Source: Nitratidesulfovibrio sp. (GTDB lineage Bacteria; Desulfobacterota; Desulfovibrionia; Desulfovibrionales; Desulfovibrionaceae). From it: a DNA stretch of 64,000 nt. The stretch is taken from the NCBI RefSeq assembly GCF_040373385.1, contig NZ_JBDXXH010000001.1, positions 9,191 through 73,190 of the forward strand. The letters are read 5' to 3'. How positions within the stretch are numbered: position 1 is the stretch's first letter; every line of letters begins with the position of its first letter. The position numbers were made by a program, and so were the translations under genes. This document shows positions 1 to 64,000 of this stretch, one piece after another. Under the pieces are notes generated by a model. It searched no databases. It saw only the letters and a list, made by a program, of their open reading frames with translations, and was not told the DNA's origin.

Positions 1-899
1 TCGTGGGTGGCCTGGTGGACGATCTGCGCTTCCTTGCGCTTCAGCTCGCTGACGTCGAGGAAGGTGCCCACCACGCCCGCGCGCTGGCCGGTGCGGTCGC
101 GGAAATAGCTTTTGTACAGCACCAGCACGCGATCCTCGCCGGCGGCATCGCGCAGGTCGATCATGCACGAGTAGCCGGCACCGTCTTCGTCCTCGGGCGA
201 GGGGAGGCTGCCCGTGGTTTCATCCACCAGGCAGGCCAGTTCCTGCGGCAGGATTTCGGTCACCGAACGGCCCACGATGTCTTCGGGCTTGCGGCCGATC
301 AGGCGGCTGAAGGCGCGGTTGCAGCCGATGTAGGTGCCTTCCAGTGTCTTGTAGAACACCGGGTTGGGCATGCTTTCCACAAGCGCTTCAAGAAATTGGT
401 TTTTCTCTTGCAGTAGCGCCTGGTATTCCACCAGGCGCTCGTTGGTTTCGCGCAGTTCGCGGGTGCGCTCCTGCACCTCCAGTTCGAGGTGCTCGCGGTA
501 GCGCTTGCGTTCCTCCAGCAGGCGGGCGCGCTCCAGCGCCTTGTTCACGGCGTGTTCCAGCACGCGCATGTCGGTGACCGGCTTGGTCACGTAGTCCCAC
601 GCTCCGTGGCGCAACGCCTCCACCGCCTCTTCCAGCACGCCCACGCCCGACACCACGATGACGGGCACCTCGGGCGCGTCCTCGCGCAGGCGCTCCAGCA
701 CTTCCATGCCGCCCATGACGGGCATGCGCAGGTCCACCAGTACGAGGTCGGGCGCGTGTTCGGCAAACGCCTCTAGCCCGCGGCGGCCGTTTTCCGCCTC
801 GATCACGTCAAAGCCGCTGTCTTCGAGGTAGGCGACCAGGTTCGAGCGGACGTTGACATCGTCGTCGATGGTCAGGATGCGGGGGGGGCGCTGGAGCAT
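1..899 (-). CDS. Response regulator with CheY-like receiver plus PAS-like domain (partial; C-terminal part runs off the window)
   Basis: Reverse translation from ATG at 899-897 gives MLQRPPRILTIDDDVNVRSNLVAYLEDSGFDVIEAENG..DLVLVDLRMPVMGGMEVL..PVIVVSG..WDYVTKP (receiver). A coiled-coil linker follows, then MPNPVFYKTLEGTYIGCNRAFSRLIGRKPEDIVGRSV (PAS-like). The frame stays open to position 1. It is absent from the ORF track because there is no stop in the window. Confidence 0.85.
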   Translation of the reverse strand, partial: MLQRPPRILTIDDDVNVRSNLVAYLEDSGFDVIEAENGRRGLEAFAEHAPDLVLVDLRMPVMGGMEVLERLREDAPEVPVIVVSGVGVLEEAVEALRHGAWDYVTKPVTDMRVLEHAVNKALERARLLEERKRYREHLELEVQERTRELRETNERLVEYQALLQEKNQFLEALVESMPNPVFYKTLEGTYIGCNRAFSRLIGRKPEDIVGRSVTEILPQELACLVDETTGSLPSPEDEDGAGYSCMIDLRDAAGEDRVLVLYKSYFRDRTGQRAGVVGTFLDVSELKRKEAQIVHQATH

Positions 900-1366
900 G
901 GGGCGGCTTTTTCCTGTGGCTTGCGCTGATGTGGTTGGCGATATGTTTCATTCCAGATTGCCAAGCAGCGGGGAATTTATCCACAAAAAAATGGCCGCTG
1001 CACGGCGGTGGCATGACGGCCCGATGGAGATACGGCCTTGCGGGACAAGGGCGTGGCCTGCGGATGCAGGTTTGTGACCGCATGCAGATGGCGCGGGGCC
1101 GGGCAGAGGTGTGCGGACGGCGTTTCCGCGCCTGCCCGTTCATGCACGGAGCCGTGGCGGCAACGTGCCCGGCGAGGCAGGGGGGCGGAGGCCAGCTCAG
1201 GGCCAGCTCAGGGCCAGACAGGGGCAGGTCGCTGGCCAGTGGTCCTGCGCGGGCAGCCGGACGGGCGGACACGGCGGACGCGAACGGAGACCCCACACCG
1301 GCGACGGCGGACAGCTGCCGCGGGCTGGTGGCTGCGAGTGGACGGCAGCGGTGACGGTGGGGGCGA

Positions 1367-2020
1367 TCAGTCGCGGGCGCGGTCGGCCACAATGTCGATG
1401 TCGGCGTGGCGCTGCATCAGGTGGCGGCGCAGGGCGCGCGCGTCGTCGAAGTCGCGGAAGGGCCCCACGCAGACCATCCAGCGCTTGCGACCGTTTTCCG
1501 TGCGCGTACGGACGCGCGCGGCGGCTTCGCCCTCGCGTTCAAGCTTGCGGACCAGCCGTTCGGCTTCGGCCTTGCTGGCGTACGACCTGATGCGGACGAA
1601 ATAGGCGCTGTCGGGGTCCAGGGGGCGGCCCTTGGCATCGCCCAGCACCTCGATGCGCACGGCGGCGCTGCCCGGCCTGACAATGCCCAGTTGCTTCGCG
1701 GCGGAGTAGGAGACGTCGATGTCGCGGTTGCCGCGATAGGGCCCCCGGTCGTTCACCGTGACCAGCACGGAGCGGCCGTTGGAAAGGTTGGTCACGCGGA
1801 CCACGGTGCCAAGGGGCAGGGTCTTGTGCGCGGCCGTCAGGGCGTTCATGTCATAGGCTTCGCCGCTGGCGGTCTTCTTGCCGTGCAGGTCGTCGCCGTA
1901 CCATGAGGCGCGCCCGCGCTTGGCGGGTGCCTCGCTGGCCGCTGCGGGCAGCGAGGCGGCCAGCAGCGCGCAGAACATCAGGATGGTCGTCAGGTATCGT
2001 AGGGGGTGGCGTCGGGTCAT
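1367..2020 (-). CDS. rlpA: Septal ring lytic transglycosylase RlpA family protein (DPBB + SPOR domains)
   Basis: ORF 1367..2191 trimmed to ATG 2020, which is preceded by CAGGAGG. Signal-like N-terminus MTRRHPLRYLTTILMFCALLAASLPAAA. DPBB core SWYGDDLHGKKTASGEAYDMNALTAAHKTLPLGTVVRVTNLSNGRSVLVTVNDRGP. SPOR-like C-terminus. Confidence 0.85.
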   Translation of the reverse strand: MTRRHPLRYLTTILMFCALLAASLPAAASEAPAKRGRASWYGDDLHGKKTASGEAYDMNALTAAHKTLPLGTVVRVTNLSNGRSVLVTVNDRGPYRGNRDIDVSYSAAKQLGIVRPGSAAVRIEVLGDAKGRPLDPDSAYFVRIRSYASKAEAERLVRKLEREGEAAARVRTRTENGRKRWMVCVGPFRDFDDARALRRHLMQRHADIDIVADRARD

Positions 2021-2366
2021 GGGCCTCCTGCGGTTGCGTGCCACGGAAGGTCGTGGCGGGTCGTGTCCTGCCCGGCGCAAGGACACGGCTCTGGGGCAAC
2101 GTTCGGTATGTCCCGTCGTGCAACGGGCTGCCGGGCAAACCCTGGGGGTAGCACCTCGACAGTACCATGTTTTTCCCGTATATCGCCGCACGTGTCAACG
2201 TGCCGCAATCCCGGCACGTTACGGGGCAATACTGTGGTAACATGCTGTCGCGCCACAGTGCGGGTGAGCTGTGTTGCTGCGTTATTTTCTGTCATCCTTC
2301 CCGCGACGTGCCCCGCGCATCGTGCGCCCGCGCCGCCGCGCCTTTTCCTGCACGCGGGAGTCGTTC

Positions 2367-3245
2367 ATGCTGCTGTATGCCAAGCTGATGCTGGCCACCG
2401 TGTTCTGGGGTGGCACCTTTGTTGCCGGGCGCATCGCCGCCGCCCATGCCGGACCCTTTTCCGCCGCCTTTCTGCGCTTTGCCATGGCCACGGGCCTGCT
2501 GTTCTGGTATGTGCGCCGCCGCGAGGGGGCGTTGCCCCGCCTGACCTCGCTCGGCATGCACGGCTGGACCGGGGTGCTGCTGCTGGGGGCCACCGGGGTG
2601 TTTGCCTACAACGCCCTGTTCTTTACCGGGCTTGCCACCGTACCCGCCAGCCGGGCGGCGGTGATCGTCACCAACAACCCCATCGCCATCGCCGTGGGCG
2701 CGGCGCTGTTTCTGGGCGAGCCGCTGTCGCGCCGCAAGCTGGCGGGCATCCTGCTGTCCGTGGGCGGCGCGGTCATCGCCATCACCCGTGGCAACCCGCT
2801 GACGCTGTTCTCGTCGGCCCTGTCGTGGGGCGATGTGGCGCTGCTGGGCTGCCTGGCCAGTTGGGCCGCGTATTCCCTGTTGGGCAAGGTGGTCATGCGC
2901 GCACTGTCGCCGCTGGCGGCGGTGACCTGGTCGTGTGCGGTGGGCACGGTGATGCTGCTGCCCTTCGCCCTGTATGAAGGGCTGTGGGCGGCACTGCCGA
3001 GGTACCCGGTGGGGCTGTGGGTGGCTGCGGCCTATCTTGGCGTGTTCGGCACCGTGCTGGGATTCACCTGGTTCTACGAGGCGGTGAAGGAGATAGGCGC
3101 GGGACGGGCCGGGGTGTTCATCAATTTCGTGCCACTGACGGCCATAGTGTGCGCCTGGGCCATGCTGGGCGAGGCGCTGCCCGTGTCGCTGCTGCTGGGG
3201 GCCGCGCTGGTGACGTGCGGGGTGTTCATTACGAACAGGGCGTAG
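2367..3245 (+). CDS. EamA/DMT-family transporter (10-TM permease)
   Basis: ORF 2271..3245 trimmed to ATG 2367 (GGGAG 7 nt upstream). Hydrophobic duplicated EamA-like pattern MLLYAKLMLATVFWGGTFVAGRIAA...; ends ..VTCGVFITNRA. Confidence 0.8.
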   Translation: MLLYAKLMLATVFWGGTFVAGRIAAAHAGPFSAAFLRFAMATGLLFWYVRRREGALPRLTSLGMHGWTGVLLLGATGVFAYNALFFTGLATVPASRAAVIVTNNPIAIAVGAALFLGEPLSRRKLAGILLSVGGAVIAITRGNPLTLFSSALSWGDVALLGCLASWAAYSLLGKVVMRALSPLAAVTWSCAVGTVMLLPFALYEGLWAALPRYPVGLWVAAAYLGVFGTVLGFTWFYEAVKEIGAGRAGVFINFVPLTAIVCAWAMLGEALPVSLLLGAALVTCGVFITNRA

Positions 3246-3280
3246 CGGTTAAGAGGGGTTGTGCCCTGTCGGGTGCGGTT

Positions 3281-3495
3281 TCTACGGAGACACGCCCCCC
3301 CTGTTGACCCCGCTCGATTTCGTTATGCCTCCGGCGGGCAAGGGGCCGCAGAGCGGCGGCCCCTTGCATCCCCGCGCTCCGGGGGCTCCGCCCCCTGGTC
3401 CCCCGACGTATCCTGCACCGCATTCCTGTGCCGGGCAGCTTCCCTCCGGCGCAGACGCCTCCGGGTGATCTGCCCGACGGAATGCGAATGTGCGC
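3281..3495. repeat. Left copy of a ~215-bp intergenic repeat element (inverted pair with 3856..4069)
   Basis: By eye about 85% identical to the reverse complement of 3856..4069. Shared blocks: cgatttcgttatgcctccggcgggca, ggggctccgcccc, gcaccgcattcctgtgccgggcagcttccctccggcgcagacgcctccgggtgatctgccc. Internal 11-bp-stem hairpin at 3339..3366. Confidence 0.85.
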
Positions 3496-3855
3496 AAAGC
3501 TCTCGTCGCTACGGCGTAGCGAGGGTGCCTTTCCCCTCGGTTCGCATACGGCGCACATCCGCGACGCCGGAGCTTCCGCCTCGCAAGGCCTCGGCGGCGA
3601 TCTCCGGCTGCGGCGCGCAACACCGCACAAGGTGCGTATGGGGTGGCGCATTGATCGAAAGGGAGGCCAACAAACAATGGTCGTTCGCTGCTTGCGCCAA
3701 CGCAGCAGGCCAAGCCTTGGGCATTGTCCGTCATCATGCTCAACGAAAAAGTGCCGCGCGTAGAAGCGTGTGACGCCGAGCCTTGGCGGCGGCACATGCG
3801 TCGCAACGAGGGCGTGGGCAAGGCGCCCAAGTGGGATAGAGGTAGCGGGAGATTC

Positions 3856-4069
3856 GCGCACATCGCATTCCGCCGGGCAGATCACCCGGAGGCGTCTGCG
3901 CCGGAGGGAAGCTGCCCGGCACAGGAATGCGGTGCGTGACGACTTGGGGTTCCAAGGGGCGGAGCCCCTGGAACGCGGGGGTGCAGGGGGTGTTCGTTAC
4001 AACACCTCCTGCCCGCCGGAGGCATAACGAAATCGGGCGTGGTCAAACGGGCTGGCGTGTCTTCGTAGA
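3856..4069. repeat. Right (inverted) copy of the ~215-bp intergenic repeat element
   Basis: Reverse complement aligns with 3281..3495 without indels. Internal hairpin at 3984..4011 sits at the equivalent position but has a different stem sequence. Confidence 0.85.
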
Positions 4070-4131
4070 GGCCGTGCCCATCACTGCGCTCCCTCTCCCA
4101 ATCCCCCTTATCGCCCCGCCCCGCGCACCCC

Positions 4132-4797
4132 TTACGGCACCAGCCGCAACACATCATCCTGCTTGCCGATGACCACCAGCGCATCCCCACGGTCCAGTGT
4201 TTCGTGCGCCTGCGGTACGAAGCGGTATTCCTTGCTGCCTAACGGTTTCACGGCCACCACCATGACCCCGTGGTCGTTGACCAGCTTCAGGTCCATCAGG
4301 GTGCGTCCGGCCCATTTGTCCACCACCAGTTCCTGCACCAGCACCCCGCCGCCCAGCGGCAGCAGGTCGAGCATGCCGGGGTTGGCCAGCCGGTGGGCCA
4401 CGTGGGTGGCCACGTCGTGTTCCGGCAGGATCACCAGGTCAACGCCGAGCCGCGTGAGCACCTTGCGGTGCTCGATGGAGGCCGCCTTGACCCCGATCTT
4501 GCGCGCGCCAAGCTCCTGAAGGTTCAGCACCACCAGGAGCGAGGTTTCCATGGAATCGCCCACGCTCACGAACACGATGTCGAGGTCCTGGAAGCGCAGT
4601 TGCTGCAATACCGCGATGTCTGCCGCGTTGGCCTGGTAGACCTGCGCCAGCACGTCCTGGGCAAGGCGCACGCGGCTCTCGCCGGTGTCCAGCCCCACCA
4701 CGGTATGGCCCATCTCGGTCAGGGTGCGGCCCAGTTGCAGGCCGAACTTGCCAAGGCCCACGATGCCGATTTCCAGTCTCTTCGCCACATTCACCAT
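4132..4797 (-). CDS. trkA: Trk/Ktr potassium uptake system, NAD-binding peripheral subunit
   Basis: 221-aa ORF. Rossmann motif EIGIVGLGKFGLQLGRTL, followed by an RCK_C-like C-terminus (..DKWAGRTLMDLKL..GDALVVIGKQDDV). Confidence 0.88.
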   Translation of the reverse strand: MVNVAKRLEIGIVGLGKFGLQLGRTLTEMGHTVVGLDTGESRVRLAQDVLAQVYQANAADIAVLQQLRFQDLDIVFVSVGDSMETSLLVVLNLQELGARKIGVKAASIEHRKVLTRLGVDLVILPEHDVATHVAHRLANPGMLDLLPLGGGVLVQELVVDKWAGRTLMDLKLVNDHGVMVVAVKPLGSKEYRFVPQAHETLDRGDALVVIGKQDDVLRLVP

Positions 4798-4833
4798 GGG
4801 GATGCTCCCGGATGCGTCGCCAGCAAGTGTGGG

Positions 4834-6198
4834 CTACCCGATGGGGTAGTCCACCTCGGGCCAGCGGAACTTGGGTTCGCTCTGCAAATGCTGCAAGGTG
4901 GCCAGCAGCCAGACGGGGCCGATACGCCCGATGAACATCAGCAGGGTTATCAAAATCTTGCCGGGCACGCTCAGGTGCGGGGTGACGCCGGTGGTCAGGC
5001 CCACGGTGCCGAAGGCGGAGACCACCTCGAACATCAGGTCCAGTTGCTGGAACCGGGCATGGGTGTGCGGGCTGATGCCGCCCTCGGTCAGGCTGAGCAG
5101 CATGGTGCCCACGGTGACAACGATGATGGCGAACAGGAACAGAGTCAGCGCCTTGGTCTGGGTGGGCGTGTCCACGGCGCGGCCCAGCAGCACGTTCTGT
5201 CGCCTGCCGCGCAACTGCATTTCCACGAACCCGGCCAGTACCCGAAAGCTGGTGGTCTTGATGCCGCCCGCGCACGACCCCGGTGAGCCGCCCACGAACA
5301 TCAGGCAGATCATCACCATCAGGGTGAAGTCGGTCAGCCGTGCGATGTCCAGAGTATTGAAGCCTGCCGTGCGGCAGGTGACGGACTGGAAGAAGGCGGG
5401 CAGCACCAGCCCGGTGGGGCTGAGCCCGGTGTAGTCGCTGAGGTATTCGGCCAGCCAGATCAGCGCGGCCCCGGCCACGATGAGAAAAGCGGTGGTAGTC
5501 AGCACCAGCCTGGTGTGACGACTGAGGGGGCGATAGGGCCTGCCGGAAAGTTTCGTCCGCGCGGCCCCCAGCAGTTCGTCGATGACCGAAAAGCCGATGC
5601 CCCCCACCACGATCAGGAACATGATCACCAGGTTGACCCCGGCGTGTTCCTGCCACGGCATCAGGTTGTCGGGCCGCAGGCCGAAGCCCGCGTTGCAGAA
5701 GGCCGACACGGCATGGAACAGCGCGCCGAACGCGCCCATGCCCTGCGGGGCAAAGATGTACAGCAGGCATGCCGCCGCCAGTTCGATGCACAGGATGGTG
5801 CGCACCAGCCGGTACAGGAATCGCCCCAGATGAAACGAGGGGTCGTGCATCAGGGCCTGGCCCACGGCCAGCCTGTCGGTAAGCGACACGCGCCGCCGCA
5901 GCAGGAACACCAGTAGGCTGGAATAGGTCATGATGCCAAGGCCGCCAAGCTGGATGAGCGCAAGGATGATCCATTGCCCGGCCAGGCTGAACGTGGTGCC
6001 CGTGTCCGCAACGGTCAGCCCGGTGACGCAGACGGCGGACGTTGCGGTGAACAGCGCATCCACGAAGGATATCCCGGCCTCGTCCGCCGAAGGGGCATGA
6101 CTGATGTCCAGGTACAGCAGCACGGCCCCGGCAAGTATGGTGGCCGCGAACGAGTACACCGGCAGGATGAGGGGCGAGAACAGGCGACGGCGGAGCAT
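4834..6198 (-). CDS. trkH: TrkH/KtrB-family potassium transporter membrane subunit
   Basis: ORF 4834..6393 trimmed to ATG 6198 ([22 protein letters not shown]..). Multi-TM protein with repeated pore-loop-like segments (..[13 protein letters not shown].., ..CNAGFGL.., ..RTAGFNT.., ..[10 protein letters not shown]..). Lies immediately upstream of trkA. Confidence 0.88.
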
Positions 6199-6376
6199 TC
6201 CTGAAACTATCCCGGTTCGTTCGGCGCGGCAAGCAGGACGCGGCGCGGCTTGCAATGGATGCGCCGCTGCACTACGTTGCCCGGACGTGAGGACATGCAG
6301 TCGGCCTCGGGCAGACAACCTGCCGGGCGCGGCGTCCGTTCCCTTTACCGCACCGTCAACGACAAGCGAGGCATTC

Positions 6377-7696
6377 ATGGCCCTGTTCACCAAGGAAGAG
6401 GCGCTACGCTACCACTCCTGCGGCCACGCCGGGAAGGTCGAGGTGGTTCCCGTAAAGCCCTGCGCCACCCAGAAGCATCTTTCCATGGCCTACACCCCCG
6501 GCGTTGCCGAGGTGTGCCGTGCCATCCACGCAGACGTGTCGCTGGGCTACGACTACACCAACAAGGGCAACCTTGTGGCCGTGGTCAGCAACGGCACGGC
6601 GGTGCTGGGACTTGGCAACATCGGGCCGCTGGCGGGCAAGCCGGTGATGGAAGGCAAGGGCGTACTGTTCAAGATTTTCGCGGACGTGGATGTGTACGAC
6701 CTGTCCATCGACCAGAAAGACCCCAAGAAGATCATCGAATTCGTGAAGATGCTGGAACCCACCTTCGGCGGCATCAACCTTGAGGACATCAAGGCGCCGG
6801 AGTGCTTCGAGGTGGAACAGACGCTCATCGAACAGATGGACATTCCGGTGTTCCACGACGACCAGCACGGCACGGCCATCATTTCGGGCGCGGGGCTCAT
6901 CGCCGCGCTTGAGTTGACGAACCGCAAGCCAGAGGACGTCAAGCTGGTCATCAGCGGTGCGGGGGCTGCGGCCATCGCCTGCACCAGGTTTTTCGAATCG
7001 CTCGGCGTACAGCGCAAGAACGTGTTCATGTTCGATTCGCGCGGGCTCATCAACAAGGGCCGTACCGACCTGAACCCCCAGAAGCTGGAATTCGCGCAGG
7101 AACGGGACCACGGCAGCCTCGCCGAGGTCATGCGCGGGGCAGACTGCTTCCTGGGCCTTTCCGTGGGCGGCATGGTCACCCAGGACATGGTGCGCTCCAT
7201 GGCCCCGAACCCCATCATCTTCGCCTGCGCCAACCCCGACCCGGAAATCTCGTACGAAGACGCCAGGGCCGCCCGCGCCGACGTGGTCATGGCCACCGGG
7301 CGCTCCGACTACCCCAACCAGATCAACAACGTGCTGGGCTTTCCGTTCATCTTCCGGGGCGCCCTGGACACCCGCGCCAGCGCCATCAACGAGGAAATGA
7401 AGCTGGCCGCGGCCCGCGCCCTGGCCGCCCTTGCGCGCGAGCCCGTGCCCGCCGAGGTGTTGGCCGCCTATGGCATCTCGGAACTGGCGTTCGGGGTGGA
7501 CTACATCATCCCCAAGGCGCTGGACCCGCGCGTCATCGAATGGGTGGCCCCGGCCGTGGCCGAAGCCGCCATGCGCACCGGCGTGGCGCGCCGCCAACTG
7601 GACCTGGCCGCCTACAAGGTGGAACTGCGCGAGCGCATGCAGGCCGCGCGTGCCCGCATCGGGCAGTTTATTAATACCTACGGCTTGGATTTTTAG
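6377..7696 (+). CDS. NAD(P)-dependent malic enzyme (short, ~440-aa form without a PTA domain)
   Basis: ORF 6104..7696 trimmed to ATG 6377 ([13 protein letters not shown]..). Motifs: [73 protein letters not shown]. Confidence 0.9.
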
Positions 7697-7718
7697 TTGG
7701 GTACTGCAAACCGTCCTT

Positions 7719-7868
7719 TTGCCCGCTGGCGTCGTCAAACTTCGCCTGCCATGTCGGTCGAATACGATAAGAGTATGCGGTGCGGTCGCCATCCGTAAGG
7801 CTCGCAAGCTCGCCTAACGGCTGCCGCACTCCCTCATGGCAGGCTAGTTTTCCTCGCCAGCGAACAAA
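7719..7868. repeat. Intergenic repeat family, copy A (related to 13847..13946; sub-block shared with 9738..9761)
   Basis: Shares ttgcccgctggc[g/t]tcgtca, ggtcga[a/g]tacgataagagta, cactccct..cctcgccagcgaaca with copy B. Carries an extra ~55-bp insert containing ggctcgcaagctcgcctaacggc, which recurs at 9738..9761. Confidence 0.7.
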
Positions 7869-8058
7869 AATCCTGGTTTGCATGCGCCCGGTAACGCCAA
7901 GCGTGCTTGGGAGCGGGCATCGCATGCCTCTCCGGCCAAGACATGCTATGTTGGGCACCGGTGGCTTTTTGCCGCCGGTGCCGTTGCGTGGAAGCCCCCG
8001 GTGGTTTAATTTTCAAGAATTGCCATGTCGCCGGAGAGGCGCGTGATGGAGGTGTGAC

Positions 8059-9624
8059 GTGGACATTCGCTTTCAGGTGGGCGGTCCTGCCCAGTGGCGC
8101 GCGGATGCGGTGATCGTGTTCCTGTTCGAGGGCGACGCCCTTGCGGACGTGGTGCCGGAACTGCTGGAGGCAGCGCCGTGGCTGGGCATTGCCCCGGCGG
8201 TGCGCGATTTTCGGGGCAAGAAGGACGAGGTTGCCGTGTTCCACGGGCACCCGGCCCTGGCGGTGCCGCGTGTGATCGCGGCGGGCCTTGGCAAGCGCGA
8301 GGCGTTCGCGGCCACGGCCCCTGCCGGGCTGCGCGTGGCGGCGGGAGCGGCCCTGCGCCGCTGCCGCGAACTGAAGATCGAGACGGTGAGTATTGACGCG
8401 GTGGCCCTGGCCCGCGTGGCAGAGGCTGGCGATGCGGCCCCTGCATGGTCCCCCGTCGAGGAGGCCGTGTGCGGGGCGCTGCTGGGGCTGTACCGTTACG
8501 ATCGGTTCAAGACCAACGGTGCTGGCAACGGGGGCGGGAACGCCGGTTCCGAAAACGGTGAAGACGCCCGCTTCGAGCCGCGCTGGCTGGCCCTGTTGTG
8601 CGCCGAAGCCTCGGTGCCGGACGACCTGCACGCCGCCGCCCGCCGGGGCGAGGCAGCCGCCGCCGGGGTGGCCCTGGCGCGCGACCTTGTCAACGGTCCG
8701 CCCAACTTCGTCACCCCCGGCCATCTGGCCGAGCAGGCCGTGGCCATCGCCAGGAAGTACGGCATGCAGGCCCGCTCGCTGGGCCGCGCCGAACTGGTGG
8801 AGATGGGCATGGGGGCCTTTGCCTCGGTCTTCCGCGGCGCCGAGGAGGAACCCCGGCTGGTGGTCATCGAGCATGCTCCCAAGGGTACCGAGGACCAGAA
8901 GCCGCTGGTGTTCGTGGGCAAGGGCATCACCTTCGACACGGGCGGCATCAGCCTGAAGCCCGCCGCCAAGATGCACGAGATGAAGGGCGACATGGCGGGC
9001 GCGGCGGCCATCCTTGGCCTGTTCGAGGCGCTGGGTCGTTCCGACGTGCCCCGCCGGGTGGTGGGCATCATGCCCTGCACCGAGAACATGCCCGATGGCC
9101 GGGCCACCCGCCCCGGCGACATCGTGACCACCCTGTCCGGCAAGACGGTGGAGATACTCAACACCGACGCCGAAGGGCGGTTGGTGCTGTGCGACGCCCT
9201 GACCTGGGCGCAGCGCGAATACGCCCCCGAGGTGGTGGTGGACCTGGCCACTCTGACCGGGGCCTGCGTGGTGGCGCTGGGCATGGACGTGGCGGCGGTG
9301 TTCGCCAACGACGACGAACTGTCGGGGCGCATCCGTACCGTGGGCGATGTGGTGGGCGACCGCTTCTGGCCCCTGCCGCTGTGGGACATGTACTTCGAGA
9401 ACCTGAAGAGCGACGTGGCCGACATCGCCAACGTGGGCCCGCGCGAGGGCGGGGCCGTCAACGCGGCGCTGTTTCTGAAGCAGTTCGTGGACAAGGGCGT
9501 GCGCTGGGCGCATCTGGACATTGCCGGTCCGGCCTACACCGCCAAGAAAAGCTCCATCTGCCCCGGCGGCGGCACCGGCTTTGCGGTGCGCACGCTGCTG
9601 GAACTGGTGCGCGGCGGCGTGTAG
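8059..9624 (+). CDS. pepA: Leucyl aminopeptidase (M17 family)
   Basis: 521-aa ORF with GTG start. Motifs VGKGITFDTGGISLKP, MKGDMAGAAA, NTDAEGRLVLCD, DLATLTGA. Confidence 0.92.
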   Translation: MDIRFQVGGPAQWRADAVIVFLFEGDALADVVPELLEAAPWLGIAPAVRDFRGKKDEVAVFHGHPALAVPRVIAAGLGKREAFAATAPAGLRVAAGAALRRCRELKIETVSIDAVALARVAEAGDAAPAWSPVEEAVCGALLGLYRYDRFKTNGAGNGGGNAGSENGEDARFEPRWLALLCAEASVPDDLHAAARRGEAAAAGVALARDLVNGPPNFVTPGHLAEQAVAIARKYGMQARSLGRAELVEMGMGAFASVFRGAEEEPRLVVIEHAPKGTEDQKPLVFVGKGITFDTGGISLKPAAKMHEMKGDMAGAAAILGLFEALGRSDVPRRVVGIMPCTENMPDGRATRPGDIVTTLSGKTVEILNTDAEGRLVLCDALTWAQREYAPEVVVDLATLTGACVVALGMDVAAVFANDDELSGRIRTVGDVVGDRFWPLPLWDMYFENLKSDVADIANVGPREGGAVNAALFLKQFVDKGVRWAHLDIAGPAYTAKKSSICPGGGTGFAVRTLLELVRGGV

Positions 9625-9652
9625 CGCCGGACGCCGCATCCGAAAACGACCA

Positions 9653-9685
9653 GCGGGCCGCGAGGGGGAAACCTTTGCGGCCCGC
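9653..9685 (+). terminator. Stem-loop downstream of pepA (9-bp GC stem; no clear U-tract)
   Basis: gcgggccgc-N15-gcggcccgc, 28 nt after the pepA stop. Confidence 0.4.
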
Positions 9686-9819
9686 ATTCGTTGTGATGGG
9701 CTGGGCAGTTTGACCGTGTTGCGCACGATGTCCGTATGGCTCGCAGGCTCGCCCAACGGCCACGCTTCGCGCCCTTCGGGTCGAAGCCAAAGGGCGGAAA
9801 GACAATTTGGCAACTGTCC

Positions 9820-10935
9820 CTAGGCTTCCTCTTCGTCCAGCATCAACCCCTCGGGCAGGAAGATGTCGGGTACTTCCCCGGCGAACACCCGGTTGCGGCC
9901 CTGTTCCTTGGCCAGGTACAGTTTCTGGTCGGCCTTGCGGATGTGGTAGTCGATGTCGCCTTCCGGGCCGCAGGTGTGCACGCCAAAGGACAGGGTAACG
10001 CTGACGGGGATGCCGTGGTAGGAATACTCCATGGCTTCCACCTGGCCGCGTAGCTTTTCGGCCAGCCGTGCGGCCCCGGCCTCGTCGGTTTCCGGAAGCA
10101 GCAGCAGGAATTCCTCGCCGCCCCAGCGGCAGATGGTGTCCTGGTGGCGCAGGTTGTCGTGCAGCAGCCCGGCCACCGATTGCAGCACCTGGTCGCCGCA
10201 CTGGTGGCCGTAACAGTCGTTTACCGACTTGAAGTGGTCGATGTCGCAGATGGCGATGGACAGCGGCCTGCCGGTGCGGCGGGCGCGCACCTGCTCGTAT
10301 TCCAGCCGTTCACACAGGGCGCGGCGGTTGGCGAGGCCGGTCAGTTCATCGGTGCGGGCGCTTTCGGCCAGTTGCTGGGTAAGCAGGATGAGCAGGCGCT
10401 GGGTGTGGCGGCGGGTGTATTCCGCAAGCCCTGCGAAGATGCCGCAGCACAGCAGGGCCACAATGTAGCGGATGCGGAAGGCCTGCGAATAGTCGGCGTA
10501 CAGGAAGGGATCGCCCGGCAGGAACAGGATGGCCCCCACCCCCAGCAGCAGGGCGCTCATCAGCAGTATGCCGACGGACAGGCCGAAGGTCAGCATGACC
10601 ACGGGCGGAAAGATGAACAGCCACACAAAGCCGCTGCCCTCCACCCCGCCATGGGACACCATGTACAGCGACAGGCAGAACAGGGCCAGAACCAGCGTGG
10701 TGCTGGGCAGTACGTGGCGTCCGGTGCGGCCCACCCAGAACAGCCCGAACAGGGCAAGGCCCAGCATCACCAGCAGGAACAGGGTGAAGGTGTTCTGGCC
10801 CTGGATGAAATCCAGCACCCCCATTACCGAAGAGAACAGCGCGGTGACGCCATAGAACAGGTTCGCCACGCCGGTGACGCGCGCGGTCTCCGGGTCGGCG
10901 TCGTCCTGCAGGCCGTTGGCCAGCAGGGCGTTCAT
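9820..10935 (-). CDS. Membrane-anchored diguanylate cyclase (multi-TM N-terminus + GGDEF domain)
   Basis: ORF 9820..11508 trimmed to ATG 10935 (MNALLANGLQDD..). An alternative GTG at 10965 has GAGAGG 5 nt upstream. Several TM helices, then RTDELTGLANRR..ICDIDHFKSVNDCYGH..RWGGEEFLLLL. Confidence 0.85.
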   Translation of the reverse strand: MNALLANGLQDDADPETARVTGVANLFYGVTALFSSVMGVLDFIQGQNTFTLFLLVMLGLALFGLFWVGRTGRHVLPSTTLVLALFCLSLYMVSHGGVEGSGFVWLFIFPPVVMLTFGLSVGILLMSALLLGVGAILFLPGDPFLYADYSQAFRIRYIVALLCCGIFAGLAEYTRRHTQRLLILLTQQLAESARTDELTGLANRRALCERLEYEQVRARRTGRPLSIAICDIDHFKSVNDCYGHQCGDQVLQSVAGLLHDNLRHQDTICRWGGEEFLLLLPETDEAGAARLAEKLRGQVEAMEYSYHGIPVSVTLSFGVHTCGPEGDIDYHIRKADQKLYLAKEQGRNRVFAGEVPDIFLPEGLMLDEEEA

Positions 10936-11342
10936 GCAGCGGTGCAACCTGTTCTTTTCGAGCACTGGTGCCTCTCGTGCAACAATGGGGGCGGACAAGG
11001 CCGCACATGCCCGCAACGCACCACGGCATCCGGAACCGGGGCGAAGGTCGGGCTGGCGTGTCCATGCGTGCGGGAAAACGCAAGGGGCGGTGCCGGGCGG
11101 GCCGGTAGTGGCGGCCTCCCCGCACGTTTCCCCAAACGTGCCGCACGCGCGCCTACCGGAATGAAACCTGAGTACTGTGCAGTCGTGAAGTCTGGCCGCA
11201 AGGCGTCGCCGGGGGCGCGGGCCGCTGCGGGGCAGGTGGTCGGGCAACTGACTTGCTGGCCGGCAAGGTGGCCAATGCAACGGCCAATCCTGCGACCGAA
11301 CAGCCGGGCTGCCCAAGGGGGCTGACTCGTCGGCCTGCTCAG

Positions 11343-11448
11343 CCGGATTGACCAGCCGGATTGACCAGCCGGCCTGTCCAGTCAGATTGACCAGCCAGTC
11401 TGTCCAGGTGGACTGCCTCGTCGGACTACTCAACCGGATTGACCAGCC
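11343..11448. repeat. Array of four direct copies of (C)CGGATTGACCAGCC plus two copies of CTGTCCAG
   Basis: Copies at 11343-11357, 11356-11370, 11383-11396 (cagattgaccagcc) and 11434-11448. In non-coding DNA between the GGDEF gene and speA. Confidence 0.8.
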
Positions 11449-11467
11449 AAACGGCTTGGCAGGCCAT

Positions 11468-11483
11468 TGGCACCCCTGCGGCA
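11468..11483 (+). promoter_or_regulatory. Weak sigma-54-type -24/-12 candidate (TGGCACC-N4-CGGCA)
   Basis: ttGGcacccctgcgGCa has the correct 12-nt GG-to-GC register. The -12 element is degenerate (CGGC instead of TTGC). It lies 20-125 bp downstream of the repeat array and about 400 nt upstream of speA. Confidence 0.3.
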
Positions 11484-11738
11484 AGCCAACCAAGTGCCGA
11501 CCAGCCACCTCTTTACGGCGGAATTCGGCCTGGCCTTTAGTCCTTGCTGGATATTGCCTTCACGATGCCACAGCCCCGCCATACCACAGCGTTGCCCGCC
11601 CTGTCAGCGGCAAGTCTTCCCTCACGTCATGCCCTACCGCAAAATGGGTGGAACGCCCACCGGGAGCGCATGCCCCGTCATGCACGCTCAATGATTGCAG
11701 GACTCTGTGACGTTCGTGCGAAAAGGGGGAAAATACCG

Positions 11739-11767
11739 TTGACAAGGCCCCCCGCTGCCAATAGATA
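11739..11767 (+). promoter_or_regulatory. Sigma-70-like promoter candidate for speA
   Basis: TTGACA (11739-11744), 17-nt spacer, TAGATA (11762-11767). About 110 nt upstream of the speA ATG. Confidence 0.4.
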
Positions 11768-11884
11768 GTGCCACTCTTCCAACGCGTGCGCGCCCCTGCC
11801 CTGCACCCGCGCACGAGGGCAAGAGAGAGGCTCTGGTCGGCCCGCCGTAAAGGCGGCGCCGTGGCATGCACCTGTAAACGGGGT

Positions 11885-13822
11885 ATGTATGAGGTTCGGG
11901 AATTGGCAAGAAACCGTACGCTGCAACAGTGGAGTGTCGAAGACTCCGCTGAGCTCTATGGCATCCGCAATTGGGGTGCCGGGTACTTCGATGTCGCCCA
12001 GAGTGGTGATGTCGTGGTCTATCCTTTCGGAGACAACCGCGGTCCTGCCGTAAGCATCCCGGAAATCATCCGGGGCATGCGGGAGCGCGGCTATGACATG
12101 CCGGTGCTCCTGCGCATCGAGAACATTCTCGATTCCCAGATCACCAGTCTTCACCAATCCTTCCGCAAGGCCATCGGGTCGCTCGGCTACAAGGGCGAAT
12201 ACCGGGGCATCTTCCCCATCAAGGTCAATCAGCAGCAGCAGGTGGTCGAAAAGATCGCCCAGTTCGGTTCGCGCTACCACCACGGTCTCGAGGTGGGCAG
12301 CAAGGCCGAACTCATCGCCGCCGTCTCGCAACTGCGTGACCACGAGGCCTGCCTTGTCTGCAACGGCTACAAGGACGAGGAATTCATCGACCTTGGCCTG
12401 CACGCCGTGCGCATGGGCTACAAGTGCTTCTTCGTGCTGGAAATGGCCAGCGAGCTGCCGTTGATTCTCGAACGCGCCAAGTGCCTTGGCGTGCGCCCGC
12501 TCATCGGCGTGCGCGCCAAGCTGTCCGTGAAGGCGGGTGGCCACTGGACCGATTCCGGCGGCGAGCGCTCCACCTTCGGCCTGACCACGGCCCAGATCGT
12601 CGACGTGGTGGACCTGCTGAAGGACCACGACATGCTCGACTGCTTCCAGCTGCTGCACTATCACTTGGGGTCGCAGGTGCCCAACATCCGCGACATCCGC
12701 GCTGCCGTCATGGAAGCCTGCCGCATCTACGGCGGCCTGGTGGCCGAAGGCGCGGCCATGGGCTATCTGGACCTTGGCGGGGGCCTAGCCGTGGACTACG
12801 ACGGCTCGCACACCAACTACGTGAGCAGCCGCAACTACAGCCTGGACGAATACTGCGCGGACATCATCGAAGCGGTGATGAACATCCTCGACGAGGAAGG
12901 CATCGCCCATCCGCACATCGTCACCGAATCGGGCCGCGCCACCGTGGCCTACTACTCCATGCTGCTGTTCAACATCCTGGACGTGAGCCGCGTGGAGATA
13001 GGCAACCTGCCCGACATCCTGCCCGACGACTGCCCCGAGCCCGTGCGCAACATGCGCGAGGCGCTGGCCGGTCTTACCCTGCGCAACCTTCAGGAATGCT
13101 ACAACGACGCCGTGTACTACCGCGACGAAGTGCGCCAGCAGTTCCTGACCGGGCGCATCACCCTGCGCGAACGCACCCTTGGCGAACGCTACTTCTGGGC
13201 CATCATGAAGCGCATCGCCCAGGAAAAGCAGAAGCTGAAGCACGTCCCCAAGGATCTTGCCGAGATAGACGTGGCCCTGGCCGACATCTACTACGGCAAC
13301 TTCAGCGTGTTCCAGTCGCTGCCCGATTCGTGGGCCATCGACCAGCTGTTTCCGGTGGTGCCCCTGCACCGCCTGAACGAGCTGCCCTCGCGCCAGGGCA
13401 TCCTGTCCGACATCACCTGCGACAGCGACGGCCGCATCGACCACTTCATCGACCCGCAAGGCGTGAAGGGCACCCTGGACCTGCACCCCCTGAAGGACGG
13501 CGAGGAATACTACCTCGGCGTGTTCCTGGTGGGGGCGTATCAGGAAACCCTGGGCGACCTGCACAACCTGCTGGGCGACACCAACGTGGTTTCGGTGCGC
13601 GTGCACGAGGACGGCAGCTACGAATTCGTGCGCGAACTGCGCGGCGATTCCGTGGCGGACATCCTGTCGTATGTGGAATACGACCCCCGCCGCATCATCG
13701 ACGACATCCGCGAGGCGGCGGAACAGGCCGTGCGCGAGGGGCGCATCACCCCCTCCGACCGGTACCGGGTGATGCAGGCGTATGAGGATGGGTTGCGGGG
13801 GTACACCTACTTCGAACGCTAA
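11885..13822 (+). CDS. speA: Biosynthetic arginine decarboxylase
   Basis: ORF 11768..13822 trimmed to ATG 11885 (MYEVRELARNRTLQQWSVEDSAELYGIRNWGAGYFDV). PLP-lysine context GIFPIKVNQQQQVVE. Also HYHLGSQ, LDLGGGLAVDYDG, DITCDSDG. Confidence 0.93.
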   Translation: MYEVRELARNRTLQQWSVEDSAELYGIRNWGAGYFDVAQSGDVVVYPFGDNRGPAVSIPEIIRGMRERGYDMPVLLRIENILDSQITSLHQSFRKAIGSLGYKGEYRGIFPIKVNQQQQVVEKIAQFGSRYHHGLEVGSKAELIAAVSQLRDHEACLVCNGYKDEEFIDLGLHAVRMGYKCFFVLEMASELPLILERAKCLGVRPLIGVRAKLSVKAGGHWTDSGGERSTFGLTTAQIVDVVDLLKDHDMLDCFQLLHYHLGSQVPNIRDIRAAVMEACRIYGGLVAEGAAMGYLDLGGGLAVDYDGSHTNYVSSRNYSLDEYCADIIEAVMNILDEEGIAHPHIVTESGRATVAYYSMLLFNILDVSRVEIGNLPDILPDDCPEPVRNMREALAGLTLRNLQECYNDAVYYRDEVRQQFLTGRITLRERTLGERYFWAIMKRIAQEKQKLKHVPKDLAEIDVALADIYYGNFSVFQSLPDSWAIDQLFPVVPLHRLNELPSRQGILSDITCDSDGRIDHFIDPQGVKGTLDLHPLKDGEEYYLGVFLVGAYQETLGDLHNLLGDTNVVSVRVHEDGSYEFVRELRGDSVADILSYVEYDPRRIIDDIREAAEQAVREGRITPSDRYRVMQAYEDGLRGYTYFER

Positions 13823-13846
13823 CGGCACCCGCTCCGAAAGGGCCTC

Positions 13847-13946
13847 TTGCCCGCTGGCTTCGTCAGGCGTCGCCTTTCATTCCGGTCGAGTACGATAAGA
13901 GTACACTCCCTGCATGAACGGCTCGCCTTCCTCGCCAGCGAACAAG
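13847..13946. repeat. Intergenic repeat family, copy B (related to 7719..7868)
   Basis: Same ordered blocks as copy A (ttgcccgctggcttcgtca .. ggtcgagtacgataagagta .. cactccct .. cctcgccagcgaaca), without the insert. Confidence 0.7.
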
Positions 13947-14273
13947 ATGCCTCTTTCGGAAGCGGGCGCCGCAGGCATAGCGCGGTGCGATAAGACGAAA
14001 TCGCACTGTCGCCATGGGCGTGGTAGTGCTTTTGCGGAAATCGCTAAAGGCGTGAAGCGCAAGGCTCCGCACCCCATCGAAGCAGGATACCCTTGATGCA
14101 TGCCATGCCGATCGCATGGTATGCTGACGCCGGTCACCGGCGCATGCAGGCAACAAGCGGGGCCGCCCCATGGTGTGGGGCTGGCCGTTCGGGATAACCA
14201 CAGCAGTGTCGCGCGGTCGCGCGTTTCCGGGCATGGGTGCTCGGGGCGGGCGGGGTGCGCAAAGGAGTGCGTC

Positions 14274-15464
14274 ATGGCACGTGTCCTCATCATCGGCGCT
14301 GGCGGCGTGGGCGGCGTGGTCGTCCACAAGTGCGCGCAGGTTCCCTCCGTATTTTCCGAAATCATGCTGGCAAGCCGCACCAAGTCGAAGTGCGACGCCA
14401 TCGCCGCAGACGTGAAGGCCCGCACCGGGCGCACCATTGAAACGGCCCGGGTCGACGCCGACAACGTGCCCGAGCTGGTGGCGCTGATCCGCGCGTACAA
14501 GCCGGACATGGTGCTGAACATCGCCCTGCCGTACCAGGACCTGACCATCATGGACGCCTGCCTCGAAACCGGCGTGCACTACCTGGACACCGCCAACTAC
14601 GAGCCGCTGGACGAGGCCAAGTTCGAGTACAAGTGGCAGTGGGCCTATCAGGAGCGCTTCGAGAAGGCCGGGCTGATGGCCCTTCTGGGCAGCGGCTTCG
14701 ACCCCGGCGTGACCAACGTGTTCTGCGCCTACGTCATGAAGCACCTGCTGGACGAGGTGCACGTGCTCGACATCATCGACTGCAACGCGGGCGACCACGG
14801 GCACCCCTTTGCCACCAACTTCAACCCGGAAATCAACATCCGTGAAGTGACCGCGCGCGGCCGCTACTGGGAACGGGGCGAGTGGGTGGAAACCGATCCC
14901 CTGTCGTGGTCCATGAACTACGATTTTCCGGAGGGCATCGGCGCCAAGAAGTGCTTCCTCATGTATCACGAGGAACTGGAATCGCTGGTGCAGAACCTGA
15001 ATGGCCTGAAGCGCGCCCGGTTCTGGATGACCTTTTCGGACAATTACCTGAACCACCTGAAGGTGCTGGAAAACGTGGGCATGACCCGCATCGACGAAGT
15101 GGAGCACGACGGCAAGAAGATCGTGCCCATCCAGTTCCTGCGCGCGCTGCTGCCCGACCCGGCATCCCTCGGCCCGCGCACCAAGGGCAAGACCTGCATC
15201 GGCTGCCTGATGCAGGGGGTGAAGGACGGCAAGCCCAAGACCGTCTACATCTACAACGTGTGCGACCATCAGGAATGCTACCGCGAGGTGGGATCGCAGG
15301 CCATTTCGTACACCACTGGCGTGCCCGCCATGATCGGCGCCATGATGATGATGACCGGCAAGTGGTCCGGCAAGGGCGTGTACAACATGGAGCAGCTGGA
15401 CCCCGACCCGTTCATGGACGCCCTGAACAAGCACGGCTTGCCGTGGGTTGTGGTTGAAAAATAG
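14274..15464 (+). CDS. Saccharopine dehydrogenase-family carboxy(nor)spermidine dehydrogenase/synthase
   Basis: ORF 14100..15464 trimmed to ATG 14274 (AAAGGAG upstream). MARVLIIGAGGVGGVVVHKCAQ Rossmann motif. 396 aa. Genomic context with speA, nspC and speB. Confidence 0.88.
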   Translation: MARVLIIGAGGVGGVVVHKCAQVPSVFSEIMLASRTKSKCDAIAADVKARTGRTIETARVDADNVPELVALIRAYKPDMVLNIALPYQDLTIMDACLETGVHYLDTANYEPLDEAKFEYKWQWAYQERFEKAGLMALLGSGFDPGVTNVFCAYVMKHLLDEVHVLDIIDCNAGDHGHPFATNFNPEINIREVTARGRYWERGEWVETDPLSWSMNYDFPEGIGAKKCFLMYHEELESLVQNLNGLKRARFWMTFSDNYLNHLKVLENVGMTRIDEVEHDGKKIVPIQFLRALLPDPASLGPRTKGKTCIGCLMQGVKDGKPKTVYIYNVCDHQECYREVGSQAISYTTGVPAMIGAMMMMTGKWSGKGVYNMEQLDPDPFMDALNKHGLPWVVVEK

Positions 15465-15525
15465 ACATTCTGGGTAGTTTGCCCTCAGAATGCCGATTGT
15501 CTCGGCACAGTGAGCAGCATGAATT

Positions 15526-15553
15526 CCGGGGGGCCGCGCGTGCGGTCCCCCGG
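15526..15553 (+). terminator. Stem-loop after the dehydrogenase gene
   Basis: ccggggggccgc-gcgt-gcggtcccccgg (12-bp stem, one mismatch), followed by tccttgttc. Confidence 0.5.
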
Positions 15554-15615
15554 TCCTTGTTCAGGCAGCGGGTATGGGGGAGCATGGTGGTGATTTTCAG
15601 GAGGGGCCTTGCGGC

Positions 15616-15632
15616 ATTCTAGAATCTAGAAT
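15616..15632 (+). promoter_or_regulatory. Perfect 8-1-8 palindrome ATTCTAGA-A-TCTAGAAT (operator/-10 region) abutting the wHTH gene
   Basis: AT-rich palindrome 6 nt upstream of ATG 15638. It contains two TAGAAT -10-like hexamers. No Shine-Dalgarno before the ATG, so the transcript may be leaderless. Confidence 0.5.
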
Positions 15633-15637
15633 ATGGA

Positions 15638-16177
15638 ATGTCCATGAACCTGCTCCCGCAAGATGTACTCGTCATGCTCAAGCTTTCGGTGGCGCGGCGT
15701 ACCCGCTGGACCTACGACCAGTTGGGCGTGGCGCTGGGCATGAGCATGTCCATGGTCCACAGTTCCATCAGGCGTGCCGCGCAAGCCCGGCTGTACGATG
15801 AGAACAGGCGAAAGCCCGTGCGCGCCGCGCTGGAGGAATTTCTGGTGCATGGCGTGAAGTACGCCTTTCCTCCAGACATCGGCACGGTGACGCGCGGGGT
15901 GCCGACGGCTTTTGCCGCGCCCGCACTGAAGGGAGAACTCCTGCATGATTCGGGAGCCGAAGCGGTGTATGTCTGGCCGTATCCGGAAGGGGACCATCGG
16001 GGCGTGTCTCTGTCGCCGTTGTATAAATCAGTACCGGTAGTTGCCTTGCGCAATACCCGCCTGTACGACGCCCTGAGCCTGCTCGACGCCATCCGCATCG
16101 GGCGGGCGCGTGAACAGCAGCGGGCGGCTGAATTTCTGAAAGGCATGTTGCGGAGCGATGATGCGCCGACTGCGTAA
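15638..16177 (+). CDS. Winged-helix DNA-binding protein, putative antitoxin/regulator partner of the downstream nucleotidyltransferase (AbiEi-like by architecture)
   Basis: 179-aa ORF. N-terminal HTH WTYDQLGVALGMSMSMVHSSIRRAAQARL. C-terminal domain ..VWPYPEGDHRGVSLSPLYKSVPVVALRNTRLYDALSLLDAIRIGRAREQ. Overlaps the next gene by 20 nt. Confidence 0.6.
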   Translation: MSMNLLPQDVLVMLKLSVARRTRWTYDQLGVALGMSMSMVHSSIRRAAQARLYDENRRKPVRAALEEFLVHGVKYAFPPDIGTVTRGVPTAFAAPALKGELLHDSGAEAVYVWPYPEGDHRGVSLSPLYKSVPVVALRNTRLYDALSLLDAIRIGRAREQQRAAEFLKGMLRSDDAPTA

Positions 16178-16850
16178 CATCGGCCATGTGTTGGACGCCG
16201 CGCGCCTGCTGGGCGACCTTGCGGACGAAGTGGCCTTCGTCGGCGGGGCCAGCGTGGCCTTGTTGCTGACCGACCCGGCGGCCCCGGATGTACGTCCCAC
16301 GCTGGATGTGGACGTCATTGTCGAGGCGGCCACGCGCCACGACTATTACCGCGTGGCCGACCGCCTGCGGTCACGCGGCTTCGCGGAGGACATGGATGTG
16401 GTGTGCCGCTGGCGACACGGAGCGCTGGTGCTCGACGCCATGCCCACGGACGATGCCATTCTGGGCTTTTCCAATTGCTGGTACGCCGATGCCTTGCGCC
16501 ATGCCGTGCGCATGACCGTGGACGGCGTGACCTTGCGGGTGGCCGCCCCGGCGTATTTTCTGGCCACCAAGCTGGAAGCCTTTCGGGGGCGGGGCAACGG
16601 CGATTACCTCACCAGCCACGACATGGAAGACCTGGTGGCCGTGCTGGATGGCCGATCGGATATCGCGGGCGAGGTACAGGCTGCGGACGCAGCCGTGCGC
16701 GGCTACCTTGCTGCGGCCTTTGCCGCGCTGCTGGCCGATGACGACTTTCTGGACGCGCTGCCCGGCTACCTGCCGCCCGACCCGGCAAGCCAGAGGCGCG
16801 TCCCCCTGCTCATGGGGCGCATGCGCCCCATCGCCACGGGTGGGGTGTAA
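16158..16850 (+). CDS. Nucleotidyltransferase-fold protein (AbiEii/minimal NTase-like, putative toxin)
   Basis: 230-aa ORF. NTase signature FVGGASVALLLTDPAAPDVRPTLDVDVIV (GG..x..DxD). A further acidic residue in LVLDAMP. Helical C-terminal half YFLATKLEAFRGRGNGDYLTSHDMEDLVAVLDGR. Confidence 0.6.
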   Translation: MMRRLRNIGHVLDAARLLGDLADEVAFVGGASVALLLTDPAAPDVRPTLDVDVIVEAATRHDYYRVADRLRSRGFAEDMDVVCRWRHGALVLDAMPTDDAILGFSNCWYADALRHAVRMTVDGVTLRVAAPAYFLATKLEAFRGRGNGDYLTSHDMEDLVAVLDGRSDIAGEVQAADAAVRGYLAAAFAALLADDDFLDALPGYLPPDPASQRRVPLLMGRMRPIATGGV

Positions 16851-16936
16851 ACGTTTTCCGGCTTCCGCGCTGCCGACAGAAGTCCATATTACACCGAGGC
16901 ATCCCGCATTCCGCTTTTGCAAGGAGTACCCCCAGA

Positions 16937-18166
16937 ATGATGGACCAAGCCTATCTCGCCAAGCTCGACCCCACCCGCTTCCCGTCCCCGTGCTTTGTGG
17001 TGGACGAGGCCCGCATAGAGGCAAATGCCGCCATTCTGGACACGGTGCAGCGCCGCACCGGGGCAAAGGTGCTGCTGGCGCTGAAGGGCTTTGCCATGTG
17101 GAGCCTGTTTCCGCTGCTGTCGCGCGCGCACGGCGGGGTGCTGCACGGCACCTGCGCCAGTTCCCCGCACGAGGCGCGGCTGGGCCGCGAGGAATTCGGG
17201 GGCGAGGTGCACGCCTTTGCCGCCGGGTACAGCGCTGCGGACATGGCCGAATTGGTGACCCTGGCCGATCATCTGGTGTTCAACTCGTTCGCGCAGTGGG
17301 ACCGGTTTCGCCCGGCGGTGGCGGCGGCGGGGCGGCCCATCGAGTGCGGCATGCGCATCAATCCGGAGCACTCGGAAGGGGCGGTGGCCATCTACAACCC
17401 CTGCTCGCCGGGTTCGCGCCTGGGGGTGCGGCCCCACCACTTCGAGGCCGCCCTGGCCGAGGCGGCGGCGCGCGGCCAGGACGCGCTGGACGGCATATCC
17501 GGCCTGCATTTCCACACCCTGTGCGAGCAGGACGCCGACGCGCTGGACCGCACCCTGCACGCGGTGGAGGCGAAGTTCGGCGCGCATCTTTCGCGCATGA
17601 AATGGCTGAACTTCGGCGGCGGGCATCACATCACCCGTCCCGGCTACGACCTTGACCTGCTGTGCCGGTGCATCGACCGCATGCAGCAGAAGTACGGGGT
17701 GCGGGTGTATATCGAGCCGGGCGAGGCCGTGGCCCTGAACGCCGGGGTGCTGCTGTGCACCGTGCTGGACGTGGTGCAGGCCGACATGCCCGTTGCCATT
17801 CTGGACACCTCTGCCGCCGCGCACATGCCCGACGTGCTGGAAATGCCCTATCGCCCCGGCTGCATCGGTTCCGGCCTGCCGGGCGAGAAGGCGTGGACCT
17901 GCCGTTTCGCGGGCAAGTCGTGCCTGGCGGGCGATGTCATCGGCGAATACTCGTTCGACGCGCCCCTGCAACCCGGCGACCGGCTGGCCTTCCTGGACAT
18001 GGCCATCTACAGCATGGTCAAGACCACCACCTTCAACGGGCTGCAACTGCCCGCCATTGCCCGCTACCGGTCGGCAGACGCGGATGGCGATGCCGTCGGG
18101 CGGGGCGCGCGGCGCGAGGTGGTGCGCTCCTTCGGGTACGAGGCGTTCAAGTACCGCCTGTCCTGA
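16937..18166 (+). CDS. nspC: Carboxy(nor)spermidine decarboxylase
   Basis: 409-aa ORF with AAGGAG upstream. MMDQAYLAKLDPTRFPSPCFVVDEARIEANAAIL..ALKGFAMWSLFP..; alanine-racemase-fold decarboxylase pattern ..NFGGGHHITRPGYD..CLAGDVIGEY. Confidence 0.9.
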   Translation: MMDQAYLAKLDPTRFPSPCFVVDEARIEANAAILDTVQRRTGAKVLLALKGFAMWSLFPLLSRAHGGVLHGTCASSPHEARLGREEFGGEVHAFAAGYSAADMAELVTLADHLVFNSFAQWDRFRPAVAAAGRPIECGMRINPEHSEGAVAIYNPCSPGSRLGVRPHHFEAALAEAAARGQDALDGISGLHFHTLCEQDADALDRTLHAVEAKFGAHLSRMKWLNFGGGHHITRPGYDLDLLCRCIDRMQQKYGVRVYIEPGEAVALNAGVLLCTVLDVVQADMPVAILDTSAAAHMPDVLEMPYRPGCIGSGLPGEKAWTCRFAGKSCLAGDVIGEYSFDAPLQPGDRLAFLDMAIYSMVKTTTFNGLQLPAIARYRSADADGDAVGRGARREVVRSFGYEAFKYRLS

Positions 18167-18277
18167 TGCGGCGGGCATGCGGTTCGCCAGTCCGTGCGGC
18201 TTTCGGGGGTGCTTGCGCCTGCGTTCGGCAATGCCTAGCATGTGTCCATGCGGGCGCCATGCGCCCCGGAGGCAGCC

Positions 18278-18592
18278 ATGATCTACATCGATGACAACGC
18301 GCGGGAGCGCATTTTGTCGGACGGCGGCAACGTGATCGTGTACATGCAGGCGGCGCGTGGCTGCGGCTGAGCATCGCGCATCATGCCCGTGCGAACCCCC
18401 GCCGTGCGCGTGGGGCAACCCCCGGAATGGATGCGGCCCGCCTTTCACCGGCACATGGTGGACGGCGTGGTGGTGTGGCTGGACCCGTCGGTAAAGCGGT
18501 TGCGCTGGGACGAACCGGCCCGCGTGCGGCTGCGCCGGTTCCTGTGGTTTTCGTATTTCGACGTGGAGGGGGCGCGCACCCTGGTGGCCTAG
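18278..18592 (+). CDS. Small conserved-looking protein with an in-frame TGA (candidate selenocysteine, G-C-G-U motif); 104 codons if read through
   Basis: ATG 18278 has GGAGG 6 nt upstream. This opens a 30-codon frame ending at TGA 18368-18370. The track ORF 18383..18592 is in the same frame (offset 105 nt) and has no SD of its own. GC3-rich codon usage continues across the TGA. An imperfect hairpin lies at 18385..18416. Confidence 0.5.
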
Positions 18593-18630
18593 CCTGCCGG
18601 GGGCGAGAGCCCCGCGCTGACGTGAGCGGA

Positions 18631-18701
18631 CGTGCGCGGCCCGTGCGATTCCTGCGGCCCGTACGATCCGTGGGGTCCGTACGATGTGCGCGGCCCGTGG
18701 G
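18631..18701. repeat. Degenerate ~18-bp tandem repeat (gcggcccgtRcgatYc-like, about 4 units)
   Basis: gtgcgcggcccgtgcgattc / ctgcggcccgtacgatcc / gtggggtccgtacgat / gtgcgcggcccgtggggg, in the spacer upstream of speB. Confidence 0.6.
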
Positions 18702-18909
18702 GGCGGGCGCGGTCTGGCGCGGACCCTGCGTGCCGTGCCCATGTGCCGCAGATCGCGGCCCGGCACGCGCTTTTCGGTTCATGGTTTCGGCTGCCGCCCC
18801 CCGATGGGCGGCGTTGTTGGAAGGGCCGCGCGGCATGTCAGGGGTGTCATGGCGCGCGGATGGGCAAACAGCCGCCTCCCCGCGCGGGAAGGCGTTACCG
18901 GAGCTTGCC

Positions 18910-19779
18910 ATGCGGCACGCCGAAGGGCGTTTCTTGGCCTCTGAACTGGACAATGCCGCGCCCGCCGGGGCGCGTTTTCATGTCATCCCCGTCCCCTACG
19001 AAGACAGCGTTTCCTACGGCGGGGGCACGGCGGCGGGGCCTGCCGCCATCCTTGCCGCGTCGGACCAGCTGGAACTGTGGGACGGCGAATCGGTGCCCGC
19101 AGAGCTTGGCATTCACACCGCGCCCGCCGTGGACTGTTCCGGCGGGGCGGAGGCGGTGCTGGCGCGCATCGAGGCGGCCACGGCCACGGCCCTGTCCCAC
19201 GGGGGGCTGCCCGTGCTGCTGGGCGGCGAGCATACCGTCACCCTTGGGGCGCTGCGGGCGCTGCACCGCCAGCACGGCAGGTTCGGGGTCATCCAGTTCG
19301 ACGCCCACGCCGACCTGCGCGACAGCTACGGCGGCACCCCCTACAGCCACGCGGCGGTGATGCGCCGCGCCGTGGCCGACCTTGGCCTGCCGCTGTTCCA
19401 GATCGGGGTGCGCGCCCTGTGCCGCGAAGAAGTGGACTGCCGCGCCGCGCTGGGCATCGGCCATCTGGACGCCGCCGCGCTGGCCCGCCACGGCATCCCC
19501 GACCCGCTGCTGCCGCCGGGCTTTCCGGAACGCATCTACGTGACCTTCGACGTGGACGGGCTGGACCCCTCCATCATGCCCGCCACCGGCACTCCGGTGC
19601 CCGGCGGCCTTGGCTGGTACGACGCCCGGCGCTGCCTGGAACTGGCCATGGCCGGGCGGCAGGTGCTGGGCTTTGACGTGGTGGAACTGGCCCCCATGCT
19701 GGGCTTTCACGCGGCGGACTTTGCGGCGGCGCGGCTGGTGTACGACATCATGGGGCTGGTGCAGCGGCTGGGCCGCTGA
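18910..19779 (+). CDS. speB: Agmatinase (ureohydrolase family)
   Basis: ORF 18427..19779 trimmed to ATG 18910 (GGAG upstream). MRHAEGRFLASELD..; Mn-binding motifs GGEHTVT, FDAHADLRD, TFDVDGLDPS, VELAP. Confidence 0.9.
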   Translation: MRHAEGRFLASELDNAAPAGARFHVIPVPYEDSVSYGGGTAAGPAAILAASDQLELWDGESVPAELGIHTAPAVDCSGGAEAVLARIEAATATALSHGGLPVLLGGEHTVTLGALRALHRQHGRFGVIQFDAHADLRDSYGGTPYSHAAVMRRAVADLGLPLFQIGVRALCREEVDCRAALGIGHLDAAALARHGIPDPLLPPGFPERIYVTFDVDGLDPSIMPATGTPVPGGLGWYDARRCLELAMAGRQVLGFDVVELAPMLGFHAADFAAARLVYDIMGLVQRLGR

Positions 19780-19916
19780 GCCGGATTCCTCTTCCGTCCC
19801 TGTTCTCCGCGCGCGGTTCTCGCGCGGGGGCCAGCCTTCTGCCGCATGTCGTGGGGCCGGACGTCCGCACGCCCGCGTCCCACCCGCACACGTCCTACCC
19901 GCACCCAACAACGACA

Positions 19917-19951
19917 GCGCCCCGGCTTCCGGATGTTTCCGGGCCGGGGCG
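19917..19951. terminator. Stem-loop between convergent speB and the PAS-GGDEF-EAL gene
   Basis: cgccccggc-N17-gccggggcg, followed by ttcgtggtg. Confidence 0.45.
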
Positions 19952-20039
19952 TTCGTGGTGTGATGGCATGGGCGGGATGGGGACGGTGCGGGGGCGGTGC
20001 TGATGCAGCAGGGCCGCCCCCTCCACCGGCCATCCCCGG

Positions 20040-22667
20040 TCAGATGGTGCCGCCCCCGTCGCGGGGCACGGTCAGTCGTCTGCCCCGTACCAGCAGCGCG
20101 GCGAACTCTTCCGGCGGCAGGGGGCGGCTGAACAGGAATCCCTGCACCTCGTGGCAGCCTTCCAGCAGCAGGAAGTTGAGCTGTTCCGGCGTTTCCACCC
20201 CTTCGGCCACCACGCGTAGCCCCAGCCTGTCGGCCATGGTGATGATGGTGGCGGCGATGGCCGCGTCGTTGGGGTCGTCGGGGATGTCGCGGATGAACGA
20301 ACGGTCGATCTTCAGCGAGGTCAGCGGCAGGTTCTTGAGCTGGGACAGCGAGGAGTAGCCGGTGCCGAAGTCGTCCACCGAAAGGGCAATGCCCATTTCC
20401 GCCAGTTGGTTCAGCTTGCGGATGGTGTGGTCCGCGTCGGTGACGATGGTGGATTCGGTGATTTCCAGTTCCAGCAGGTGCGGCGGCAGGCCCGTTTCGG
20501 CCAGCACGTCGGCCACCATGCCCACCAGGTTGCGGTGGCGGAACTGATGCAGCGAAAGGTTCACGGCCACGTGCAGGTCGGCGTGCCCGGCATCGCACAG
20601 GGCGCGGGTTCTGGCGCAGGCCAGGCGCAGCATGTGCTCGCCAAGGGGCACGATGAGCCCCGTGGATTCGGCCAGCGGGATGAACTCCGCCGGGTGTTCC
20701 TGGCTGCCGTCGGCGCGGGTCCAGCGGGCCAGGGCCTCCATGCCGGTGATCAGGCCGGTGTTCAGGTCCACGCGCGGCTGGTAGTGGGCGGTGATGTCTC
20801 CGGCGGCCAGGGCGCGGTGCAGGTCGCCTTCCAGCGACAGGCGGCGCACGGCGCGTTCGTTCATGGCCGGGGTGAACAGGTGGTAGCGGCGCTTGCCCTG
20901 TTCCTTGGCGCGCGACATGGCGATGTCGGCGTTGCGCACCAGGGTGTCCGGGTCGTCGCCGTCGTCGGGAAACAGGGCTATGCCCACGCTGGCGCCCACG
21001 AACAGTTCGTGTTCCTGCACGCGCACCGGGTCGGTGAACCGGGCCAGCAGCCGTTCGGCCACCTGCGCGGCGTCGCGTTCGTTCTCCACGTCCTGCAGCA
21101 CCACGACGAATTCGTCGCCGCCCACGCGGGCCAGGGTGTCCTGCGGGCGGACCATCTGGCGCATCTGCTCGGCGGCCTGTTGCAGGTAGATGTCGCCCAC
21201 CATGTGGCCCAGGCTGTCGTTGACCTGCTTGAAGTTGTCCAGGTCCACCGACAGCACGGCCACCTTGCGGCCCTCGCGCCGGGCGCCGTTGATGGCCATG
21301 CCCAGCCGGTCGCGCAACAGGGCGCGGTTGGGCAGGCCGGTGAGCGCGTCATGGTGGGCCTGGTGCTGGATCTGCGATTCCTTGGCCTTCAGTTCCGTGA
21401 TGTCGTGGAACACGGCCACGTAGTATTCGGTGCGCCCGGTGGGGCCGGGTATGGCGCTGATGCTCAGCCACTCGGGGTAGACCTCGCCGTTCTTGCGGCG
21501 GTTCCAGATTTCTTCTTCCCAGCGGCCATCCTCCACCAGGGTGCGCCACATGTCCTCGTAGAAGGCGCTGTCGTGGTGGTGCGACTTGAGGATGCGCGGG
21601 GTCGCGCCCACGGCTTCTTCCGCCGGGTACCCGGTGATGGTGGTGAAGGCCGGGTTCACCGCCACGATGGTACCTTCCGGGTCGGTGATGCAGATGCCTT
21701 CCAGCGCGTTGCGGAACACCCGTTCGAACAGCCGCGCCTGCCGTTCGGCGGCGCGGCGGCCGGAAATGTCGTGCACCACCACCAGTGCGGCCATGCCCTC
21801 GCCCCGCAGCAGGGACAGGGGCAGGGGCTCCACGCTCACCTCGGCCTCGTGGCTGCCCTGCGCGGTGGCGCAGACCCCCTCCATGCAGAAGCCGCCGGTC
21901 GGGCAGGATTCGTGCGGGACTGTGGGCGGTCCCGCCGGGGTGGCGTCGGGCAGGGGGCTTCCGGCCAGCAGGTTGTCGATGCGGGCCTCGATGTCCGGGG
22001 GCAGCAGGTCCGCCGTGCGCAGGGACAGCAGGGCCTGGCGCGGGTGGCCGGACATGCGTTCGGCGGTGCGGTTGCAGTCCACGATGCGGCCGCCCTCGCC
22101 GCGTACGTACACGGCGTCGGGGGCCAGTTCGAACAGCGCGCGGAAGCGGGCGGTGCTTTCGGCAAGCGCGGCGGTGCGCTGGCGCACCTCTTCTTCTATT
22201 TCGGCCTGGACCAGGGCGGTGACGTCGAAGGCCAGGCCCAGCACGGCACCTGCCCCGGCCACCTCGGGCGGCAGGGGCAGCTTGGCCACGCGGAACACCC
22301 GCTCGGTAGCGTCGTCGGGCAGCATGCGCTCGCACAGCATGGGGGTTTCGTCGGCGGCCACGCGCCGGTCCTCGTCCAGCAGGGCGCTGGCCACGGCATG
22401 GGGAAAGATGTCGTGCGGGGAAAGGCCCACCATGTCCTTGCCGGGCACTCCGGCCAGGTCGGCGTACAACTGGTTGGCGGCCAGATAGCGGCCCTGGCCG
22501 TCGCGCAGGAACATGGCCACCATGGGGTTGTCCAGCAGGGCGCGCAGCAGGCCGGGCATCTTGCCGGCGGACGCGTCGTCGCCAGCCCTCACCCCGCCAA
22601 CTGCCCCACCGGTGGCGTGCTGTTCCTGTTTCCTGTCCCGCCTGTCGCCCGTCCTGTCGTCCGTCAT
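20040..22667 (-). CDS. Multi-PAS GGDEF-EAL signalling protein (c-di-GMP turnover)
   Basis: ORF 20040..23441 trimmed to ATG 22667 (AGGGGGG upstream; MTDDRTGDRRDRKQ..). PAS segments. GGDEF domain HDALTGLPNRA..RVGGDEFVVVL. EAL domain GMEALARW..ELEITES..DDFGTGYSSLS..LKIDRSF..AEGVET. Confidence 0.9.
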   Translation of the reverse strand: MTDDRTGDRRDRKQEQHATGGAVGGVRAGDDASAGKMPGLLRALLDNPMVAMFLRDGQGRYLAANQLYADLAGVPGKDMVGLSPHDIFPHAVASALLDEDRRVAADETPMLCERMLPDDATERVFRVAKLPLPPEVAGAGAVLGLAFDVTALVQAEIEEEVRQRTAALAESTARFRALFELAPDAVYVRGEGGRIVDCNRTAERMSGHPRQALLSLRTADLLPPDIEARIDNLLAGSPLPDATPAGPPTVPHESCPTGGFCMEGVCATAQGSHEAEVSVEPLPLSLLRGEGMAALVVVHDISGRRAAERQARLFERVFRNALEGICITDPEGTIVAVNPAFTTITGYPAEEAVGATPRILKSHHHDSAFYEDMWRTLVEDGRWEEEIWNRRKNGEVYPEWLSISAIPGPTGRTEYYVAVFHDITELKAKESQIQHQAHHDALTGLPNRALLRDRLGMAINGARREGRKVAVLSVDLDNFKQVNDSLGHMVGDIYLQQAAEQMRQMVRPQDTLARVGGDEFVVVLQDVENERDAAQVAERLLARFTDPVRVQEHELFVGASVGIALFPDDGDDPDTLVRNADIAMSRAKEQGKRRYHLFTPAMNERAVRRLSLEGDLHRALAAGDITAHYQPRVDLNTGLITGMEALARWTRADGSQEHPAEFIPLAESTGLIVPLGEHMLRLACARTRALCDAGHADLHVAVNLSLHQFRHRNLVGMVADVLAETGLPPHLLELEITESTIVTDADHTIRKLNQLAEMGIALSVDDFGTGYSSLSQLKNLPLTSLKIDRSFIRDIPDDPNDAAIAATIITMADRLGLRVVAEGVETPEQLNFLLLEGCHEVQGFLFSRPLPPEEFAALLVRGRRLTVPRDGGGTI

Positions 22668-23060
22668 TCGGAACCCCCCTTGAAAGCACGGCGCACGTGG
22701 ATGTCCAGATGGCATGCCATACCAGAAAGCGCGGGGGGCCGGAAGAGGCTGACGCGTACCCCTCCTCTGTGCCTGTCCATCCGCCGACCGGCTGCCCGTC
22801 ACATGACTGCGCGGACGACGAATGCGGGCAGGCGACCCGAATGTGGGCGATGCAGGGGAGGGGGCGGGGCGGGGGTTGCACAGGTCGCGCCAGTCGTGCC
22901 ATTGTGCATGCATCGGCATTCCCTTGCCATGCCTTGTACCGCCGTGTTCTGCATGATCGCGGGCATTCGTCCGCGCATGCCGCGCCCGGCCCGGTGGGCG
23001 ACAGCGGGGGGTGCGCCCACGCGACGCCACTGGCGCGCACAGCACGAAGGAGTCCGCGTC

Positions 23061-23486
23061 ATGCCCTATGCACGAATACTGCTTCCCATGGATGGTTCGG
23101 AGCATGCCCGCCTGGCCCTGCGCCACGCGGTGAACCTGGCTCGTTGCGGTGGCACGGGGCACGTTGTGCTTATGCACAGCTTTGGCGAAATTCCCGCCCT
23201 CATCGGCGGCGAGCCGCGCGAGGAACTGGTGCGTGAATGCACCCAGGAGGCGGAAGCCATGCTGGCCGAGCCGCGCGCCCTGCTGGACGAACTGGGCGTG
23301 CCCAATTCCGTGCGCATCGTGGACGGTGCCCCCGGCAGGGCCGTGGTGCGCGTCTGCGACGAGGAAGGGTGCGACACCATCGTCATGGGTTCTCGCGGGT
23401 TGGGCGAATTGGGCGGCATGATCATGGGCAGCGTCACCCATCAGGTGCTTCAGTTGGCTAAGGTGCCCGTGCTGGTCGTCCGCTAG
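23061..23486 (+). CDS. Universal stress protein (UspA family)
   Basis: ATG 23061 with GAAGGAG upstream, inside the artefactual ORF 20406..23486. MPYARILLPMDGSEHARLALRHAV..IVMGSRGLGELGGMIMGSVTHQVLQLAKVPVLVVR. Confidence 0.88.
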   Translation: MPYARILLPMDGSEHARLALRHAVNLARCGGTGHVVLMHSFGEIPALIGGEPREELVRECTQEAEAMLAEPRALLDELGVPNSVRIVDGAPGRAVVRVCDEEGCDTIVMGSRGLGELGGMIMGSVTHQVLQLAKVPVLVVR

Positions 23487-23613
23487 GCCGCGAAGTCATG
23501 GTTCGAACCGCCCCCACTGTGCCGCGCGGGCCGGGCCGCGCCCCCTTTACCCCCGGTCCCGACATCCTCTCCATCAGGCACCTTGCCCGCGTCCGGCCCC
23601 TGCGGGGTGCGGC

Positions 23614-25083
23614 ATGACCCCCTTCCCGGCGGTCACCCTGGTCACCCTGCAATGGGTGCTCATTCCCGCCATGTACGGGGTTTCCGTGTATGCGGCGGGC
23701 CACGCCCTGCTGTACAAGCGCGACCCGCGTGCGGCGCTGGGGTGGATTGCCGTGTGCCTTACCTTTCCCGTGGCCGGGCCGCTGCTCTATTTCCTGTTCG
23801 GCATCAACCGCGTGCACAGCCGCGCCGCCCGCCTGCTGGAAGAATCGGAAACCCGCCGCCTGCGCGAAGGGGGGCGTCTGCACGGCGGCCCGGCCCGGAA
23901 CGAGCCGCCGGGGGCCATGCCGTCCACCATCGTGCCGCCGCGCTACGAGCGGCTGGCCCGCGTGGGCTATGCGGTTACCGGGCGCCCCCTGGCCGGGGGC
24001 AACCACGTGCAGCCCCTGCATAACGGCGAGCAGGCCTACCCCGCCATGCTCGACGCCATCGACAATGCCGAGCACAGCGTTTTTCTGACCACCTACATCT
24101 TCGGCACCGGCGACGCGGGCCAGCGCTTCGTGGATGCCCTGGCCGACGCCGTGGCACGCGGGGTGGACGTGCGGGTCATCGTGGACGGCGTGGGCTGCCT
24201 GTACCACTGGCCGCGCGCCTGGCGGCGGCTGACCCGGCGCGGGGTGCGCGTGGAACGCTTTCTGCCGCCGCATCTCGTGCCGCCGCAGCTTTCGGTGAAC
24301 CTGCGCACCCACCGCAAGGTGCTGGTGTGCGACGGCAAGGTGGGCTTCACCGGGGGGATGAACATCGCCCAGAACCACATGGCCGCGCAGGGCTGCACCC
24401 GTTGCGTCACCGACATGCATTTTCTGTTCAGCGGGCCCATCGTGGCCCAGTTGCAGGAAGCCTTTCTGCGTGACTGGGGCTTCGTCACCGGCGAATACGC
24501 CCCCGGCCCGCAGGTGCGCGAGGAACCCTGCGGCGATTCGCTGTGCCGCATGGTGCTGGACGGACCCGGCTTCGGCTCCGAGCGCGTGCACGACCTGCTG
24601 GCGGGCGTGGTGGCCGGGGCCGAGCGATCCATCCACATCATGACGCCCTATTTCCTGCCCTCGCGCGAACTGATCAGCGGGCTGCGCGCCGCCTCGCTGC
24701 GCGGGGTAGAGGTGCACTGCGTGCTGCCCGTCCGCAACAACCTGCCCTTCGTGCACTGGGCCACCCGCAACCTGCTGCCCTCGCTGCTGGAAAGCGGAGT
24801 GCGGGTGTTCTATCAGCCGCCGCCGTTCTGCCACACCAAGCTGCTGCTCATCGACGGGTGTTACGCCCACGTGGGGTCGGCCAACATCGACCCGCGCAGC
24901 CTGCGCCTGAACTTCGAGCTGACGGTGGAGGTGCTGGACACCACCGTGGCCCGCCAGTTGGGGCACCACTTCGAGGCGGTGCGCGCCGTGTCGGACGAGG
25001 TGACGCCCGAATCGCTGACTGCCCGCAGCATGCCGGTGCGCCTGCGCGATGCGATGTGCTGGCTGTTTTCTCCTTACCTGTAG
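23614..25083 (+). CDS. cls: Cardiolipin synthase (phospholipase D superfamily, two HKD motifs)
   Basis: 489-aa ORF with two N-terminal TM helices. HKD motifs HRKVLVCDGKVGFTGGMNI and HTKLLLIDGCYAHVGSANID. Confidence 0.9.
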   Translation: MTPFPAVTLVTLQWVLIPAMYGVSVYAAGHALLYKRDPRAALGWIAVCLTFPVAGPLLYFLFGINRVHSRAARLLEESETRRLREGGRLHGGPARNEPPGAMPSTIVPPRYERLARVGYAVTGRPLAGGNHVQPLHNGEQAYPAMLDAIDNAEHSVFLTTYIFGTGDAGQRFVDALADAVARGVDVRVIVDGVGCLYHWPRAWRRLTRRGVRVERFLPPHLVPPQLSVNLRTHRKVLVCDGKVGFTGGMNIAQNHMAAQGCTRCVTDMHFLFSGPIVAQLQEAFLRDWGFVTGEYAPGPQVREEPCGDSLCRMVLDGPGFGSERVHDLLAGVVAGAERSIHIMTPYFLPSRELISGLRAASLRGVEVHCVLPVRNNLPFVHWATRNLLPSLLESGVRVFYQPPPFCHTKLLLIDGCYAHVGSANIDPRSLRLNFELTVEVLDTTVARQLGHHFEAVRAVSDEVTPESLTARSMPVRLRDAMCWLFSPYL

Positions 25084-25381
25084 GGGCAGAGCCCCGTCGG
25101 TACCCGCTTTGCCACGGAAAATCATGCAGCATCGCGTGCCGGACGGGTTTTGCAGCCCACCGGCATCATGGCGTTTTTCGAAACGGCAGGATGGGGGCCG
25201 CAGAAGCATGCGCCGCGTGCCGGTTTTGCCGACCTGTGGAATGCAATGATGGCAGCCTATTGCGCAGGTACGATGCGGCGGTGCCAGCCGTTTCGCGGGG
25301 GGCGGGCGCGGGGTTGACACCCCCGGCCAGGGGATTACTAGGGGGGTCGCAACGCAGTTTTCCCGGAAGGTAGTCTTCGGA

Positions 25382-26422
25382 ATGAATACGTCTCTTCAGC
25401 GCCAGGTTTCGTGCGGCATGCCGCGCGGCCTTGGCGCCTCCGATACCGGTTTCGCCACTTCAAGCCTTTCCCCCGCCACGCATGCCATCCCCCGCATCGG
25501 GGCGACTCGCGCGCGCGGAACGGGCGTTTCGTCCCGCTCTGCGCTGGCGTGCTGCGCCGTGCTGGCAATGCTGGCCGTGGTGCTGCTGCCCGACGCGGCC
25601 TTTGCCTGGGGGCCGGGCGTGCACATGGTGGCCGCGCACTGGCTGCTGCAGAACGCCTCGCTCCTGCCCGCCGCCGTGGGTTCGGCCCTGCTGGCCCATC
25701 CGGATGCCTTCCTGTACGGCAGCCTTTCCGCCGACATCTTCATCGGCAAGGGCTGCACCGTCACCCCCGGCCACAGCCACAACTGGAGCACCGGCCACGC
25801 CCTGTACGAGGCGGCGGACACTCCGCGCCTGCATGCCTACGCCTGCGGCTACCTTGCGCACCTTGCCGCCGACACCGTGGCCCACAATCACTACGTGCCC
25901 ACGCTGCTGGGGGGCACCCCCGGCACCGGCAAGCTGAGCCACGTGTACGTCGAGATGCAGGCCGACCGCATGGTGGAATGGGACGCGGCAGAGGCCGCCA
26001 GCCTGTTCCGCCTGCCCAACGGCGCGGCGGACCGCACCCTGTTGCAGGCCACGCACGGCGGGCACTGGCCCTTCGCCTTCAAGAAGCGGCTGTTCCGGAG
26101 CAGCCTGGCCGTCAGCGGCAAGCAGTCGTGGCGGCGTTCGCTGGGGCTGGTGCACCGGGTTATGCCCCACGCGGCGGACCGGGCCTACCTGCGCGACATG
26201 ATCGACGTCAGCGTGCGGGCCGTGGTGGACGTGCTGCGCGACCCGTACGGGTCGGCGGTGACGGGCATCGACCCCATCGGCAGCGACCACCTGGCCGAGG
26301 CCCGCGACGTGTGCCGGGGCGTGCAGCCCATGGTGGCGCGCAGGCCGGGCGGCGCACGCTTTCCGCTGGACGAGCGGCTGGTGGATCTGCCCTATTTGCC
26401 GGTGCCGTGCCGGGCGGCCTGA
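25382..26422 (+). CDS. Zinc-dependent phospholipase C-like / S1-P1 nuclease-like secreted protein
   Basis: 346-aa ORF; start uncertain. Signal-like ..CCAVLAMLAVVLLPDAAFA is followed by WGPGVHMVAAHWLL (mature N-terminal W-G-x-x-x-H). Also HNWSTGH and HLAADTVAHNHY. Confidence 0.6.
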   Translation: MNTSLQRQVSCGMPRGLGASDTGFATSSLSPATHAIPRIGATRARGTGVSSRSALACCAVLAMLAVVLLPDAAFAWGPGVHMVAAHWLLQNASLLPAAVGSALLAHPDAFLYGSLSADIFIGKGCTVTPGHSHNWSTGHALYEAADTPRLHAYACGYLAHLAADTVAHNHYVPTLLGGTPGTGKLSHVYVEMQADRMVEWDAAEAASLFRLPNGAADRTLLQATHGGHWPFAFKKRLFRSSLAVSGKQSWRRSLGLVHRVMPHAADRAYLRDMIDVSVRAVVDVLRDPYGSAVTGIDPIGSDHLAEARDVCRGVQPMVARRPGGARFPLDERLVDLPYLPVPCRAA

Positions 26423-26442
26423 GCGGCCCGTTTTTCTGACCA

Positions 26443-26482
26443 CGCGAAAAGGCGGCGGGAGTGATCCCGCCGCCTTTTCGCG
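26443..26482. terminator. Bidirectional terminator hairpin between convergent genes
   Basis: cgcgaaaaggcggcggga-gtga-tcccgccgccttttcgcg (perfect 18-bp stem), with flanking T/A runs on both sides. Confidence 0.75.
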
Positions 26483-26569
26483 TGCGTGGACGTGCGTGAG
26501 GCGGGGGGCTGCCGTACGGCAGCGGGGAAGAGGGGGCGGCACGGGCCGCAACGGAATGCGGACGGAGGG

Positions 26570-27787
26570 TCAGCCAAGCAGCCACGAGGCCAGCGCGCCT
26601 GCGCCCACCACGTACAGCACGTCCACCCCGGCGCGCAGCGCGGCAAAGGCGGCCACGCCGATGACGGCGGGCAGCGGCGTGGGGGGCAGGGCCTGGGCCA
26701 CGCTGATGGCCAGGTACCCCAGCAGCCCGGTGAACCCCGCCAGCGTGGCGCGTACCGCCCGGCGGTAGATGCGCGAATGCTCGATGCGCGAGACCAGCCG
26801 TTCCGCCCCCAGCATGAAGAACAGCGACGGCGTGAAGATGGCCAGCCCCGCCACCACCGACCCCACCGGGCCATCCACCTGCCAGCCGATGAACGCGGCG
26901 GTGAGGATGATGGGGCCGGGCGTCACCTGGCCGATGGCCACGCCGTCCAGAAAGGCGGCGTCGCTCATCCAGCCGCGCAGGTGGACCACCTCGTGGCGCA
27001 TCACCGGCAGGGCCGCCAGCGCCCCGCCGAAGGCCACGAGGTCGGTGCGCAGCATGGACACGGCCAGGGCGAACAGGTCGGGCCGCAGGGCCGCCAGCAC
27101 GGCCAGGGCCGCGGCCACCCCCGCCAGGCCCGCCAGCACGCCGCGCAAGGCGCCCAGGGCACCGGGCCGGACGGCAGCGCCGGGACCGCCGCCCGCCCGC
27201 GCGGAGGGTGCGGCATCGCCATCGCGGTACACCACCACCCCGGCGGCGGCCGCCGCCAGCACCGGCACGATGGGGTGGACGCCCAAAAGGGTCAGTCCGC
27301 ATACCCCGGCCCCGATCACCCAGTCCATGCCCATGCGCAGATAACGTTTGCCGAAATCAAGCAGCCCGGACACCATCAGCGCCACGGTGACGGCCTTCAG
27401 CCCGATGAACGCGGCCATGACGGCGGGCAGTTCGTGATTCTTCCAGTACATGGCCGAAAGCGCGGTGATCATCAGGAACGCGGGCAGGGTGAACCCGAAG
27501 AACCCGGCCAGCATGCCGGGCGTGCCGCGCAGTCGCAGCCCCACGTACGAGGCCACCTGCATCACCGTGGCCCCCGGCACCGCCTGGCACAGGGCCACGC
27601 CGGAGCGAAACGTGGCCTCGTCCATCCAGCCCTTGCGTTCCACCACCATGGCCCGCACCACGGGCAGCATGGCGGGGCCGCCGAAGGCCGTGGCGCCCAG
27701 GCGCATGAAGGTCAGGAACAGGTCGCGCAGGGAGGGCGGGTTGCCCGCGCCGGGCTGCGGCGGGGCGTCCAGAGATGTTTCGGACAC
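26570..27787 (-). CDS. chrA: Chromate ion transporter (CHR family, two-domain long form)
   Basis: ORF 26570..27829. The likely start is GTG 27787 (GAGG 5 nt upstream); ATG 27829 is also possible. LRDLFLTFMRLGATAFGGPAMLPVVR..; second half ..LRTDLVAFGGALAALPVMRHEVV... Confidence 0.85.
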   Translation of the reverse strand: MSETSLDAPPQPGAGNPPSLRDLFLTFMRLGATAFGGPAMLPVVRAMVVERKGWMDEATFRSGVALCQAVPGATVMQVASYVGLRLRGTPGMLAGFFGFTLPAFLMITALSAMYWKNHELPAVMAAFIGLKAVTVALMVSGLLDFGKRYLRMGMDWVIGAGVCGLTLLGVHPIVPVLAAAAAGVVVYRDGDAAPSARAGGGPGAAVRPGALGALRGVLAGLAGVAAALAVLAALRPDLFALAVSMLRTDLVAFGGALAALPVMRHEVVHLRGWMSDAAFLDGVAIGQVTPGPIILTAAFIGWQVDGPVGSVVAGLAIFTPSLFFMLGAERLVSRIEHSRIYRRAVRATLAGFTGLLGYLAISVAQALPPTPLPAVIGVAAFAALRAGVDVLYVVGAGALASWLLG

Positions 27788-27929
27788 GGTGACCTCGTTG
27801 TTTCGGATGAGTGCCCTGCAGTATGCCACATGATCGGGGCGTGCACTCCCGCCCCCTGACCGGCCGCCATTTCTGGCGACATTCTACCATGATGTGGACT
27901 GAAAACGCTGCTGTCCGTCGGTATCCTAG

Positions 27930-27953
27930 CCTTGTAAGCGGTCACTTACAAGG
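27930..27953. promoter_or_regulatory. 9-6-9 perfect inverted repeat CCTTGTAAG-N6-CTTACAAGG in the chrA / ABM-gene divergent region
   Basis: Read directly from the sequence. It lies about 140 bp upstream of the GTG 27787 start of chrA and about 170 bp upstream of the ABM gene. Confidence 0.35.
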
Positions 27954-28123
27954 GAACGCCACGGGTAGCGGAAATTTCGTGACGGGTTCCGGCGTGTGCT
28001 TCGGTATCTTTTTTGTGCGTACTTGCCGAAAGTGTCCCAGTGGGTAAGACTGTCGCCATCATCCGCGCGGTGGTGCGACATCACGCGGAGACATCCTTCA
28101 AGGCAGTGCAAGGAGCACAGATC

Positions 28124-28429
28124 ATGTCGCAAACCGATTCTCCCGTGGCCGTCACCGCCATGCTCACCGCCCGGCCCGGCAGCGAGGCCCGCGCGGCGGA
28201 ACTCATCGCCGGTATCGTGGCCGCCACGCAGCGCCATGACGGCATGCTGCGCTACGAGGCGCAACAGCAGTTGGACGCACCGCGCAATTTCACCTTCATC
28301 GAACAGTGGACGTCCAGGACAACCCTGGACGCGCACCTGGCCACGCCGGAACTGCTGGCCTTCCGTGCGGCGGCGGCAGAGGTTTTCGAAGGCCCCGCCG
28401 ACGTGCGGCTGTGGCGGCTGGTGAAGTAG
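28124..28429 (+). CDS. Antibiotic-biosynthesis-monooxygenase (ABM/Dabb) family protein
   Basis: ORF 28013..28429 trimmed to ATG 28124 (AAGGAG upstream). 101 aa. VAVTAMLTARPGSEARAAELIAGIVAATQRHDGMLRYEAQQQLDAPRNFTFIEQWTSRTTLDAHL. Confidence 0.7.
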   Translation: MSQTDSPVAVTAMLTARPGSEARAAELIAGIVAATQRHDGMLRYEAQQQLDAPRNFTFIEQWTSRTTLDAHLATPELLAFRAAAAEVFEGPADVRLWRLVK

Positions 28430-28523
28430 CGGGAACGGTATCCCGCCGGGCCGCGGCGTCACGGTCCCACCTGCATCCCCGCATCCCCCATTTCCGTATC
28501 CCCTGACGGGGAGGAGGCCCCCC

Positions 28524-29159
28524 ATGGCGAACGACGTGCCGACAGTTTCCGCTACCCTCACCAGGACCATCGCAGGCCGGGTGGACATCGGTCCCCAGGC
28601 CTTCGTGGTGCCCATGGCCCAGACCATCGTGGGCTGCATGGCCGATGGCAGGCCCAATTTCATGGCCGTGGCCTGGCTGACGCGGGTCAACCACCAGCCG
28701 CCCATGCTGGGCGTGGCCATCAATCGGCGCAATCACAGCCACGGCGCCATCGCCGCCAGCGGGCAGTTCAGCGTGAACTTTCCCACCGTGGACATGGCGG
28801 CGGTGACCGACTACACGGGCCTGGCCTCCGGCGCGCGCGTGGACAAGTCCGGCCTGTTCGAGCTGTTCCACGGCCATCTGGACGCGGCACCGCTGATACG
28901 GGAATGCCCGCTGTGCATCGAATGCCGGGTGCATACCGCCGTGGAACTGCCCAGCAACACCTTTTTCATCGGCGAGATTGCCGGGGCGTGGTGCGCCGAT
29001 GACTGCCTGGACGGTGACGGCGCGCCCGACCCCATGCGGCTGCGGCCCATGCTGCTGACCATGCCCGACAACCGCTACTGGTCCATGGGCGACGTGGTGG
29101 GCAAGGCATGGCACGACGGCAAGGCCCTGCGGCAAAAGGCGGGCGGCGAAGCCGGGTAG
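28524..29159 (+). CDS. Flavin reductase-like FMN-binding split-barrel protein
   Basis: 211-aa ORF with GGAGGAGG upstream. ..VVPMAQTIVGCMADGRPNFMAVAWLTRVNHQPPMLGVAINRRNHSHGAI..FSVNFP.. Confidence 0.7.
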   Translation: MANDVPTVSATLTRTIAGRVDIGPQAFVVPMAQTIVGCMADGRPNFMAVAWLTRVNHQPPMLGVAINRRNHSHGAIAASGQFSVNFPTVDMAAVTDYTGLASGARVDKSGLFELFHGHLDAAPLIRECPLCIECRVHTAVELPSNTFFIGEIAGAWCADDCLDGDGAPDPMRLRPMLLTMPDNRYWSMGDVVGKAWHDGKALRQKAGGEAG

Positions 29160-29302
29160 CCTGCGGCCAGAGGGCGGCAGGGCACGGCAAGAGACGGAAC
29201 AGGGGGTGCGGTTTTCACCGGGCCCCCTGTTGATTCTTTCGCATTCCGGAACAGAGCGGGGCGTGGCTTGCGCCGTGCCTCTTCTTGATTTTTCCACACT
29301 TC

Positions 29303-29345
29303 GGAACAGAGCGAGGCGTGGCTTGCGCCACGCCTCTTCTGTTCC
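29303..29345. terminator. Hairpin (second, well-paired copy of a ~45-bp tandem duplication) between the flavin reductase gene and the ech operon
   Basis: ggaacaga-gc-gaggcgtggc-ttgc-gccacgcctc-t-tctgttcc. A degenerate first copy lies at 29243..29285. Confidence 0.6.
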
Positions 29346-29428
29346 GGGTCGTTTTCCCCGCTTCCCGGTCAGCTCTCAAGGCAGCCACGCGTCCGGCATT
29401 CGCCGTGCCAGACGCGCGGGGTATGCAG

Positions 29429-29824
29429 CTAGGCTTCGGGAGCGGCAGCCTCGGCGGGCTTGTCGCCGCTCTTGTCGGCCTTCTTGGACTTTCTGGGCGT
29501 GCCTTGCAGGCTCACCACGAACTTGCCGGGCGAGGGCTTGCGATGGTTGTTTTCCATCGACAGGCAGTGCGTGGGGCATGCATCGACGCACACCGAGCAG
29601 TACACGCAGGCAAAGGGATCGCAATCCCACTTGCCTTCCTTGGGGTCCACGGTGATGCACTGCGAAGGGCACTTGATCTGGCAGCTCTTGCAGAAGATGC
29701 AGTCGTGGATGTTGTTTACCAGTTTGCCGCGGAACCCCTCGAACGCCGGCCGCGTCTCGAACGGGTAGAGCCGGGTGGAGTATTTCCCCATGATGTTCCG
29801 CAGCACGTTGCTGAGCATGTACAT
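29429..29824 (-). CDS. echF: Ech hydrogenase subunit F (2x[4Fe-4S] ferredoxin-like, NuoI-like)
   Basis: 131-aa ORF with AAGGAGA upstream. CIFCKSCQIKCP and CVYCSVCVDACP cluster motifs. Confidence 0.88.
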   Translation of the reverse strand: MYMLSNVLRNIMGKYSTRLYPFETRPAFEGFRGKLVNNIHDCIFCKSCQIKCPSQCITVDPKEGKWDCDPFACVYCSVCVDACPTHCLSMENNHRKPSPGKFVVSLQGTPRKSKKADKSGDKPAEAAAPEA

Positions 29825-29840
29825 GGTCAGGTCTCCTTGC

Positions 29841-30917
29841 TTACCGCTCGGTGCAGCTGATGCACGGGTCGATGGTCAGGGCCGCGATGGGCACGTCGGC
29901 AAGCTGCGCGCCGGGCAGCATGGCCAGAAGCGGCGGGATGTTGGCGAAGGTGGGGGTGCGGATGCGCACCCGCTCCATGTTCTTCGAGCCATTGCCCTTC
30001 AGGTAGTACAGCAACTCGCCGCGCGGCTGTTCGACGCGGCAGACCACCTCGCCGGTGGGCTTGCCGGGAACCTTGGCGGCCAGTTCCGTATCGGGCAGGC
30101 GCGAAATGGCCTGACGCACGATATCCATGGATTGCAGCGTTTCCATGAACCGGACCTTGGAACGGGCCCAGCTGTCGCCCTCGGGCGAGGTGACGGGCTC
30201 GAAGTCCAGTTCGTCGAAGGCCGCGTAGCCAAGCTGGCGGGCGTCCTGGGCAACGCCGCTGCCGCGCAGGGTGGGGCCGACCGCGCCGAGTTGGAGGGCC
30301 TGTTGGGCCGTCAGCACGCCCACGCCCACGGTGCGCTTCTTCACGGTGTAGTCGTCGAGCATGGTCTTCATCAGCTGGCGCAGTTCCTTTTCCAGCTTGT
30401 CCAGCTCGTCGAGGATCCAGCGCTGCTGGGTCTTGTCCAGGTCGCGGCGCACGCCGCCCACCACGTTGACAGAGATGACCACGCGGTTGCCCGCCGTGGC
30501 TTCGTTGATGTCCATGACGCGTTCGCGAATCTTCCAGAACTGCATGAACAGGCTTTCGAAGCCGAAACCGTCGGCGAACAGGCCCAGCCACAGAAGGTGG
30601 CTGTGGATACGGTGCAGTTCCGACCAGATGACCCGCAGGTACTTGGCGCGGCTCGGCACTTCCACGTTCATCATGGTTTCAAGGCCCTGGCAGTAGCACA
30701 TGGCGTGGATGCACGAACAGATGCCGCACACCCGCTCCACGATGTAGACCATCTGGTTGTAGTCACGAATGCTGGCGAGGGTTTCGAGGCCGCGATGCAC
30801 GTAGCCCAGGGCGGGCACGGCTTCGACGATGGTTTCATCCTCGACGACCAGTTTCAGGTGCAGGGGTTCCGGCAGAACCGGATGCTGCGGACCGAAAGGA
30901 ATGATGGTGCGGGACAT
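29841..30917 (-). CDS. echE: Ech hydrogenase subunit E ([NiFe] large subunit, NuoD-like)
   Basis: 358-aa ORF. N-terminal Ni-binding RVCGICSCIH and C-terminal DPCISCTER. Confidence 0.92.
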   Translation of the reverse strand: MSRTIIPFGPQHPVLPEPLHLKLVVEDETIVEAVPALGYVHRGLETLASIRDYNQMVYIVERVCGICSCIHAMCYCQGLETMMNVEVPSRAKYLRVIWSELHRIHSHLLWLGLFADGFGFESLFMQFWKIRERVMDINEATAGNRVVISVNVVGGVRRDLDKTQQRWILDELDKLEKELRQLMKTMLDDYTVKKRTVGVGVLTAQQALQLGAVGPTLRGSGVAQDARQLGYAAFDELDFEPVTSPEGDSWARSKVRFMETLQSMDIVRQAISRLPDTELAAKVPGKPTGEVVCRVEQPRGELLYYLKGNGSKNMERVRIRTPTFANIPPLLAMLPGAQLADVPIAALTIDPCISCTER

Positions 30918-30929
30918 GAGACCTACCTC

Positions 30930-31322
30930 TTAATCCTTCTTCTGGATGGTGGAGATCTTGCAGAACGGCGCCGAGATGGTCGAGGTAATCTCGTCATCCA
31001 GGTACAACGTACGGTTGAAGTCCAGCACCAGACCGTCGAACTTCAGGTTGAAGTGGTCGCGCGATTCGTTTTCGACGAGCAGCGCGGCGAAGTAGACGGG
31101 CGAGATGCTGGGCACGGGCTGGTCCTTGGGGTGGGTCAGCCGGAAGTGGGTCATCTCGTTGTTCAGGTCGTAATGATAGAAGATATCCACGTTGCCGTCG
31201 CCAAGGTCCACCACGGACATGGTGACCAGGCGGTAACCCTGGTCGAACATGCTCCTGGCCTGCGCGACCACGGCATCCGCGGCGATGGGCGTTGCGTTCA
31301 GTATTTCGCTGTGCGTGGGCAT
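30930..31322 (-). CDS. echD: Ech hydrogenase subunit D (NuoC-like small subunit)
   Basis: 130-aa ORF between echC and echE. ..RLVTMSVVDLGDGNVDIFYHYDL.. Confidence 0.8.
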   Translation of the reverse strand: MPTHSEILNATPIAADAVVAQARSMFDQGYRLVTMSVVDLGDGNVDIFYHYDLNNEMTHFRLTHPKDQPVPSISPVYFAALLVENESRDHFNLKFDGLVLDFNRTLYLDDEITSTISAPFCKISTIQKKD

Positions 31323-31447
31323 TGCTGTCCTCGTTGCCCCGTTGAGGGGCTCGCCGGTCCTTCCGGCGCTTGAGGGTTCGCGCCCGTCCCGCCCGCGAAA
31401 GTGCGGGGAAACGGCGCGGACGTCGGCGGGGCACCCCGCCGTGCGGC

Positions 31448-31921
31448 CTAGTCGATGACGGTCACCTTGGGCATCTCGCCAAGGCCCAGCTTGGCCTTCA
31501 CCACGTCAAGGGCGGTGACGACGCCGTCGATGATGGCGTCGGGCTTGGCCGGGCACCCGGGTACGTACACGTCCACCGGGATGACCTTGTCGACGCCGCC
31601 CACCACGTTGTAGCACTCGCGGAACACCCCGCCCGACGTGCCGCACGCCCCGATGGCGATGACGGCCTTGGGATCGGGCATCTGGTCGTAGATGTTCTTC
31701 AGCACTTTCTTGTTGCGGTGGTTCACCGTGCCGGTAACCAGCAGCACGTCGGCGTGCTTGGGGTTGCCCACGTTGATGATGCCGAAACGCTCCACGTCGA
31801 AGACGGGGGTAAGGCAGGCCAGCACCTCGATATCGCAGCCGTTGCACGACCCGCAGTCGAAATGGACGACCCACGGGGACTTCAGACGGCCCTTATTGAT
31901 CCAGTTTTCAAGCAGACCCAT
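31448..31921 (-). CDS. echC: Ech hydrogenase subunit C (NuoB-like small subunit with proximal [4Fe-4S])
   Basis: 157-aa ORF with GGGGAGGAGG upstream. CGSCNGCDIE, GACGTSGG, VPGCPAKP. Confidence 0.92.
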   Translation of the reverse strand: MGLLENWINKGRLKSPWVVHFDCGSCNGCDIEVLACLTPVFDVERFGIINVGNPKHADVLLVTGTVNHRNKKVLKNIYDQMPDPKAVIAIGACGTSGGVFRECYNVVGGVDKVIPVDVYVPGCPAKPDAIIDGVVTALDVVKAKLGLGEMPKVTVID

Positions 31922-31936
31922 TATCGCCTCCTCCCC

Positions 31937-32784
31937 TTAGCTGACGTAGAGCCAGAGCAGGTTGAACACCGACAACACAAGACCCACGCCCAGCACGTTC
32001 TTCAGCATCCACGGCCAGGTCATGCGCGCGCAGATGTTGTCGATCAGGATTTCCGCCGCGTAGGTCACCACCAGCAGGGCGAGCATGCCCACGATGCTGG
32101 TGTGCCAGAACAGCGAGCACAGGCCGAGGATGAGCACCACGTCGAACCAGTGGCCGATTTCCAGCAGCGCCAGGTGCGGGCCGGAGTATTCGGTCAGCAC
32201 GCCGCGCACCAGTTCCTGGTGGGCGTGGTGGCAGGCCGAGATGTCGAAGGGCGACTTGCGCAGCTTGATGGTCAGCGCGTAGCCCAGCGCGATGAACAGG
32301 AAAGGCATGCTGAGCAGCAGCGGCTTGTCCATGGCGTAGACGTCGGCGATCTTGAAGCTGCCGGTGGCCATGGAAATGCCCACGAACACCACGATGATCA
32401 GCGGCTCGTAGGCCAGCATTTGCAGCAGTTCGCGCTGTGCGCCCACCTGGGCGTAGGGAGAGGGCACGGACAGCGCGCCCACCACCTGGAACACGGCGCC
32501 GATGGTCATGACGAAGAAGAGCAAGAGCAGGTCGCCCTGCATGAAGAACAGCAGCACGGCCAGGGCAGAGGACATCACGTAGATGTAGGCCGACATGACC
32601 TGCCACGAGTTGACCACCATGGGCGCCTTGCCCAGCAGCTTCAGCACGTCGTAGAAGGCTGAAGGATGGGCGGCCCGAAGCGGGACTGAAGGCGTGCGGT
32701 GACGCGGCGGTCAACACCGGCCAGAAGGCCCCCGACCACCGGGGTGAGGGCAAGCCCGATGAGAGCGGCGATGAACGTCAGCAT
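31937..32784 (-). pseudogene. echB: Ech hydrogenase subunit B (NuoH/HycD-like membrane subunit); reading frame broken by an apparent 1-nt deletion near 32656-32660 (or a sequencing error)
   Basis: ATG 32784-32782 overlaps the echA stop (TAATG). It gives MLTFIAALIGLALTPVVGGLLAGVDRRVTARLQSRFGPPILQP, then STTC-stop. The track ORF 31937..32647 continues in another frame with (FYD)VLKLLGKAPMVVNS.... The canonical motif RxGPPxLQPFYDxxKLLxK is split exactly at CAGCC|TTCTAC. Confidence 0.75.
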
Positions 32785-34730
32785 TACAGCACCCCCCCGA
32801 GCATGACCGCAAGCAGCACGATGGCGATCACGTTGATGGACTTGGACAGCCTGGATTCACCGAACAGGGCTTCCAGGTAGTAGTTGCCCGCGGCGGTTTC
32901 CACGAACCCGTTCATGGGGCCGTTGAAGCCGATCTTGCCGTTTTCCACCCGCTGCGAGCCACCCATGTAGGGCAGGCTGGCCGCTTCGGGGCCAACCTTC
33001 CGGGCCGCGCGCAGGGCATACATGAAGCCCACGCCCAGCAGCAGGAACAGCGGGTACACCGCGAACACCCCGGCGTTGTTCTCGAACACGCCCATGGTGA
33101 CGGTGTAGGCAGATGCCTTGGCGTACAGGGCCGTGGCCGGGGCCACCAGCATGCTGTAGACGAAGGGCGAGAGCAGCGACAGGCCCACGGCGCCGCAGAC
33201 CAGCAGCAAGAGCGGCAGGCGCACCGAGAAGGGCTGGTGTTCGGTGGGCGGGTTTTCGCCCGGCATGGTGGACCCCAGCATCACGCCGGCCCAGCGGGCC
33301 CAGAACAGCACCGTCAGGGCGCTGCCGAGAGCCAGCATGATGACCAGCGGGGGCATGGCAGCGGTGGCGGTGGCGGCGGATTCGAGGGCCATCCACTTGG
33401 CCAGCAGCATGCCGAAGGGCGGCAGCATCATGGTCACGATGCCGATGACGGTGATCACCGCAGTGCGGGGCATCACCTTGAACAGGCCGCGCATGGCTTC
33501 GATGTCGCGCGAGCCGATCTTCTGCTCGATGGCGCCCACGCACAGGAACAGAAGGCCCTTGGAGATGGCGTGGAAGATGATCAGCATCACGGCGGCGGCG
33601 ATGGCGGCCGAGGTGTTGATGCCCGCGCAGGCGATGATCAGGCCCAGGTTGGCGATGGTGGAATAGGCCAGCACCTTCTTGCCGTTGCTCTGCCCCACGG
33701 CCAGTGCGGAGGTGGCGATGAAGGTGAACGCGCCGAAGATGGCGATGGCCGCTGAAAGCATGGTGCCCTGGTAGGCCGGGGCCATGCGGATGACCAGGTA
33801 CACGCCCGCCTTGACCATGGTGGACGAGTGCAGCAGGGCGGAAACCGGGGTGGGGGCCACCATGGCGCCGCACAGCCAGCTCTGGAAGGGCACCTGCGCG
33901 GCCTTGGTGAAGCCCGCGAAGCACAGGAAGGCCATGGGCAGCAGCAGCGCCGCGGTCTTCATGCCGGGGGCGGCGGACCGCGCCAGGATGTCCTGCACCG
34001 AAAGGGTGCCCGTGCTCTTCTGCAGGAACATGAGCGCGGCCACAAAGGCGACGCCGCCCGCCATGTTCATCCACAGGGCGCGGGTGGCGTTGGTCTTGGC
34101 CTCGTCGGTGCCGTCATGCCCGATGAGCATGAACGAGCACAGGGTGGTCACTTCCCAGAAGAAGTACATCCACGACAGGTTGTTGGCCAGCACCAGGCCG
34201 TTCATGGCGCCCAGGAAGAGCAGCATGAAAAAGAAGAACCGCGGTTGGCGGCTCTTGGCGAGGTGCAGGTGCTCCTCGTGCTCTTTCATGTAGCCAAGGC
34301 CGTAAAAACAGATCAGGCCCCCCACGATGGAAATGATCAGCACCATGGTCAGCGACAGGCTGTCGGCGTAGAAGCCGGTGACCTGCGTGCCGTGGTCCAT
34401 CAGGAAGAAGTCCAGATAGACCATGCCCAGCACCTGCAAGGCCGTCATGCCCATGATGAGCAGATGGCCCATGCGCAGCGCGATGAGGAAAATGAAGCCG
34501 AGCAGGGCGAAATCAAGGACGGTGATCAGGCCGTTGAGGCTGATGCCAAGAATGGCTTGGGGCGAGTAGGAGAACGAGCCAAGGCTCGCCAGTCCCACCG
34601 CCGCCGCGGCAGTTATCGCCACCGATACCGGGACGATGATGTTGCGCGCGGCGTCGCCCCTGACGAAATAGACCGCCAGGGCAGCTAAAAGTGGAAACAC
34701 GACGCTTCCAAAGACAAGGGTGTCCAGCAT
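32784..34730 (-). CDS. echA: Ech hydrogenase subunit A (NuoL/Mrp antiporter-like membrane subunit)
   Basis: ORF 32784..34802 trimmed to ATG 34730 (GAGGTG upstream; MLDTLVFGSVVFPLLAALAVYF..). About 648 aa, polytopic. ..WLCGAMVAPTPVSALLHSSTMVKAGVYL... Confidence 0.9.
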   Translation of the reverse strand: MLDTLVFGSVVFPLLAALAVYFVRGDAARNIIVPVSVAITAAAAVGLASLGSFSYSPQAILGISLNGLITVLDFALLGFIFLIALRMGHLLIMGMTALQVLGMVYLDFFLMDHGTQVTGFYADSLSLTMVLIISIVGGLICFYGLGYMKEHEEHLHLAKSRQPRFFFFMLLFLGAMNGLVLANNLSWMYFFWEVTTLCSFMLIGHDGTDEAKTNATRALWMNMAGGVAFVAALMFLQKSTGTLSVQDILARSAAPGMKTAALLLPMAFLCFAGFTKAAQVPFQSWLCGAMVAPTPVSALLHSSTMVKAGVYLVIRMAPAYQGTMLSAAIAIFGAFTFIATSALAVGQSNGKKVLAYSTIANLGLIIACAGINTSAAIAAAVMLIIFHAISKGLLFLCVGAIEQKIGSRDIEAMRGLFKVMPRTAVITVIGIVTMMLPPFGMLLAKWMALESAATATAAMPPLVIMLALGSALTVLFWARWAGVMLGSTMPGENPPTEHQPFSVRLPLLLLVCGAVGLSLLSPFVYSMLVAPATALYAKASAYTVTMGVFENNAGVFAVYPLFLLLGVGFMYALRAARKVGPEAASLPYMGGSQRVENGKIGFNGPMNGFVETAAGNYYLEALFGESRLSKSINVIAIVLLAVMLGGVL

Positions 34731-35368
34731 ACGCACCTCGTAACAAAGGACAAAGGAGAGCTGCGACACTTCCGGGTGGATGTCGCCGCTCACGGATTGC
34801 ATGCCCCTACAGGCATGGGCCCTTGGATTCCCGCACGGATTCTATGTCCCGGCAATACGGAAACGTCAAGGGAATTGTAAAATAGTACAGGTGGTTGGTC
34901 ACACAGTCTAATTGGCAGGTAGGAATTAGCGTGTGTCTCAAATGTGAGCATTGCTTTTATTTGCGCTAGCATGGGGCAATGTCGCGGGCGCGGGGACACT
35001 TCGGGATGGGCGTTACGCCGCATGAGCCGTGCCGTTGGTCGTTCTTCCTGCCTGCTGCGGGGTCTCCGCGCGGGAAGGGCCGGAGGGAAGAATTGGCGGC
35101 GGTGCCGGATGGCTGCGTGGTAGCGGCGCGCGTTTCGGGACCCGGATTCGTCGAGGGGCCACCGGAGGCGTGGCGCCGCGCGCGGCAGCGCCGTTGTTGG
35201 TACGGGCGGCGCGGAGGGCGGAACGGGGCATGGCGCCCGCGCGACAGGGCGAACATGCGCCCGGTGGAGCATGTGGCGAACGGGCACAAGCGGCAGGGAG
35301 TGCGTGACGGTGCGTGTGGCAGTTTTGATAAGCTTTTATTACAAGATGTTGACGGCCTATTGACTTTA

Positions 35369-35384
35369 TTAAACACTCGTTTAA
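35369..35384. promoter_or_regulatory. Inverted repeat TTAAAC-ACTC-GTTTAA in an AT-rich patch upstream of the TetR gene (candidate TetR operator)
   Basis: Perfect 6-4-6 dyad inside the AT-rich segment 35325-35390, which also contains TTGACG and TTGACT -35-like hexamers. About 150 bp upstream of the TetR start. Confidence 0.4.
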
Positions 35385-35530
35385 GTAGGCCGAACGCCCT
35401 CCGGAAAAGACCGGAGCTGTCCGGCCCGCATTGGCGGGTCCGCGCCTGGCCCGCAGCCTCCGCTTCGCCGGATCGGGGCCGCTTCCTCTTTTGCCGTGGC
35501 CGCCCGTGGCCACGCCTGCCCGGATGCCTC

Positions 35531-36547
35531 ATGCCCGACGCCTTGCCTGCCCAGAAAAATCCTGTCCTCCCCGGGCGCCAACAGCGCAAGGCTGCACGGA
35601 CCGTGACCCTGCCGGAACGGGTGCCGGAACAGGTGCCGACGCAGGCACTGGCGCATCCACCTCTCCAGAGCGTGCCCGCCAGCCCCGATTCCGCCAACCC
35701 GCCTGCCGCCGCCAGCGATCAGGGCAGCCAGACGCCGGACAGCCGGGCGCGCATCATGGCCGCCGCAGGCGAGACCTTTGCGGAGCTTGGCTTTCACCGG
35801 GCCTCGCTGCGCGAGATATGCCGTCGCGCGGGCGTCAACGTGGCCCTGGTGAAATACCATTTCGGCGACAAGCAGGGCCTGTACCGCGCGGTGCTGCTGC
35901 AACCCTTTCCCGAACCGCCGTTGCCTGTTCCGCTGGCTCCATCGGACATGCCCATGCCCATGCCCGGCCCCGGCGAAATTTCCGGCGCGGCATCCCCACC
36001 GGCGGACCCGGAAACCCGGCTGCGTGCCTTCATCCGCTCGCAGCTGCACCGCACGCGCGGCTCGCGCCGCCCGGAATGGTACAACCGGCTGCTCATCCGC
36101 GAGATGACCGACCCCACCGGGGTCATCGGCGACATCGTGGGCAAGGTCATCGGCACGCGCGCGCGCTATCTGGCTGAAACGGTGCGCGAACTGCTGGGCG
36201 AGCCGGACCGCAGCCGCGCCGTGGCCCTGTGCGCGCTGAGCGTGGTGGGGCAGAGCCTGCACCATCACTTCGCCCGTAACGTCATTCCGCTGCTGTACCC
36301 CGAAATTTCGTACGATGCCGCCAGCCTGGACGAACTGGAGGAGCACATCACCGCCTTTTCGCTGGCGGGCATCGCCGCCCTGCGCGAGCGGCTGCGTGCC
36401 GCCCGCCCCGAATGCCCAAATTTCAGAGACAGCCCGGATTTCAGAGACAGCCCAGACAACACAGACAGTACCGGCAGCCCCGACAGCGCCACGTCGAGCG
36501 CCGCACCCATCCCCCCCACTCCCAGCCGCCAACGGAACCCCGCATGA
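35531..36547 (+). CDS. TetR/AcrR-family transcriptional regulator with long low-complexity N- and C-terminal tails
   Basis: ORF 34979..36547 trimmed to ATG 35531; a later start at MAAAGE cannot be excluded. [39 protein letters not shown]. The stop overlaps the adaptor gene start (ATGA). Confidence 0.75.
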
Positions 36548-37872
36548 ACATCGACGCCCAATCCAGATCCCAGGTCCGGCCCCGCCCCGCTGGCCCGTCT
36601 TCCGTCGCGCACGCCCGGCGCGCGGCGGTCCACCTGCCCGTTCTGCCCATTCTGCCCATTCTGTCAGTCTTGGCTGTCATGCTGGTGTTGCTGGCCGGGT
36701 GTTCCGGCGGGGACGACGCCGCCAGGGCCAAGCCTCAGAAACGCCCGGTGCCCGTGGCCACCGCCCTTGCCGAAAAGCGCGACCTGCCCGTGGTGGTGCG
36801 CACCGTGGGCAACGTGGAGCCGTATGCCACGGTGTCCGTGAAGTCGCGCGTGGATGGCCAGATCGTGGGGGTGCACTTTCGGGAAGGGCAGGACGTGCGC
36901 AAGGGCGACCTGCTGTTCTCGGTGGACCGCCGCGCGCTGGAGGCGGCGCTGAACGAGGCCGAGGCCCGGCTGCAACGCGATCGCGTGTTGCTGGCCAAGG
37001 CCGACGAGGACGTGCGCCGCTTCGAAAGGCTGGTGGCCGACGGCTACGTCAGCCGCGACCAGTACGAACAGTACCGTTCCTCCGCCGATTCGCTGCGCGC
37101 CACGGTGCGCGCCGACGAGGCCTCGGTGGAAACGGCAAGGGTGCAGCTTTCGTACACCACCATCACCGCGCCCATGTCGGGCCGCGCCGGGCAGGTCAAG
37201 GTGGACCTGGGCAACATGGTGCGCGCCGGGGCGGACACGGTGCTGGTGGTCATCGACCAGATAGAGCCCATCTATGTGGGGTTCTCCTTGCCGGAGATGC
37301 ATCTGGCCACCGCGCGTGCGCGCATGGCCGCCGGGGGCGTGCCGGTACAGGCGCGGGTGCCCGGTTCCGGCGGGGGAGGGGACGAGGTGGCGGCACGCGG
37401 CACGGTGGCCTTCGTGGACAACACGGTGAACACCGCCACCGGCACCATCCGCATGCGCGGCACCTTCGCCAACGAAACGCGGGTGCTGTGGCCCGGCCAG
37501 TTCGTGGATGTGTATGTTGAACTGGGCGAGGTGCCCGGAGCCGTGGTGGTGCCCGCGCAGGCGGTGCAGACCGGCAGCCAGGGGCTGTTCACCTACGTGG
37601 TGGGGCAGGACAACACCGTGCAGTTGCGCAAGGTGCGCACCGGCCTTGCCCATGACGGCCAGGTGGTGATCGAGGAGGGCGTGGCCGCGGGCGAGCGGGT
37701 GGTCATTGACGGCCACCTGCGCCTGACCCCCGGTGCCGTGGTGGAGGAAAAAGCCTCCGCCGGGGCGGCTTCCGACGGGCAGCCGACAAAGCCGGGCGAG
37801 TCTGCCGCGAAATCCGGTGAATCGACAGAGGCGGGCGCCAAGGGCACTGCCCCGGCGGAGGCGCGCCAGTGA
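36544..37872 (+). CDS. RND efflux periplasmic adaptor (membrane fusion protein, lipoprotein)
   Basis: ORF 36412..37872 trimmed to ATG 36544. Lipobox LLAGCSG. ..[56 protein letters not shown].. Confidence 0.88.
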
Positions 37873-40800
37873 ACATCGCGGCGTTCTTCATCCGCAGGCC
37901 GGTGACCACCTGCCTGGTCATGCTGGCCATGTTCCTGTTCGGGGTGGTGGGCTACCGCAACTTGCCGGTAAGCGACCTGCCCAACGTGGACTTTCCCACC
38001 ATTCAGGTAACGGCGGAACTTTCCGGGGCCGACCCGGAAACCATGGCCAGCGCCGTGGCCACTCCGCTGGAGCGGCAGTTCGCCACCATCGCGGGCATCG
38101 ACTCCATGACCTCGTCGAGCACGCTGGGGCGCACGCGCATCACCATCCAGTTCGCCCTCGACCGCGACATCGACGCGGCCGCGCTGGACGTGCAGTCGGC
38201 CATCTCGCAGGCGGCGCGCCGCCTGCCCGACGACATGACCACGCCGCCCTATTTCCGCAAGGTCAACCCCGCCGACCAGCCCATCCTGTATATAGCGCTC
38301 ACCTCGCCCACCCTGCCCCTGTCGCAGGTGAACGAATACGCGGACACCATGCTGGCCCAGCGCATCTCCATGGTGGCCGGGGTGGCCCAGGTGCAGGTGT
38401 ACGGTTCGCAGAAGTACGCGGTGCGCGCCCAGGTGGACCCGCGCGCCCTGGCCACGCGCGGCCTTGGCCTGGACGAGGTGGCCAAGGCCATTTCCGATTC
38501 CAACGTCAACCTGCCCACCGGCACCCTGCAAGGCGACCATACCTCGCGCAACATCCAGGCCAGCGGGCAGCTGTTCGACGCCGCCTCGTACCGGCCCATG
38601 GTGGTGGCCTGGCGCGACGGCGCGCCGGTGCGCCTGGGCGAGCTTGGCCGGATCATCGACAGCGTGGAGCAGGACAAGCAGTTCACCTGGTTCAACGATA
38701 CGCGCGGCATCGTGCTGGCCGTGCAGCGCCAGCCCGGTTCCAACACCGTGGCCGTGGTCAACGCGGTGAAGGACCTGCTGCCCTCGTTTGAGCGGCAGTT
38801 GCCCGCGTCCGTGCAGCTGAACGTGATGTACGACCGCTCGCAGACCATCCGCGAATCGGTGGACGACGTGAAGTTCACCCTGGTGCTCACCGTGTGCCTG
38901 GTGGTGCTGGTGATCTTCCTGTTCCTGCGCAGCCTGTCGGCCACGGTCATCCCCAGCCTGGCCCTGCCCATGTCGGTGGTGGGCACCTTCGCCCTGATGT
39001 ACGTGTTCGGGCACAGCCTGGACAACCTGTCGCTGATGGCCCTGACCCTGGCCGTGGGCTTCGTGGTGGACGACGCCATCGTCATGCTCGAGAACATCGT
39101 GCGCCACAAGGAAATGGGCAAGCCGGTCATGCAGGCGGCCCTGGATGGGTCGAAGGAAATCGGCTTCACCATCATTTCCATGACCATCTCCCTCGCGGCG
39201 GTGTTCATCCCCGTGCTGTTCATGGGCGGGGTGGTGGGGCGGCTGTTCCGCGAATTCTCGGTGGTCATCATGGTAGCCATCGGCCTTTCGGGCGTGGTCT
39301 CGCTGTCGCTTACGCCCATGCTGTGCAGCCGCTTCCTGAAGCCGCACGGCGCCGAGCGCCACGGGCGCATCTACAACGCGCTGGAGGCGTTCTTCGATGG
39401 GCTGCTGCACATCTACGAGCGCAGCCTGCGCGTCACCACCCGCCATCACTTCATGACCTTTCTCGTGTCCCTCGGCGTGCTGGGGCTGACGGCATGGCTG
39501 TTCGTGACCATGCCCAAGGGCTTTCTGCCCAGCGGCGACACGGGCCAGCTTTCCGGCTTCACCGAGGCGGACCAGTCCATTTCGTCCGATGCCATGGTGC
39601 GCAACCAGACCGCCCTGCACGCCGTGCTGGCGGCAGACCCGGCCATCGCCTCGTTCACCTCCATCGTGGGGCCGGGCGGCCCCAACCTTGGCGGCAATGC
39701 CGGGCGGCTGGTGATCATGCTGAAGGACCGCCACGAGCGCAAGGAAACGCCGGAACAGGTCATCCAGCGGCTGCGGCCCAGGCTGAACACCCTGCCCGGC
39801 ATCCAGGCCTTCGTGTCCAACCCGCCGTCCATCAACATCGGCGGGCGCACCACCAAGAGCCTGTACCAGTACACCATCCAGGGGCCGGACACCGACGAAC
39901 TGTACCGGGTGGCCCCCCTGCTGGAAGAACGGATGCGCACCCTGCCCGGCTTGCAGGACGTGACCAGCGACTTGCAGTTGAAGAACCCCGAGGTGCGCGT
40001 GACCATCCACCGCGACAAGGCGGCGGCGCTGGGTGTTTCGGCCCAGCGGGTGGAAGAGGCGTTGCAGTCGGGCTTCAGTTCGCGTCAGGTTTCCACCATC
40101 TACGCGCCCACCAACGACTATGCGGTGCTGCTGGAACTGTTGCCGGAATACCAGCGTGATGCATCCGTGCTGCCGCTTCTGTACGTGCGGGCCAATTCCG
40201 GCATGCTGGTGCCGCTGGACACCCTGGCCAGCCTGAGCGAGGGGGTGGGGCCGCTGTCGGTGAACCATTCCGGCCAGCTGCCATCGGTGACCGTGTCGTT
40301 CAACCTGCGGCCCGGCGTGGCCCTGGGCGATGCCGTGGCCCAGGTGGAGCAGGTTGCCTCGCCCCTGCTGCCCGCCGACGTGGTGGGCTCGTTCCAGGGC
40401 ACGGCGCAGGCCTTCCAGAATTCGCTGCAAGGTATGACCGTGCTGCTGGGCCTGGCGGTGTTCGTCATCTACATCGTGCTGGGCATCCTGTACGAAAGCT
40501 TCATCCACCCGCTGACCATCCTTTCGGGCCTGCCCTCGGCGGGCATGGGCGCGCTGCTGACGCTGATGTTCTTCGGGTACGACCTGAACCTGTACGCCTT
40601 CGTGGGCATCATCATGCTGATCGGCATCGTGAAGAAGAACGCCATCATGATGATCGACTTCGCCATCGAGTCCGAGCGCGTGGAGGGCCGCGCCCCGGCG
40701 GACGCCATCTTCCACGGCTGTCTGGTGCGCTTCCGGCCCATCATGATGACCACCATGGCCGCGCTCATGGGCGCGCTGCCCATCGCCGTGGGCTTCGGCG

Positions 40801-40985
40801 CGGGCGCCGAGGAGCGCAGGCCGCTGGGCCTTGCCGTGGTGGGCGGCCTGATGGTGTCGCAGATGCTGACCCTGTACATCACCCCGGTGTACTACATGTA
40901 CATGGACAAGCTGAGCCGCTGGCTGCAACGCAGGATGGGCCGCGCGCTGGGCAACGAACGGGCGGCGACGCAGCCGCAGGCGTAG
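37869..40985 (+). CDS. RND efflux transporter permease (AcrB/MexB-like, 12 TM)
   Basis: 1038-aa ORF with GTG start overlapping the adaptor stop (GTGA). [25 protein letters not shown]..; typical large periplasmic loops. No outer-membrane factor gene follows. Confidence 0.92.
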   Translation: MNIAAFFIRRPVTTCLVMLAMFLFGVVGYRNLPVSDLPNVDFPTIQVTAELSGADPETMASAVATPLERQFATIAGIDSMTSSSTLGRTRITIQFALDRDIDAAALDVQSAISQAARRLPDDMTTPPYFRKVNPADQPILYIALTSPTLPLSQVNEYADTMLAQRISMVAGVAQVQVYGSQKYAVRAQVDPRALATRGLGLDEVAKAISDSNVNLPTGTLQGDHTSRNIQASGQLFDAASYRPMVVAWRDGAPVRLGELGRIIDSVEQDKQFTWFNDTRGIVLAVQRQPGSNTVAVVNAVKDLLPSFERQLPASVQLNVMYDRSQTIRESVDDVKFTLVLTVCLVVLVIFLFLRSLSATVIPSLALPMSVVGTFALMYVFGHSLDNLSLMALTLAVGFVVDDAIVMLENIVRHKEMGKPVMQAALDGSKEIGFTIISMTISLAAVFIPVLFMGGVVGRLFREFSVVIMVAIGLSGVVSLSLTPMLCSRFLKPHGAERHGRIYNALEAFFDGLLHIYERSLRVTTRHHFMTFLVSLGVLGLTAWLFVTMPKGFLPSGDTGQLSGFTEADQSISSDAMVRNQTALHAVLAADPAIASFTSIVGPGGPNLGGNAGRLVIMLKDRHERKETPEQVIQRLRPRLNTLPGIQAFVSNPPSINIGGRTTKSLYQYTIQGPDTDELYRVAPLLEERMRTLPGLQDVTSDLQLKNPEVRVTIHRDKAAALGVSAQRVEEALQSGFSSRQVSTIYAPTNDYAVLLELLPEYQRDASVLPLLYVRANSGMLVPLDTLASLSEGVGPLSVNHSGQLPSVTVSFNLRPGVALGDAVAQVEQVASPLLPADVVGSFQGTAQAFQNSLQGMTVLLGLAVFVIYIVLGILYESFIHPLTILSGLPSAGMGALLTLMFFGYDLNLYAFVGIIMLIGIVKKNAIMMIDFAIESERVEGRAPADAIFHGCLVRFRPIMMTTMAALMGALPIAVGFGAGAEERRPLGLAVVGGLMVSQMLTLYITPVYYMYMDKLSRWLQRRMGRALGNERAATQPQA

Positions 40986-41087
40986 GCCGGGCTGTCGGGC
41001 ACGCCGCTACGGGCTGCCTTGCGGGCATGGGATTCTGCCGATCAACCACGCCGTGTACCAGGCACGCCGCTGACTGTGATCTTGACA

Positions 41088-41123
41088 AAGCCCCCCGCCG
41101 ATGCGCGCATCGGCGGGGGGCTT
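41088..41123. terminator. Bidirectional terminator hairpin between the RND gene and the convergent GGDEF gene
   Basis: aaagccccccgccgatgc-gc-gcatcggcggggggcttc (about 16-bp perfect stem), A-run upstream and T-containing tail downstream. Confidence 0.75.
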
Positions 41124-41197
41124 CTGTCTGGGGAAATGGGCGGTGTGCGGGAATGCGCGGTGGGGAGACGTTGTCGCGGAACGGGTTGCCGATCCCC

Positions 41198-42367
41198 CTA
41201 CCGCACGGCGATGCCGTCGCCGCCCCGTCGCTTTACCGCGTACACGGCGCCGTCGGCGCGGGCCACCATGGCCTGCACGGCCAGGGGTGCGCCTTCGCCC
41301 GCGCTGGCGGCGTTGCCCGCGTCGGTCACCGGGGCCAGTTGGCAGGCGGCGTCGGCGCGGCCCTCGCCCTGCTGGCGGTAGCGGGCAATGCCGATGCTCA
41401 GGGTGCAGCCGTGGTTCTGGCACTGGGAGAAGCGGTGGCGGATGCGTTCTGCCACGGCGCGCACGGAATTTTCGTCCGGGCAGGCGAACAGGATGCCGAA
41501 TTCGTCGCCGCCGATGCGGCAGGGGGTGTCGGTGCCCGCGCGTACCGCCTCTGCGATGACGTCGCCGAGCAGGCGCAGCAGTTCGTCGCCCGCCGCATGC
41601 CCGTGGGTGTCGTTGACGGTCTTGAAGCGGTCGCAGTCCACCAGCATCAGGTGAAAGGGCGGTCGCAGCCGGGCATCGGCGGCCAGTTCGGCCAGGCGCC
41701 GTTCGAAGTGGCGGCGGTTGAACAGGCCGGTCAGCGCGTCGCGCACGGCCAGTTCCTCCATGTGCCGGGCGCGGCTGTCCGTGGCCTCCAGGCGGGCCAT
41801 CAGGTGCCGTTCGCGGCTGGCCACCAGGTGGGCCATCCATTCCAGGTTGCGCTTCAGGCGCATCAGGTCGTGCTCGTCCTCCTGCTCGTTGGGCAGCGCC
41901 AGCGGGCGGGGCTGGCGCCCTTCGCGCAGGGCCATGCAGAAGGTGTTGATCTCGCGGATGTCGCGCATCAGCACGAAGCGGCAGATCAATCCGGCCATGG
42001 GGATGCACAGCACCAGCGCACCGGCCAGGTACAGGGCCACGGCCAGGACCACGTCGTCGAACACCGACAGGGGCAGCGCCCGGGGCAACCCCGGCAGCAC
42101 GGCGCGGCCCTGCGATTCCAGGTGGTGCAGCAGTATCCCGGCGGGTACCACCACCACCATGAACAGCGCGATGGCCAGCCGGGTGCGGGGGTTCAGCGCA
42201 TCCACGCCGCGCCAGAAGGCGTCGATGAGGCGGCGCAGCCAGCGGGGCGTGACCAGTCCGGCCAGCCCCACGGAGGAGGTCCGGCCATTGGCGCGGGCGG
42301 TATCTGCGGAACCAACAGAGCCAGCGGCACCGGGGGTGCCGACATTGCAGGAAGGGGTGTTGTTCAT
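41198..42367 (-). CDS. Membrane-associated diguanylate cyclase (2 TM + linker + GGDEF)
   Basis: ORF 41198..42562 trimmed to ATG 42367 (MNNTPSCNVG..), which overlaps the upstream gene's stop (ATGA). RDALTGLFNRRHF..LVDCDRFKTVNDTHGH..RIGGDEFGILF. Confidence 0.88.
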   Translation of the reverse strand: MNNTPSCNVGTPGAAGSVGSADTARANGRTSSVGLAGLVTPRWLRRLIDAFWRGVDALNPRTRLAIALFMVVVVPAGILLHHLESQGRAVLPGLPRALPLSVFDDVVLAVALYLAGALVLCIPMAGLICRFVLMRDIREINTFCMALREGRQPRPLALPNEQEDEHDLMRLKRNLEWMAHLVASRERHLMARLEATDSRARHMEELAVRDALTGLFNRRHFERRLAELAADARLRPPFHLMLVDCDRFKTVNDTHGHAAGDELLRLLGDVIAEAVRAGTDTPCRIGGDEFGILFACPDENSVRAVAERIRHRFSQCQNHGCTLSIGIARYRQQGEGRADAACQLAPVTDAGNAASAGEGAPLAVQAMVARADGAVYAVKRRGGDGIAVR

Positions 42368-43248
42368 GCGGGCACCGGGATCAGCAGGCCGCGCAGCGTG
42401 GCGCGTCCGTCTTCCCACGTGTCTTCCCATGTGGCGCTCCGTGGGACGGTGGTGTCGTTGCGGCGGGCGGATTCGGCAGTGCCCGCCGCGCCAGGGCCGT
42501 TGGGCGTGGCCGCCGGGGCGGCGGATGTTGCGGGCGGCAGGGGGGTGCCGGGGCCAGGGCATGCGCCGGGCGCGGCATCACGCGGTGCCAGGGTGTGGCG
42601 GCAGCAACTGGCCACGGCGATGGAGGCAATGCCGCCCAACTCGGATCGTGGCGGATGTGGCGTGCTGAAGGCCTGGTGCAGTTCGTCACGCACGGTCATG
42701 AAGGCCCGCACCACGGCGGGGTCGAACTGGCTGCCGGAGCAGCGCAGCAGTTCCGCCTCTGCCTGTTCGAAATGCATGGCCGGTCGGTAGGGGCGGTGCT
42801 GGAGCATGGCGGACAGGCTGTCCGCCAGCGCGATGATGCGCGCCCCAAGGGGTATGGCCTCGCCGTGCAGGCCGTGCGGGTAGCCCCGGCCGTCCCACCG
42901 TTCGTGGTGGTGCAGGATCATGGCGGCCACGCCTTCGTCGGCAAGGTCCGCCACCGGGCTGACGATGCGCGCGCCAATGACCGGGTGGGCGCGCATGTGT
43001 TCCCATTCTTCGGTGGTCAGGGTGCCCGCCTTCAGCAGCACAGCGTCGGGCACGCCGATCTTGCCGATGTCGTGCAAGTGCCCGGCCACGTGCACGCGGT
43101 CGGCGTCCGCCGGTGAAAAACCCATGGCCCGCGCCAGCAGAAAGGCGGCCAGGGCCACCTCCTCCGAGTGTGAGCGGGTGTGGGCATCCTTGGCATCTAT
43201 GGCGTTGCCGAGGGATTCCGCGAACTGGTGCAGCAGGGTGCTCAGCAT
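42364..43248 (-). CDS. HD-GYP domain c-di-GMP phosphodiesterase-like protein
   Basis: ORF 42364..43365 trimmed to ATG 43248 (AGGGGGA upstream). HSEEVALAA..GHLHDIGKIGVPD..HHHERWDGRGYPHGL. Pro/Ala-rich C-terminal tail. Confidence 0.88.
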   Translation of the reverse strand: MLSTLLHQFAESLGNAIDAKDAHTRSHSEEVALAAFLLARAMGFSPADADRVHVAGHLHDIGKIGVPDAVLLKAGTLTTEEWEHMRAHPVIGARIVSPVADLADEGVAAMILHHHERWDGRGYPHGLHGEAIPLGARIIALADSLSAMLQHRPYRPAMHFEQAEAELLRCSGSQFDPAVVRAFMTVRDELHQAFSTPHPPRSELGGIASIAVASCCRHTLAPRDAAPGACPGPGTPLPPATSAAPAATPNGPGAAGTAESARRNDTTVPRSATWEDTWEDGRATLRGLLIPVPA

Positions 43249-43292
43249 GGCTCGTCCCCCTTGCTGGCGAAAGCGGGTACTCCCCGACGGTA

Positions 43293-43318
43293 CGCCAGAC
43301 CGGATATCCGGTCTGGCG
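43293..43318. promoter_or_regulatory. 26-bp perfect palindrome CGCCAGACCGGAT|ATCCGGTCTGGCG upstream of the HD-GYP gene
   Basis: Read directly. 45-70 nt upstream of ATG 43248 on the minus strand. No U-tract on either strand, so it is more likely an operator or 5'-UTR hairpin than a terminator. Confidence 0.45.
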
Positions 43319-43659
43319 CCGCGAAGTTGAAAATCATTCTCATGAGCTGGAGATATCCCCATCATCGGATGAGGTCAATGGGGATGGGCGGGGAGAAACC
43401 GCGATTGTCCGGAAAAAGTGGACCGCATCGCACGGGTTGCTCCGAACGCACCGGAGGGCGCCATGGAGCGCCTCAGGAGTGGCCGTGGGGTGTCCATGCG
43501 TCCCCATGTCGTGGCGGCGGCGATGGGTGCCCGCGAGCGGGCGGCGGCTGCGGCTGGATGGGGGGCGGAAAGCGGGCGGCGCGCCCGGCAGCCGCCCCGA
43601 AGGGCGGACCGGACGCGCCGTGCAGCGTGAACGCGCGGGGATCTGGCCGTATCCTGCCG

Positions 43660-44046
43660 TTACGGCAGGTCGATGATGGCCTCGATCTCGATGTTCGAAC
43701 CCAGCGGCAGCGCGGCCACCTGGATGGTGGAGCGCGCCGGGAAGGGCGCGATGAAGAATTCGGCGTAGGCGGCGTTCATGGCCGCGAAGTCGGCCAGGTC
43801 GGTGAGGAACACGGTGACCTTGACCACCCGGTCAAGGTCGGCGCCCGCAGCCTGGGCCACGGCCTGCACGTTGCGCAGGCACTGGCGGGCGCGCGCGCCC
43901 ATGTCGCCTTCCACGAAGGTGCCGGTGGCCGGGTCCACGGGCAACTGGCCGGAAACGAACAGCAGCCCTCCGCAGGCAAGGCCGGGGGAATAGGGGGCGA
44001 CCGGGGCGGGGGCTCCGGCGGGGATGATGGCGGTGCGTTGGGCCAT
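43660..44046 (-). CDS. ridA: RidA/YjgF-family reactive intermediate deaminase
   Basis: ORF 43660..44106 trimmed to ATG 44046 (CAGGAG upstream). APVAPYSPGLACGGLLFVSGQLPVDPATG..VTVFLTDLADFAAMNAAY..PARSTIQVAALPLGSNIEIEAI. Confidence 0.9.
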   Translation of the reverse strand: MAQRTAIIPAGAPAPVAPYSPGLACGGLLFVSGQLPVDPATGTFVEGDMGARARQCLRNVQAVAQAAGADLDRVVKVTVFLTDLADFAAMNAAYAEFFIAPFPARSTIQVAALPLGSNIEIEAIIDLP

Positions 44047-44271
44047 TGGCGCGCTCCTGCGATGCGGGGTGATGGAATGGTCCCGGCGGCGGGCCGCCGG
44101 GTGCACGGGGGACGATGACGCAGCCTAGCCGCGCGGCCGCGTGCTTGTAAAGACATCCGGAGGGATGCGCTCTGGCGGCGACAGGGCGACGACGGGGCGG
44201 AGACAGGGCAAATCAGCATCTGGAGGACATCACCGCCGGGAGTTGCGTGGGGTACCCGGCAGTTCCGGTGG

Positions 44272-44940
44272 CTACTTTTTCCCCTTTCCCTTCCCCTTGC
44301 CGTCGTCGGGGTAGTCGTCGCCTCCATGCTTGCCGCCCTTGCTGCTTTTGCCAGCCTTGCTGCCCCTATCACCCTTGTCCTTCACGCCCTTGCCAGATTT
44401 GCCGTCCCGGTCACCGTCATCGGCATGTGCGTCCTTGCCTTGGCGGTCTCGGTAATAGTCGCGGTACAGGTCCCGGTCATCATCGCGATTCCAGTTGCCC
44501 TTCTTGCCCTTGGAGTGCCCCACCCCCAGCGAGCCGGGGTGTGCGCCAGCCTCCTTGGCCACCTGCCCCCAGCCCATGCCCGATTCGCGCATGGACCGGA
44601 TGCGCGAGGGCGACATGCCCGATTCGCGCGACAGGTTTTCGATGCGGGTGTCTTCCAGCTTGTATTCTGAGTCGCGCCATTCCCGCTCGTAGCGCGCCAT
44701 GGAGTCGCGGTCGCCAGAGGAGCGGACCCGGTCGTAGGCGTCACGCGCCCGGTCGGCTTGGCGCATGGCGTCGTCCACGGCACCGATGACGGTGTCCGCG
44801 TCGGCTGCGTGCGCCGTGCGGACCACGCCGGGCACAAAGGCAGCGGCCAGCAGCGCCAGTAACAGGGTGGCCGGCAGCAGAAGCTGACGGGCAAACATGG
44901 CAGCGGCGGAAGGTTGTCCGGGGAAACAGCGAGAGAACAT
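44272..44940 (-). CDS. Secreted hypothetical protein with Lys/Gly/Asp-rich low-complexity C-terminal tail
   Basis: ORF 44272..44982 trimmed to ATG 44940 (GGAGG 6 nt upstream). Signal peptide ..LLLPATLLLALLAAAFVPGVVRTAHA. Helical charged middle region. Tail ..GKSGKGVKDKGDRGSKAGKSSKGGKHGGDDYPDDGKGKGKGKK. Confidence 0.65.
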   Translation of the reverse strand: MFSRCFPGQPSAAAMFARQLLLPATLLLALLAAAFVPGVVRTAHAADADTVIGAVDDAMRQADRARDAYDRVRSSGDRDSMARYEREWRDSEYKLEDTRIENLSRESGMSPSRIRSMRESGMGWGQVAKEAGAHPGSLGVGHSKGKKGNWNRDDDRDLYRDYYRDRQGKDAHADDGDRDGKSGKGVKDKGDRGSKAGKSSKGGKHGGDDYPDDGKGKGKGKK

Positions 44941-45145
44941 GCGAACCTCCGAAGGCCTGCGGACAGGCGCGATGGTGCCCAAGCGCCCGCCGTGCCGTAT
45001 CCGGATTTCTCATTGATGCAGTCTATGAATTCGCGCGGTGAATGTAAAGAATTGCAAATGGCATGTCGGGTCAGACAGGCGGCGTCCTTCGCGGGGGTTG
45101 CGCTCCGGCCCGGCTTCCCATAGGCGAAAGGGCAACGAGGACCGC

Positions 45146-46558
<1,413 letters not shown>

Positions 46559-46593
46559 GGAATTTCGGAGTGCCCGGTCATGGTACGCACGCG

Positions 46594-46641
46594 CCGCGCG
46601 CCGATGGTGGAAGATTTTCCACCATCGGCGCGCGGTGTTTT
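46594..46641 (+). terminator. Rho-independent terminator of the EBP gene
   Basis: ccgcgcgccgatggtggaa-gatt-ttccaccatcggcgcgcgg (perfect 19-bp stem), followed by tgtttt. Confidence 0.85.
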
Positions 46642-46885
46642 GGGGTGGGTTGCGTAAAAAACAGAATTAAAAGTTCTGTTTTCGTATTTTAAGAACTTTT
46701 GGTTCCGTTTGTTGCATGTTTCTTTGTTATACAGTATGTTGCGATAGCAAATTGCAAAATGGAATGGCGGGTTACGTGATGTTTTGCGGTGCGGTGAACG
46801 CACAACTCGCAAATGTGGGAACCCAAAGTTCCTGTTTTCAAAGCGCGTATGCAAAAAATCTAGAAAGAGCGCCAACTTGCCGATA

Positions 46886-46901
46886 TGGCGCGGAAAGTGC
46901 T
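46886..46901 (+). promoter_or_regulatory. Sigma-54 (-24/-12) promoter candidate TGGCGCG-N4-GTGCT
   Basis: atatGGcgcggaaagtGCt with the exact 12-nt GG-to-GC register. Downstream of an AT-rich dyad-rich region and of an EBP gene. About 195 nt upstream of small ORF P1. Confidence 0.6.
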
Positions 46902-47095
46902 CGGCATTGGGCATGGATTCCCGGCACTATCCGACCAAGGGGCGAAGCGGTACGGCTTCCGTTGCCGCCGCACCCCGACGATTCGTTCCCATTCCGAGCG
47001 GTGGGCTTCCCGAGGACTCCGGGAAGTCCGCTGATGTCGTGGGCATTGCCGATGCCCGATCGCAGGGTGCGCAGGGGCGGGAGGGTGAATCCCTG

Positions 47096-47329
47096 ATGTC
47101 CGTCACCGGGTATGTGCTGCCGGATGCCTGGGGCAAGGATTTCGAGGTGGCCGGAGTGCTCATTGCCGACGACCGCGAGCGCGAGCTGGTGGTGGGCAAT
47201 GTGGCCGAGCATCCGGCCCTGCTGGATCTGTGTCGCCGCAAGGTGACCGCCACGGGCTGGCTGGCGGCGCGCGACGGGCGGTTGCTGTTCACGGTACGCG
47301 ACTTCGCGGTGGTGGACGGGGCAGGGTAG
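47096..47329 (+). CDS. Small hypothetical protein P1 (77 aa), paralogous module shared with P2 and P3
   Basis: C-terminal part of track ORF 46784..47329, ATG 47096 with GGGAGGG upstream. MSVTGYVLPDAWGKDFEVAGVLIADDRERELVVGNVAEHPALLDLCRRKVTATGWLAARDGRLLFTVRDFAVVDGAG. Confidence 0.6.
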   Translation: MSVTGYVLPDAWGKDFEVAGVLIADDRERELVVGNVAEHPALLDLCRRKVTATGWLAARDGRLLFTVRDFAVVDGAG

Positions 47330-47526
47330 GAGTTCCGGGGAATGCCGGGCCGATCGGAAGGCGAGCGGCGGCGTGGCGCAAGAAGCCGGGCGTGGTCGCG
47401 TCGACCATGTGGCGGGATGGCCCCATGGGCCGAAGACGGTGGCGTCGTGAATTTCGAGGGGCGTGGATTTTCGGTGCGCACGGATGATGACGCGCACGGA
47501 CAGGGCGCAAGAAAGAGGGCAGGATC

Positions 47527-47958
47527 ATGAAGGCGCGGATGAAGGAAGGGGTGCGTGGCGGGTTGCGCGTGCGCGGCGGGTTGCGGGCGGTTGTGGCCAC
47601 GCTGCTGCTGGTGCTGCTGGCGAACGGGATGCTTGCGGGATCGACGGCCCGCGCGGCGGGCATGACCATGGGGCCGGAAACCCCCGAGGTGGTGGTGACC
47701 GGCGTGGTGGTGGTCACCGACGACGGCCCGCTGCTGGAAACCATGGACGACCGCATCTTTCTGCTGCGCGGCGTCACCGACCTGGAACTGGACGGGTTGG
47801 AAGTGGTGGTGACGGGCGTCGCCAACCAGATCGAGGACGGTTACTTCACCCTTGATGTTACCGGGTATTCGGTGGTTGACGAGGACAACGGGGAATCCGC
47901 GCCGCAGGCATCGCACCTGTACGGCGTGGATACCGCTGACCTCGGCAAGCGCATCTAG
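47527..47958 (+). CDS. Small secreted hypothetical protein P2 (143 aa; signal peptide + the same ~65-aa module)
   Basis: AGAGGG upstream of ATG. Signal ..AVVATLLLVLLANGMLAGSTARA. Module VVVTGVVVVTDDGPLLETMDDRIFLLRGVTDLELDGLEVVVTGVANQIEDGYFTLDVTGYSVVDED. Confidence 0.65.
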   Translation: MKARMKEGVRGGLRVRGGLRAVVATLLLVLLANGMLAGSTARAAGMTMGPETPEVVVTGVVVVTDDGPLLETMDDRIFLLRGVTDLELDGLEVVVTGVANQIEDGYFTLDVTGYSVVDEDNGESAPQASHLYGVDTADLGKRI

Positions 47959-48324
47959 ACGCATCTAAACGCATCTAATCGGAACTGGGCGTAACGGGAG
48001 CAGCTGGGCCGCGAATCCCGTCCGGCGGCTTCCGGTCGGCTCGCGCCGGTTTGCCCCGTGCAGGCCGATCCGGTTCCGGCAGGCGCGGAATACCCCCGGC
48101 TCGCGGTATGGCACGGGCGAATACGCCATGGCAGCCCCGGAATGCATGCCCGCCGGGGCGCGTACCATATTGAAATAGCGCGTGATTTTTCTGCGGCGAA
48201 AAAATTTGCACGTCATTTCCTGCCAAACGCTTGCGTTTTTGGGAAAGGGGTAATATTTCGCAATGTTGTGTGGGTCCGAAAGGCGGACCCTTTCCCGTCC
48301 GTGCGAGAGTCATTCGTGAATACT

Positions 48325-48597
48325 ATGGAAGGCATCAAGACTGTTCAGGGGTACATCGTGCCGCTCACCCTGAAGGGGCACGACGACATGGCCGCCAAGG
48401 TGGCCGTGGCTGCCGGGGATACCGAGTTCCACATCGTTCCGCGCGGTGCCGGTGCCGACCTTGCGGCGCACATCAATGCCCACGTGGAAGTCGTGGGCAC
48501 GGTGCGCGAAAGGGATGGCGAGCTGCTGTTGCAGGTGCGCAGCTACAAGCTCACCGACGGCTACGAGCACGAGTGGTACGACGACGACGTGGAATAG
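48325..48597 (+). CDS. Small hypothetical protein P3 (90 aa), paralogue of P1
   Basis: C-terminal part of track ORF 48058..48597, ATG 48325. An alternative GTG at 48316 has GAGAG 6 nt upstream. MEGIKTVQGYIVPLTLKGHDDMAAKVAVAAGDTEFHIVPRGAGADLAAHINAHVEVVGTVRERDGELLLQVRSYKLTDGYEHEWYDDDVE. Confidence 0.6.
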   Translation: MEGIKTVQGYIVPLTLKGHDDMAAKVAVAAGDTEFHIVPRGAGADLAAHINAHVEVVGTVRERDGELLLQVRSYKLTDGYEHEWYDDDVE

Positions 48598-48860
48598 CGC
48601 CGTCACATCCTGCCCTGGGTAACCGTCGTCAGGTAGCTGCCGTCAGGTAGTCGCCGTCGGATTTTCACATGGTGCGTGCGGGCCCTGGCCGCGCGGCTCT
48701 CCGTGCTTGTCGCGCTTTCCGGAGGCGTCCTGCGCCGCCGCATGCCTTCCTTGCCTGCCTTCCGTTTTCCCCTGCTCCCCCCACCCGGATGTGTCCCGCA
48801 TCGCTTTCGCAGTCGCGTTCGTGGTGACGTCCGTCCTGTCGAACCAGCCCCTCACAGCGC

Positions 48861-48912
48861 CGACCCCATCCGGCCCCATCCGGCCCCGTCCGGCCCCATC
48901 CGGCCCCATCCG
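48861..48912. repeat. 10-bp tandem repeat (CGGCCCCATC) x about 5
   Basis: cgaccccatc cggccccatc cggccccgtc cggccccatc cggccccatc cg.., in the spacer upstream of the STAS-MlaE gene. Confidence 0.85.
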
Positions 48913-48978
48913 AATCGTTCCGGACCGGCCGCGTCCGGTGCCCTTGGCGCGGCCCATGGGGCATGGTAGATTGGTCGC

Positions 48979-50283
48979 ATGCGCGAAACCGCTCCTCCGT
49001 TCCGAGAACCTACCCTCAAGGGCGACTACCGGCGTCCCGACCCGGACGCCCACGCCGGGCCGCACGAGCCGCGGCTGGCCTGCACGCCCGCCGCGTCGTG
49101 CACGGAGCCCGGCCCGGGCCATGGGACGACCAACGGGCCGGACAATGGGGCGGGTTCCGGCGCGCGCGAACAGGTGCTCACCTTTTCCGGAGTGTGGGAC
49201 GTGGCCTCCATCGGCCGCATGACCGCCCGGCTGCTGCGCCGTTGTGCCGAGGTGGGTGACACCTGCGCGGTGCAGGACGATGCCTCCGTGGTGCATCTGG
49301 ACCTGACCGAGGTATCCCGCCTGGACACCGCCGGGGCGCAGCTGTTGTGCCGGGCTGCGGCCAGCATGGCGGCGGCGGGGGCGCACGTGGTGTGGCATGT
49401 GCCGGACCCCGGCCAGTCCATGCTGCTGGACCGGGTACGGGCCATCGACATTTCCGCGGTGCCGCGCGCGCGCCGGGTATCCCCGGTGCTGGGCGCGCTG
49501 AACGCCATTGGCGCGTCCATCGTCGAGGAACTGGAGCAGGTGCGCGCCATCACGGGCTTTCTGGGCATGTTCCTGGTCTCGCTGGCCGCCGCAGCGGTCA
49601 GGCCATGGCGGCTGCGCTGGGTGTCCATCGTGCACCACATGGAGCAGACGGGCATCCAGGCCGTGCCCATCGTGGCCCTGCTGACCTTTCTCATTGGGCT
49701 GGTGACCGCGTACATGGGGTCGGAGCAGTTCACCCGCTTCGGCGCGCAGGTGTTCGTGGTGAACCTGATAGAGGTTTCCACCCTGCGCGAGTTGGGCGTG
49801 CTGCTGACGGCGCTCATCGTGGCGGGCCGTTCCGGCTCGTCGTTCACCGCCCAGATCGGGGCCATGGTGGCCAACGAAGAGGTGGACGCCATGCGCTCCA
49901 TGGGGCTGGACCCCATGGAGGTGCTGGTGATTCCCCGCGTGGTGGCCCTGGTGCTGATGCTGCCGGTGCTCACCTTCATTGCCGATTTCATGGGCGTGCT
50001 GGGCGGGGGGGTGGCCTCGTGGCTGTCACTGGGCATCTCGCCCGGCGCGTTCGCCGTGCGCTTCCTGGAGATCACCCGGCTGGCCAACTTCGTGACCGGG
50101 CTGGTCAAGGCCCCGTTCTTTGCGCTGATCATCGGCATTGTGGGGTGCTTCCAGGGCTTTCGGGTGACCGGCAGCGCGGAATCTGTGGGGCGGTTGACTA
50201 CCCAGGCGGTGGTGGAATCGATCTTCCTGGTCATCGTGGCCAACGCGGGTTTCGCCATCCTGTTCATGTCGCTGGGGGTGTAG
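48979..50283 (+). CDS. MlaE-family ABC transporter permease with N-terminal STAS domain
   Basis: 434-aa ORF. STAS-like VLTFSGVWDVASIGRMTARLL..VVHLDLTEVSRLDTAGAQLL. MlaE core ..QTGIQAVPIVALLTFLIGLV..IVAGRSGSSFTAQIGAMVANEEVDAMRSMGLDP.. Confidence 0.85.
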   Translation: MRETAPPFREPTLKGDYRRPDPDAHAGPHEPRLACTPAASCTEPGPGHGTTNGPDNGAGSGAREQVLTFSGVWDVASIGRMTARLLRRCAEVGDTCAVQDDASVVHLDLTEVSRLDTAGAQLLCRAAASMAAAGAHVVWHVPDPGQSMLLDRVRAIDISAVPRARRVSPVLGALNAIGASIVEELEQVRAITGFLGMFLVSLAAAAVRPWRLRWVSIVHHMEQTGIQAVPIVALLTFLIGLVTAYMGSEQFTRFGAQVFVVNLIEVSTLRELGVLLTALIVAGRSGSSFTAQIGAMVANEEVDAMRSMGLDPMEVLVIPRVVALVLMLPVLTFIADFMGVLGGGVASWLSLGISPGAFAVRFLEITRLANFVTGLVKAPFFALIIGIVGCFQGFRVTGSAESVGRLTTQAVVESIFLVIVANAGFAILFMSLGV

Positions 50284-50284
50284 G

Positions 50285-51103
50285 GTGACGGACACTCCCA
50301 TAATCTCGCTGCGCGGCATCGCCAACCGCTTCGGCTCGCTGACGGTGCACGAGAACCTGGACCTGGACGTGCGGCCCGGCGAAGTGCTGGGACTCATCGG
50401 GGGGTCCGGCTCGGGAAAATCCGTGCTGCTGCGCACCATCCTTGGCCTGCGCCGCCCCCAGGCGGGCGATGTGCGCGTGCTGGGGGTGGACATCACCCAT
50501 TCCGACGAGAGCGCACGGCGTGCCGTGCGCCGCCAGTGGGGGGTGCTGTTTCAGGACGGGGCGCTGTTCTCGTCGCTGTCGGTCATCGAGAACATCAAGG
50601 TGCCCCTGCGCGAATTCACCAACCTGTCGCCCGAAACCATGGACGACGTGGCCGCCCTGAAGCTGCGCATGGTGGGCCTGGCGCCCGAGGCGGCGCTGAA
50701 ATATCCGTCCGAACTTTCCGGCGGCATGCGCAAGCGCGCGGGGCTTGCCCGTGCCCTGGTCATGGACCCGGCGGTGGTGTTCCTGGACGAACCCACGGCC
50801 GGGCTCGACCCCATCGGCGCGGCGTCCTTCGACGCGCTGATCGCGGACCTGCGCGATGCGCTGGGGCTGACCGTGGTCATGGTCACCCACGACCTGGATT
50901 CGCTGTATGCCGTGTGCGACCGGGTGGCCGTGCTGGCCGAAAGGCGCATCTACGCCGTGGGGGCCATCGACGAGTTGCTGCGGGTGGACCACCCGTGGCT
51001 GCGCGAATATTTCACGGGGCCGCGCGGGCGCGTGGCCGCCGGTGTGGCTGAAGTGTCGGGCCACGCGGGGCATGCCGGGCATGCCCCGGCCCAAGGGAGA
51101 TGA
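50285..51103 (+). CDS. MlaF-like ABC transporter ATP-binding protein
   Basis: 272-aa ORF (GTG start). Walker A GGSGSGKS, signature LSGGMRKRAGLARAL, Walker B VVFLDEPTAGLD. Confidence 0.9.
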   Translation: MTDTPIISLRGIANRFGSLTVHENLDLDVRPGEVLGLIGGSGSGKSVLLRTILGLRRPQAGDVRVLGVDITHSDESARRAVRRQWGVLFQDGALFSSLSVIENIKVPLREFTNLSPETMDDVAALKLRMVGLAPEAALKYPSELSGGMRKRAGLARALVMDPAVVFLDEPTAGLDPIGAASFDALIADLRDALGLTVVMVTHDLDSLYAVCDRVAVLAERRIYAVGAIDELLRVDHPWLREYFTGPRGRVAAGVAEVSGHAGHAGHAPAQGR

Positions 51104-51104
51104 C

Positions 51105-52028
51105 ATGGAGATCAGGGCAAGCTACGTGCTGGTCGGGGTGTTCACGCTCATGGCCGTGGTGGGGGCGCTGGCCTTCATCCTGTGGACGGCCGGGCGCGGC
51201 AGCGGCGTGGACCTCGTGCAGTACGACATCAATTTCACCGGGCACGTTTCCGGCCTCAGCGTGGCCAACGACGTGCTGTTCAACGGGGTGAAGGTGGGCT
51301 CGGTGAAGGCCATCACCATCAGCCCCACCGACCCTGGCCGGGTCAAGGTGCGCATCGAGATCGCAGCCGATACCCCCGTGCGCGAAGACTCCATGGCCTC
51401 GCTGGAGGCGCGCGGCATTACCGGCGTGACCGTGGTGCAGATTTCCGGCGGCACGGCCACAAGCCCGCTGCTCAAGGCGAGCCCCGGCGAAGAGGTGGCG
51501 GTGATTCCCGCCCAGCTTTCGCGGCTGGAGGCCCTGTTCGCCGGGTTGCCCGCCGTGGTTTCCGACAGCCGCGAACTTGTCCAGCGCATCGCGGGCATGG
51601 CCGACGACGAGAACCGCCGGGCGCTGGCGCAGACCCTGCAATCGCTGGACGTGCTCACCGCGCGGCTGGCCGCGCGGGCCGACACCATGGACCGCATCAT
51701 CGGCAACCTGGACGTGACCACCCGGCGCCTGGCCAACGCATCCGCCGGGCTGGAAGGGGCCACCGGCGATGTGCGCGACTACCTGCGCACCGACCTGCGC
51801 GATTCCACCCGCGCCGTGGGCGACATGGCCCGGCGCATGGACGGCATGGTGGCCCGCGCCGAGCCCGGCGTGGCCAAATTCACGGGCGAGGGGCTGGAAG
51901 ACATGCGCCGCCTGCTGGCCGAGGCGCGTCAGTTGATGGCCACGCTGGATCGGCTGGCCCACAAGGTGGAAAGCGACCCCCGCCGCTTCCTGTTCGGCAA
52001 CCCCGTACCGGAGTATGATGCCCGATGA
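51105..52028 (+). CDS. MlaD/MCE-domain substrate-binding protein
   Basis: ORF 50907..52028 trimmed to ATG 51105 (AAGGGAGA upstream). N-terminal TM anchor MEIRASYVLVGVFTLMAVVGALAFILW. MCE core GLSVANDVLFNGVKVGSVKAI. Long helical C-terminus. Confidence 0.85.
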   Translation: MEIRASYVLVGVFTLMAVVGALAFILWTAGRGSGVDLVQYDINFTGHVSGLSVANDVLFNGVKVGSVKAITISPTDPGRVKVRIEIAADTPVREDSMASLEARGITGVTVVQISGGTATSPLLKASPGEEVAVIPAQLSRLEALFAGLPAVVSDSRELVQRIAGMADDENRRALAQTLQSLDVLTARLAARADTMDRIIGNLDVTTRRLANASAGLEGATGDVRDYLRTDLRDSTRAVGDMARRMDGMVARAEPGVAKFTGEGLEDMRRLLAEARQLMATLDRLAHKVESDPRRFLFGNPVPEYDAR

Positions 52029-52756
52029 TGCCCGCCACCTTCCCGTGCCCGCCGGTTTCGTGCGTGTTCCCGCCGTGCATGTCCCTTTTGCGCGCATTCG
52101 TTGCGGGCGTGTTCCGCTCCGCGCGTCGGGGGCAGTGGCTGTGGCTGCCGCTGCTTGGCCTGCTGCTGGCGGTGCTGCCCGGCTGCGCCCGTGTGCTGGA
52201 CCCCGGCCCCGCACCCACCCACCTGTTGCTGTCCCCCGCCATGCCCGGCCCGGGCGCGGGCGGTCCCATCCATCTGCAACTGGCCGTGTCCCTGCCGGAA
52301 ACCAGCCGCATGCTGGATACCGACCGCATCGTGCTGGTGCTGGGGGGCGCGACCGGGCGCGAGGTGCGCCAGTACGCCGAGGCCAAGTGGACCAGCCCCG
52401 CCCCCCGCCTGGTGCAGCGGCTGCTGGTGGAAGCCTTTGAACGCAACGGACGGCTGGACGGCGCGGCAGAGGAATCGGCGGGCATCTACCCCGACTACCG
52501 GCTGATGACCGACCTGCGCCGCTTCAACACCCGCATGGGCGAGGGGGCCGCGCCCCTGATCGAGGTGGAATTGGCCCTGCGCCTGGTGGACCTGAAGACC
52601 GGGCGCATCGTGGCCTTTACGGCCATCGGGCGCGACTGCCCCGCCGCAGGGTCCGCCCTGACGCAGGTGGCCGCAGCCTTCGAGACGGCCATGGGCGACG
52701 TGCTGGCGCGGGCCACCGCCTGGAGCCTTGAGGCCATGGCTGCCGCACGTTCCTGA
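52025..52756 (+). CDS. ABC-type transport auxiliary lipoprotein (PqiC/YmbA-like, DUF330-type)
   Basis: The start overlaps the mlaD stop (ATGA); an internal start at MSLLRAF (52079) is possible. Lipobox LLLAVLPGC. ..[33 protein letters not shown].. Confidence 0.75.
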
Positions 52757-53019
52757 CGCGGTGCCCGGCCGGGCGGTTTCCGCCGTTTCCGCACCGGGTC
52801 GGGATGCCGTGGCTGCCGACCTTTCCGGTTTTTCCGCCGTTGTATTCCCTCTCCATCTCCGCATGTCATCGGGGCCGGGCGTGTCCGGCCCCGTTCCTTT
52901 TCCCGCGCGGTATTTTTTGCGGCGTGGGACTATCGCCAATATGGACAGCGTGCTACGCTTGCACCCTCTGGTTTTGCTGTGCCGCTCTCGGGGGAGGGCT
53001 GCAACAGGCGAGGTGGTCC

Positions 53020-55065
53020 ATGGGCTGGAATCTTCGCAACCGTTTCCTCGTGCCGACGCTGGGGCTGGTGCTCGTCGGCATGGTCGTGTCCTCGTGGCTG
53101 TCGTACTCCGTGTCGGAAGACGCCTTGCATCAGGCCATCAATGCCCAGTCGGAAATGATGGTGCGCGCCGCCATGGGTGAACTGGGCAGGCGCGTGCAGG
53201 ACCAGCGCGATGACATCGCCACCCAGGCCACCCGCAACGTTCTGCTCGACGTGCTGCGCGTGCCCCCCGGTGGCGACAAGGCCGCTGCGGTGCGGCGCGC
53301 CAACGAGGCCCTGCGCCAGGTGGTGGCCACCTATGACGTGTATCAGGTGGTCAACGTGCTGGGGCCGGACGGCATCGTGGCGGCCAGCAACCTGGACGAA
53401 TCCGTGGGCAAGGAGAACCGCGCCAGCCGCGACTACTTCAAGCGCGGCATGCAGGGCGAGGCCACCGTGTCCGAGCCGCTCATGAGCATGACCACCAACA
53501 CACCGGTTGTCGTGGTGGCCGCGCCCCTCAAGGTGGACGGCAAGGTGGCGGGCGTGGTCTACGGTTCGGTGGATCTTGGCAGGTACGCCAAGGAATTCAT
53601 CAATCCCATTAAGATCGGCAAGACCGGCTACGCCTTTCTGGTGGCGGGCAGCGGCAAGCTCATCGCCCACCCCGATCCTTCGCTGATCCTCAAGACCGAC
53701 ATCAGCGAACTGGACTGGGGCAAGAAGGTGCTGGCCCAGCGTACGGGCAGCATCGCCTATCCGTGGCAGGGAATTACCAAGTACGCGTACTTCGCGGAAG
53801 AACCATCCACGAAGTGGATCATGTGCGTTACCGTGGACGAAAGCGACGTCAGCGACCCGGTGGCCGCCATCCGCAACGTGAGCGTGGCCGCCACAACGAT
53901 CATCTTGCTTCTGGTGGGCACGGTGATCTTTTTCATCGTGCGCAACATCGTGAACGCGCTGGGCAAGGGCGTGGAATTTGCCAGCGCCGTGGCAGAGGGC
54001 GACCTGTCGCGGCAGTTGGACGTGGCCCGGTCCGACGAGATAGGCACGCTGGCCAATGCCCTGCGCACCATGGTGGACCGGCTGAAGGACATGATCGCCA
54101 CCTCGGAGCAGAAAACCCGCGAGGCCGAGGAGCAGGGGGCGCAGGCCCGACGCGCCATGGCCGAGGCCGAGACAGCCCGCGCCGAGGCGGAACGCGCCAA
54201 GAGCGAGGGCATGCAGCAGGCCGCCGCGCGGCTGGAGGTCATCGTGGACCGGGTGGGATCCGCATCCGAGGAACTGGCCGCCCAGATCGAGCAGGCCAGC
54301 CGGGGTGCCGACGTGCAGCGGGAACGCACGGGCGAGACCGCCACGGCCATGGAGGAGATGAATTCCACGGTCATGGAGGTGGCCCGCAACGCCTCGTCTG
54401 CCGCCGACAATGCGGAAAAGGCCCGCCGCCAGGCGGAAGACGGCGAGGGCATCGTGCATTCGGTGGTGGAGGCCATAGAGGACGTCAACGACAAGACCGC
54501 CCTGCTGCGGGGCAGCCTGCACGAACTGGGCGACCGGGCCGAGTCCATCGGGCAGATTCTGAACGTGATCAGCGACATTGCCGACCAGACCAACCTGCTG
54601 GCGCTGAATGCCGCCATCGAGGCGGCGCGGGCAGGCGATGCCGGGCGCGGCTTTGCCGTGGTGGCCGACGAGGTGCGCAAGCTGGCGGAAAAGACCATGA
54701 ACGCCACCCGAGAGGTGGGCGATGCCGTGCGGGCCATCCAGGGCTCATCGCGCGAGAACGTGCGGGGCATGGAAGAAGCGTCCATGTCCGTGGGCCGCAG
54801 CACCGAGCTTGCCACCATGGCCGGGGATGCGCTGCGGGTGATTGTGGACGTGGTGCAGGAAACCGCCGACCGGGTGCGGGCCATTGCCACGGCGGCGGAG
54901 GAGCAGTCCGCGGCCAGCGAGGAAATCAACCGGGGCACGGACGAGGTGAACCGCATCGCGGCGGAGACGGCCGAGGTCATGGGGCAGTCGTCCCAGGCCG
55001 TGGCCGAGTTGGCCCGCATGGGGCAGGAACTGCAGCAGTTGGTGGAGCAGCTGAAGCGGGGGTAG
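53020..55065 (+). CDS. Methyl-accepting chemotaxis protein (dCache-type periplasmic sensor + HAMP + MA domain)
   Basis: ORF 52804..55065 trimmed to ATG 53020 (GAGGTGG upstream). TM1 [19 protein letters not shown]. Cache-like ..[36 protein letters not shown]. Signalling hairpin ..[53 protein letters not shown]. Confidence 0.9.
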
Positions 55066-55100
55066 GCGGCGCGCTGCGCCTTATATATTGATGCAAAGGG

Positions 55101-55131
55101 ACGGGCCGTCCGGCTATGCCGGGCGGCCCGT
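55101..55131. terminator. Hairpin between convergent MCP and cbiL genes
   Basis: acgggccgtccgg-ctatg-ccgggcggcccgt (13-bp stem, one mismatch). Confidence 0.5.
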
Positions 55132-55169
55132 TGACGTTCATGGCGGATTGGGGGGGGAGTCGGGAAAGG

Positions 55170-55949
55170 CTATGCCTCGCCGGTATCGTCCCCGGAATCG
55201 GCACCGGTGCGGGCCTTGGGCACCAGCAGCAGGGTCAGGTAGTGCGGCGCGTCCGGGGCATCGGCCAGGGTAGGGGATATGACTTCGCCCGGCAGCCCCA
55301 GGCGCGAGACGAACACCGCCTGTTCCGCCGCGCCCTGGTCAGTCAGCACCCGGCGGATTTCCGGAAACTTGCGGTACGCCTTCAGGATCACCACGTTGTC
55401 CGCGCCCGCCACGTCGGCGGCCAGTTTGTCCGTGCCGTTTACGCCGGGCACCAGCAGCAGGGTTTCGTCCGCCTCGCACAGGATGGTGCGGGTGCGGGCG
55501 GCCGCCGCCTGGTACGAGGTGACGCCCGGCACCACCTGCACCGCGTCTTGGGGCAGGTCCGGGGCCACCCGGCGCAGGGTGCGCAGCAGGTAGCCGAAGG
55601 TGGAATAGATCAGCGGGTCGCCCAGAGTCAGGAAGGCGGCGTCCTCGCCCTTGCGCAGGGTGTCGGCCACGGCGTGGGCGTTGGCCTCCCACGCGGCGGC
55701 CAGGGCTGCCTTGTCGCGGGTCATGGGAAAGCCCAGCGTCTCTATGCGTACGTCGGCGGGCAGATGGGGCCGGGCAATGTCCAGCGCCACCGAGTAGTCG
55801 TTGCGCGTGGATGCGGCGGCGAACACCACGTGCACCCGCGACAGGGCGTTGACGGCGCGCAGGGTCAGCAGGTCCGGTTCGCCGGGGCCGACGCCGATGC
55901 CGAACAGGGTGCCGCAGGCGGGCCGGGAAGTATCGTGGAAGGCGGGCAT
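55170..55949 (-). CDS. cbiL: Precorrin-2 / cobalt-factor II C20-methyltransferase
   Basis: ORF 55170..56021 trimmed to ATG 55949 (AAGAGG upstream). LFGIGVGPGEPDLLTLRAVNAL..LTLGDPLIYSTFGYL..VVPGVTSYQAAAA. Confidence 0.85.
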   Translation of the reverse strand: MPAFHDTSRPACGTLFGIGVGPGEPDLLTLRAVNALSRVHVVFAAASTRNDYSVALDIARPHLPADVRIETLGFPMTRDKAALAAAWEANAHAVADTLRKGEDAAFLTLGDPLIYSTFGYLLRTLRRVAPDLPQDAVQVVPGVTSYQAAAARTRTILCEADETLLLVPGVNGTDKLAADVAGADNVVILKAYRKFPEIRRVLTDQGAAEQAVFVSRLGLPGEVISPTLADAPDAPHYLTLLLVPKARTGADSGDDTGEA

Positions 55950-56045
55950 GAAAAACCTCTTGGGGCTATGCGCGGTCGGTCCGTGTCCGGCAAGCCGTGG
56001 GGCAAGCCTGGGGCAGGACAACCATGGGGTTCAGGGGACGGCCTG

Positions 56046-57173
56046 TCAGGGGATGATTTTTTGCCCGGGGATGTTCTTTCCGGGGGAAGGGGGCGTGGCC
56101 GGGGTGGTGCCCCATACATCGGGGTGCAGGTACCGGGCAAGTTCCTCTGCCGCGTCCACGGCGCGGGGGCCGGGGCGGGAGTAGCGCGCCTCGTCCACTT
56201 CACGCACGTGGCCGTTCCGGACGGCGGACAGGACTGCGTAGTGGGAACGCGTGGCGGGTGGTTCCGGCTCCGGGTTCATGGGGCCGCGTTGCAGCAGGTA
56301 CACATCGGGGTTCAGGCGCAGCAGTTCCTCTTCGCTCAGGCGGGTCACCCGGCCTTCGGCGGTGACGCAGTTGCGGCCGCCCGCACGGGCGATGATGTCG
56401 GTGACGATGGAATCGGTTCCGGCGGCCAGCAGGTTGGGGTGGCGCACTTCGAAAAACACCGAGGGGCGGGGACGGCCCGCCACCCGCGCTGCCACCGCGT
56501 CCAGTCGGGCGCGCAGGGCCGCTTCCAGCGTGGCGGCTCGCTGCGGCTCGCCGGTCAGGGTGCCCACCCGGCGCAGCACGCCGAACAATTCCTCGAACGA
56601 TCCCACGCGGAACACCGCCACGGGAATGCCCAGGGCGCGCAGGCCTTCCACGGCCTCGCCCGCCTCGCGGCGGCCCTCCATCTGCAACACCAGGTCCGGG
56701 GCCACGGCGGCCACCATTTCCGGGCTGGGCCGCATGTGTGTGCCGATGACCGGCAACTGGCGAATGGCTGCGGGTTCCTCGTCGGCGGCGGTGCGCGCTG
56801 CTATGCGGTCGGTCAGGTTCATGGCTGCCAGCAGTTCGTTGAACGCCCCGTACAGGGCCACGATGCGTCGGGCAGGGTGGGGCAGGCGCACCTGGCGCCC
56901 GGTGTCGTCGGTGATGGAGACCGGCCCGTCTGCCTGTTCTGCAGGCAGACCGGCAGGCAGACCGGCAGCCAGACCAGCAAGCAGACCGGCAGGCTGCGCG
57001 TCCGTCTGCCTGTCCGGCTGCACGGCACGGGCAACGGTGGGGGCGGTAACGCTGATGGCCAGTGCGGCCAGCAGGAGCAGAACCAGGTGCAGCGCCGGGC
57101 ATGGGCGAGGGATGGGCGTTGCCGCCGCCTTCGTGGTGGGCTGGTGAGTGACGGAGTGCATGCTGTCAGTCAT
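56046..57173 (-). CDS. ABC transporter periplasmic substrate-binding protein (BtuF/FecB-type, iron-chelate/corrinoid class)
   Basis: ORF 56046..57311 trimmed to ATG 57173 (GGGAG upstream). Signal ..LHLVLLLLAALAISVTAPTVARA. (P)AGL-repeat linker. ..RIVALYGAFNELLAAMNL..PDLVLQ.. Confidence 0.8.
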   Translation of the reverse strand: MTDSMHSVTHQPTTKAAATPIPRPCPALHLVLLLLAALAISVTAPTVARAVQPDRQTDAQPAGLLAGLAAGLPAGLPAEQADGPVSITDDTGRQVRLPHPARRIVALYGAFNELLAAMNLTDRIAARTAADEEPAAIRQLPVIGTHMRPSPEMVAAVAPDLVLQMEGRREAGEAVEGLRALGIPVAVFRVGSFEELFGVLRRVGTLTGEPQRAATLEAALRARLDAVAARVAGRPRPSVFFEVRHPNLLAAGTDSIVTDIIARAGGRNCVTAEGRVTRLSEEELLRLNPDVYLLQRGPMNPEPEPPATRSHYAVLSAVRNGHVREVDEARYSRPGPRAVDAAEELARYLHPDVWGTTPATPPSPGKNIPGQKIIP

Positions 57174-58179
57174 CCTGTGCTCCCGTGGCAAGGGGAGGGG
57201 CCTGCCCGGCGATTTCGGATGTGCCGGGGCGCGTTGCGGGTGTCGCGGGGCGGGACTGCGCCTGTCCGGAAACGTCGGACAGCGGCGGTGCAGATTCCGA
57301 AAGTTGTGCATCTTGCAGATGTTGCGAGTGCTTGCAATCTTTCGCGTCTGCCACTGTCCCCCCCGTGGAGGTCGCGGGCAGCCCCATGAGCCTGTCCGTC
57401 CGGAATGCCCCCGGCACGTAGCAGGCCTGGGGAGCGCCGGTGATCGGGTGGGGCTGCACCGTCACGGGGGTCTCGTACACCTCGGACAGCACGGCGGCGG
57501 TGAAGGTGCGCTCCACCGGGCCATCTTCCACCACGTGGCCATGTTTCAGGAATATCAGGCGGGTACAGTACAAGGCGGCCAGGTTCAGGTCGTGCACGGC
57601 AGCCATGACGCGTGCCCCGGCCCGGTGGCGGGCGTGCAGCAGATCCAGGATGTCCAGGGCGCGGGCCACGTCCAGCCCTGCGGTGGCCTCGTCCAGCAAC
57701 AGGGTGTCCGCACCCTGGGCCAGCGCGCGGGCCAGCAGCACCCGTTGCAGTTCACCCCCGGACAGGGTGCGCGCGCCGCGCGCCGCAAGATGGGCGCAGC
57801 CGGTATCGCGCAGGGCGGCCAGCGCGGCGGCGTGGTCGTCCGGGCCGTAGCCGCCCAGCAGGGTGGTGTGCGGGTAGCGTCCCATGAGCACCAGCGACAG
57901 GGCGTCCAGGTCGGGAATGTGTTCCGGGCGTTGCGGCACGGCGGCGATGCGCCGGGCGCGCTCGCGCGGGCGCAGGCGGTGCAGGGGGGCGCCGTCCAGG
58001 GTCACCGTGCCGGAGCGCGGGGCCAGCACGCCGGACAGCACCAGCAGCAGGGTGGTCTTGCCGCTGCCGTTGGGTCCAAGCAGCCCCACCAGTTCGCCGG
58101 GTGCCACGGACAGGGAAACGCCGCGCAGCACGTCGTCCGCATCGCCGTATCCGGCATGCAGGCGGGAAAGTTCGATCAT
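57166..58179 (-). CDS. ABC transporter ATP-binding protein (FecE/BtuD-type) with ~80-aa C-terminal extension
   Basis: ORF 57166..59313 trimmed to ATG 58179 (MIELSRLHAGYG..). GPNGSGKTTLL, LSGGELQRVLLARAL, LLLDEATAGLD. Confidence 0.88.
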   Translation of the reverse strand: MIELSRLHAGYGDADDVLRGVSLSVAPGELVGLLGPNGSGKTTLLLVLSGVLAPRSGTVTLDGAPLHRLRPRERARRIAAVPQRPEHIPDLDALSLVLMGRYPHTTLLGGYGPDDHAAALAALRDTGCAHLAARGARTLSGGELQRVLLARALAQGADTLLLDEATAGLDVARALDILDLLHARHRAGARVMAAVHDLNLAALYCTRLIFLKHGHVVEDGPVERTFTAAVLSEVYETPVTVQPHPITGAPQACYVPGAFRTDRLMGLPATSTGGTVADAKDCKHSQHLQDAQLSESAPPLSDVSGQAQSRPATPATRPGTSEIAGQAPPLATGAQDD

Positions 58180-59353
58180 GACGTGCTCTCCGCCGGGCCC
58201 GCCGTCCGGACAGCCGTGCCGCGTTCGCCGCGAACCAGCAGCAGGCAGAAGAAGGGGCCGCCCAGCAGTGCCGTGACCACGCCCACCGGCAGTTCCGCCC
58301 CGCCGGGCAACAGGGTGCGGGCCAGCACGTCGGCCCAGGCCAGCAGCACGCCGCCCCCGAACCATCCCGTTGTCAGCAGCGGCCCGTGCGCCGCGCCCAG
58401 GCGCATCCGCGCCAGGTGCGGCACCACCAGCCCCACGAAACCGATGACCCCGCTTACCGCCACGCACCCCGCCGTGATCAGGCTGGCGCCCACCAGCAGT
58501 TGCAGGCGCACGCGGGCCGTATCCATGCCCAGCTGCCTGGCCTGCACGTCGCCCAGGGCCAGGATGTCCAGTTCGCGAAAGCGCGGCAGCACCAGCAGCA
58601 GGCCCAGCGCCAGCCACGGCAGCAGCACCGCCACGTGCGACCAGCCGCGACCTTGCAGGCTGCCCATGATCCAGAACACGATGCTGGAGACGGATTCCTC
58701 GTCCAGCGCCTTGACCAGCGATACCAGCGCCGAGAGCACGGTGGACACCACAACCCCGGCCAGCACCACGGTTTCGCGGCGAAAGCTGCCGCCGCCCGCA
58801 GCGCCGCCCAGCAGCAGCACCGCGCCCAGCGAGGCCAGCGCCCCGGCCAGGGCGGCCAAAGGCAACAATGCCTGCGGCGAAAGCGCCGCGAATGCGGGCA
58901 GATGCAGGGCCAGCCACGCGGCCAGCGGACCGATGCCCAGGGTCAGCGCCAGCGATGCGCCGAATGCCGCCCCGCCGGATACCCCCAGGGTGAAGGGATC
59001 GGCCAGCGGGTTGCGCAGCACCCCCTGGAACACCGTGCCCGCCACGGCCAGCCCGCCGCCCGCCAGCAGGGCCAGACAGACGCGGGCCAGGCGGATGCGG
59101 GTAACCACCAGCATGTGGGTAGCGTCGGGCGCGCTGCCCGCCATGTCCGTGAACGCACCCGGCAGCGCCAGTTCGCCCAGCGCGCGCAGCACGTCGTCCA
59201 CGACGATATGGAACGGCCCGAACAGGCAGGCCAGCACCACCGTGGCCGCCCAGCACAGGGCGGCCAGCAGGATGCAGCGAAGGACGCGGCGGGGCCGCGC
59301 GGCCCCGGTCCATGCCTGTTGCGGCGCGGACCGGGGCACGGAGGCATTGTGCA

Positions 59354-59354
<1 letters not shown>
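58176..59354 (-). CDS. ABC transporter permease (FecCD/BtuC family)
   Basis: ORF 58176..59555 trimmed to ATG 59354, which overlaps the cbiK stop (TAATG). ..GVLRNPLADPFTLGVSGGAAFG..FVGLVVPHLARM..PVGVVTALLGGPFF. Confidence 0.88.
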
Positions 59355-60823
<1,469 letters not shown>

Positions 60824-60947
60824 CTAGCCGAAACCTGCCGGTTCGTGTATGTGCATGTATGATCGGGTTTAGTCTTGTTTGGTGGAATCCGGATTAAACA
60901 TGTCAGGGTTATTTTGTAATACACGAGTAATACGAAACTAATGGGGT

Positions 60948-60963
60948 TGGCATCTCGGTTGCA
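60948..60963 (+). promoter_or_regulatory. Near-consensus sigma-54 promoter TGGCAT-N5-TTGCA upstream of the giant adhesin gene
   Basis: gtTGGCATctcggTTGCAgt with the correct 12-nt register. An AT-rich tract lies immediately upstream. About 300 nt upstream of ATG 61266. Confidence 0.7.
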
Positions 60964-61265
60964 GTGTAGGCGTTAGTCGCACGCCCGAATCCGGATTGTC
61001 CGGACACAGCCGGATTGCCGGGCGTGAGCACCCAGGGGTTTAAGAACATGCCGACAATCCTGAATAAACCAGGCCACGCGGCGAGCCCCGGAACGAATTT
61101 ACGGACGGAGATGGGGAATCCGGAAAAGCCGGACGATATGCGGCGACACCGGATAAAACAGGCTGAACGCAGGCGGGGCGCGCCCGGAATCGGATTCCGA
61201 ACGGCATTCCCGCACAACGCAAGGACGGAGTCGCAGCGCGCCTTCGCCAACATGGGGAGATAGCC

Positions 61266-64000
61266 ATGGTTACGCAGAACACCACCACCACGGGTGCCGC
61301 AGCGGCGGCCCGCCACATCCAGCTGACCCAGCCGCAGGCAAACCAGCAGATTGTCATCGACAATATTGCTGGCGCGGCGCTGGATATGGGCTTTCCGTCC
61401 GAGGCGGCACAACTGGAGCAGTCCGGACAGGACCTTGTGTTCCTGTTCGAGAACGGCGGCCGCATCGTCCTTTCCAACTTTTTCGGCCTGTTCGAATCCA
61501 ACCAGCTGCCCGCCTTCAACCTTGAAGACGGCCAGTCGCTGCCGGGCGACGCGTTCCTCGCGGCCCTGCGCGAAGACCTGCTGCCTGCCGCCGGCCCCGG
61601 CGCGGGCGCTGCCGCAGGCAGCGGCGGCGTGGGCGACTACGACGACAACGCGGGCGACCTGATCGGCGGCGTGGACCGCCTGGACCCGCTGGGCACCACC
61701 GGCATCGGCACGGCGGCCCTGGCGGCCATCGAGGATGAAGGGCCCGACGCCATCGACACCGTGCCCACCCTGATCATGACCACCAGCGCGCTCACCGTGT
61801 ACGAATCGGACCTGGGCGACGGCAGTTCCACCTACCAGGGCACCACGGAAGGCGGCATAGCTGTTTCCGGTTCCTTCGCCATCACCGCGCCCGATGGCAT
61901 TGGCTCGCTGACCGTGGGCAACAGCGTGTTCTCGGCGGCGGATCTCGCGGCGCTTGCCGGGGGCACCCCGCTGGCCGTTGATCTTGGTGCGCAGGATGCG
62001 TACGCCGACATGGTGCTGACCGGCTTTGACGGCACCAACGTGCTCTTCACCTATACCCTGGTGGACGACAGCACGCATACCCTGCTGACCCCCAGCGCGG
62101 AAGACCGCATCGAAACCGTTACCGTCATCATCACCGACGCCGACGGTGACTCTTCCCTTCCCGGCACCCTGACCATCACCATCGCGGATGACGAACCGCT
62201 CATCGGCAAGATCAACGATCCCAACCCCGAAGACGAAGTCATCCCCGACGACTACCCCGAACTCGGCACCGATGGCGTTGTCGAACACGTCTTCAGCAAT
62301 GGCGAGTTCAACCTGAACTTCGACCTGACCAACGGCAGCGTTCCCGAGCTCAACAACGGCATCGTGGACCTGCGCGTGGACGGCGGCACTCCTTACTTCC
62401 GCAACGGCGCCGGGCTTGGCGTGACCTACGACGGCAACCACGTGCCCGGCGATTCGCCCGACCGCGAGAACGAACTGGGCCACCGCGACGACAAATGGTT
62501 CCATGAGCAGGAAGGCGTGGTCTTCAAGCTGGACGGCGTGGCTGACTCGTTCAGCATGGGAACCTCGGCGTTCTACAAGGGCGAGGGCGGCTCCGGCGAA
62601 ATCGGCAAGGTGCTGTTCTTCCTGGGCGACGAACTTGTCGATTCGCGGGTGATCTTCGCCAACCAGCCCGGCGACAGCTACAACTTCACCAACCTGGACA
62701 ACGGCGGGCTGTTCGACCGGGTGGTCATCATCGGCCTTGACTACCAGCACATGCCCAGTTTTTACGGCAGCCACGGGCACGACGTGCCCTCGGTCGGCGA
62801 CAGCAGCGACTTCTACATCACCAACGTCGGCTTCCACATCGTGTCGGAAGTGGGCGTTGCCCACGGCGACCTGGACTTCACCTACGGCGCGGATGATCGC
62901 GGATCCTTCGACCTGACCTGGGCGGGCCTTGCTACCGAGACCCCGGAAGGGCAGCCCGAAGTGGCCGTCGCGCTGGACAGCTCCGATACCTCGTCCGACG
63001 GCATCTGGACCTGGGATGGCCAGCAAGTGAACGTTGTCGTCGAAGGTGAAGGCCGCATCGTCGGCTACATCGTCGGCGAATCCTCGGGCGACGAGATCAG
63101 CACTTCGGAATCGGTTTCCAACATCGCCTTCGTGCTGCAAGTCGATCCCGACACCGGGTACTGGACCTTCACCCAGAACGTGCTGCTCGATCTGCCCGAC
63201 AGCGCCGGTGGCAAGCTGACCTTCAACTACACCATCACCGACAGTGACGGTGACACGGCGTCCTCGTCCTTCAACGTGACCATCATCGAAGCCGAGCGCA
63301 CCCCCGACATCGACATGCCCACCGAAGCGCATGTGGTGCACGAGTCCGGGCTGTTCACGCCGTGGGCCATCGGCACCGACGCCGGGCACGACGCCGTCGT
63401 TGCCTCGGGTACCTTCGTCGTCGACATGCAGCACGAGGACTTCGCGTCCGTCACCGTGGGCGGCAAGACCTTTGCCTCGCTGGATGACCTTGACGCGGCC
63501 GGGCCGCTGTTCATCGGCGCCAACGGGCTTGTGGTGGACAACCCGCTGCTGGCCCACGCCGTGCTGGATGTCACCGGCGTCACCTATGACGACGCCACCG
63601 GCAAGTACACCGTTGCCTACAGCTACACCCTGTACGACAACGTCAGCCACACCTTCCCCGACGGTACCGAAACCGGCGACGTGATTCCCATCAGCGTCAC
63701 CGACGTTTCGGGCGATTCCGCCTACGCTTCCCTGACCATCACCATCGTGGACGACGTGCCCATCGCGCACGACAACGTCGCGTGGGTGACCGAAGATGGC
63801 GGGCACGACTGGAATCCGTACACCGACGACGACACCTCCGGCAACGTCATCACCGGCAACATCTTCTGGTTGCCCGAAATGGGCGACGACCAGCAGGGCG
63901 CGGACGGCGCCAAGGTGTCGAACATCCAGTTCGGTTACCATTCCGAAGGCGTGGACGCCAACGGCGAGACCATCAACGGGCTGTACGGCACCCTGTTCAT
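61266..64000 (+). CDS. Giant repeat-containing secreted adhesin (type I secretion substrate-like; N-terminal retention-type module + cadherin/VCBS-like repeats), 5' partial
   Basis: ATG 61266 with GGGGAGA upstream. The frame is open to the window end, so it is absent from the track; the 1010-aa minus-strand ORF 60909..63941 is its antisense shadow. MVTQNTTTTGAAAAARHIQLTQPQANQQIVIDNIAG..GQDLVFLFENGGRIVLSNFF... Repeated modules such as TVTVIITDADGDSSLPGTLTITIADDEP, LTFNYTITDSDGDTASSSFNVTIIE, IPISVTDVSGDSAYASLTITIVDDVP. Confidence 0.85.
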   Translation, partial: MVTQNTTTTGAAAAARHIQLTQPQANQQIVIDNIAGAALDMGFPSEAAQLEQSGQDLVFLFENGGRIVLSNFFGLFESNQLPAFNLEDGQSLPGDAFLAALREDLLPAAGPGAGAAAGSGGVGDYDDNAGDLIGGVDRLDPLGTTGIGTAALAAIEDEGPDAIDTVPTLIMTTSALTVYESDLGDGSSTYQGTTEGGIAVSGSFAITAPDGIGSLTVGNSVFSAADLAALAGGTPLAVDLGAQDAYADMVLTGFDGTNVLFTYTLVDDSTHTLLTPSAEDRIETVTVIITDADGDSSLPGTLTITIADDEPLIGKINDPNPEDEVIPDDYPELGTDGVVEHVFSNGEFNLNFDLTNGSVPELNNGIVDLRVDGGTPYFRNGAGLGVTYDGNHVPGDSPDRENELGHRDDKWFHEQEGVVFKLDGVADSFSMGTSAFYKGEGGSGEIGKVLFFLGDELVDSRVIFANQPGDSYNFTNLDNGGLFDRVVIIGLDYQHMPSFYGSHGHDVPSVGDSSDFYITNVGFHIVSEVGVAHGDLDFTYGADDRGSFDLTWAGLATETPEGQPEVAVALDSSDTSSDGIWTWDGQQVNVVVEGEGRIVGYIVGESSGDEISTSESVSNIAFVLQVDPDTGYWTFTQNVLLDLPDSAGGKLTFNYTITDSDGDTASSSFNVTIIEAERTPDIDMPTEAHVVHESGLFTPWAIGTDAGHDAVVASGTFVVDMQHEDFASVTVGGKTFASLDDLDAAGPLFIGANGLVVDNPLLAHAVLDVTGVTYDDATGKYTVAYSYTLYDNVSHTFPDGTETGDVIPISVTDVSGDSAYASLTITIVDDVPIAHDNVAWVTEDGGHDWNPYTDDDTSGNVITGNIFWLPEMGDDQQGADGAKVSNIQFGYHSEGVDANGETINGLYGTLF

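What the first reader, a model, noticed from the sequence alone, without database searches (positions are those of the whole stretch)
15590..16850. wHTH + nucleotidyltransferase (AbiE-like toxin-antitoxin/defence pair) inserted inside the spermidine pathway cluster
A terminator hairpin lies at 15526-15553, between the carboxyspermidine dehydrogenase gene (ends 15464) and nspC (starts 16937). After it comes an AT-rich perfect palindrome ATTCTAGA-A-TCTAGAAT (15616-15632) carrying two TAGAAT hexamers. Two overlapping genes follow (20-nt overlap).

The first is a 179-aa protein with an N-terminal winged-helix. The second is a 230-aa protein with a minimal nucleotidyltransferase signature (GG-x18-RPTLDVDV, then LDAMP). 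A DNA-binding partner followed by an NTase, with a palindromic operator on the promoter, is the organisation of AbiEi/AbiEii type IV TA and abortive-infection modules.

The first gene looks slightly less GC-rich than its neighbours. It has no SD, so it may be leaderless. From memory, the dehydrogenase and nspC genes are adjacent in other Desulfovibrio genomes, which would make this pair an insertion. That recollection needs checking.
Basis: partly seen in the sequence, partly recalled or inferred. Interest (0 to 1): 0.62.

Follow-up and report, generated by a model that had tools for sequence, protein, structure and literature searches.

The report
Mobile regulator–nucleotidyltransferase toxin-antitoxin-like gene pair
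A two-gene cassette, a small DNA-binding regulator followed by an AbiEii/MenT-type nucleotidyltransferase, has been inserted between two polyamine-synthesis genes; it belongs to a widespread, catalogued but untested candidate phage-defence/toxin-antitoxin family, so it is a fairly ordinary mobile module whose family-wide conserved operator is worth noting.

Summary
The sequence observations hold: the hairpin, the perfect 17-bp palindrome and two overlapping + strand genes are all present.

- **Family assignment.** Both proteins match PADLOC candidate system PDC-M21 (A 3e-43, B 1e-61). PDC systems are an untested "guilt-by-embedding" set.
- **Protein B.** It is a DUF1814/AbiEii-superfamily NTase. 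It passes the Pfam cut-off over part of the model, carries all four motifs, and has a Thr at the MenT phospho-acceptor position. The model (pLDDT 95.6) has a Pol-beta NTase fold.
- **Protein A.** It has an N-terminal winged helix but is not a detectable AbiEi. Its family has no Pfam model.
- **Pairing.** A precedes B in 87 of 93 loci. The other 6 are cut off by contig ends.
- **Operator.** An ATTC…GAAT palindrome sits about 11-13 nt before A's start codon in most family members examined. Its core co-varies with two residues of A's predicted recognition helix.
- **Insertion.** Carboxyspermidine dehydrogenase (CASDH) and nspC are adjacent in about 70 of 80 genomes, none with the pair. Syntenic relatives show an empty site. 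Homologues elsewhere sit with integrases, relaxases, plasmids and defence genes, never polyamine genes.

Best reading: an autoregulated AbiE/MenAT-like toxin-antitoxin or abortive-infection module. Toxicity and defence are not shown. The hairpin is CASDH's ancestral terminator. Probable starts are 15644 (A) and 16161 (B).

The parts
15526..15553 (+). GC-rich hairpin followed by a T-rich tail. This is the intrinsic terminator of the carboxyspermidine dehydrogenase gene. It marks the left boundary and is not part of the inserted module.
   Evidence: It is conserved in L081 and L082. Analogous hairpin plus T-run structures sit directly after CASDH at the empty sites in L090 and L093.
15609..15614 (+). 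TTGCGG, a -35-like hexamer 1 nt upstream of the palindrome. Its role as a promoter element is inferred.
   Evidence: A TTGnnn hexamer lies 1 nt upstream of the palindrome in 14 of the 18 strict-palindrome loci that have a TTG nearby. No transcription start site has been mapped.
15616..15632 (+). Perfect palindrome ATTCTAGA-A-TCTAGAAT, the predicted operator for protein A. It fills the space between the -35-like and -10-like elements.
   Evidence: unique in the window, 0.01 expected. It is 100% conserved in L081 and L082 despite diverged flanks. A palindrome is present in most family members examined: perfect arms of at least 8 nt in 46 of 70 upstream regions, against about 1.5 expected. Its core co-varies with recognition-helix residues 37 and 40 of A.
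15630..15639 (+). AATATGGAAT, a third GAAT-type half-site and -10-like element 4-5 nt before the start codon. It suggests a leaderless or very short-leader mRNA (inferred).
   Evidence: A (T)AGAAT- or TAnnAT-like element ends 3-10 nt before the ATG in 32 of 69 family upstream regions. SD-like sequences occur in only 6 of 69.
15644..16177 (+). Gene A (177 aa; the longest ORF starts at 15638 and gives 179 aa). It encodes a winged-helix DNA-binding protein and matches PDC-M21A. Predicted role: autorepressor and antitoxin.
   Evidence: PADLOC PDC-M21A 3e-43; no Pfam hit. AF2 pLDDT 74.6, with H1-H2-H3-wing at residues 7-60 of the 179-aa ORF. The wHTH matches MarR-type domains (rmsd 2.7 over 65 columns) and other wHTH regulators. 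The family comprises 3,220 representative clusters.
16152..16155 (+). GGAG, a Shine-Dalgarno-like sequence for gene B lying inside the 3' end of gene A. It suggests translational coupling.
   Evidence: Read directly from the sequence. The A/B overlap is the rule in the family: 4 nt in 34 loci and 8 nt in 15.
16161..16850 (+). Gene B (229 aa; the longest ORF starts at 16158 and gives 230 aa). It encodes a DUF1814/AbiEii-superfamily nucleotidyltransferase and matches PDC-M21B. Predicted role: toxin.
   Evidence: PADLOC PDC-M21B 1e-61. Pfam AbiEii 24.3 bits against a cut-off of 22.5; 22 of 35 homologues also hit it. Motifs: G29G30, R46-P-T48-L-D50-V-D52, D93, K138LEAFRGR145, H154DMED158. AF2 pLDDT 95.6. 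Foldseek finds 5uvd, TglT/MenT3 and ANT(2'')-Ia with TMq 0.47-0.49, and CCA-adding enzymes more weakly, TMq about 0.27. A PDB profile search hits 5uvd (1e-4) and MenT1 (0.014).
15571..16919 (.). Tentative extent of the inserted DNA (1,349 nt).
   Evidence: One metatranscriptome contig in run X4 joins 15570 to 16920, with 30 nt on the shorter side. The joint is absent from three DNA runs, so the evidence is weak. Independently, the empty sites in L090 and L093 bound the insert between 15465 and 16936. No flanking direct or inverted repeats were found.

Best explanation
The region holds a horizontally acquired, self-contained two-gene module of the DUF1814 nucleotidyltransferase toxin-antitoxin / abortive-infection type. 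It is catalogued as PADLOC candidate PDC-M21.

**Shown**
- The pair is an insertion between CASDH and nspC that is unrelated to polyamine synthesis.
- A and B form an obligate, overlapping pair.
- B has the Pol-beta NTase fold and all four DUF1814 motifs.
- A has an N-terminal winged helix.
- A palindrome lies just upstream of A in most family members examined, and it co-varies with A's recognition helix.

**Inferred mechanism**
1. A binds, probably as a dimer, to the 17-bp palindrome lying between the -35-like TTGCGG and a -10-like element. This represses a leaderless or near-leaderless A-B transcript.
2. B is translationally coupled to A.
3. When free, B acts as a growth-arresting NTase. By analogy with MenT toxins it would add nucleotides to tRNA acceptor ends.
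4. A neutralises B. This could be by complex formation and/or by inducing auto-phosphorylation of the conserved Thr48, which aligns with the MenT1 T39 acceptor.
5. Loss or titration of A, for example on phage infection or loss of the element, would free B. The result would be abortive infection or element addiction.
For: - **Family assignment.** PDC-M21A 3e-43 and PDC-M21B 1e-61. Pfam AbiEii is above its gathering score for B and is hit by 22 of 35 homologues.
- **Motifs.** The invariant residues G29, G30, R46, T48, D50, D52, D93, K138, A141, D155, E157 and D158 match motifs I-IV, which were shown by mutagenesis to be required for AbiEii toxicity (PMC3985639).
- **Phospho-acceptor.** T48 aligns with MenT1 T39 (PMC11375011).
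- **Fold of B.** AF2 pLDDT 95.6. Top structural neighbours are the NTase-like protein 5uvd, TglT/MenT3 and ANT(2'')-Ia, with CCA-adding enzymes as weaker matches.
- **Fold of A.** The wHTH is seen.
- **Pairing.** A is directly upstream of B in 87 of 93 loci. The other 6 have under 190 nt upstream because of contig ends. The modal overlap is 4 nt.
- **Operator.** Perfect arms of at least 8 nt occur in 46 of 70 upstream regions, against about 1.5 expected. In 24 of 28 strict matches the palindrome ends 11-13 nt before the start.
- **Co-variation.** The two A positions most informative about the operator core are residues 37 and 40, both in helix 3. A GCGA core goes with E37 in 40 of 40 cases, a TAGA core with M/Q37 and S/N40, and a CNGG core with R40.
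- **Insertion.** CASDH and nspC are adjacent in about 70 of 80 loci, none with the pair. L090 and L093 are empty sites with otherwise identical synteny. The pair sits in the same slot only in relatives 89-93% identical. GC3 is lower than in the neighbours.
- **Mobility and defence context.** An integrase and TrwC relaxase, a resolvase, 117 plasmid records (73 of them conjugative or mobilizable), BREX/RM/SoFic/IetAS/AbiEii neighbours, and prophage baseplate genes.
Against: - No member of this family (PDC-M21) has been tested. The source paper calls the 145 PDC systems untested, and no paper in the library mentions PDC-M21.
- DUF1814 NTases are not always toxic. MenT2 was non-toxic in M. smegmatis and E. 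coli (PMC7450476).
- A shows no detectable relation to any characterised antitoxin, and residues about 80-135 of its model are low-confidence.
- Structural similarity of B to solved toxins is modest (TM about 0.48), and the Pfam hit covers only residues 111-186.
- Many neighbourhoods are housekeeping genes rather than defence islands, and none of 50,697 isolate phage genomes carries the pair.
- One RNA-run contig spans the region from the hairpin into gene A (15541-15902). That does not fit a strictly leaderless start, unless it reflects read-through or contaminating DNA.
Confidence: 0.62

Rival explanations
1. The pair is a mobile-element stabilisation (addiction) module with no role in phage defence. 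It would use the same toxin-antitoxin mechanics, but selection would act through post-segregational killing on plasmids and integrative elements. The chromosomal copy here would then be a fixed remnant.
For: 117 plasmid records carry a B relative; 46 are conjugative and 27 mobilizable. Copies lie next to ParA, an integrase and IS elements, or next to an integrase and TrwC relaxase. AbiE is reported to stabilise plasmids (PMC3985639). Here the pair is fixed at one chromosomal slot in a small clade.
Against: The family was originally picked up because members lie embedded in BREX, DISARM or type I RM loci. Several neighbours in my sample are defence genes. The two roles are not mutually exclusive.
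Confidence: 0.2
2. B is a non-toxic, regulated nucleotidyltransferase, for example a small-molecule or antibiotic-modifying enzyme like ANT(2''), or a protein- or RNA-modifying enzyme with a housekeeping or stress role. A would simply be its transcriptional repressor, not an antitoxin.
For: ANT(2'')-Ia is among the top fold matches (TMt 0.56). The best PDB relative, 5uvd, is a fungal NTase-like protein with no TA partner. MenT2 is a non-toxic DUF1814 protein. A's C-terminal two-thirds has no recognisable antitoxin fold.
Against: Strict pairing with short overlaps implies tight stoichiometric coupling typical of TA pairs. A's C-terminal region is highly conserved, with many invariant residues beyond the wHTH. 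That is not expected of a plain repressor. DUF1814-specific motifs III and IV and the Thr acceptor are conserved. The distribution is patchy and mobile.
Confidence: 0.12
3. The pair is a dedicated regulator and enzyme of the spermidine/norspermidine pathway.
For: Only its position between CASDH and nspC. It also keeps that position in the two closest relatives.
Against: It is absent from this slot in about 70 of 80 genomes where CASDH and nspC are adjacent, and from syntenic relatives L090 and L093. None of the more than 90 other pair-bearing loci has polyamine genes nearby.
Confidence: 0.02
4. The pair is a HEPN-MNT-type system in which the NTase (B) is the antitoxin that nucleotidylates a toxic partner (A).
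For: MNT antitoxins are also minimal Pol-beta NTases encoded in two-gene operons. This rests on general knowledge, not on a test made here.
Against: A starts with a wHTH and has no conserved Rx4-6H HEPN motif among its invariant residues. No HEPN fold appears among its matches. B carries DUF1814-specific motifs III and IV and is larger than an MNT.
Confidence: 0.03

Closest known systems
PADLOC phage defence candidate PDC-M21 (A+B), from the 'guilt-by-embedding' set of Payne et al., bioRxiv 10.1101/2024.01.29.577857
   Same: Both proteins match the two models strongly and cover most of each model (A 3e-43, profile positions 51-202 of 205; B 1e-61, 17-228 of 234). They are adjacent and in the expected order.
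   Different: Nothing distinguishes this pair from the candidate family. However, the family is only a bioinformatic candidate: it is untested and is not mentioned by name in any paper in the library.
AbiE (AbiEi/AbiEii) type IV TA / abortive-infection system of Streptococcus agalactiae and lactococci (PMC3985639)
   Same: A regulator gene precedes and overlaps a DUF1814 NTase gene. The regulator has an N-terminal wHTH. There are inverted repeats in the promoter. NTase motifs I-IV are present. Members are widespread on mobile elements.
   Different: - A is about 177 aa and has no detectable AbiEi/COG5340 homology.
- The operator is a single compact 17-bp palindrome abutting the start codon. 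In abiE there are two 11-23-bp repeats, and the transcription start lies 26 bp upstream of the ATG.
- B has the KLxAaxxR form of motif III reported for COG4849, and 19 residues between GG and DxD rather than 15.
- PADLOC's AbiEii models do not hit B.
MenAT1 (MenA1-MenT1, Rv0078B/A) of M. tuberculosis (PMC10435456, PMC11375011)
   Same: After 5uvd, MenT1 is the only other solved protein the B profile picks up by sequence, and only weakly (8an4, E = 0.014). MenT1 is described as a COG4849-family NTase. Thr48 of B aligns with the MenT1 T39 phospho-acceptor two residues before DxD.
   Different: MenA1 is a 68-aa antitoxin without a DNA-binding domain, whereas A is a 177-aa wHTH protein. Sequence similarity between B and MenT1 is marginal. 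tRNA modification by B has not been shown.
MenAT3 / TakA-TglT (Rv1044-Rv1045) (PMC7205606, PMC7450476)
   Same: TglT/MenT3 is the second-best fold match to B (6j7r, E = 4.7e-3, TMq 0.48). The antitoxin is a wHTH protein encoded upstream, and the toxin is regulated through a Ser/Thr next to the DxD motif.
   Different: MenA3 belongs to COG5340 (AbiEi-like), and A does not. MenT3 is about 290 aa, with extra elements absent from B.
COG4861-COG4849 gene pairs (predicted in PMC3985639; MenA2-MenT2, Rv0837c-Rv0836c)
   Same: A predicted wHTH regulator lies upstream of an NTase. B carries the KLxAaxxR motif that the literature gives for the COG4849 family.
   Different: The COG4861 partner is described as much larger than its toxin, whereas A is smaller than B. 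COG membership could not be tested with the tools available. MenT2 was not toxic.

Membership tests
PADLOC PDC-M21 (candidate defence system) | Both component HMMs (PDC-M21A and PDC-M21B) match adjacent genes | tested here: met
   A 3e-43 (145.9 bits) and B 1e-61 (206.6 bits). The genes overlap on the same strand.
PADLOC PDC-M21 (candidate defence system) | Demonstrated anti-phage activity | not testable with these tools
   The source paper lists the PDC systems as 145 untested candidates. No paper mentions PDC-M21.
DUF1814 / AbiEii NTase superfamily (Pfam PF08843) - protein B | Pfam model matched above its gathering score | tested here: met
   24.3 bits against a cut-off of 22.5, E = 3.6e-5. 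Only residues 111-186 align. 22 of 35 homologues hit the same model.
DUF1814 / AbiEii NTase superfamily (Pfam PF08843) - protein B | Motifs I and II: hG[G/S]-x(n)-DhD, with a conserved Arg before the DxD | tested here: met
   F27-V-G29-G30 … R46-P-T48-L-D50-V-D52. G29, G30, R46, D50 and D52 are invariant. The spacing is 19 residues, against 15 in AbiEii.
DUF1814 / AbiEii NTase superfamily (Pfam PF08843) - protein B | Motif III: a Lys flanked by hydrophobic residues (KLxAaxxR in COG4849) | tested here: met
   K138-L-E-A141-F142-R-G-R145. K138 and A141 are invariant; F142 and R145 are conserved in at least 90%.
DUF1814 / AbiEii NTase superfamily (Pfam PF08843) - protein B | Motif IV: the +DxxD pentad | tested here: met
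   H154-D155-M-E157-D158. D155, E157 and D158 are invariant. The '+' position is His rather than Lys or Arg.
DUF1814 / AbiEii NTase superfamily (Pfam PF08843) - protein B | DNA polymerase beta-type NTase fold | tested here: met
   AF2 pLDDT 95.6. Foldseek finds 5uvd NTase-like (2.4e-4), TglT/MenT3 (4.7e-3), ANT(2'')-Ia, CCA-adding enzymes, Cid1 and Pol mu. TM-scores for the best three are modest, about 0.47-0.49.
DUF1814 / AbiEii NTase superfamily (Pfam PF08843) - protein B | Ser/Thr phospho-acceptor two residues before DxD (MenT-type regulation) | tested here: met
   T48 is invariant and aligns with MenT1 T39 in the profile alignment to 8an4. Its significance is described in PMC11375011. Phosphorylation itself was not tested.
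DUF1814 / AbiEii NTase superfamily (Pfam PF08843) - protein B | Growth inhibition on expression; NTP binding or transfer to tRNA | not testable with these tools
   This needs expression and biochemical assays.
AbiEi / COG5340 antitoxin - protein A | Sequence-profile membership (Pfam AbiEi families, PADLOC AbiEi models) | tested here: not met
   No Pfam family at E <= 1. PDC-M21A is the only PADLOC hit at E <= 1. The A-family profile finds no AbiEi or Rv2827c chain in the PDB at E <= 10.
AbiEi / COG5340 antitoxin - protein A | [quoted passage not shown] | tested here: met
   The AF2 model has H7-18, H26-33 and H37-49 plus a beta-wing at 53-60. It superposes on a MarR wHTH (rmsd 2.7 over 65 columns, prob 0.97) and on IclR- and DtxR-type wHTH domains.
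AbiEi / COG5340 antitoxin - protein A | C-terminal antitoxicity domain with the AbiEi/Rv2827c fold | tested here: inconclusive
   No AbiEi (6Y8Q) or Rv2827c (1ZEL) among the top 50 Foldseek matches. However, residues about 80-135 of the model are low-confidence.
AbiEi / COG5340 antitoxin - protein A | Binds inverted repeats in its own promoter and autorepresses | tested here: inconclusive
   The evidence is comparative only. A palindrome is conserved in most family members examined, and its core co-varies with helix-3 residues 37 and 40.
AbiE system as defined by PADLOC | AbiEi and AbiEii HMMs match the two genes | tested here: not met
   Neither protein hits an AbiE model at E <= 1. Genuine AbiEii neighbours in other loci score 7e-99, so the models do work.
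COG4861-COG4849 pair | NTase with the KLxAaxxR motif; upstream COG4861 regulator larger than the NTase | tested here: inconclusive
   The motif is met. The partner size is not met: A is 177 aa and B 229 aa, whereas the literature describes the COG4861 antitoxin as much larger than the toxin. No COG library was available.
HEPN-MNT toxin-antitoxin | Partner protein with a HEPN fold and Rx4-6H motif | tested here: not met
   No conserved Rx4-6H among A's invariant columns. No HEPN structure among the fold matches.

The most novel reading that the evidence does not exclude
Protein A would found a previously uncharacterised antitoxin/regulator family. It comprises about 3,200 representative clusters and has no Pfam model. 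The family pairs exclusively with a COG4849-like DUF1814 NTase and uses a modular, re-programmable code: residues 37 and 40 of its recognition helix against the ATTC-NNNN core of the operator. It would control a leaderless operon.

In this genome there is no terminator between B and nspC. The inserted, A-repressed promoter may therefore have become a driver of nspC and agmatinase transcription, which would couple polyamine synthesis to the state of a toxin-antitoxin switch.
Probability: 0.15. Interest if true: 0.6.

Novelty: new variant of a known kind. Interest (0 to 1): 0.4.

Why it matters
For genome annotation, the two "hypothetical" or "AbiEii-family" genes inside the spermidine cluster should be treated as a mobile TA/defence-type insertion, not as polyamine genes.

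For the field, the pair represents a large, untested branch of the DUF1814 NTase systems whose partner protein belongs to no described antitoxin family. The comparative data give a ready-made, testable operator-recognition code, clear catalytic and phospho-acceptor residues to mutate, and natural filled and empty sites.

If toxicity and defence are confirmed, PDC-M21 would move from candidate to validated system. It would also extend the idea of MenT/AbiEii-type regulation to another antitoxin class. If not, it would be another example, like MenT2, of a non-toxic DUF1814 enzyme whose function is unknown.

Tried and rejected
1. **Polyamine-pathway role.** Rejected on synteny and on the contexts of other copies.
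2. **A as an AbiEi homologue.** No support from Pfam, PADLOC, a PDB profile search or Foldseek.
3. **HEPN-MNT reading.** No HEPN features in A.
4. **Exact insertion ends.**
   - Intergenic DNA of the empty-site relatives L090 and L093 is too diverged to align; blastn similarity stops at the CDS borders.
   - No flanking direct repeats or terminal inverted repeats were found.
   - The only precise joint (15570 to 16920) rests on one metatranscriptome contig with 30 nt on the shorter side, and it is absent from three DNA runs. I keep it as tentative.
5. **Genome-collection scan with nspC.** I recovered close relatives through protein look-ups instead. The look-up for P0006 (strain HK-II) found nothing on record.
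6. **Rfam scan of 11000-20500.** Nothing credible.
7. **Transcription start from RNA runs.** Only assembled contigs were available. Contig breaks at 15615/15616 also occur in DNA runs, so they reflect the palindrome rather than a transcript end.
8. **Bulk GC as a foreign-DNA signal.** Not informative. Only GC3 shows a mild dip. My crude window-wide gene picker mixed in antisense ORFs, so it gives no reliable background distribution.
9. **Isolate phage genomes.** No B homologue. Only 3 IMG/VR contigs carry one, two of them next to baseplate genes.


Full report
**1. What is in the sequence**

After the CASDH gene (stop at 15464) there is a 12-pair, GC-rich hairpin at 15526-15553 followed by a T-rich tail. 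A 61-nt stretch containing it folds at -33.3 kcal/mol, z = -2.9.

At 15616-15632 lies the perfect palindrome ATTCTAGA-A-TCTAGAAT. It is unique in the window, and 0.01 matches are expected by chance even with three mismatches allowed.

Two + strand ORFs follow, 15638..16177 and 16158..16850. Two refinements apply:
- Most homologues of the first protein begin MNLLPQD or a close variant, and the close relative L081 has no ATG at the position of 15638. ATG 15644 is therefore the likelier start, giving 177 aa.
- The second gene has GGAG at 16152-16155. That is 5 nt before ATG 16161 but only 2 nt before ATG 16158, and the closest homologues are 229-232 aa. 16161 is therefore the likelier start, giving a 17-nt overlap.

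Bulk GC content is unremarkable. Third-position GC, however, is lower in the pair (A 0.74, B 0.82) than in speA, CASDH, nspC and the agmatinase gene (0.85-0.90).

**2. What the proteins are**

*Family assignment.* Both proteins match the two components of PADLOC candidate system PDC-M21 and cover most of each model (A 3e-43, B 1e-61). PDC systems are 145 untested candidates. They were derived from genes found embedded in BREX, DISARM and type I RM loci. No paper in the library mentions PDC-M21 by name.

*Protein B.* B passes the Pfam AbiEii (PF08843, DUF1814) gathering score, though only over residues 111-186. 22 of 35 homologues hit the same model. An alignment of 35 homologues shows the following invariant or near-invariant residues:
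- G29-G30
- R46-P-T48-L-D50-V-D52
- D93
- K138-L-E-A-F-R-G-R145
- H154-D-M-E-D158

These correspond to motifs I-IV, which Dy et al. showed by mutagenesis to be needed for AbiEii toxicity and GTP binding (PMC3985639). Motif III has exactly the KLxAaxxR form that the paper reports for the COG4849 branch.

Thr48 sits two residues before DxD. In the profile alignment to MenT1 (8an4) it pairs with T39. T39 is the residue that is auto-phosphorylated when the antitoxin binds (PMC11375011).

The AlphaFold model of B is very confident (pLDDT 95.6). Its best structural neighbours are the NTase-like protein 5uvd, TglT/MenT3 (Rv1045) and ANT(2'')-Ia, with TMq 0.47-0.49. CCA-adding enzymes, Cid1 and Pol mu follow as weaker matches. 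B is therefore a Pol-beta-fold NTase of the DUF1814 superfamily. It is nearer to the MenT1/COG4849 side than to AbiEii proper, and PADLOC's AbiEii models do not hit it.

*Protein A.* A has no Pfam or NCBIfam family and no PDB relative by sequence or profile. Its model (pLDDT 74.6) has a clear N-terminal winged helix. This is followed by a helix, a poorly predicted but highly conserved stretch (about residues 80-135), and two C-terminal helices. Foldseek matches only the wHTH, to MarR-, IclR- and DtxR-type regulators. No AbiEi or Rv2827c appears among the top 50 matches. The family is large, with 3,220 representative clusters at E <= 1e-3, nearly all 170-180 aa.

**3. The pair is one unit with a conserved operator**

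*Pairing.* I examined 93 loci carrying a B homologue. They comprise the window, 9 loci from protein look-ups, 80 metagenome contigs and 3 IMG/VR contigs. A lies directly upstream on the same strand in 87. The other six have under 190 nt upstream because the contig ends. The genes usually overlap, by 4 nt in 34 loci and by 8 nt in 15.

*Palindrome.* The palindrome is not peculiar to this genome.
- In 46 of 70 distinct upstream regions the best inverted repeat has perfect arms of at least 8 nt. About 1.5 are expected from shuffles.
- In strict matches it ends 11-13 nt before the start codon in 24 of 28 cases.
- Its outer ATTC…GAAT is constant while the core changes symmetrically: TCGCGA in 43 loci, TCTAGA in 13, and TCCAGA/TCTGGA in 6.
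- A TTGnnn hexamer usually lies 1 nt upstream. A TAGAAT- or TAnnAT-like element ends 3-10 nt before the ATG in about half of the regions (32 of 69). SD-like sequences are rare, 6 of 69.

*Co-variation with A.* I scored every column of A for mutual information with the operator core class. The two top positions are residues 37 and 40, counted from ATG 15644, and both lie in the predicted recognition helix.
- A GCGA core goes with Glu37 (40 of 40) and Ala/Gly40.
- A TAGA core goes with Met/Gln37 and Ser/Asn40.
- A CNGG core goes with Arg40.

By chance, the top two of 177 positions would both fall in a 13-residue helix about 0.5% of the time. This is my own arithmetic, not a tool result. The test is not corrected for phylogeny. 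Even so, it is good comparative evidence that A reads the palindrome directly.

The layout is -35-like element, then operator, then -10-like element, then ATG. This implies promoter occlusion and a leaderless or very short-leader mRNA. Both points are inferences, because no transcription start is mapped.

**4. It is an insertion and has nothing to do with polyamines**

- *Wider comparison.* In 80 reference-genome loci with an nspC relative, from Desulfovibrionaceae to Bacillota, CASDH lies directly upstream of nspC in about 70. None has an A or B homologue.
- *Close relatives.* The closest relatives (B 89-93% identical; Nitratidesulfovibrio sp. 1201_IL3209 and a MAG) carry the pair in the same slot, with the hairpin and palindrome conserved.
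- *Empty sites.* The next tier (nspC 78% identical) shares the flanking gene order. L090 shows the full order: M17 peptidase, GGDEF, speA, CASDH, nspC, agmatinase, PAS-GGDEF-EAL, Usp, PLD. L093 shows the part of it that its contig covers. In both, only 278 or 464 nt separate CASDH and nspC, with no pair present.
- *The hairpin.* Both empty sites keep a hairpin plus T-run right after CASDH. The hairpin at 15526-15553 is therefore CASDH's own terminator, not part of the insert.
- *Insert ends.* Exact ends could not be mapped. One metatranscriptome contig joins 15570 to 16920, which would make the insert 1,349 nt, but this is weak evidence.
- *Other copies.* Elsewhere the pair lies in varied settings:
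  - next to a tyrosine integrase and TrwC relaxase in Citrifermentans, next to a resolvase in Pseudodesulfovibrio, and in islands of hypothetical genes;
  - on 117 plasmid records, 73 of them conjugative or mobilizable, for example beside an integrase, ParA and IS6, or directly after a DNA methyltransferase next to IS3 and an integron integrase;
  - beside BREX, RM, SoFic, IetAS and other AbiEii genes;
  - in two IMG/VR contigs, next to baseplate genes;
  - but also beside ordinary housekeeping genes.
- *Phage genomes.* No isolate phage genome carries it.

**5. How it most likely works**

*Shown:*
- an obligate, overlapping regulator-NTase pair;
- an intact DUF1814 catalytic centre;
- a winged helix in A;
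- an operator that co-evolves with A;
- horizontal mobility.

*Inferred by analogy with AbiE and MenAT (PMC3985639, PMC7450476, PMC11375011 and the 2026 AbiE preprint):*
1. A represses its own promoter.
2. B is a growth-arresting NTase, probably acting on tRNA 3' ends.
3. A neutralises B, possibly by inducing phosphorylation of Thr48.
4. Disturbing the A:B balance, through phage infection or loss of the element, frees B.

I put about 0.85 on "DUF1814-type, autoregulated, mobile two-gene module" and about 0.6 on "functional toxin-antitoxin or abortive-infection system". The main caveats are:
- the family is untested;
- MenT2 shows that DUF1814 proteins can be non-toxic;
- A has no recognisable antitoxin domain.

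Metatranscriptome contigs from related strains cover both genes at depths similar to the flanks, which fits expression. Contig data are a poor measure, however, and may include DNA.

**6. Comparison with known systems and novelty**

The module works like AbiE/MenAT. It is a member of the catalogued candidate family PDC-M21, and B is a member of Pfam DUF1814. It is not an AbiE system in the strict sense:
- A fails the AbiEi membership tests.
- B falls outside PADLOC's AbiEii models.
- The operator architecture differs. Here a single 17-bp palindrome abuts the start codon. In abiE two long repeats lie upstream of a 26-nt leader.
- It also differs from the described COG4861-COG4849 pairs, in which the regulator is much larger than the NTase.

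I therefore rate it a new variant of a known kind. It is already flagged by one database but remains uncharacterised. Interest is moderate. A specialist would not be surprised to find such a module. The operator/recognition-helix code and the natural filled and empty sites do, however, make this untested family easy to attack experimentally.

**7. A side observation**

No terminator-like site lies between B's stop codon and nspC, 86 nt downstream, and one RNA-run contig spans 16728-17178. The inserted promoter could therefore contribute to nspC transcription. This is speculative.

Noticed in passing
window 13875-13918: A 44-nt stretch in the speA-CASDH intergenic region recurs, with 0-5 mismatches, in at least six other contigs of the run that holds this exact genome (X1). 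It occurs only once in the 64-kb window. It looks like a short dispersed intergenic repeat.
   Followed up: partly
window 15923-16061 (protein A, about residues 94-139): In a related strain (X2 contig) this 137-nt segment is replaced by a different 137 nt, and homologue P0123 diverges in about the same place. It coincides with the low-confidence but otherwise conserved middle part of the A model. It may be a mosaic or specificity-determining segment.
   Followed up: partly
window 16851-16936: No terminator-like structure lies between the NTase gene and nspC, and a metatranscriptome contig spans 16728-17178. Transcription from the inserted module may read through into nspC.
   Followed up: partly
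window 15616-15644, minus strand: The palindrome also creates a good minus-strand sigma-70-like match (TGGACA-17-TAGAAT, 10 of 12) pointing back towards CASDH. It is probably a by-product of the symmetry, but it could drive an antisense or divergent transcript.
   Followed up: no
L175:1646-5112 and L176:4595-7835 (IMG/VR contigs): In two viral or proviral contigs the A-B pair lies within about 0.6 kb of a baseplate wedge gene. This suggests occasional carriage as a prophage or tailocin 'moron'. No isolate phage genome has it.
   Followed up: partly
L178:2573-5630 (Aquabacterium olei plasmid pTB101): The pair directly follows a class I SAM-dependent DNA methyltransferase and is flanked by an IS3 transposase and an integron integrase. 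This is the kind of 'embedded in RM' context from which the PDC candidates were derived.
   Followed up: no
window 18383-18592 and neighbours (between nspC and the agmatinase gene): Small ORFs (about 50-70 aa) are called at this position in relatives L082, L090 and L093. One of them, in L082, has a weak Pfam CC_Se_fam hit. Whether they are real genes is unknown.
   Followed up: no
window 18427-19779: The longest agmatinase ORF is 450 aa, but relatives-290 aa. The true start is probably near 18900, and the 5' extension is likely spurious.
   Followed up: no

What the first reader, a model, noticed from the sequence alone, without database searches (positions are those of the whole stretch)
18278..18592. 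In-frame UGA fuses two short ORFs between nspC and speB: candidate selenoprotein with a G-C-G-U motif
ATG 18278 has a strong SD (GGAGG, 6-nt spacing). It opens MIYIDDNARERILSDGGNVIVYMQAARGCG, then TGA at 18368-18370. The frame continues unchanged (offset 105 nt to the track ORF 18383..18592) as ASRIMPVRTPAVRVGQPPEWMRPAFHRHMVDGVVVWLDPSVKRLRWDEPARVRLRRFLWFSYFDVEGARTLVA-TAG.

Four observations favour read-through. The downstream half has no ribosome-binding site of its own. GC3-biased codon usage is continuous across the TGA. A Cys sits two residues before the TGA (a C-x-U redox-type pair). An imperfect 9-bp hairpin with one bulged G (18385-18416) starts 15 nt after the TGA, where a bacterial SECIS would lie.

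The layout (I-x-I-D-x-x-A-x-x-x-I ... G-C-G-U ... V-D-G-V-V-V-x-L-D) loosely recalls the N-terminal two thirds of HesB/IscA-type proteins. This resemblance is only my impression. Desulfovibrio species are known Sec users. The gene is embedded in a polyamine biosynthesis cluster, which is an unexplained association.
Basis: partly seen in the sequence, partly recalled or inferred. Interest (0 to 1): 0.78.

Follow-up and report, generated by a model that had tools for sequence, protein, structure and literature searches.

The report
CC/Se-family selenoprotein gene with SECIS
The two short reading frames between nspC and speB are one 104-residue gene whose internal UGA is almost certainly read as selenocysteine, and it belongs to a small selenoprotein family of unknown function that is already catalogued, so the call is right but not new.

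Summary
ATG 18278 and TGA 18368-18370 lie in one frame that runs to TAG 18590-18592, with coding-type GC3 on both sides of the TGA.

With U written as C, the 104-aa product passes the curated cut-off of NCBIfam NF041239, "CC/Se motif family (seleno)protein" (Pfam PF28096). A 2026 review lists this family as a known prokaryotic selenoprotein family.

All 16 family genes recovered keep an in-frame TGA at the same protein column. They come from six Nitratidesulfovibrio-group lineages plus a tandem paralogue, Spirochaetota, Syntrophomonas and metagenomes.

Downstream of the UGA the family shares two hairpins with compensatory changes. The second, at window 18396-18415, has loop CGUGC, a bulged U, and lies 32 nt after the UGA. 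It meets the published bacterial SECIS model.

AlphaFold models of two family members match only IscA/SufA structures, so the HesB/IscA impression holds at fold level. Sequence-level membership is not shown, and the window protein has no C-terminal Cys-x-Cys motif.

The polyamine-gene neighbourhood is confined to Nitratidesulfovibrio.

Verdict: a real selenoprotein gene, split in public annotation, and a new member of a known kind. Function remains unknown.

The parts
18268..18272 (+). Shine-Dalgarno GGAGG, 5 nt before the ATG
   Evidence: Read directly. Conserved in L001/L002.
18278..18592 (+). Complete selenoprotein gene: 104 codons including Sec31, plus stop TAG 18590-18592
   Evidence: With U written as C it scores 42.7 bits against NF041239 (cut-off 40), covering profile positions 3-90 of 91.
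18362..18364 (+). Cys29 codon (TGC), the only Cys in the protein, two residues before Sec
   Evidence: It is TGT in L001, a synonymous change.
18368..18370 (+). UGA read as selenocysteine (Sec31)
   Evidence: An in-frame TGA occupies this protein column in all 16 family genes found. The column is invariant in alignment A4.
18374..18394 (+). Hairpin 1: U-CGCGC, loop AUCAUGCCC, GUGCG-A (6 bp including one G-U). It lies at the same place as a hairpin with covariation in other lineages.
   Evidence: Energy -7.5 kcal/mol and about 27% ensemble probability. The family hairpin shows compensatory changes. The register in the window is shifted by 2 nt relative to the family columns, so the homology is approximate.
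18396..18415 (+). Hairpin 2, the best SECIS candidate: CCCC-CGC, loop CGUGC (18403-18407), GCG, bulged U18411, GGGG. The loop starts 32 nt after the UGA.
   Evidence: Energy -11.7 kcal/mol. Together with hairpin 1 it gives -19.2 against an MFE of -19.8. RNAalifold predicts this hairpin in the other lineages. A covariance model built without any Nitratidesulfovibrio sequence aligns to 18368-18424 with all 6 pairs formed. In 16 sequences 97.9% of cells are paired. It meets the bSECIS model given in PMC13188914.
16937..18166 (+). Upstream neighbour nspC (carboxynorspermidine decarboxylase type). Its stop codon 18164-18166 is TGA.
   Evidence: Pfam Orn_DAP_Arg_deC. Stop codon read.
18910..19779 (+). 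Downstream neighbour speB-like gene (arginase/agmatinase family)
   Evidence: Pfam Arginase, E = 3e-63. Start placed by alignment to the L001 orthologue.

Best explanation
Positions 18278-18592 form a single gene for a 104-residue selenoprotein of the CC/Se motif family (NCBIfam NF041239, Pfam PF28096).

Translation mechanism. This step is inferred from the established bacterial Sec pathway. When the ribosome reaches UGA 18368-18370, SelB-GTP carrying Sec-tRNA(Sec) is held by a stem-loop inside the coding sequence, and selenocysteine is inserted instead of termination. The stem-loop is most likely 18396-18415, which has a G-U in a 5-nt apical loop, a bulged U, and lies 32 nt downstream of the UGA.

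Protein. The product has an IscA/SufA-like alpha+beta fold. The Cys29-Gly-Sec31 pair sits on the flexible loop between the two long beta strands. By position this is where A-type carriers have their first ligand cysteine.

Function. My committed guess, at about 0.3 likelihood, is that this exposed Cys/Sec pair cycles through a selenenylsulfide or binds a metal or chalcogen species. That would make the protein a small redox or carrier protein. It is not a classical three-cysteine Fe-S scaffold.

Genomic position. Its place between nspC and speB is a lineage-specific location and possibly means co-transcription. It is not a family-wide functional link.
For: Shown directly:
- The frame is continuous, and both halves have coding-type composition and substitution patterns.
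- The fused product passes the curated NF041239 cut-off, while neither half does alone. All six diverse members tested also hit NF041239.
- An in-frame TGA sits at the same column in six Nitratidesulfovibrio-group lineages (the window, L001, L008-L011), the L010 tandem paralogue, two Spirochaetota MAGs, a Syntrophomonas MAG and several metagenome contigs. Most of these genes end in TAA or TAG.
- In some lineages the first downstream ATG lies 16 or more codons past the TGA, inside conserved protein sequence (P0011/P0012 against L019/L021).
- RNAalifold predicts two hairpins, both with compensatory changes.
- A covariance model built without Nitratidesulfovibrio sequences puts its best window hit exactly on the UGA, at 18368-18424.
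- In a structure-blind alignment of 16 sequences, 97.9% of hairpin-2 cells are paired. One pair occurs as C-G (7), U-A (6) and G-C (2).
- Hairpin 2 meets every constraint of the bSECIS model: loop 3-9 nt, G then U within the first positions, 16-37 nt spacing, energy at or below -7.5 kcal/mol.
- UGA is an ordinary stop for the neighbouring nspC.
- AlphaFold models of P0009 (pLDDT 84) and P0006 (pLDDT 89) have SufA/IscA as their top 6-7 PDB matches. Probability is 1.00 for the six crystal-structure chains and TM is about 0.45-0.5. Scores then drop sharply.

From the literature: the genus uses Sec. Examples are the N. vulgaris FdhAB SeCys (PMC13080415), the HysL [NiFeSe] hydrogenase (PMC13582414) and eight selenoproteins in D. 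vulgaris (PMC1794560).
Against: - My searches recovered no Cys-containing homologue, so the classical Sec/Cys pairing test was not met here.
- selA, selB, selC and selD could not be looked for in this genome. None lies in the 64-kb window, and there is no tRNA there.
- The region does not fold more stably than shuffled sequence.
- The covariance-model E-value for the window is only 0.13, and part of that score comes from protein-level conservation of the P-A-V-x-x-G codons.
- Third-position conservation over the hairpins is not significantly higher than elsewhere in the gene (p = 0.40).
- No Rfam SECIS family matches.
- The spacing C-x-U differs from the CU, CxxU or GGGU seen in other members.
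- There is no experimental evidence of selenium incorporation.
- The functional proposal rests only on fold similarity (TM about 0.5) and on the position of the loop.
Confidence: 0.88

Rival explanations
1. UGA 18368 is a true stop. The locus encodes two separate small proteins of 30 aa and 69 aa, with the second translated by re-initiation at ATG 18383.
For: Public gene callers annotate it this way (P0001, P0003 and the 30-aa and 69-aa genes in L001). ATG 18383 lies 13 nt after the stop, a distance compatible with coupling.
Against: No RBS precedes ATG 18383. Only the fused product passes the family cut-off. In other lineages the downstream ATG is absent or lies 16 or more codons further on, within conserved sequence. 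The same frame is kept across the TGA in all 16 genes.
Confidence: 0.04
2. The gene is a pseudogene in which a Cys codon (TGC/TGT) mutated to TGA.
For: TGA is one substitution away from TGC or TGT. No Cys form was found for comparison.
Against: The TGA is kept in six Nitratidesulfovibrio-group lineages that differ at many synonymous sites, and in three other phylum-level groups. Purifying selection continues downstream of the TGA. A conserved SECIS-type structure follows it.
Confidence: 0.02
3. The UGA is read through, but by a standard amino acid (near-cognate Trp, Cys or Arg) and not by Sec. The downstream hairpins act as a general read-through stimulator.
For: Sequence alone cannot identify the inserted residue. 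Two database entries translate the TGA as W (P0006, P0009).
Against: Those W residues come from the depositors' choice of genetic code. The same genes end in ordinary stops, and L014 is a Syntrophomonas MAG. Hairpin 2 fits the SelB-type bSECIS model with G-U in the apical loop. The family is curated as a selenoprotein family (PMC13188914). Both the genus and Syntrophomonas are Sec users.
Confidence: 0.05
4. The SECIS is the first reader's 9-bp hairpin with a bulged G at 18385-18416.
For: It can be drawn at -9.5 kcal/mol and starts 15 nt after the UGA.
Against: Its ensemble probability is under 1%. [quoted passage not shown] The G18415-to-A change in L009 and L011 breaks one of its pairs. It has no counterpart in other lineages, where alifold and the covariance model support hairpins 1 and 2 instead.
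Confidence: 0.05

Closest known systems
CC/Se motif family (seleno)protein, NCBIfam NF041239 (Moor_selen_rel) / Pfam PF28096 CC_Se_fam. [quoted passage not shown]
   Same: It passes the curated HMM cut-off over nearly the whole profile. Size is about 100-110 aa. There is a single Sec near residue 31, just after a Gly-rich turn and close to a Cys. The conserved P-A-V-x-x-G-x-P and D-G-I/V-x-V-W motifs are present.
   Different: The spacing is C-G-U. The family name implies CU or CC, and the review lists CxxU. The window protein has no further Cys, whereas Spirochaetota members keep a Cys near the C-terminus. It sits in a polyamine gene cluster, which is not seen for other members.
A-type Fe-S carriers IscA/SufA/HesB (Pfam PF01521; PDB 1r94, 1s98, 1x0g, 2d2a)
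   Same: The predicted fold matches: these are the only meaningful PDB matches for two family members. The order of secondary-structure elements is the same, and a reactive Cys/Sec lies in the loop after the first long strand. That is where E. coli IscA has Cys35 (inferred from position; IscA sequence checked).
   Different: No significant sequence similarity was found: hhalign probability 0.6%, PF01521 at E = 0.16 in one of six members, and no PDB hit by profile. The C-terminal C-x-C ligands (IscA Cys99 and Cys101) are absent.
HesB-like selenoprotein (TIGR01911, motif UxGP)
   Same: It is a small Sec protein on an IscA-type scaffold, with Sec in the first-cysteine loop. It occurs in Desulfovibrio and other anaerobes (PMC1794560; PMC13188914).
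   Different: No TIGR01911 hit appears for any of six members even at E up to 10. The motif after Sec is U-x-P or U-A-S, not UxGP.
Bacterial SECIS consensus (bSECISearch model), with the E. coli fdhF SECIS as the classic case
   Same: It is a stem-loop inside the coding region with a small apical loop carrying G followed by U, a bulged U in the 3' strand, and 32 nt from UGA to the loop. Spirochaetota members have a GGUCA loop on a UGC/GCA stem. From my own recollection, this resembles the fdhF GGUC loop.
   Different: A second conserved hairpin lies between the UGA and the SECIS-type hairpin. No Rfam SECIS model matches.

Membership tests
CC/Se motif family (NF041239 / PF28096) | Score at or above the curated cut-off of the family HMM over most of its length | tested here: met
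   42.7 bits against a cut-off of 40, covering profile 3-90 of 91, for the fused product with U written as C. The halves alone score 16.8 and 23.1 bits. Homologues carry a precomputed PF28096 hit.
CC/Se motif family (NF041239 / PF28096) | Cys-Cys or Cys-Sec motif at the reactive site | tested here: inconclusive
   The window has C-G-U. Relatives have C-U (L014, L024, L010 paralogue), C-G-G-U (L005, L015-L017, L025) or G-G-G-U (L019, L021). The Sec column is fixed, but the position of the Cys varies.
Bacterial selenoprotein gene | In-frame UGA conserved in orthologues, with a conserved downstream frame | tested here: met
   All 16 genes from at least four phylum-level groups keep it. Selection pattern.
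Bacterial selenoprotein gene | Cys-containing homologues that align Cys with the UGA | tested here: not met
   None was found in three word-indexed protein searches, one exhaustive HMMER search (query: the C-terminal 73 aa only) and two contig scans. The two full-length database proteins have W at the site because the TGA was translated. The family name implies that Cys forms exist, but I did not see one.
Bacterial selenoprotein gene | SECIS stem-loop fitting the bSECIS model: loop 3-9 nt, G in the first two loop positions followed by G or U, 16-37 nt from UGA, energy at or below -7.5 kcal/mol | tested here: met
   For 18396-18415: loop CGUGC, 32 nt spacing, -11.7 kcal/mol. Model constraints are quoted from PMC13188914. 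Supported by comparison across lineages.
Bacterial selenoprotein gene | selA, selB, selC and selD present in the same genome | not testable with these tools
   Only 64 kb is available. It has no tRNA and no sel genes among the ORFs scanned. At genus level, N. vulgaris makes Sec proteins.
Bacterial selenoprotein gene | Selenium demonstrably incorporated at the UGA | not testable with these tools
   This needs 75Se labelling or mass spectrometry.
A-type carrier / HesB-IscA (PF01521) | Significant match to the family profile | tested here: not met
   PF01521 appears at E = 0.16 in 1 of 6 members and not for the window protein. hhalign against E. coli IscA gives probability 0.6%. The profile search against PDB gives no hit.
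A-type carrier / HesB-IscA (PF01521) | Three ligand cysteines (Cys35 and the C-terminal Cys99-x-Cys101 in E. coli IscA) | tested here: not met
   The window protein has only Cys29 and Sec31, with no C-terminal C-x-C. IscA residue numbering was checked on a sequence 106/107 identical to 1s98.
A-type carrier / HesB-IscA (PF01521) | IscA/SufA fold | tested here: met
   Foldseek top hits are 2d2a, 1x0g, 1r94 and 1s98, with probability 1.00 for these six crystal-structure chains and TM 0.45-0.51. E-values go down to 1.8e-4, for two independently modelled members. The window protein itself could not be modelled, because the fused sequence is not accepted by the tool.
HesB-like selenoprotein (TIGR01911) | Match to the TIGR01911 HMM and the UxGP motif | tested here: not met
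   No hit at E up to 10 for six members. The motif here is U-A-S-R.

The most novel reading that the evidence does not exclude
The CC/Se family is an obligately Sec-dependent, highly diverged branch of the IscA/SufA A-type carriers. It has lost the C-terminal cysteine ligands and now works through a single mobile Cys/Sec loop. In Nitratidesulfovibrio it would have been recruited into the arginine-to-(nor)spermidine operon, for example to keep a redox-sensitive step or a metal centre of that pathway active. This would give a first functional handle on the family and an unexpected link between selenium and polyamine synthesis. The evidence does not exclude this reading. The fold match, the absence of any Cys form in my searches, and synteny across six Nitratidesulfovibrio-group lineages (with a tandem duplicate in one) are compatible with it. 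The lack of this context in other phyla argues against a general link.
Probability: 0.1. Interest if true: 0.6.

Novelty: new member of a known kind. Interest (0 to 1): 0.3.

Why it matters
Practical value. In the public protein data I could search, the Nitratidesulfovibrio copies appear only as a 69-aa or truncated fragment, named 'hypothetical protein' where a name is given, and gene callers split the locus into 30-aa and 69-aa genes. Recognising one Sec-containing gene corrects the annotation and adds a member to the selenoproteome of a well-studied group of sulfate reducers.

Scientific value. Three modest additions came out of the check.
1. The family's predicted fold is IscA/SufA-like, with Sec at the position of the first ligand cysteine. 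This narrows hypotheses for a family with no known function.
2. The family shares a two-hairpin structure after the UGA. The second hairpin fits the bacterial SECIS model and shows covariation across phyla.
3. Every member I recovered uses Sec, not Cys.

None of this overturns current understanding.

Tried and rejected
- **Pfam-A scan.** The local Pfam-A copy gave nothing for the fused product or for either half. It appears not to hold PF28096.
- The exhaustive representative search and the structure predictor refuse the fused U-to-C sequence. I therefore searched with the C-terminal 73 aa only (few hits, three of them repeats or low-complexity sequence). I modelled P0009 and P0006 in place of the window protein.
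- **Word-indexed protein searches.** Searches with the fused protein and with two profiles found only close relatives and split or W-translated members, and no Cys form.
- **Metagenome scans.** The scan with A3 found nothing. A Spirochaetota-type profile found six loci.
- **Plasmid tblastn.** No match.
- **Rfam.** A permissive scan of 18200-18700 gave no SECIS family, only two chance-level hits.
- **Single-sequence folding.** The MFE for 18365-18430 is no better than for shuffled sequence.
- **Synonymous-site conservation.** An excess over the hairpins was not significant.
- **hhalign** of the family profile against E. coli IscA was not significant.
- **Shared gene neighbourhood.** None was found across lineages. 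Neighbours are glycosyltransferases, TPR, NUDIX, sensor kinases, pilin-like genes, a sigma-54 activator and MprF.
- **Exact-sequence cluster look-up.** The tool does not accept the letter U.
- **Sec machinery in the window.** No sel genes and no tRNA were found.

Full report
**1. The observation**

ATG 18278 is preceded by GGAGG at 18268-18272, with a 5-nt spacer and not 6. Thirty sense codons (MIYIDDNARERILSDGGNVIVYMQAARGCG) are followed by TGA at 18368-18370. The same frame then continues for 73 codons to TAG 18590-18592.

GC content by codon position is 0.57/0.40/0.90 before the TGA and 0.72/0.50/0.88 after it. The neighbouring nspC gives 0.70/0.48/0.89, and no other frame or strand shows this pattern.

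Among six Nitratidesulfovibrio-group sequences, third codon positions vary much more than first and second positions on both sides of the TGA. The counts are 14/30 against 6/60 before it and 18/55 against 11/110 after it. Both parts are therefore translated in this frame and are under purifying selection.

UGA is an ordinary stop codon in this genome: nspC ends with TGA at 18164-18166.

**2. What it is**

With Sec written as Cys, the 104-residue product scores 42.7 bits against NCBIfam NF041239, "CC/Se motif family (seleno)protein". The curated cut-off is 40 bits and the match covers profile positions 3-90 of 91. The two halves alone score only 16.8 and 23.1 bits.

Homologues in the large protein collection carry the precomputed Pfam family PF28096, CC_Se_fam. 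[quoted passage not shown] The family is therefore already known, though only from computational work, and no function is assigned to it.

**3. Source organism and orthologues**

A scan of one genome per species found the gene at 92-96% protein identity in four records:
- Nitratidesulfovibrio sp. HK-II
- N. oxamicus
- Nitratidesulfovibrio sp. 1201_IL3209
- a Desulfovibrio MAG

A more distant lineage, 87% identical over the C-terminal part, came from Logan assemblies. All of them keep the TGA. The codons around it carry synonymous differences in this frame, such as TGC/TGT for Cys29, GGC/GGT, CGT/CGG and GCA/GCC/GCG.

Distant members at 21-38% identity were found in two Spirochaetota MAGs, a Syntrophomonas MAG and several metagenome contigs. 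Every one has an in-frame TGA at the same alignment column, and most end in TAA or TAG.

The local motifs are:
- G-C-G-U in the Nitratidesulfovibrio group
- C-G-G-U in L005, L015, L016, L017 and L025
- G-G-G-U in L019 and L021
- G-C-U in L024 and the L010 paralogue
- D-C-U in L014

The Sec position is fixed while the nearby Cys moves.

Two full-length database proteins, P0006 and P0009, looked like non-Sec homologues. They turned out to be the same kind of gene with the TGA translated as W by the depositor.

In L019 and L021 the first downstream ATG lies 16 codons after the TGA, inside the conserved stretch GPARQVTSRIPAVC. That stretch can only be made by reading through the TGA.

I found no Cys-containing member, so the classical Sec/Cys pairing criterion was not met in my hands.

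**4. The SECIS question**

- It has under 1% probability in the ensemble.
- Its 13-nt loop has no G at the start.
- One of its pairs is broken in L009 and L011.
- The region as a whole folds no better than shuffled sequence, with z = +1.54.

Comparative analysis gave a different answer. I aligned nine non-Nitratidesulfovibrio sequences from the TGA onward. The alignment is gap-free and structure-blind. RNAalifold predicts two hairpins on it.

Hairpin 1 starts 8 nt after the UGA. Four of its six pairs show changes on both sides, and no shuffle out of 500 reached its covariation score.

Hairpin 2 covers the P-A-V-x-x-G codons. It has six pairs, a one-base bulge and a 5-nt loop (GGUCA, AGUUA or GGUCU). 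In this set 96% of its cells are paired.

I then built a covariance model from these nine sequences only. Its best hit in the 64-kb window is 18368-18424, anchored on the UGA, at 16.4 bits and E = 0.13. All six pairs of hairpin 2 are formed: CCC-CGC, loop CGUGC, GCG, bulged U18411, GGG.

In a MAFFT alignment of all 16 sequences, 97.9% of hairpin-2 cells are paired. One pair occurs as C-G in 7 sequences, U-A in 6 and G-C in 2. The 5' partner of that pair is the synonymous third position of the Pro codon.

In the window, hairpins 1 and 2 together have -19.2 kcal/mol. This is within 0.6 kcal/mol of the MFE, and the ensemble probability is about 27%.

Hairpin 2 (18396-18415, -11.7 kcal/mol) satisfies every constraint of the published bacterial SECIS model (PMC13188914):

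| Constraint | Model | Hairpin 2 |
|---|---|---|
| Apical loop length | 3-9 nt | 5 nt (CGUGC) |
| Spacing from UGA to the loop | 16-37 nt | 32 nt |
| Energy | at or below -7.5 kcal/mol | -11.7 kcal/mol |

There are caveats.
- The stems do not vary within the genus, apart from one C-to-U change that keeps a G-U pair.
- Third-position conservation over the hairpins is not significantly raised (p = 0.40).
- Part of the covariance-model score reflects protein conservation.
- No Rfam SECIS model matches.

**5. Sec machinery**

The window holds no tRNA and no sel genes, and I could not scan the rest of the genome.

The genus does use Sec. N. vulgaris Hildenborough FdhAB has a SeCys ligand (PMC13080415). 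Its HysL is a [NiFeSe] hydrogenase (PMC13582414). Eight selenoproteins including SelD were counted in D. vulgaris (PMC1794560).

**6. Fold and likely mode of action**

The fused window protein cannot be submitted to the predictor, so I modelled two family members. Each was modelled with a 10-row family alignment that includes the window's C-terminal part.
- P0009: pLDDT 84, pTM 0.73
- P0006: pLDDT 89, pTM 0.79

For both, the only convincing PDB matches are E. coli SufA and the IscA structures (2d2a, 1x0g, 1r94, 1s98). For these six crystal-structure chains the probability is 1.00 and TM is 0.43-0.51. E-values range from about 0.05 down to 1.8e-4. After the top 6-7 hits the scores collapse.

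It is not detectable at sequence level:
- PF01521 appears at E = 0.16 in one of six members.
- hhalign against IscA gives probability 0.6%.
- The family profile gives no hit against PDB sequences.
- TIGR01911, the HesB-like selenoprotein family, gives no hit.

In both models the Sec position lies in the low-confidence loop between the two long strands. By order of elements, this is where IscA has Cys35 (inference; IscA sequence checked).

The window protein has no other Cys apart from Cys29, so the C-terminal C-x-C ligands of A-type carriers are missing.

My working mechanism is therefore an exposed Cys29/Sec31 pair that forms a selenenylsulfide or binds a metal or chalcogen species on an IscA-like scaffold. 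This is inference only, and I give it about 0.3.

**7. Gene context**

The gene order in the window is as follows (speB start):

| Gene | Coordinates |
|---|---|
| speA | 11768-13822 |
| carboxynorspermidine dehydrogenase | 14100-15464 |
| AbiE-like ORF pair | 15638-16850 |
| nspC | 16937-18166 |
| the selenoprotein gene | 18278-18592 |
| speB-like agmatinase | 18910-19779 |

The position between nspC and speB is kept in all Nitratidesulfovibrio-group loci. One MAG even has a second, tandem Sec-containing paralogue there.

Around family members in other phyla there are no polyamine genes and no recurring neighbours. The association is lineage-specific and is weak evidence for function.

**8. 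Verdict**

This is a selenoprotein gene that standard gene callers split in two.

It is a new member of a known, computationally defined family, not a new kind of element. What this check adds is the corrected SECIS location, with comparative support, and the IscA/SufA-like fold.

I put confidence in Sec decoding at about 0.88. The function remains open.

Noticed in passing
L010:6378-6689 (uncultured Desulfovibrio MAG CAYOCV010000010.1): A second, tandem CC/Se paralogue lies directly after the first copy and before speB. It is 41% identical to the window protein, has the motif R-G-C-U with an in-frame TGA, and has the same hairpin-2 DNA (CCCGCCGTGCGCGTGGG). The window has no such second copy.
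   Followed up: partly
window 15638-16850: Two ORFs, the second with a weak AbiEii (type IV toxin-antitoxin nucleotidyltransferase) match, sit between the carboxynorspermidine dehydrogenase gene and nspC. The block is present in L008-L011 (85-94% DNA identity). It is absent in the L001-L004 lineage, where the two polyamine genes are 89 nt apart.
   Followed up: partly
window 18593-18909: The 317-nt spacer between the selenoprotein gene and speB contains short tandem repeats (18636-18698, period 18 and 9). These differ between strains: L009 has a (GGCCTGTCT)n array there, and L001 has only a 127-nt spacer. Only the last 55 nt or so before speB are conserved.
   Followed up: partly
P0006 (= L007/L014) and P0009 (= L025): Two ENA-derived protein records of this family are full length only because the depositor's gene caller translated the Sec TGA as Trp. 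They look like non-Sec homologues but are not.
   Followed up: yes
window 29841-30917 (- strand): This is a Group 4 (Ech/Coo-type) [NiFe] hydrogenase large subunit next to complex-I-like membrane subunits. Its C-terminal motif is DPCISCTER, so it is the Cys form and not one of the recently described Sec variants.
   Followed up: yes
window 55116-59454 (+) and 60909-63941 (-): Three long ORFs of 757, 768 and 1009 aa gave no Pfam match at E up to 1e-5. In this 67% GC sequence some of them may be spurious.
   Followed up: no
window 9820-11508 (-), 20040-23441 (-), 41198-42562 (-): Three GGDEF-domain proteins lie within 64 kb. One has MASE6, and one has PAS repeats plus EAL. Two of them flank the polyamine cluster.
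   Followed up: no
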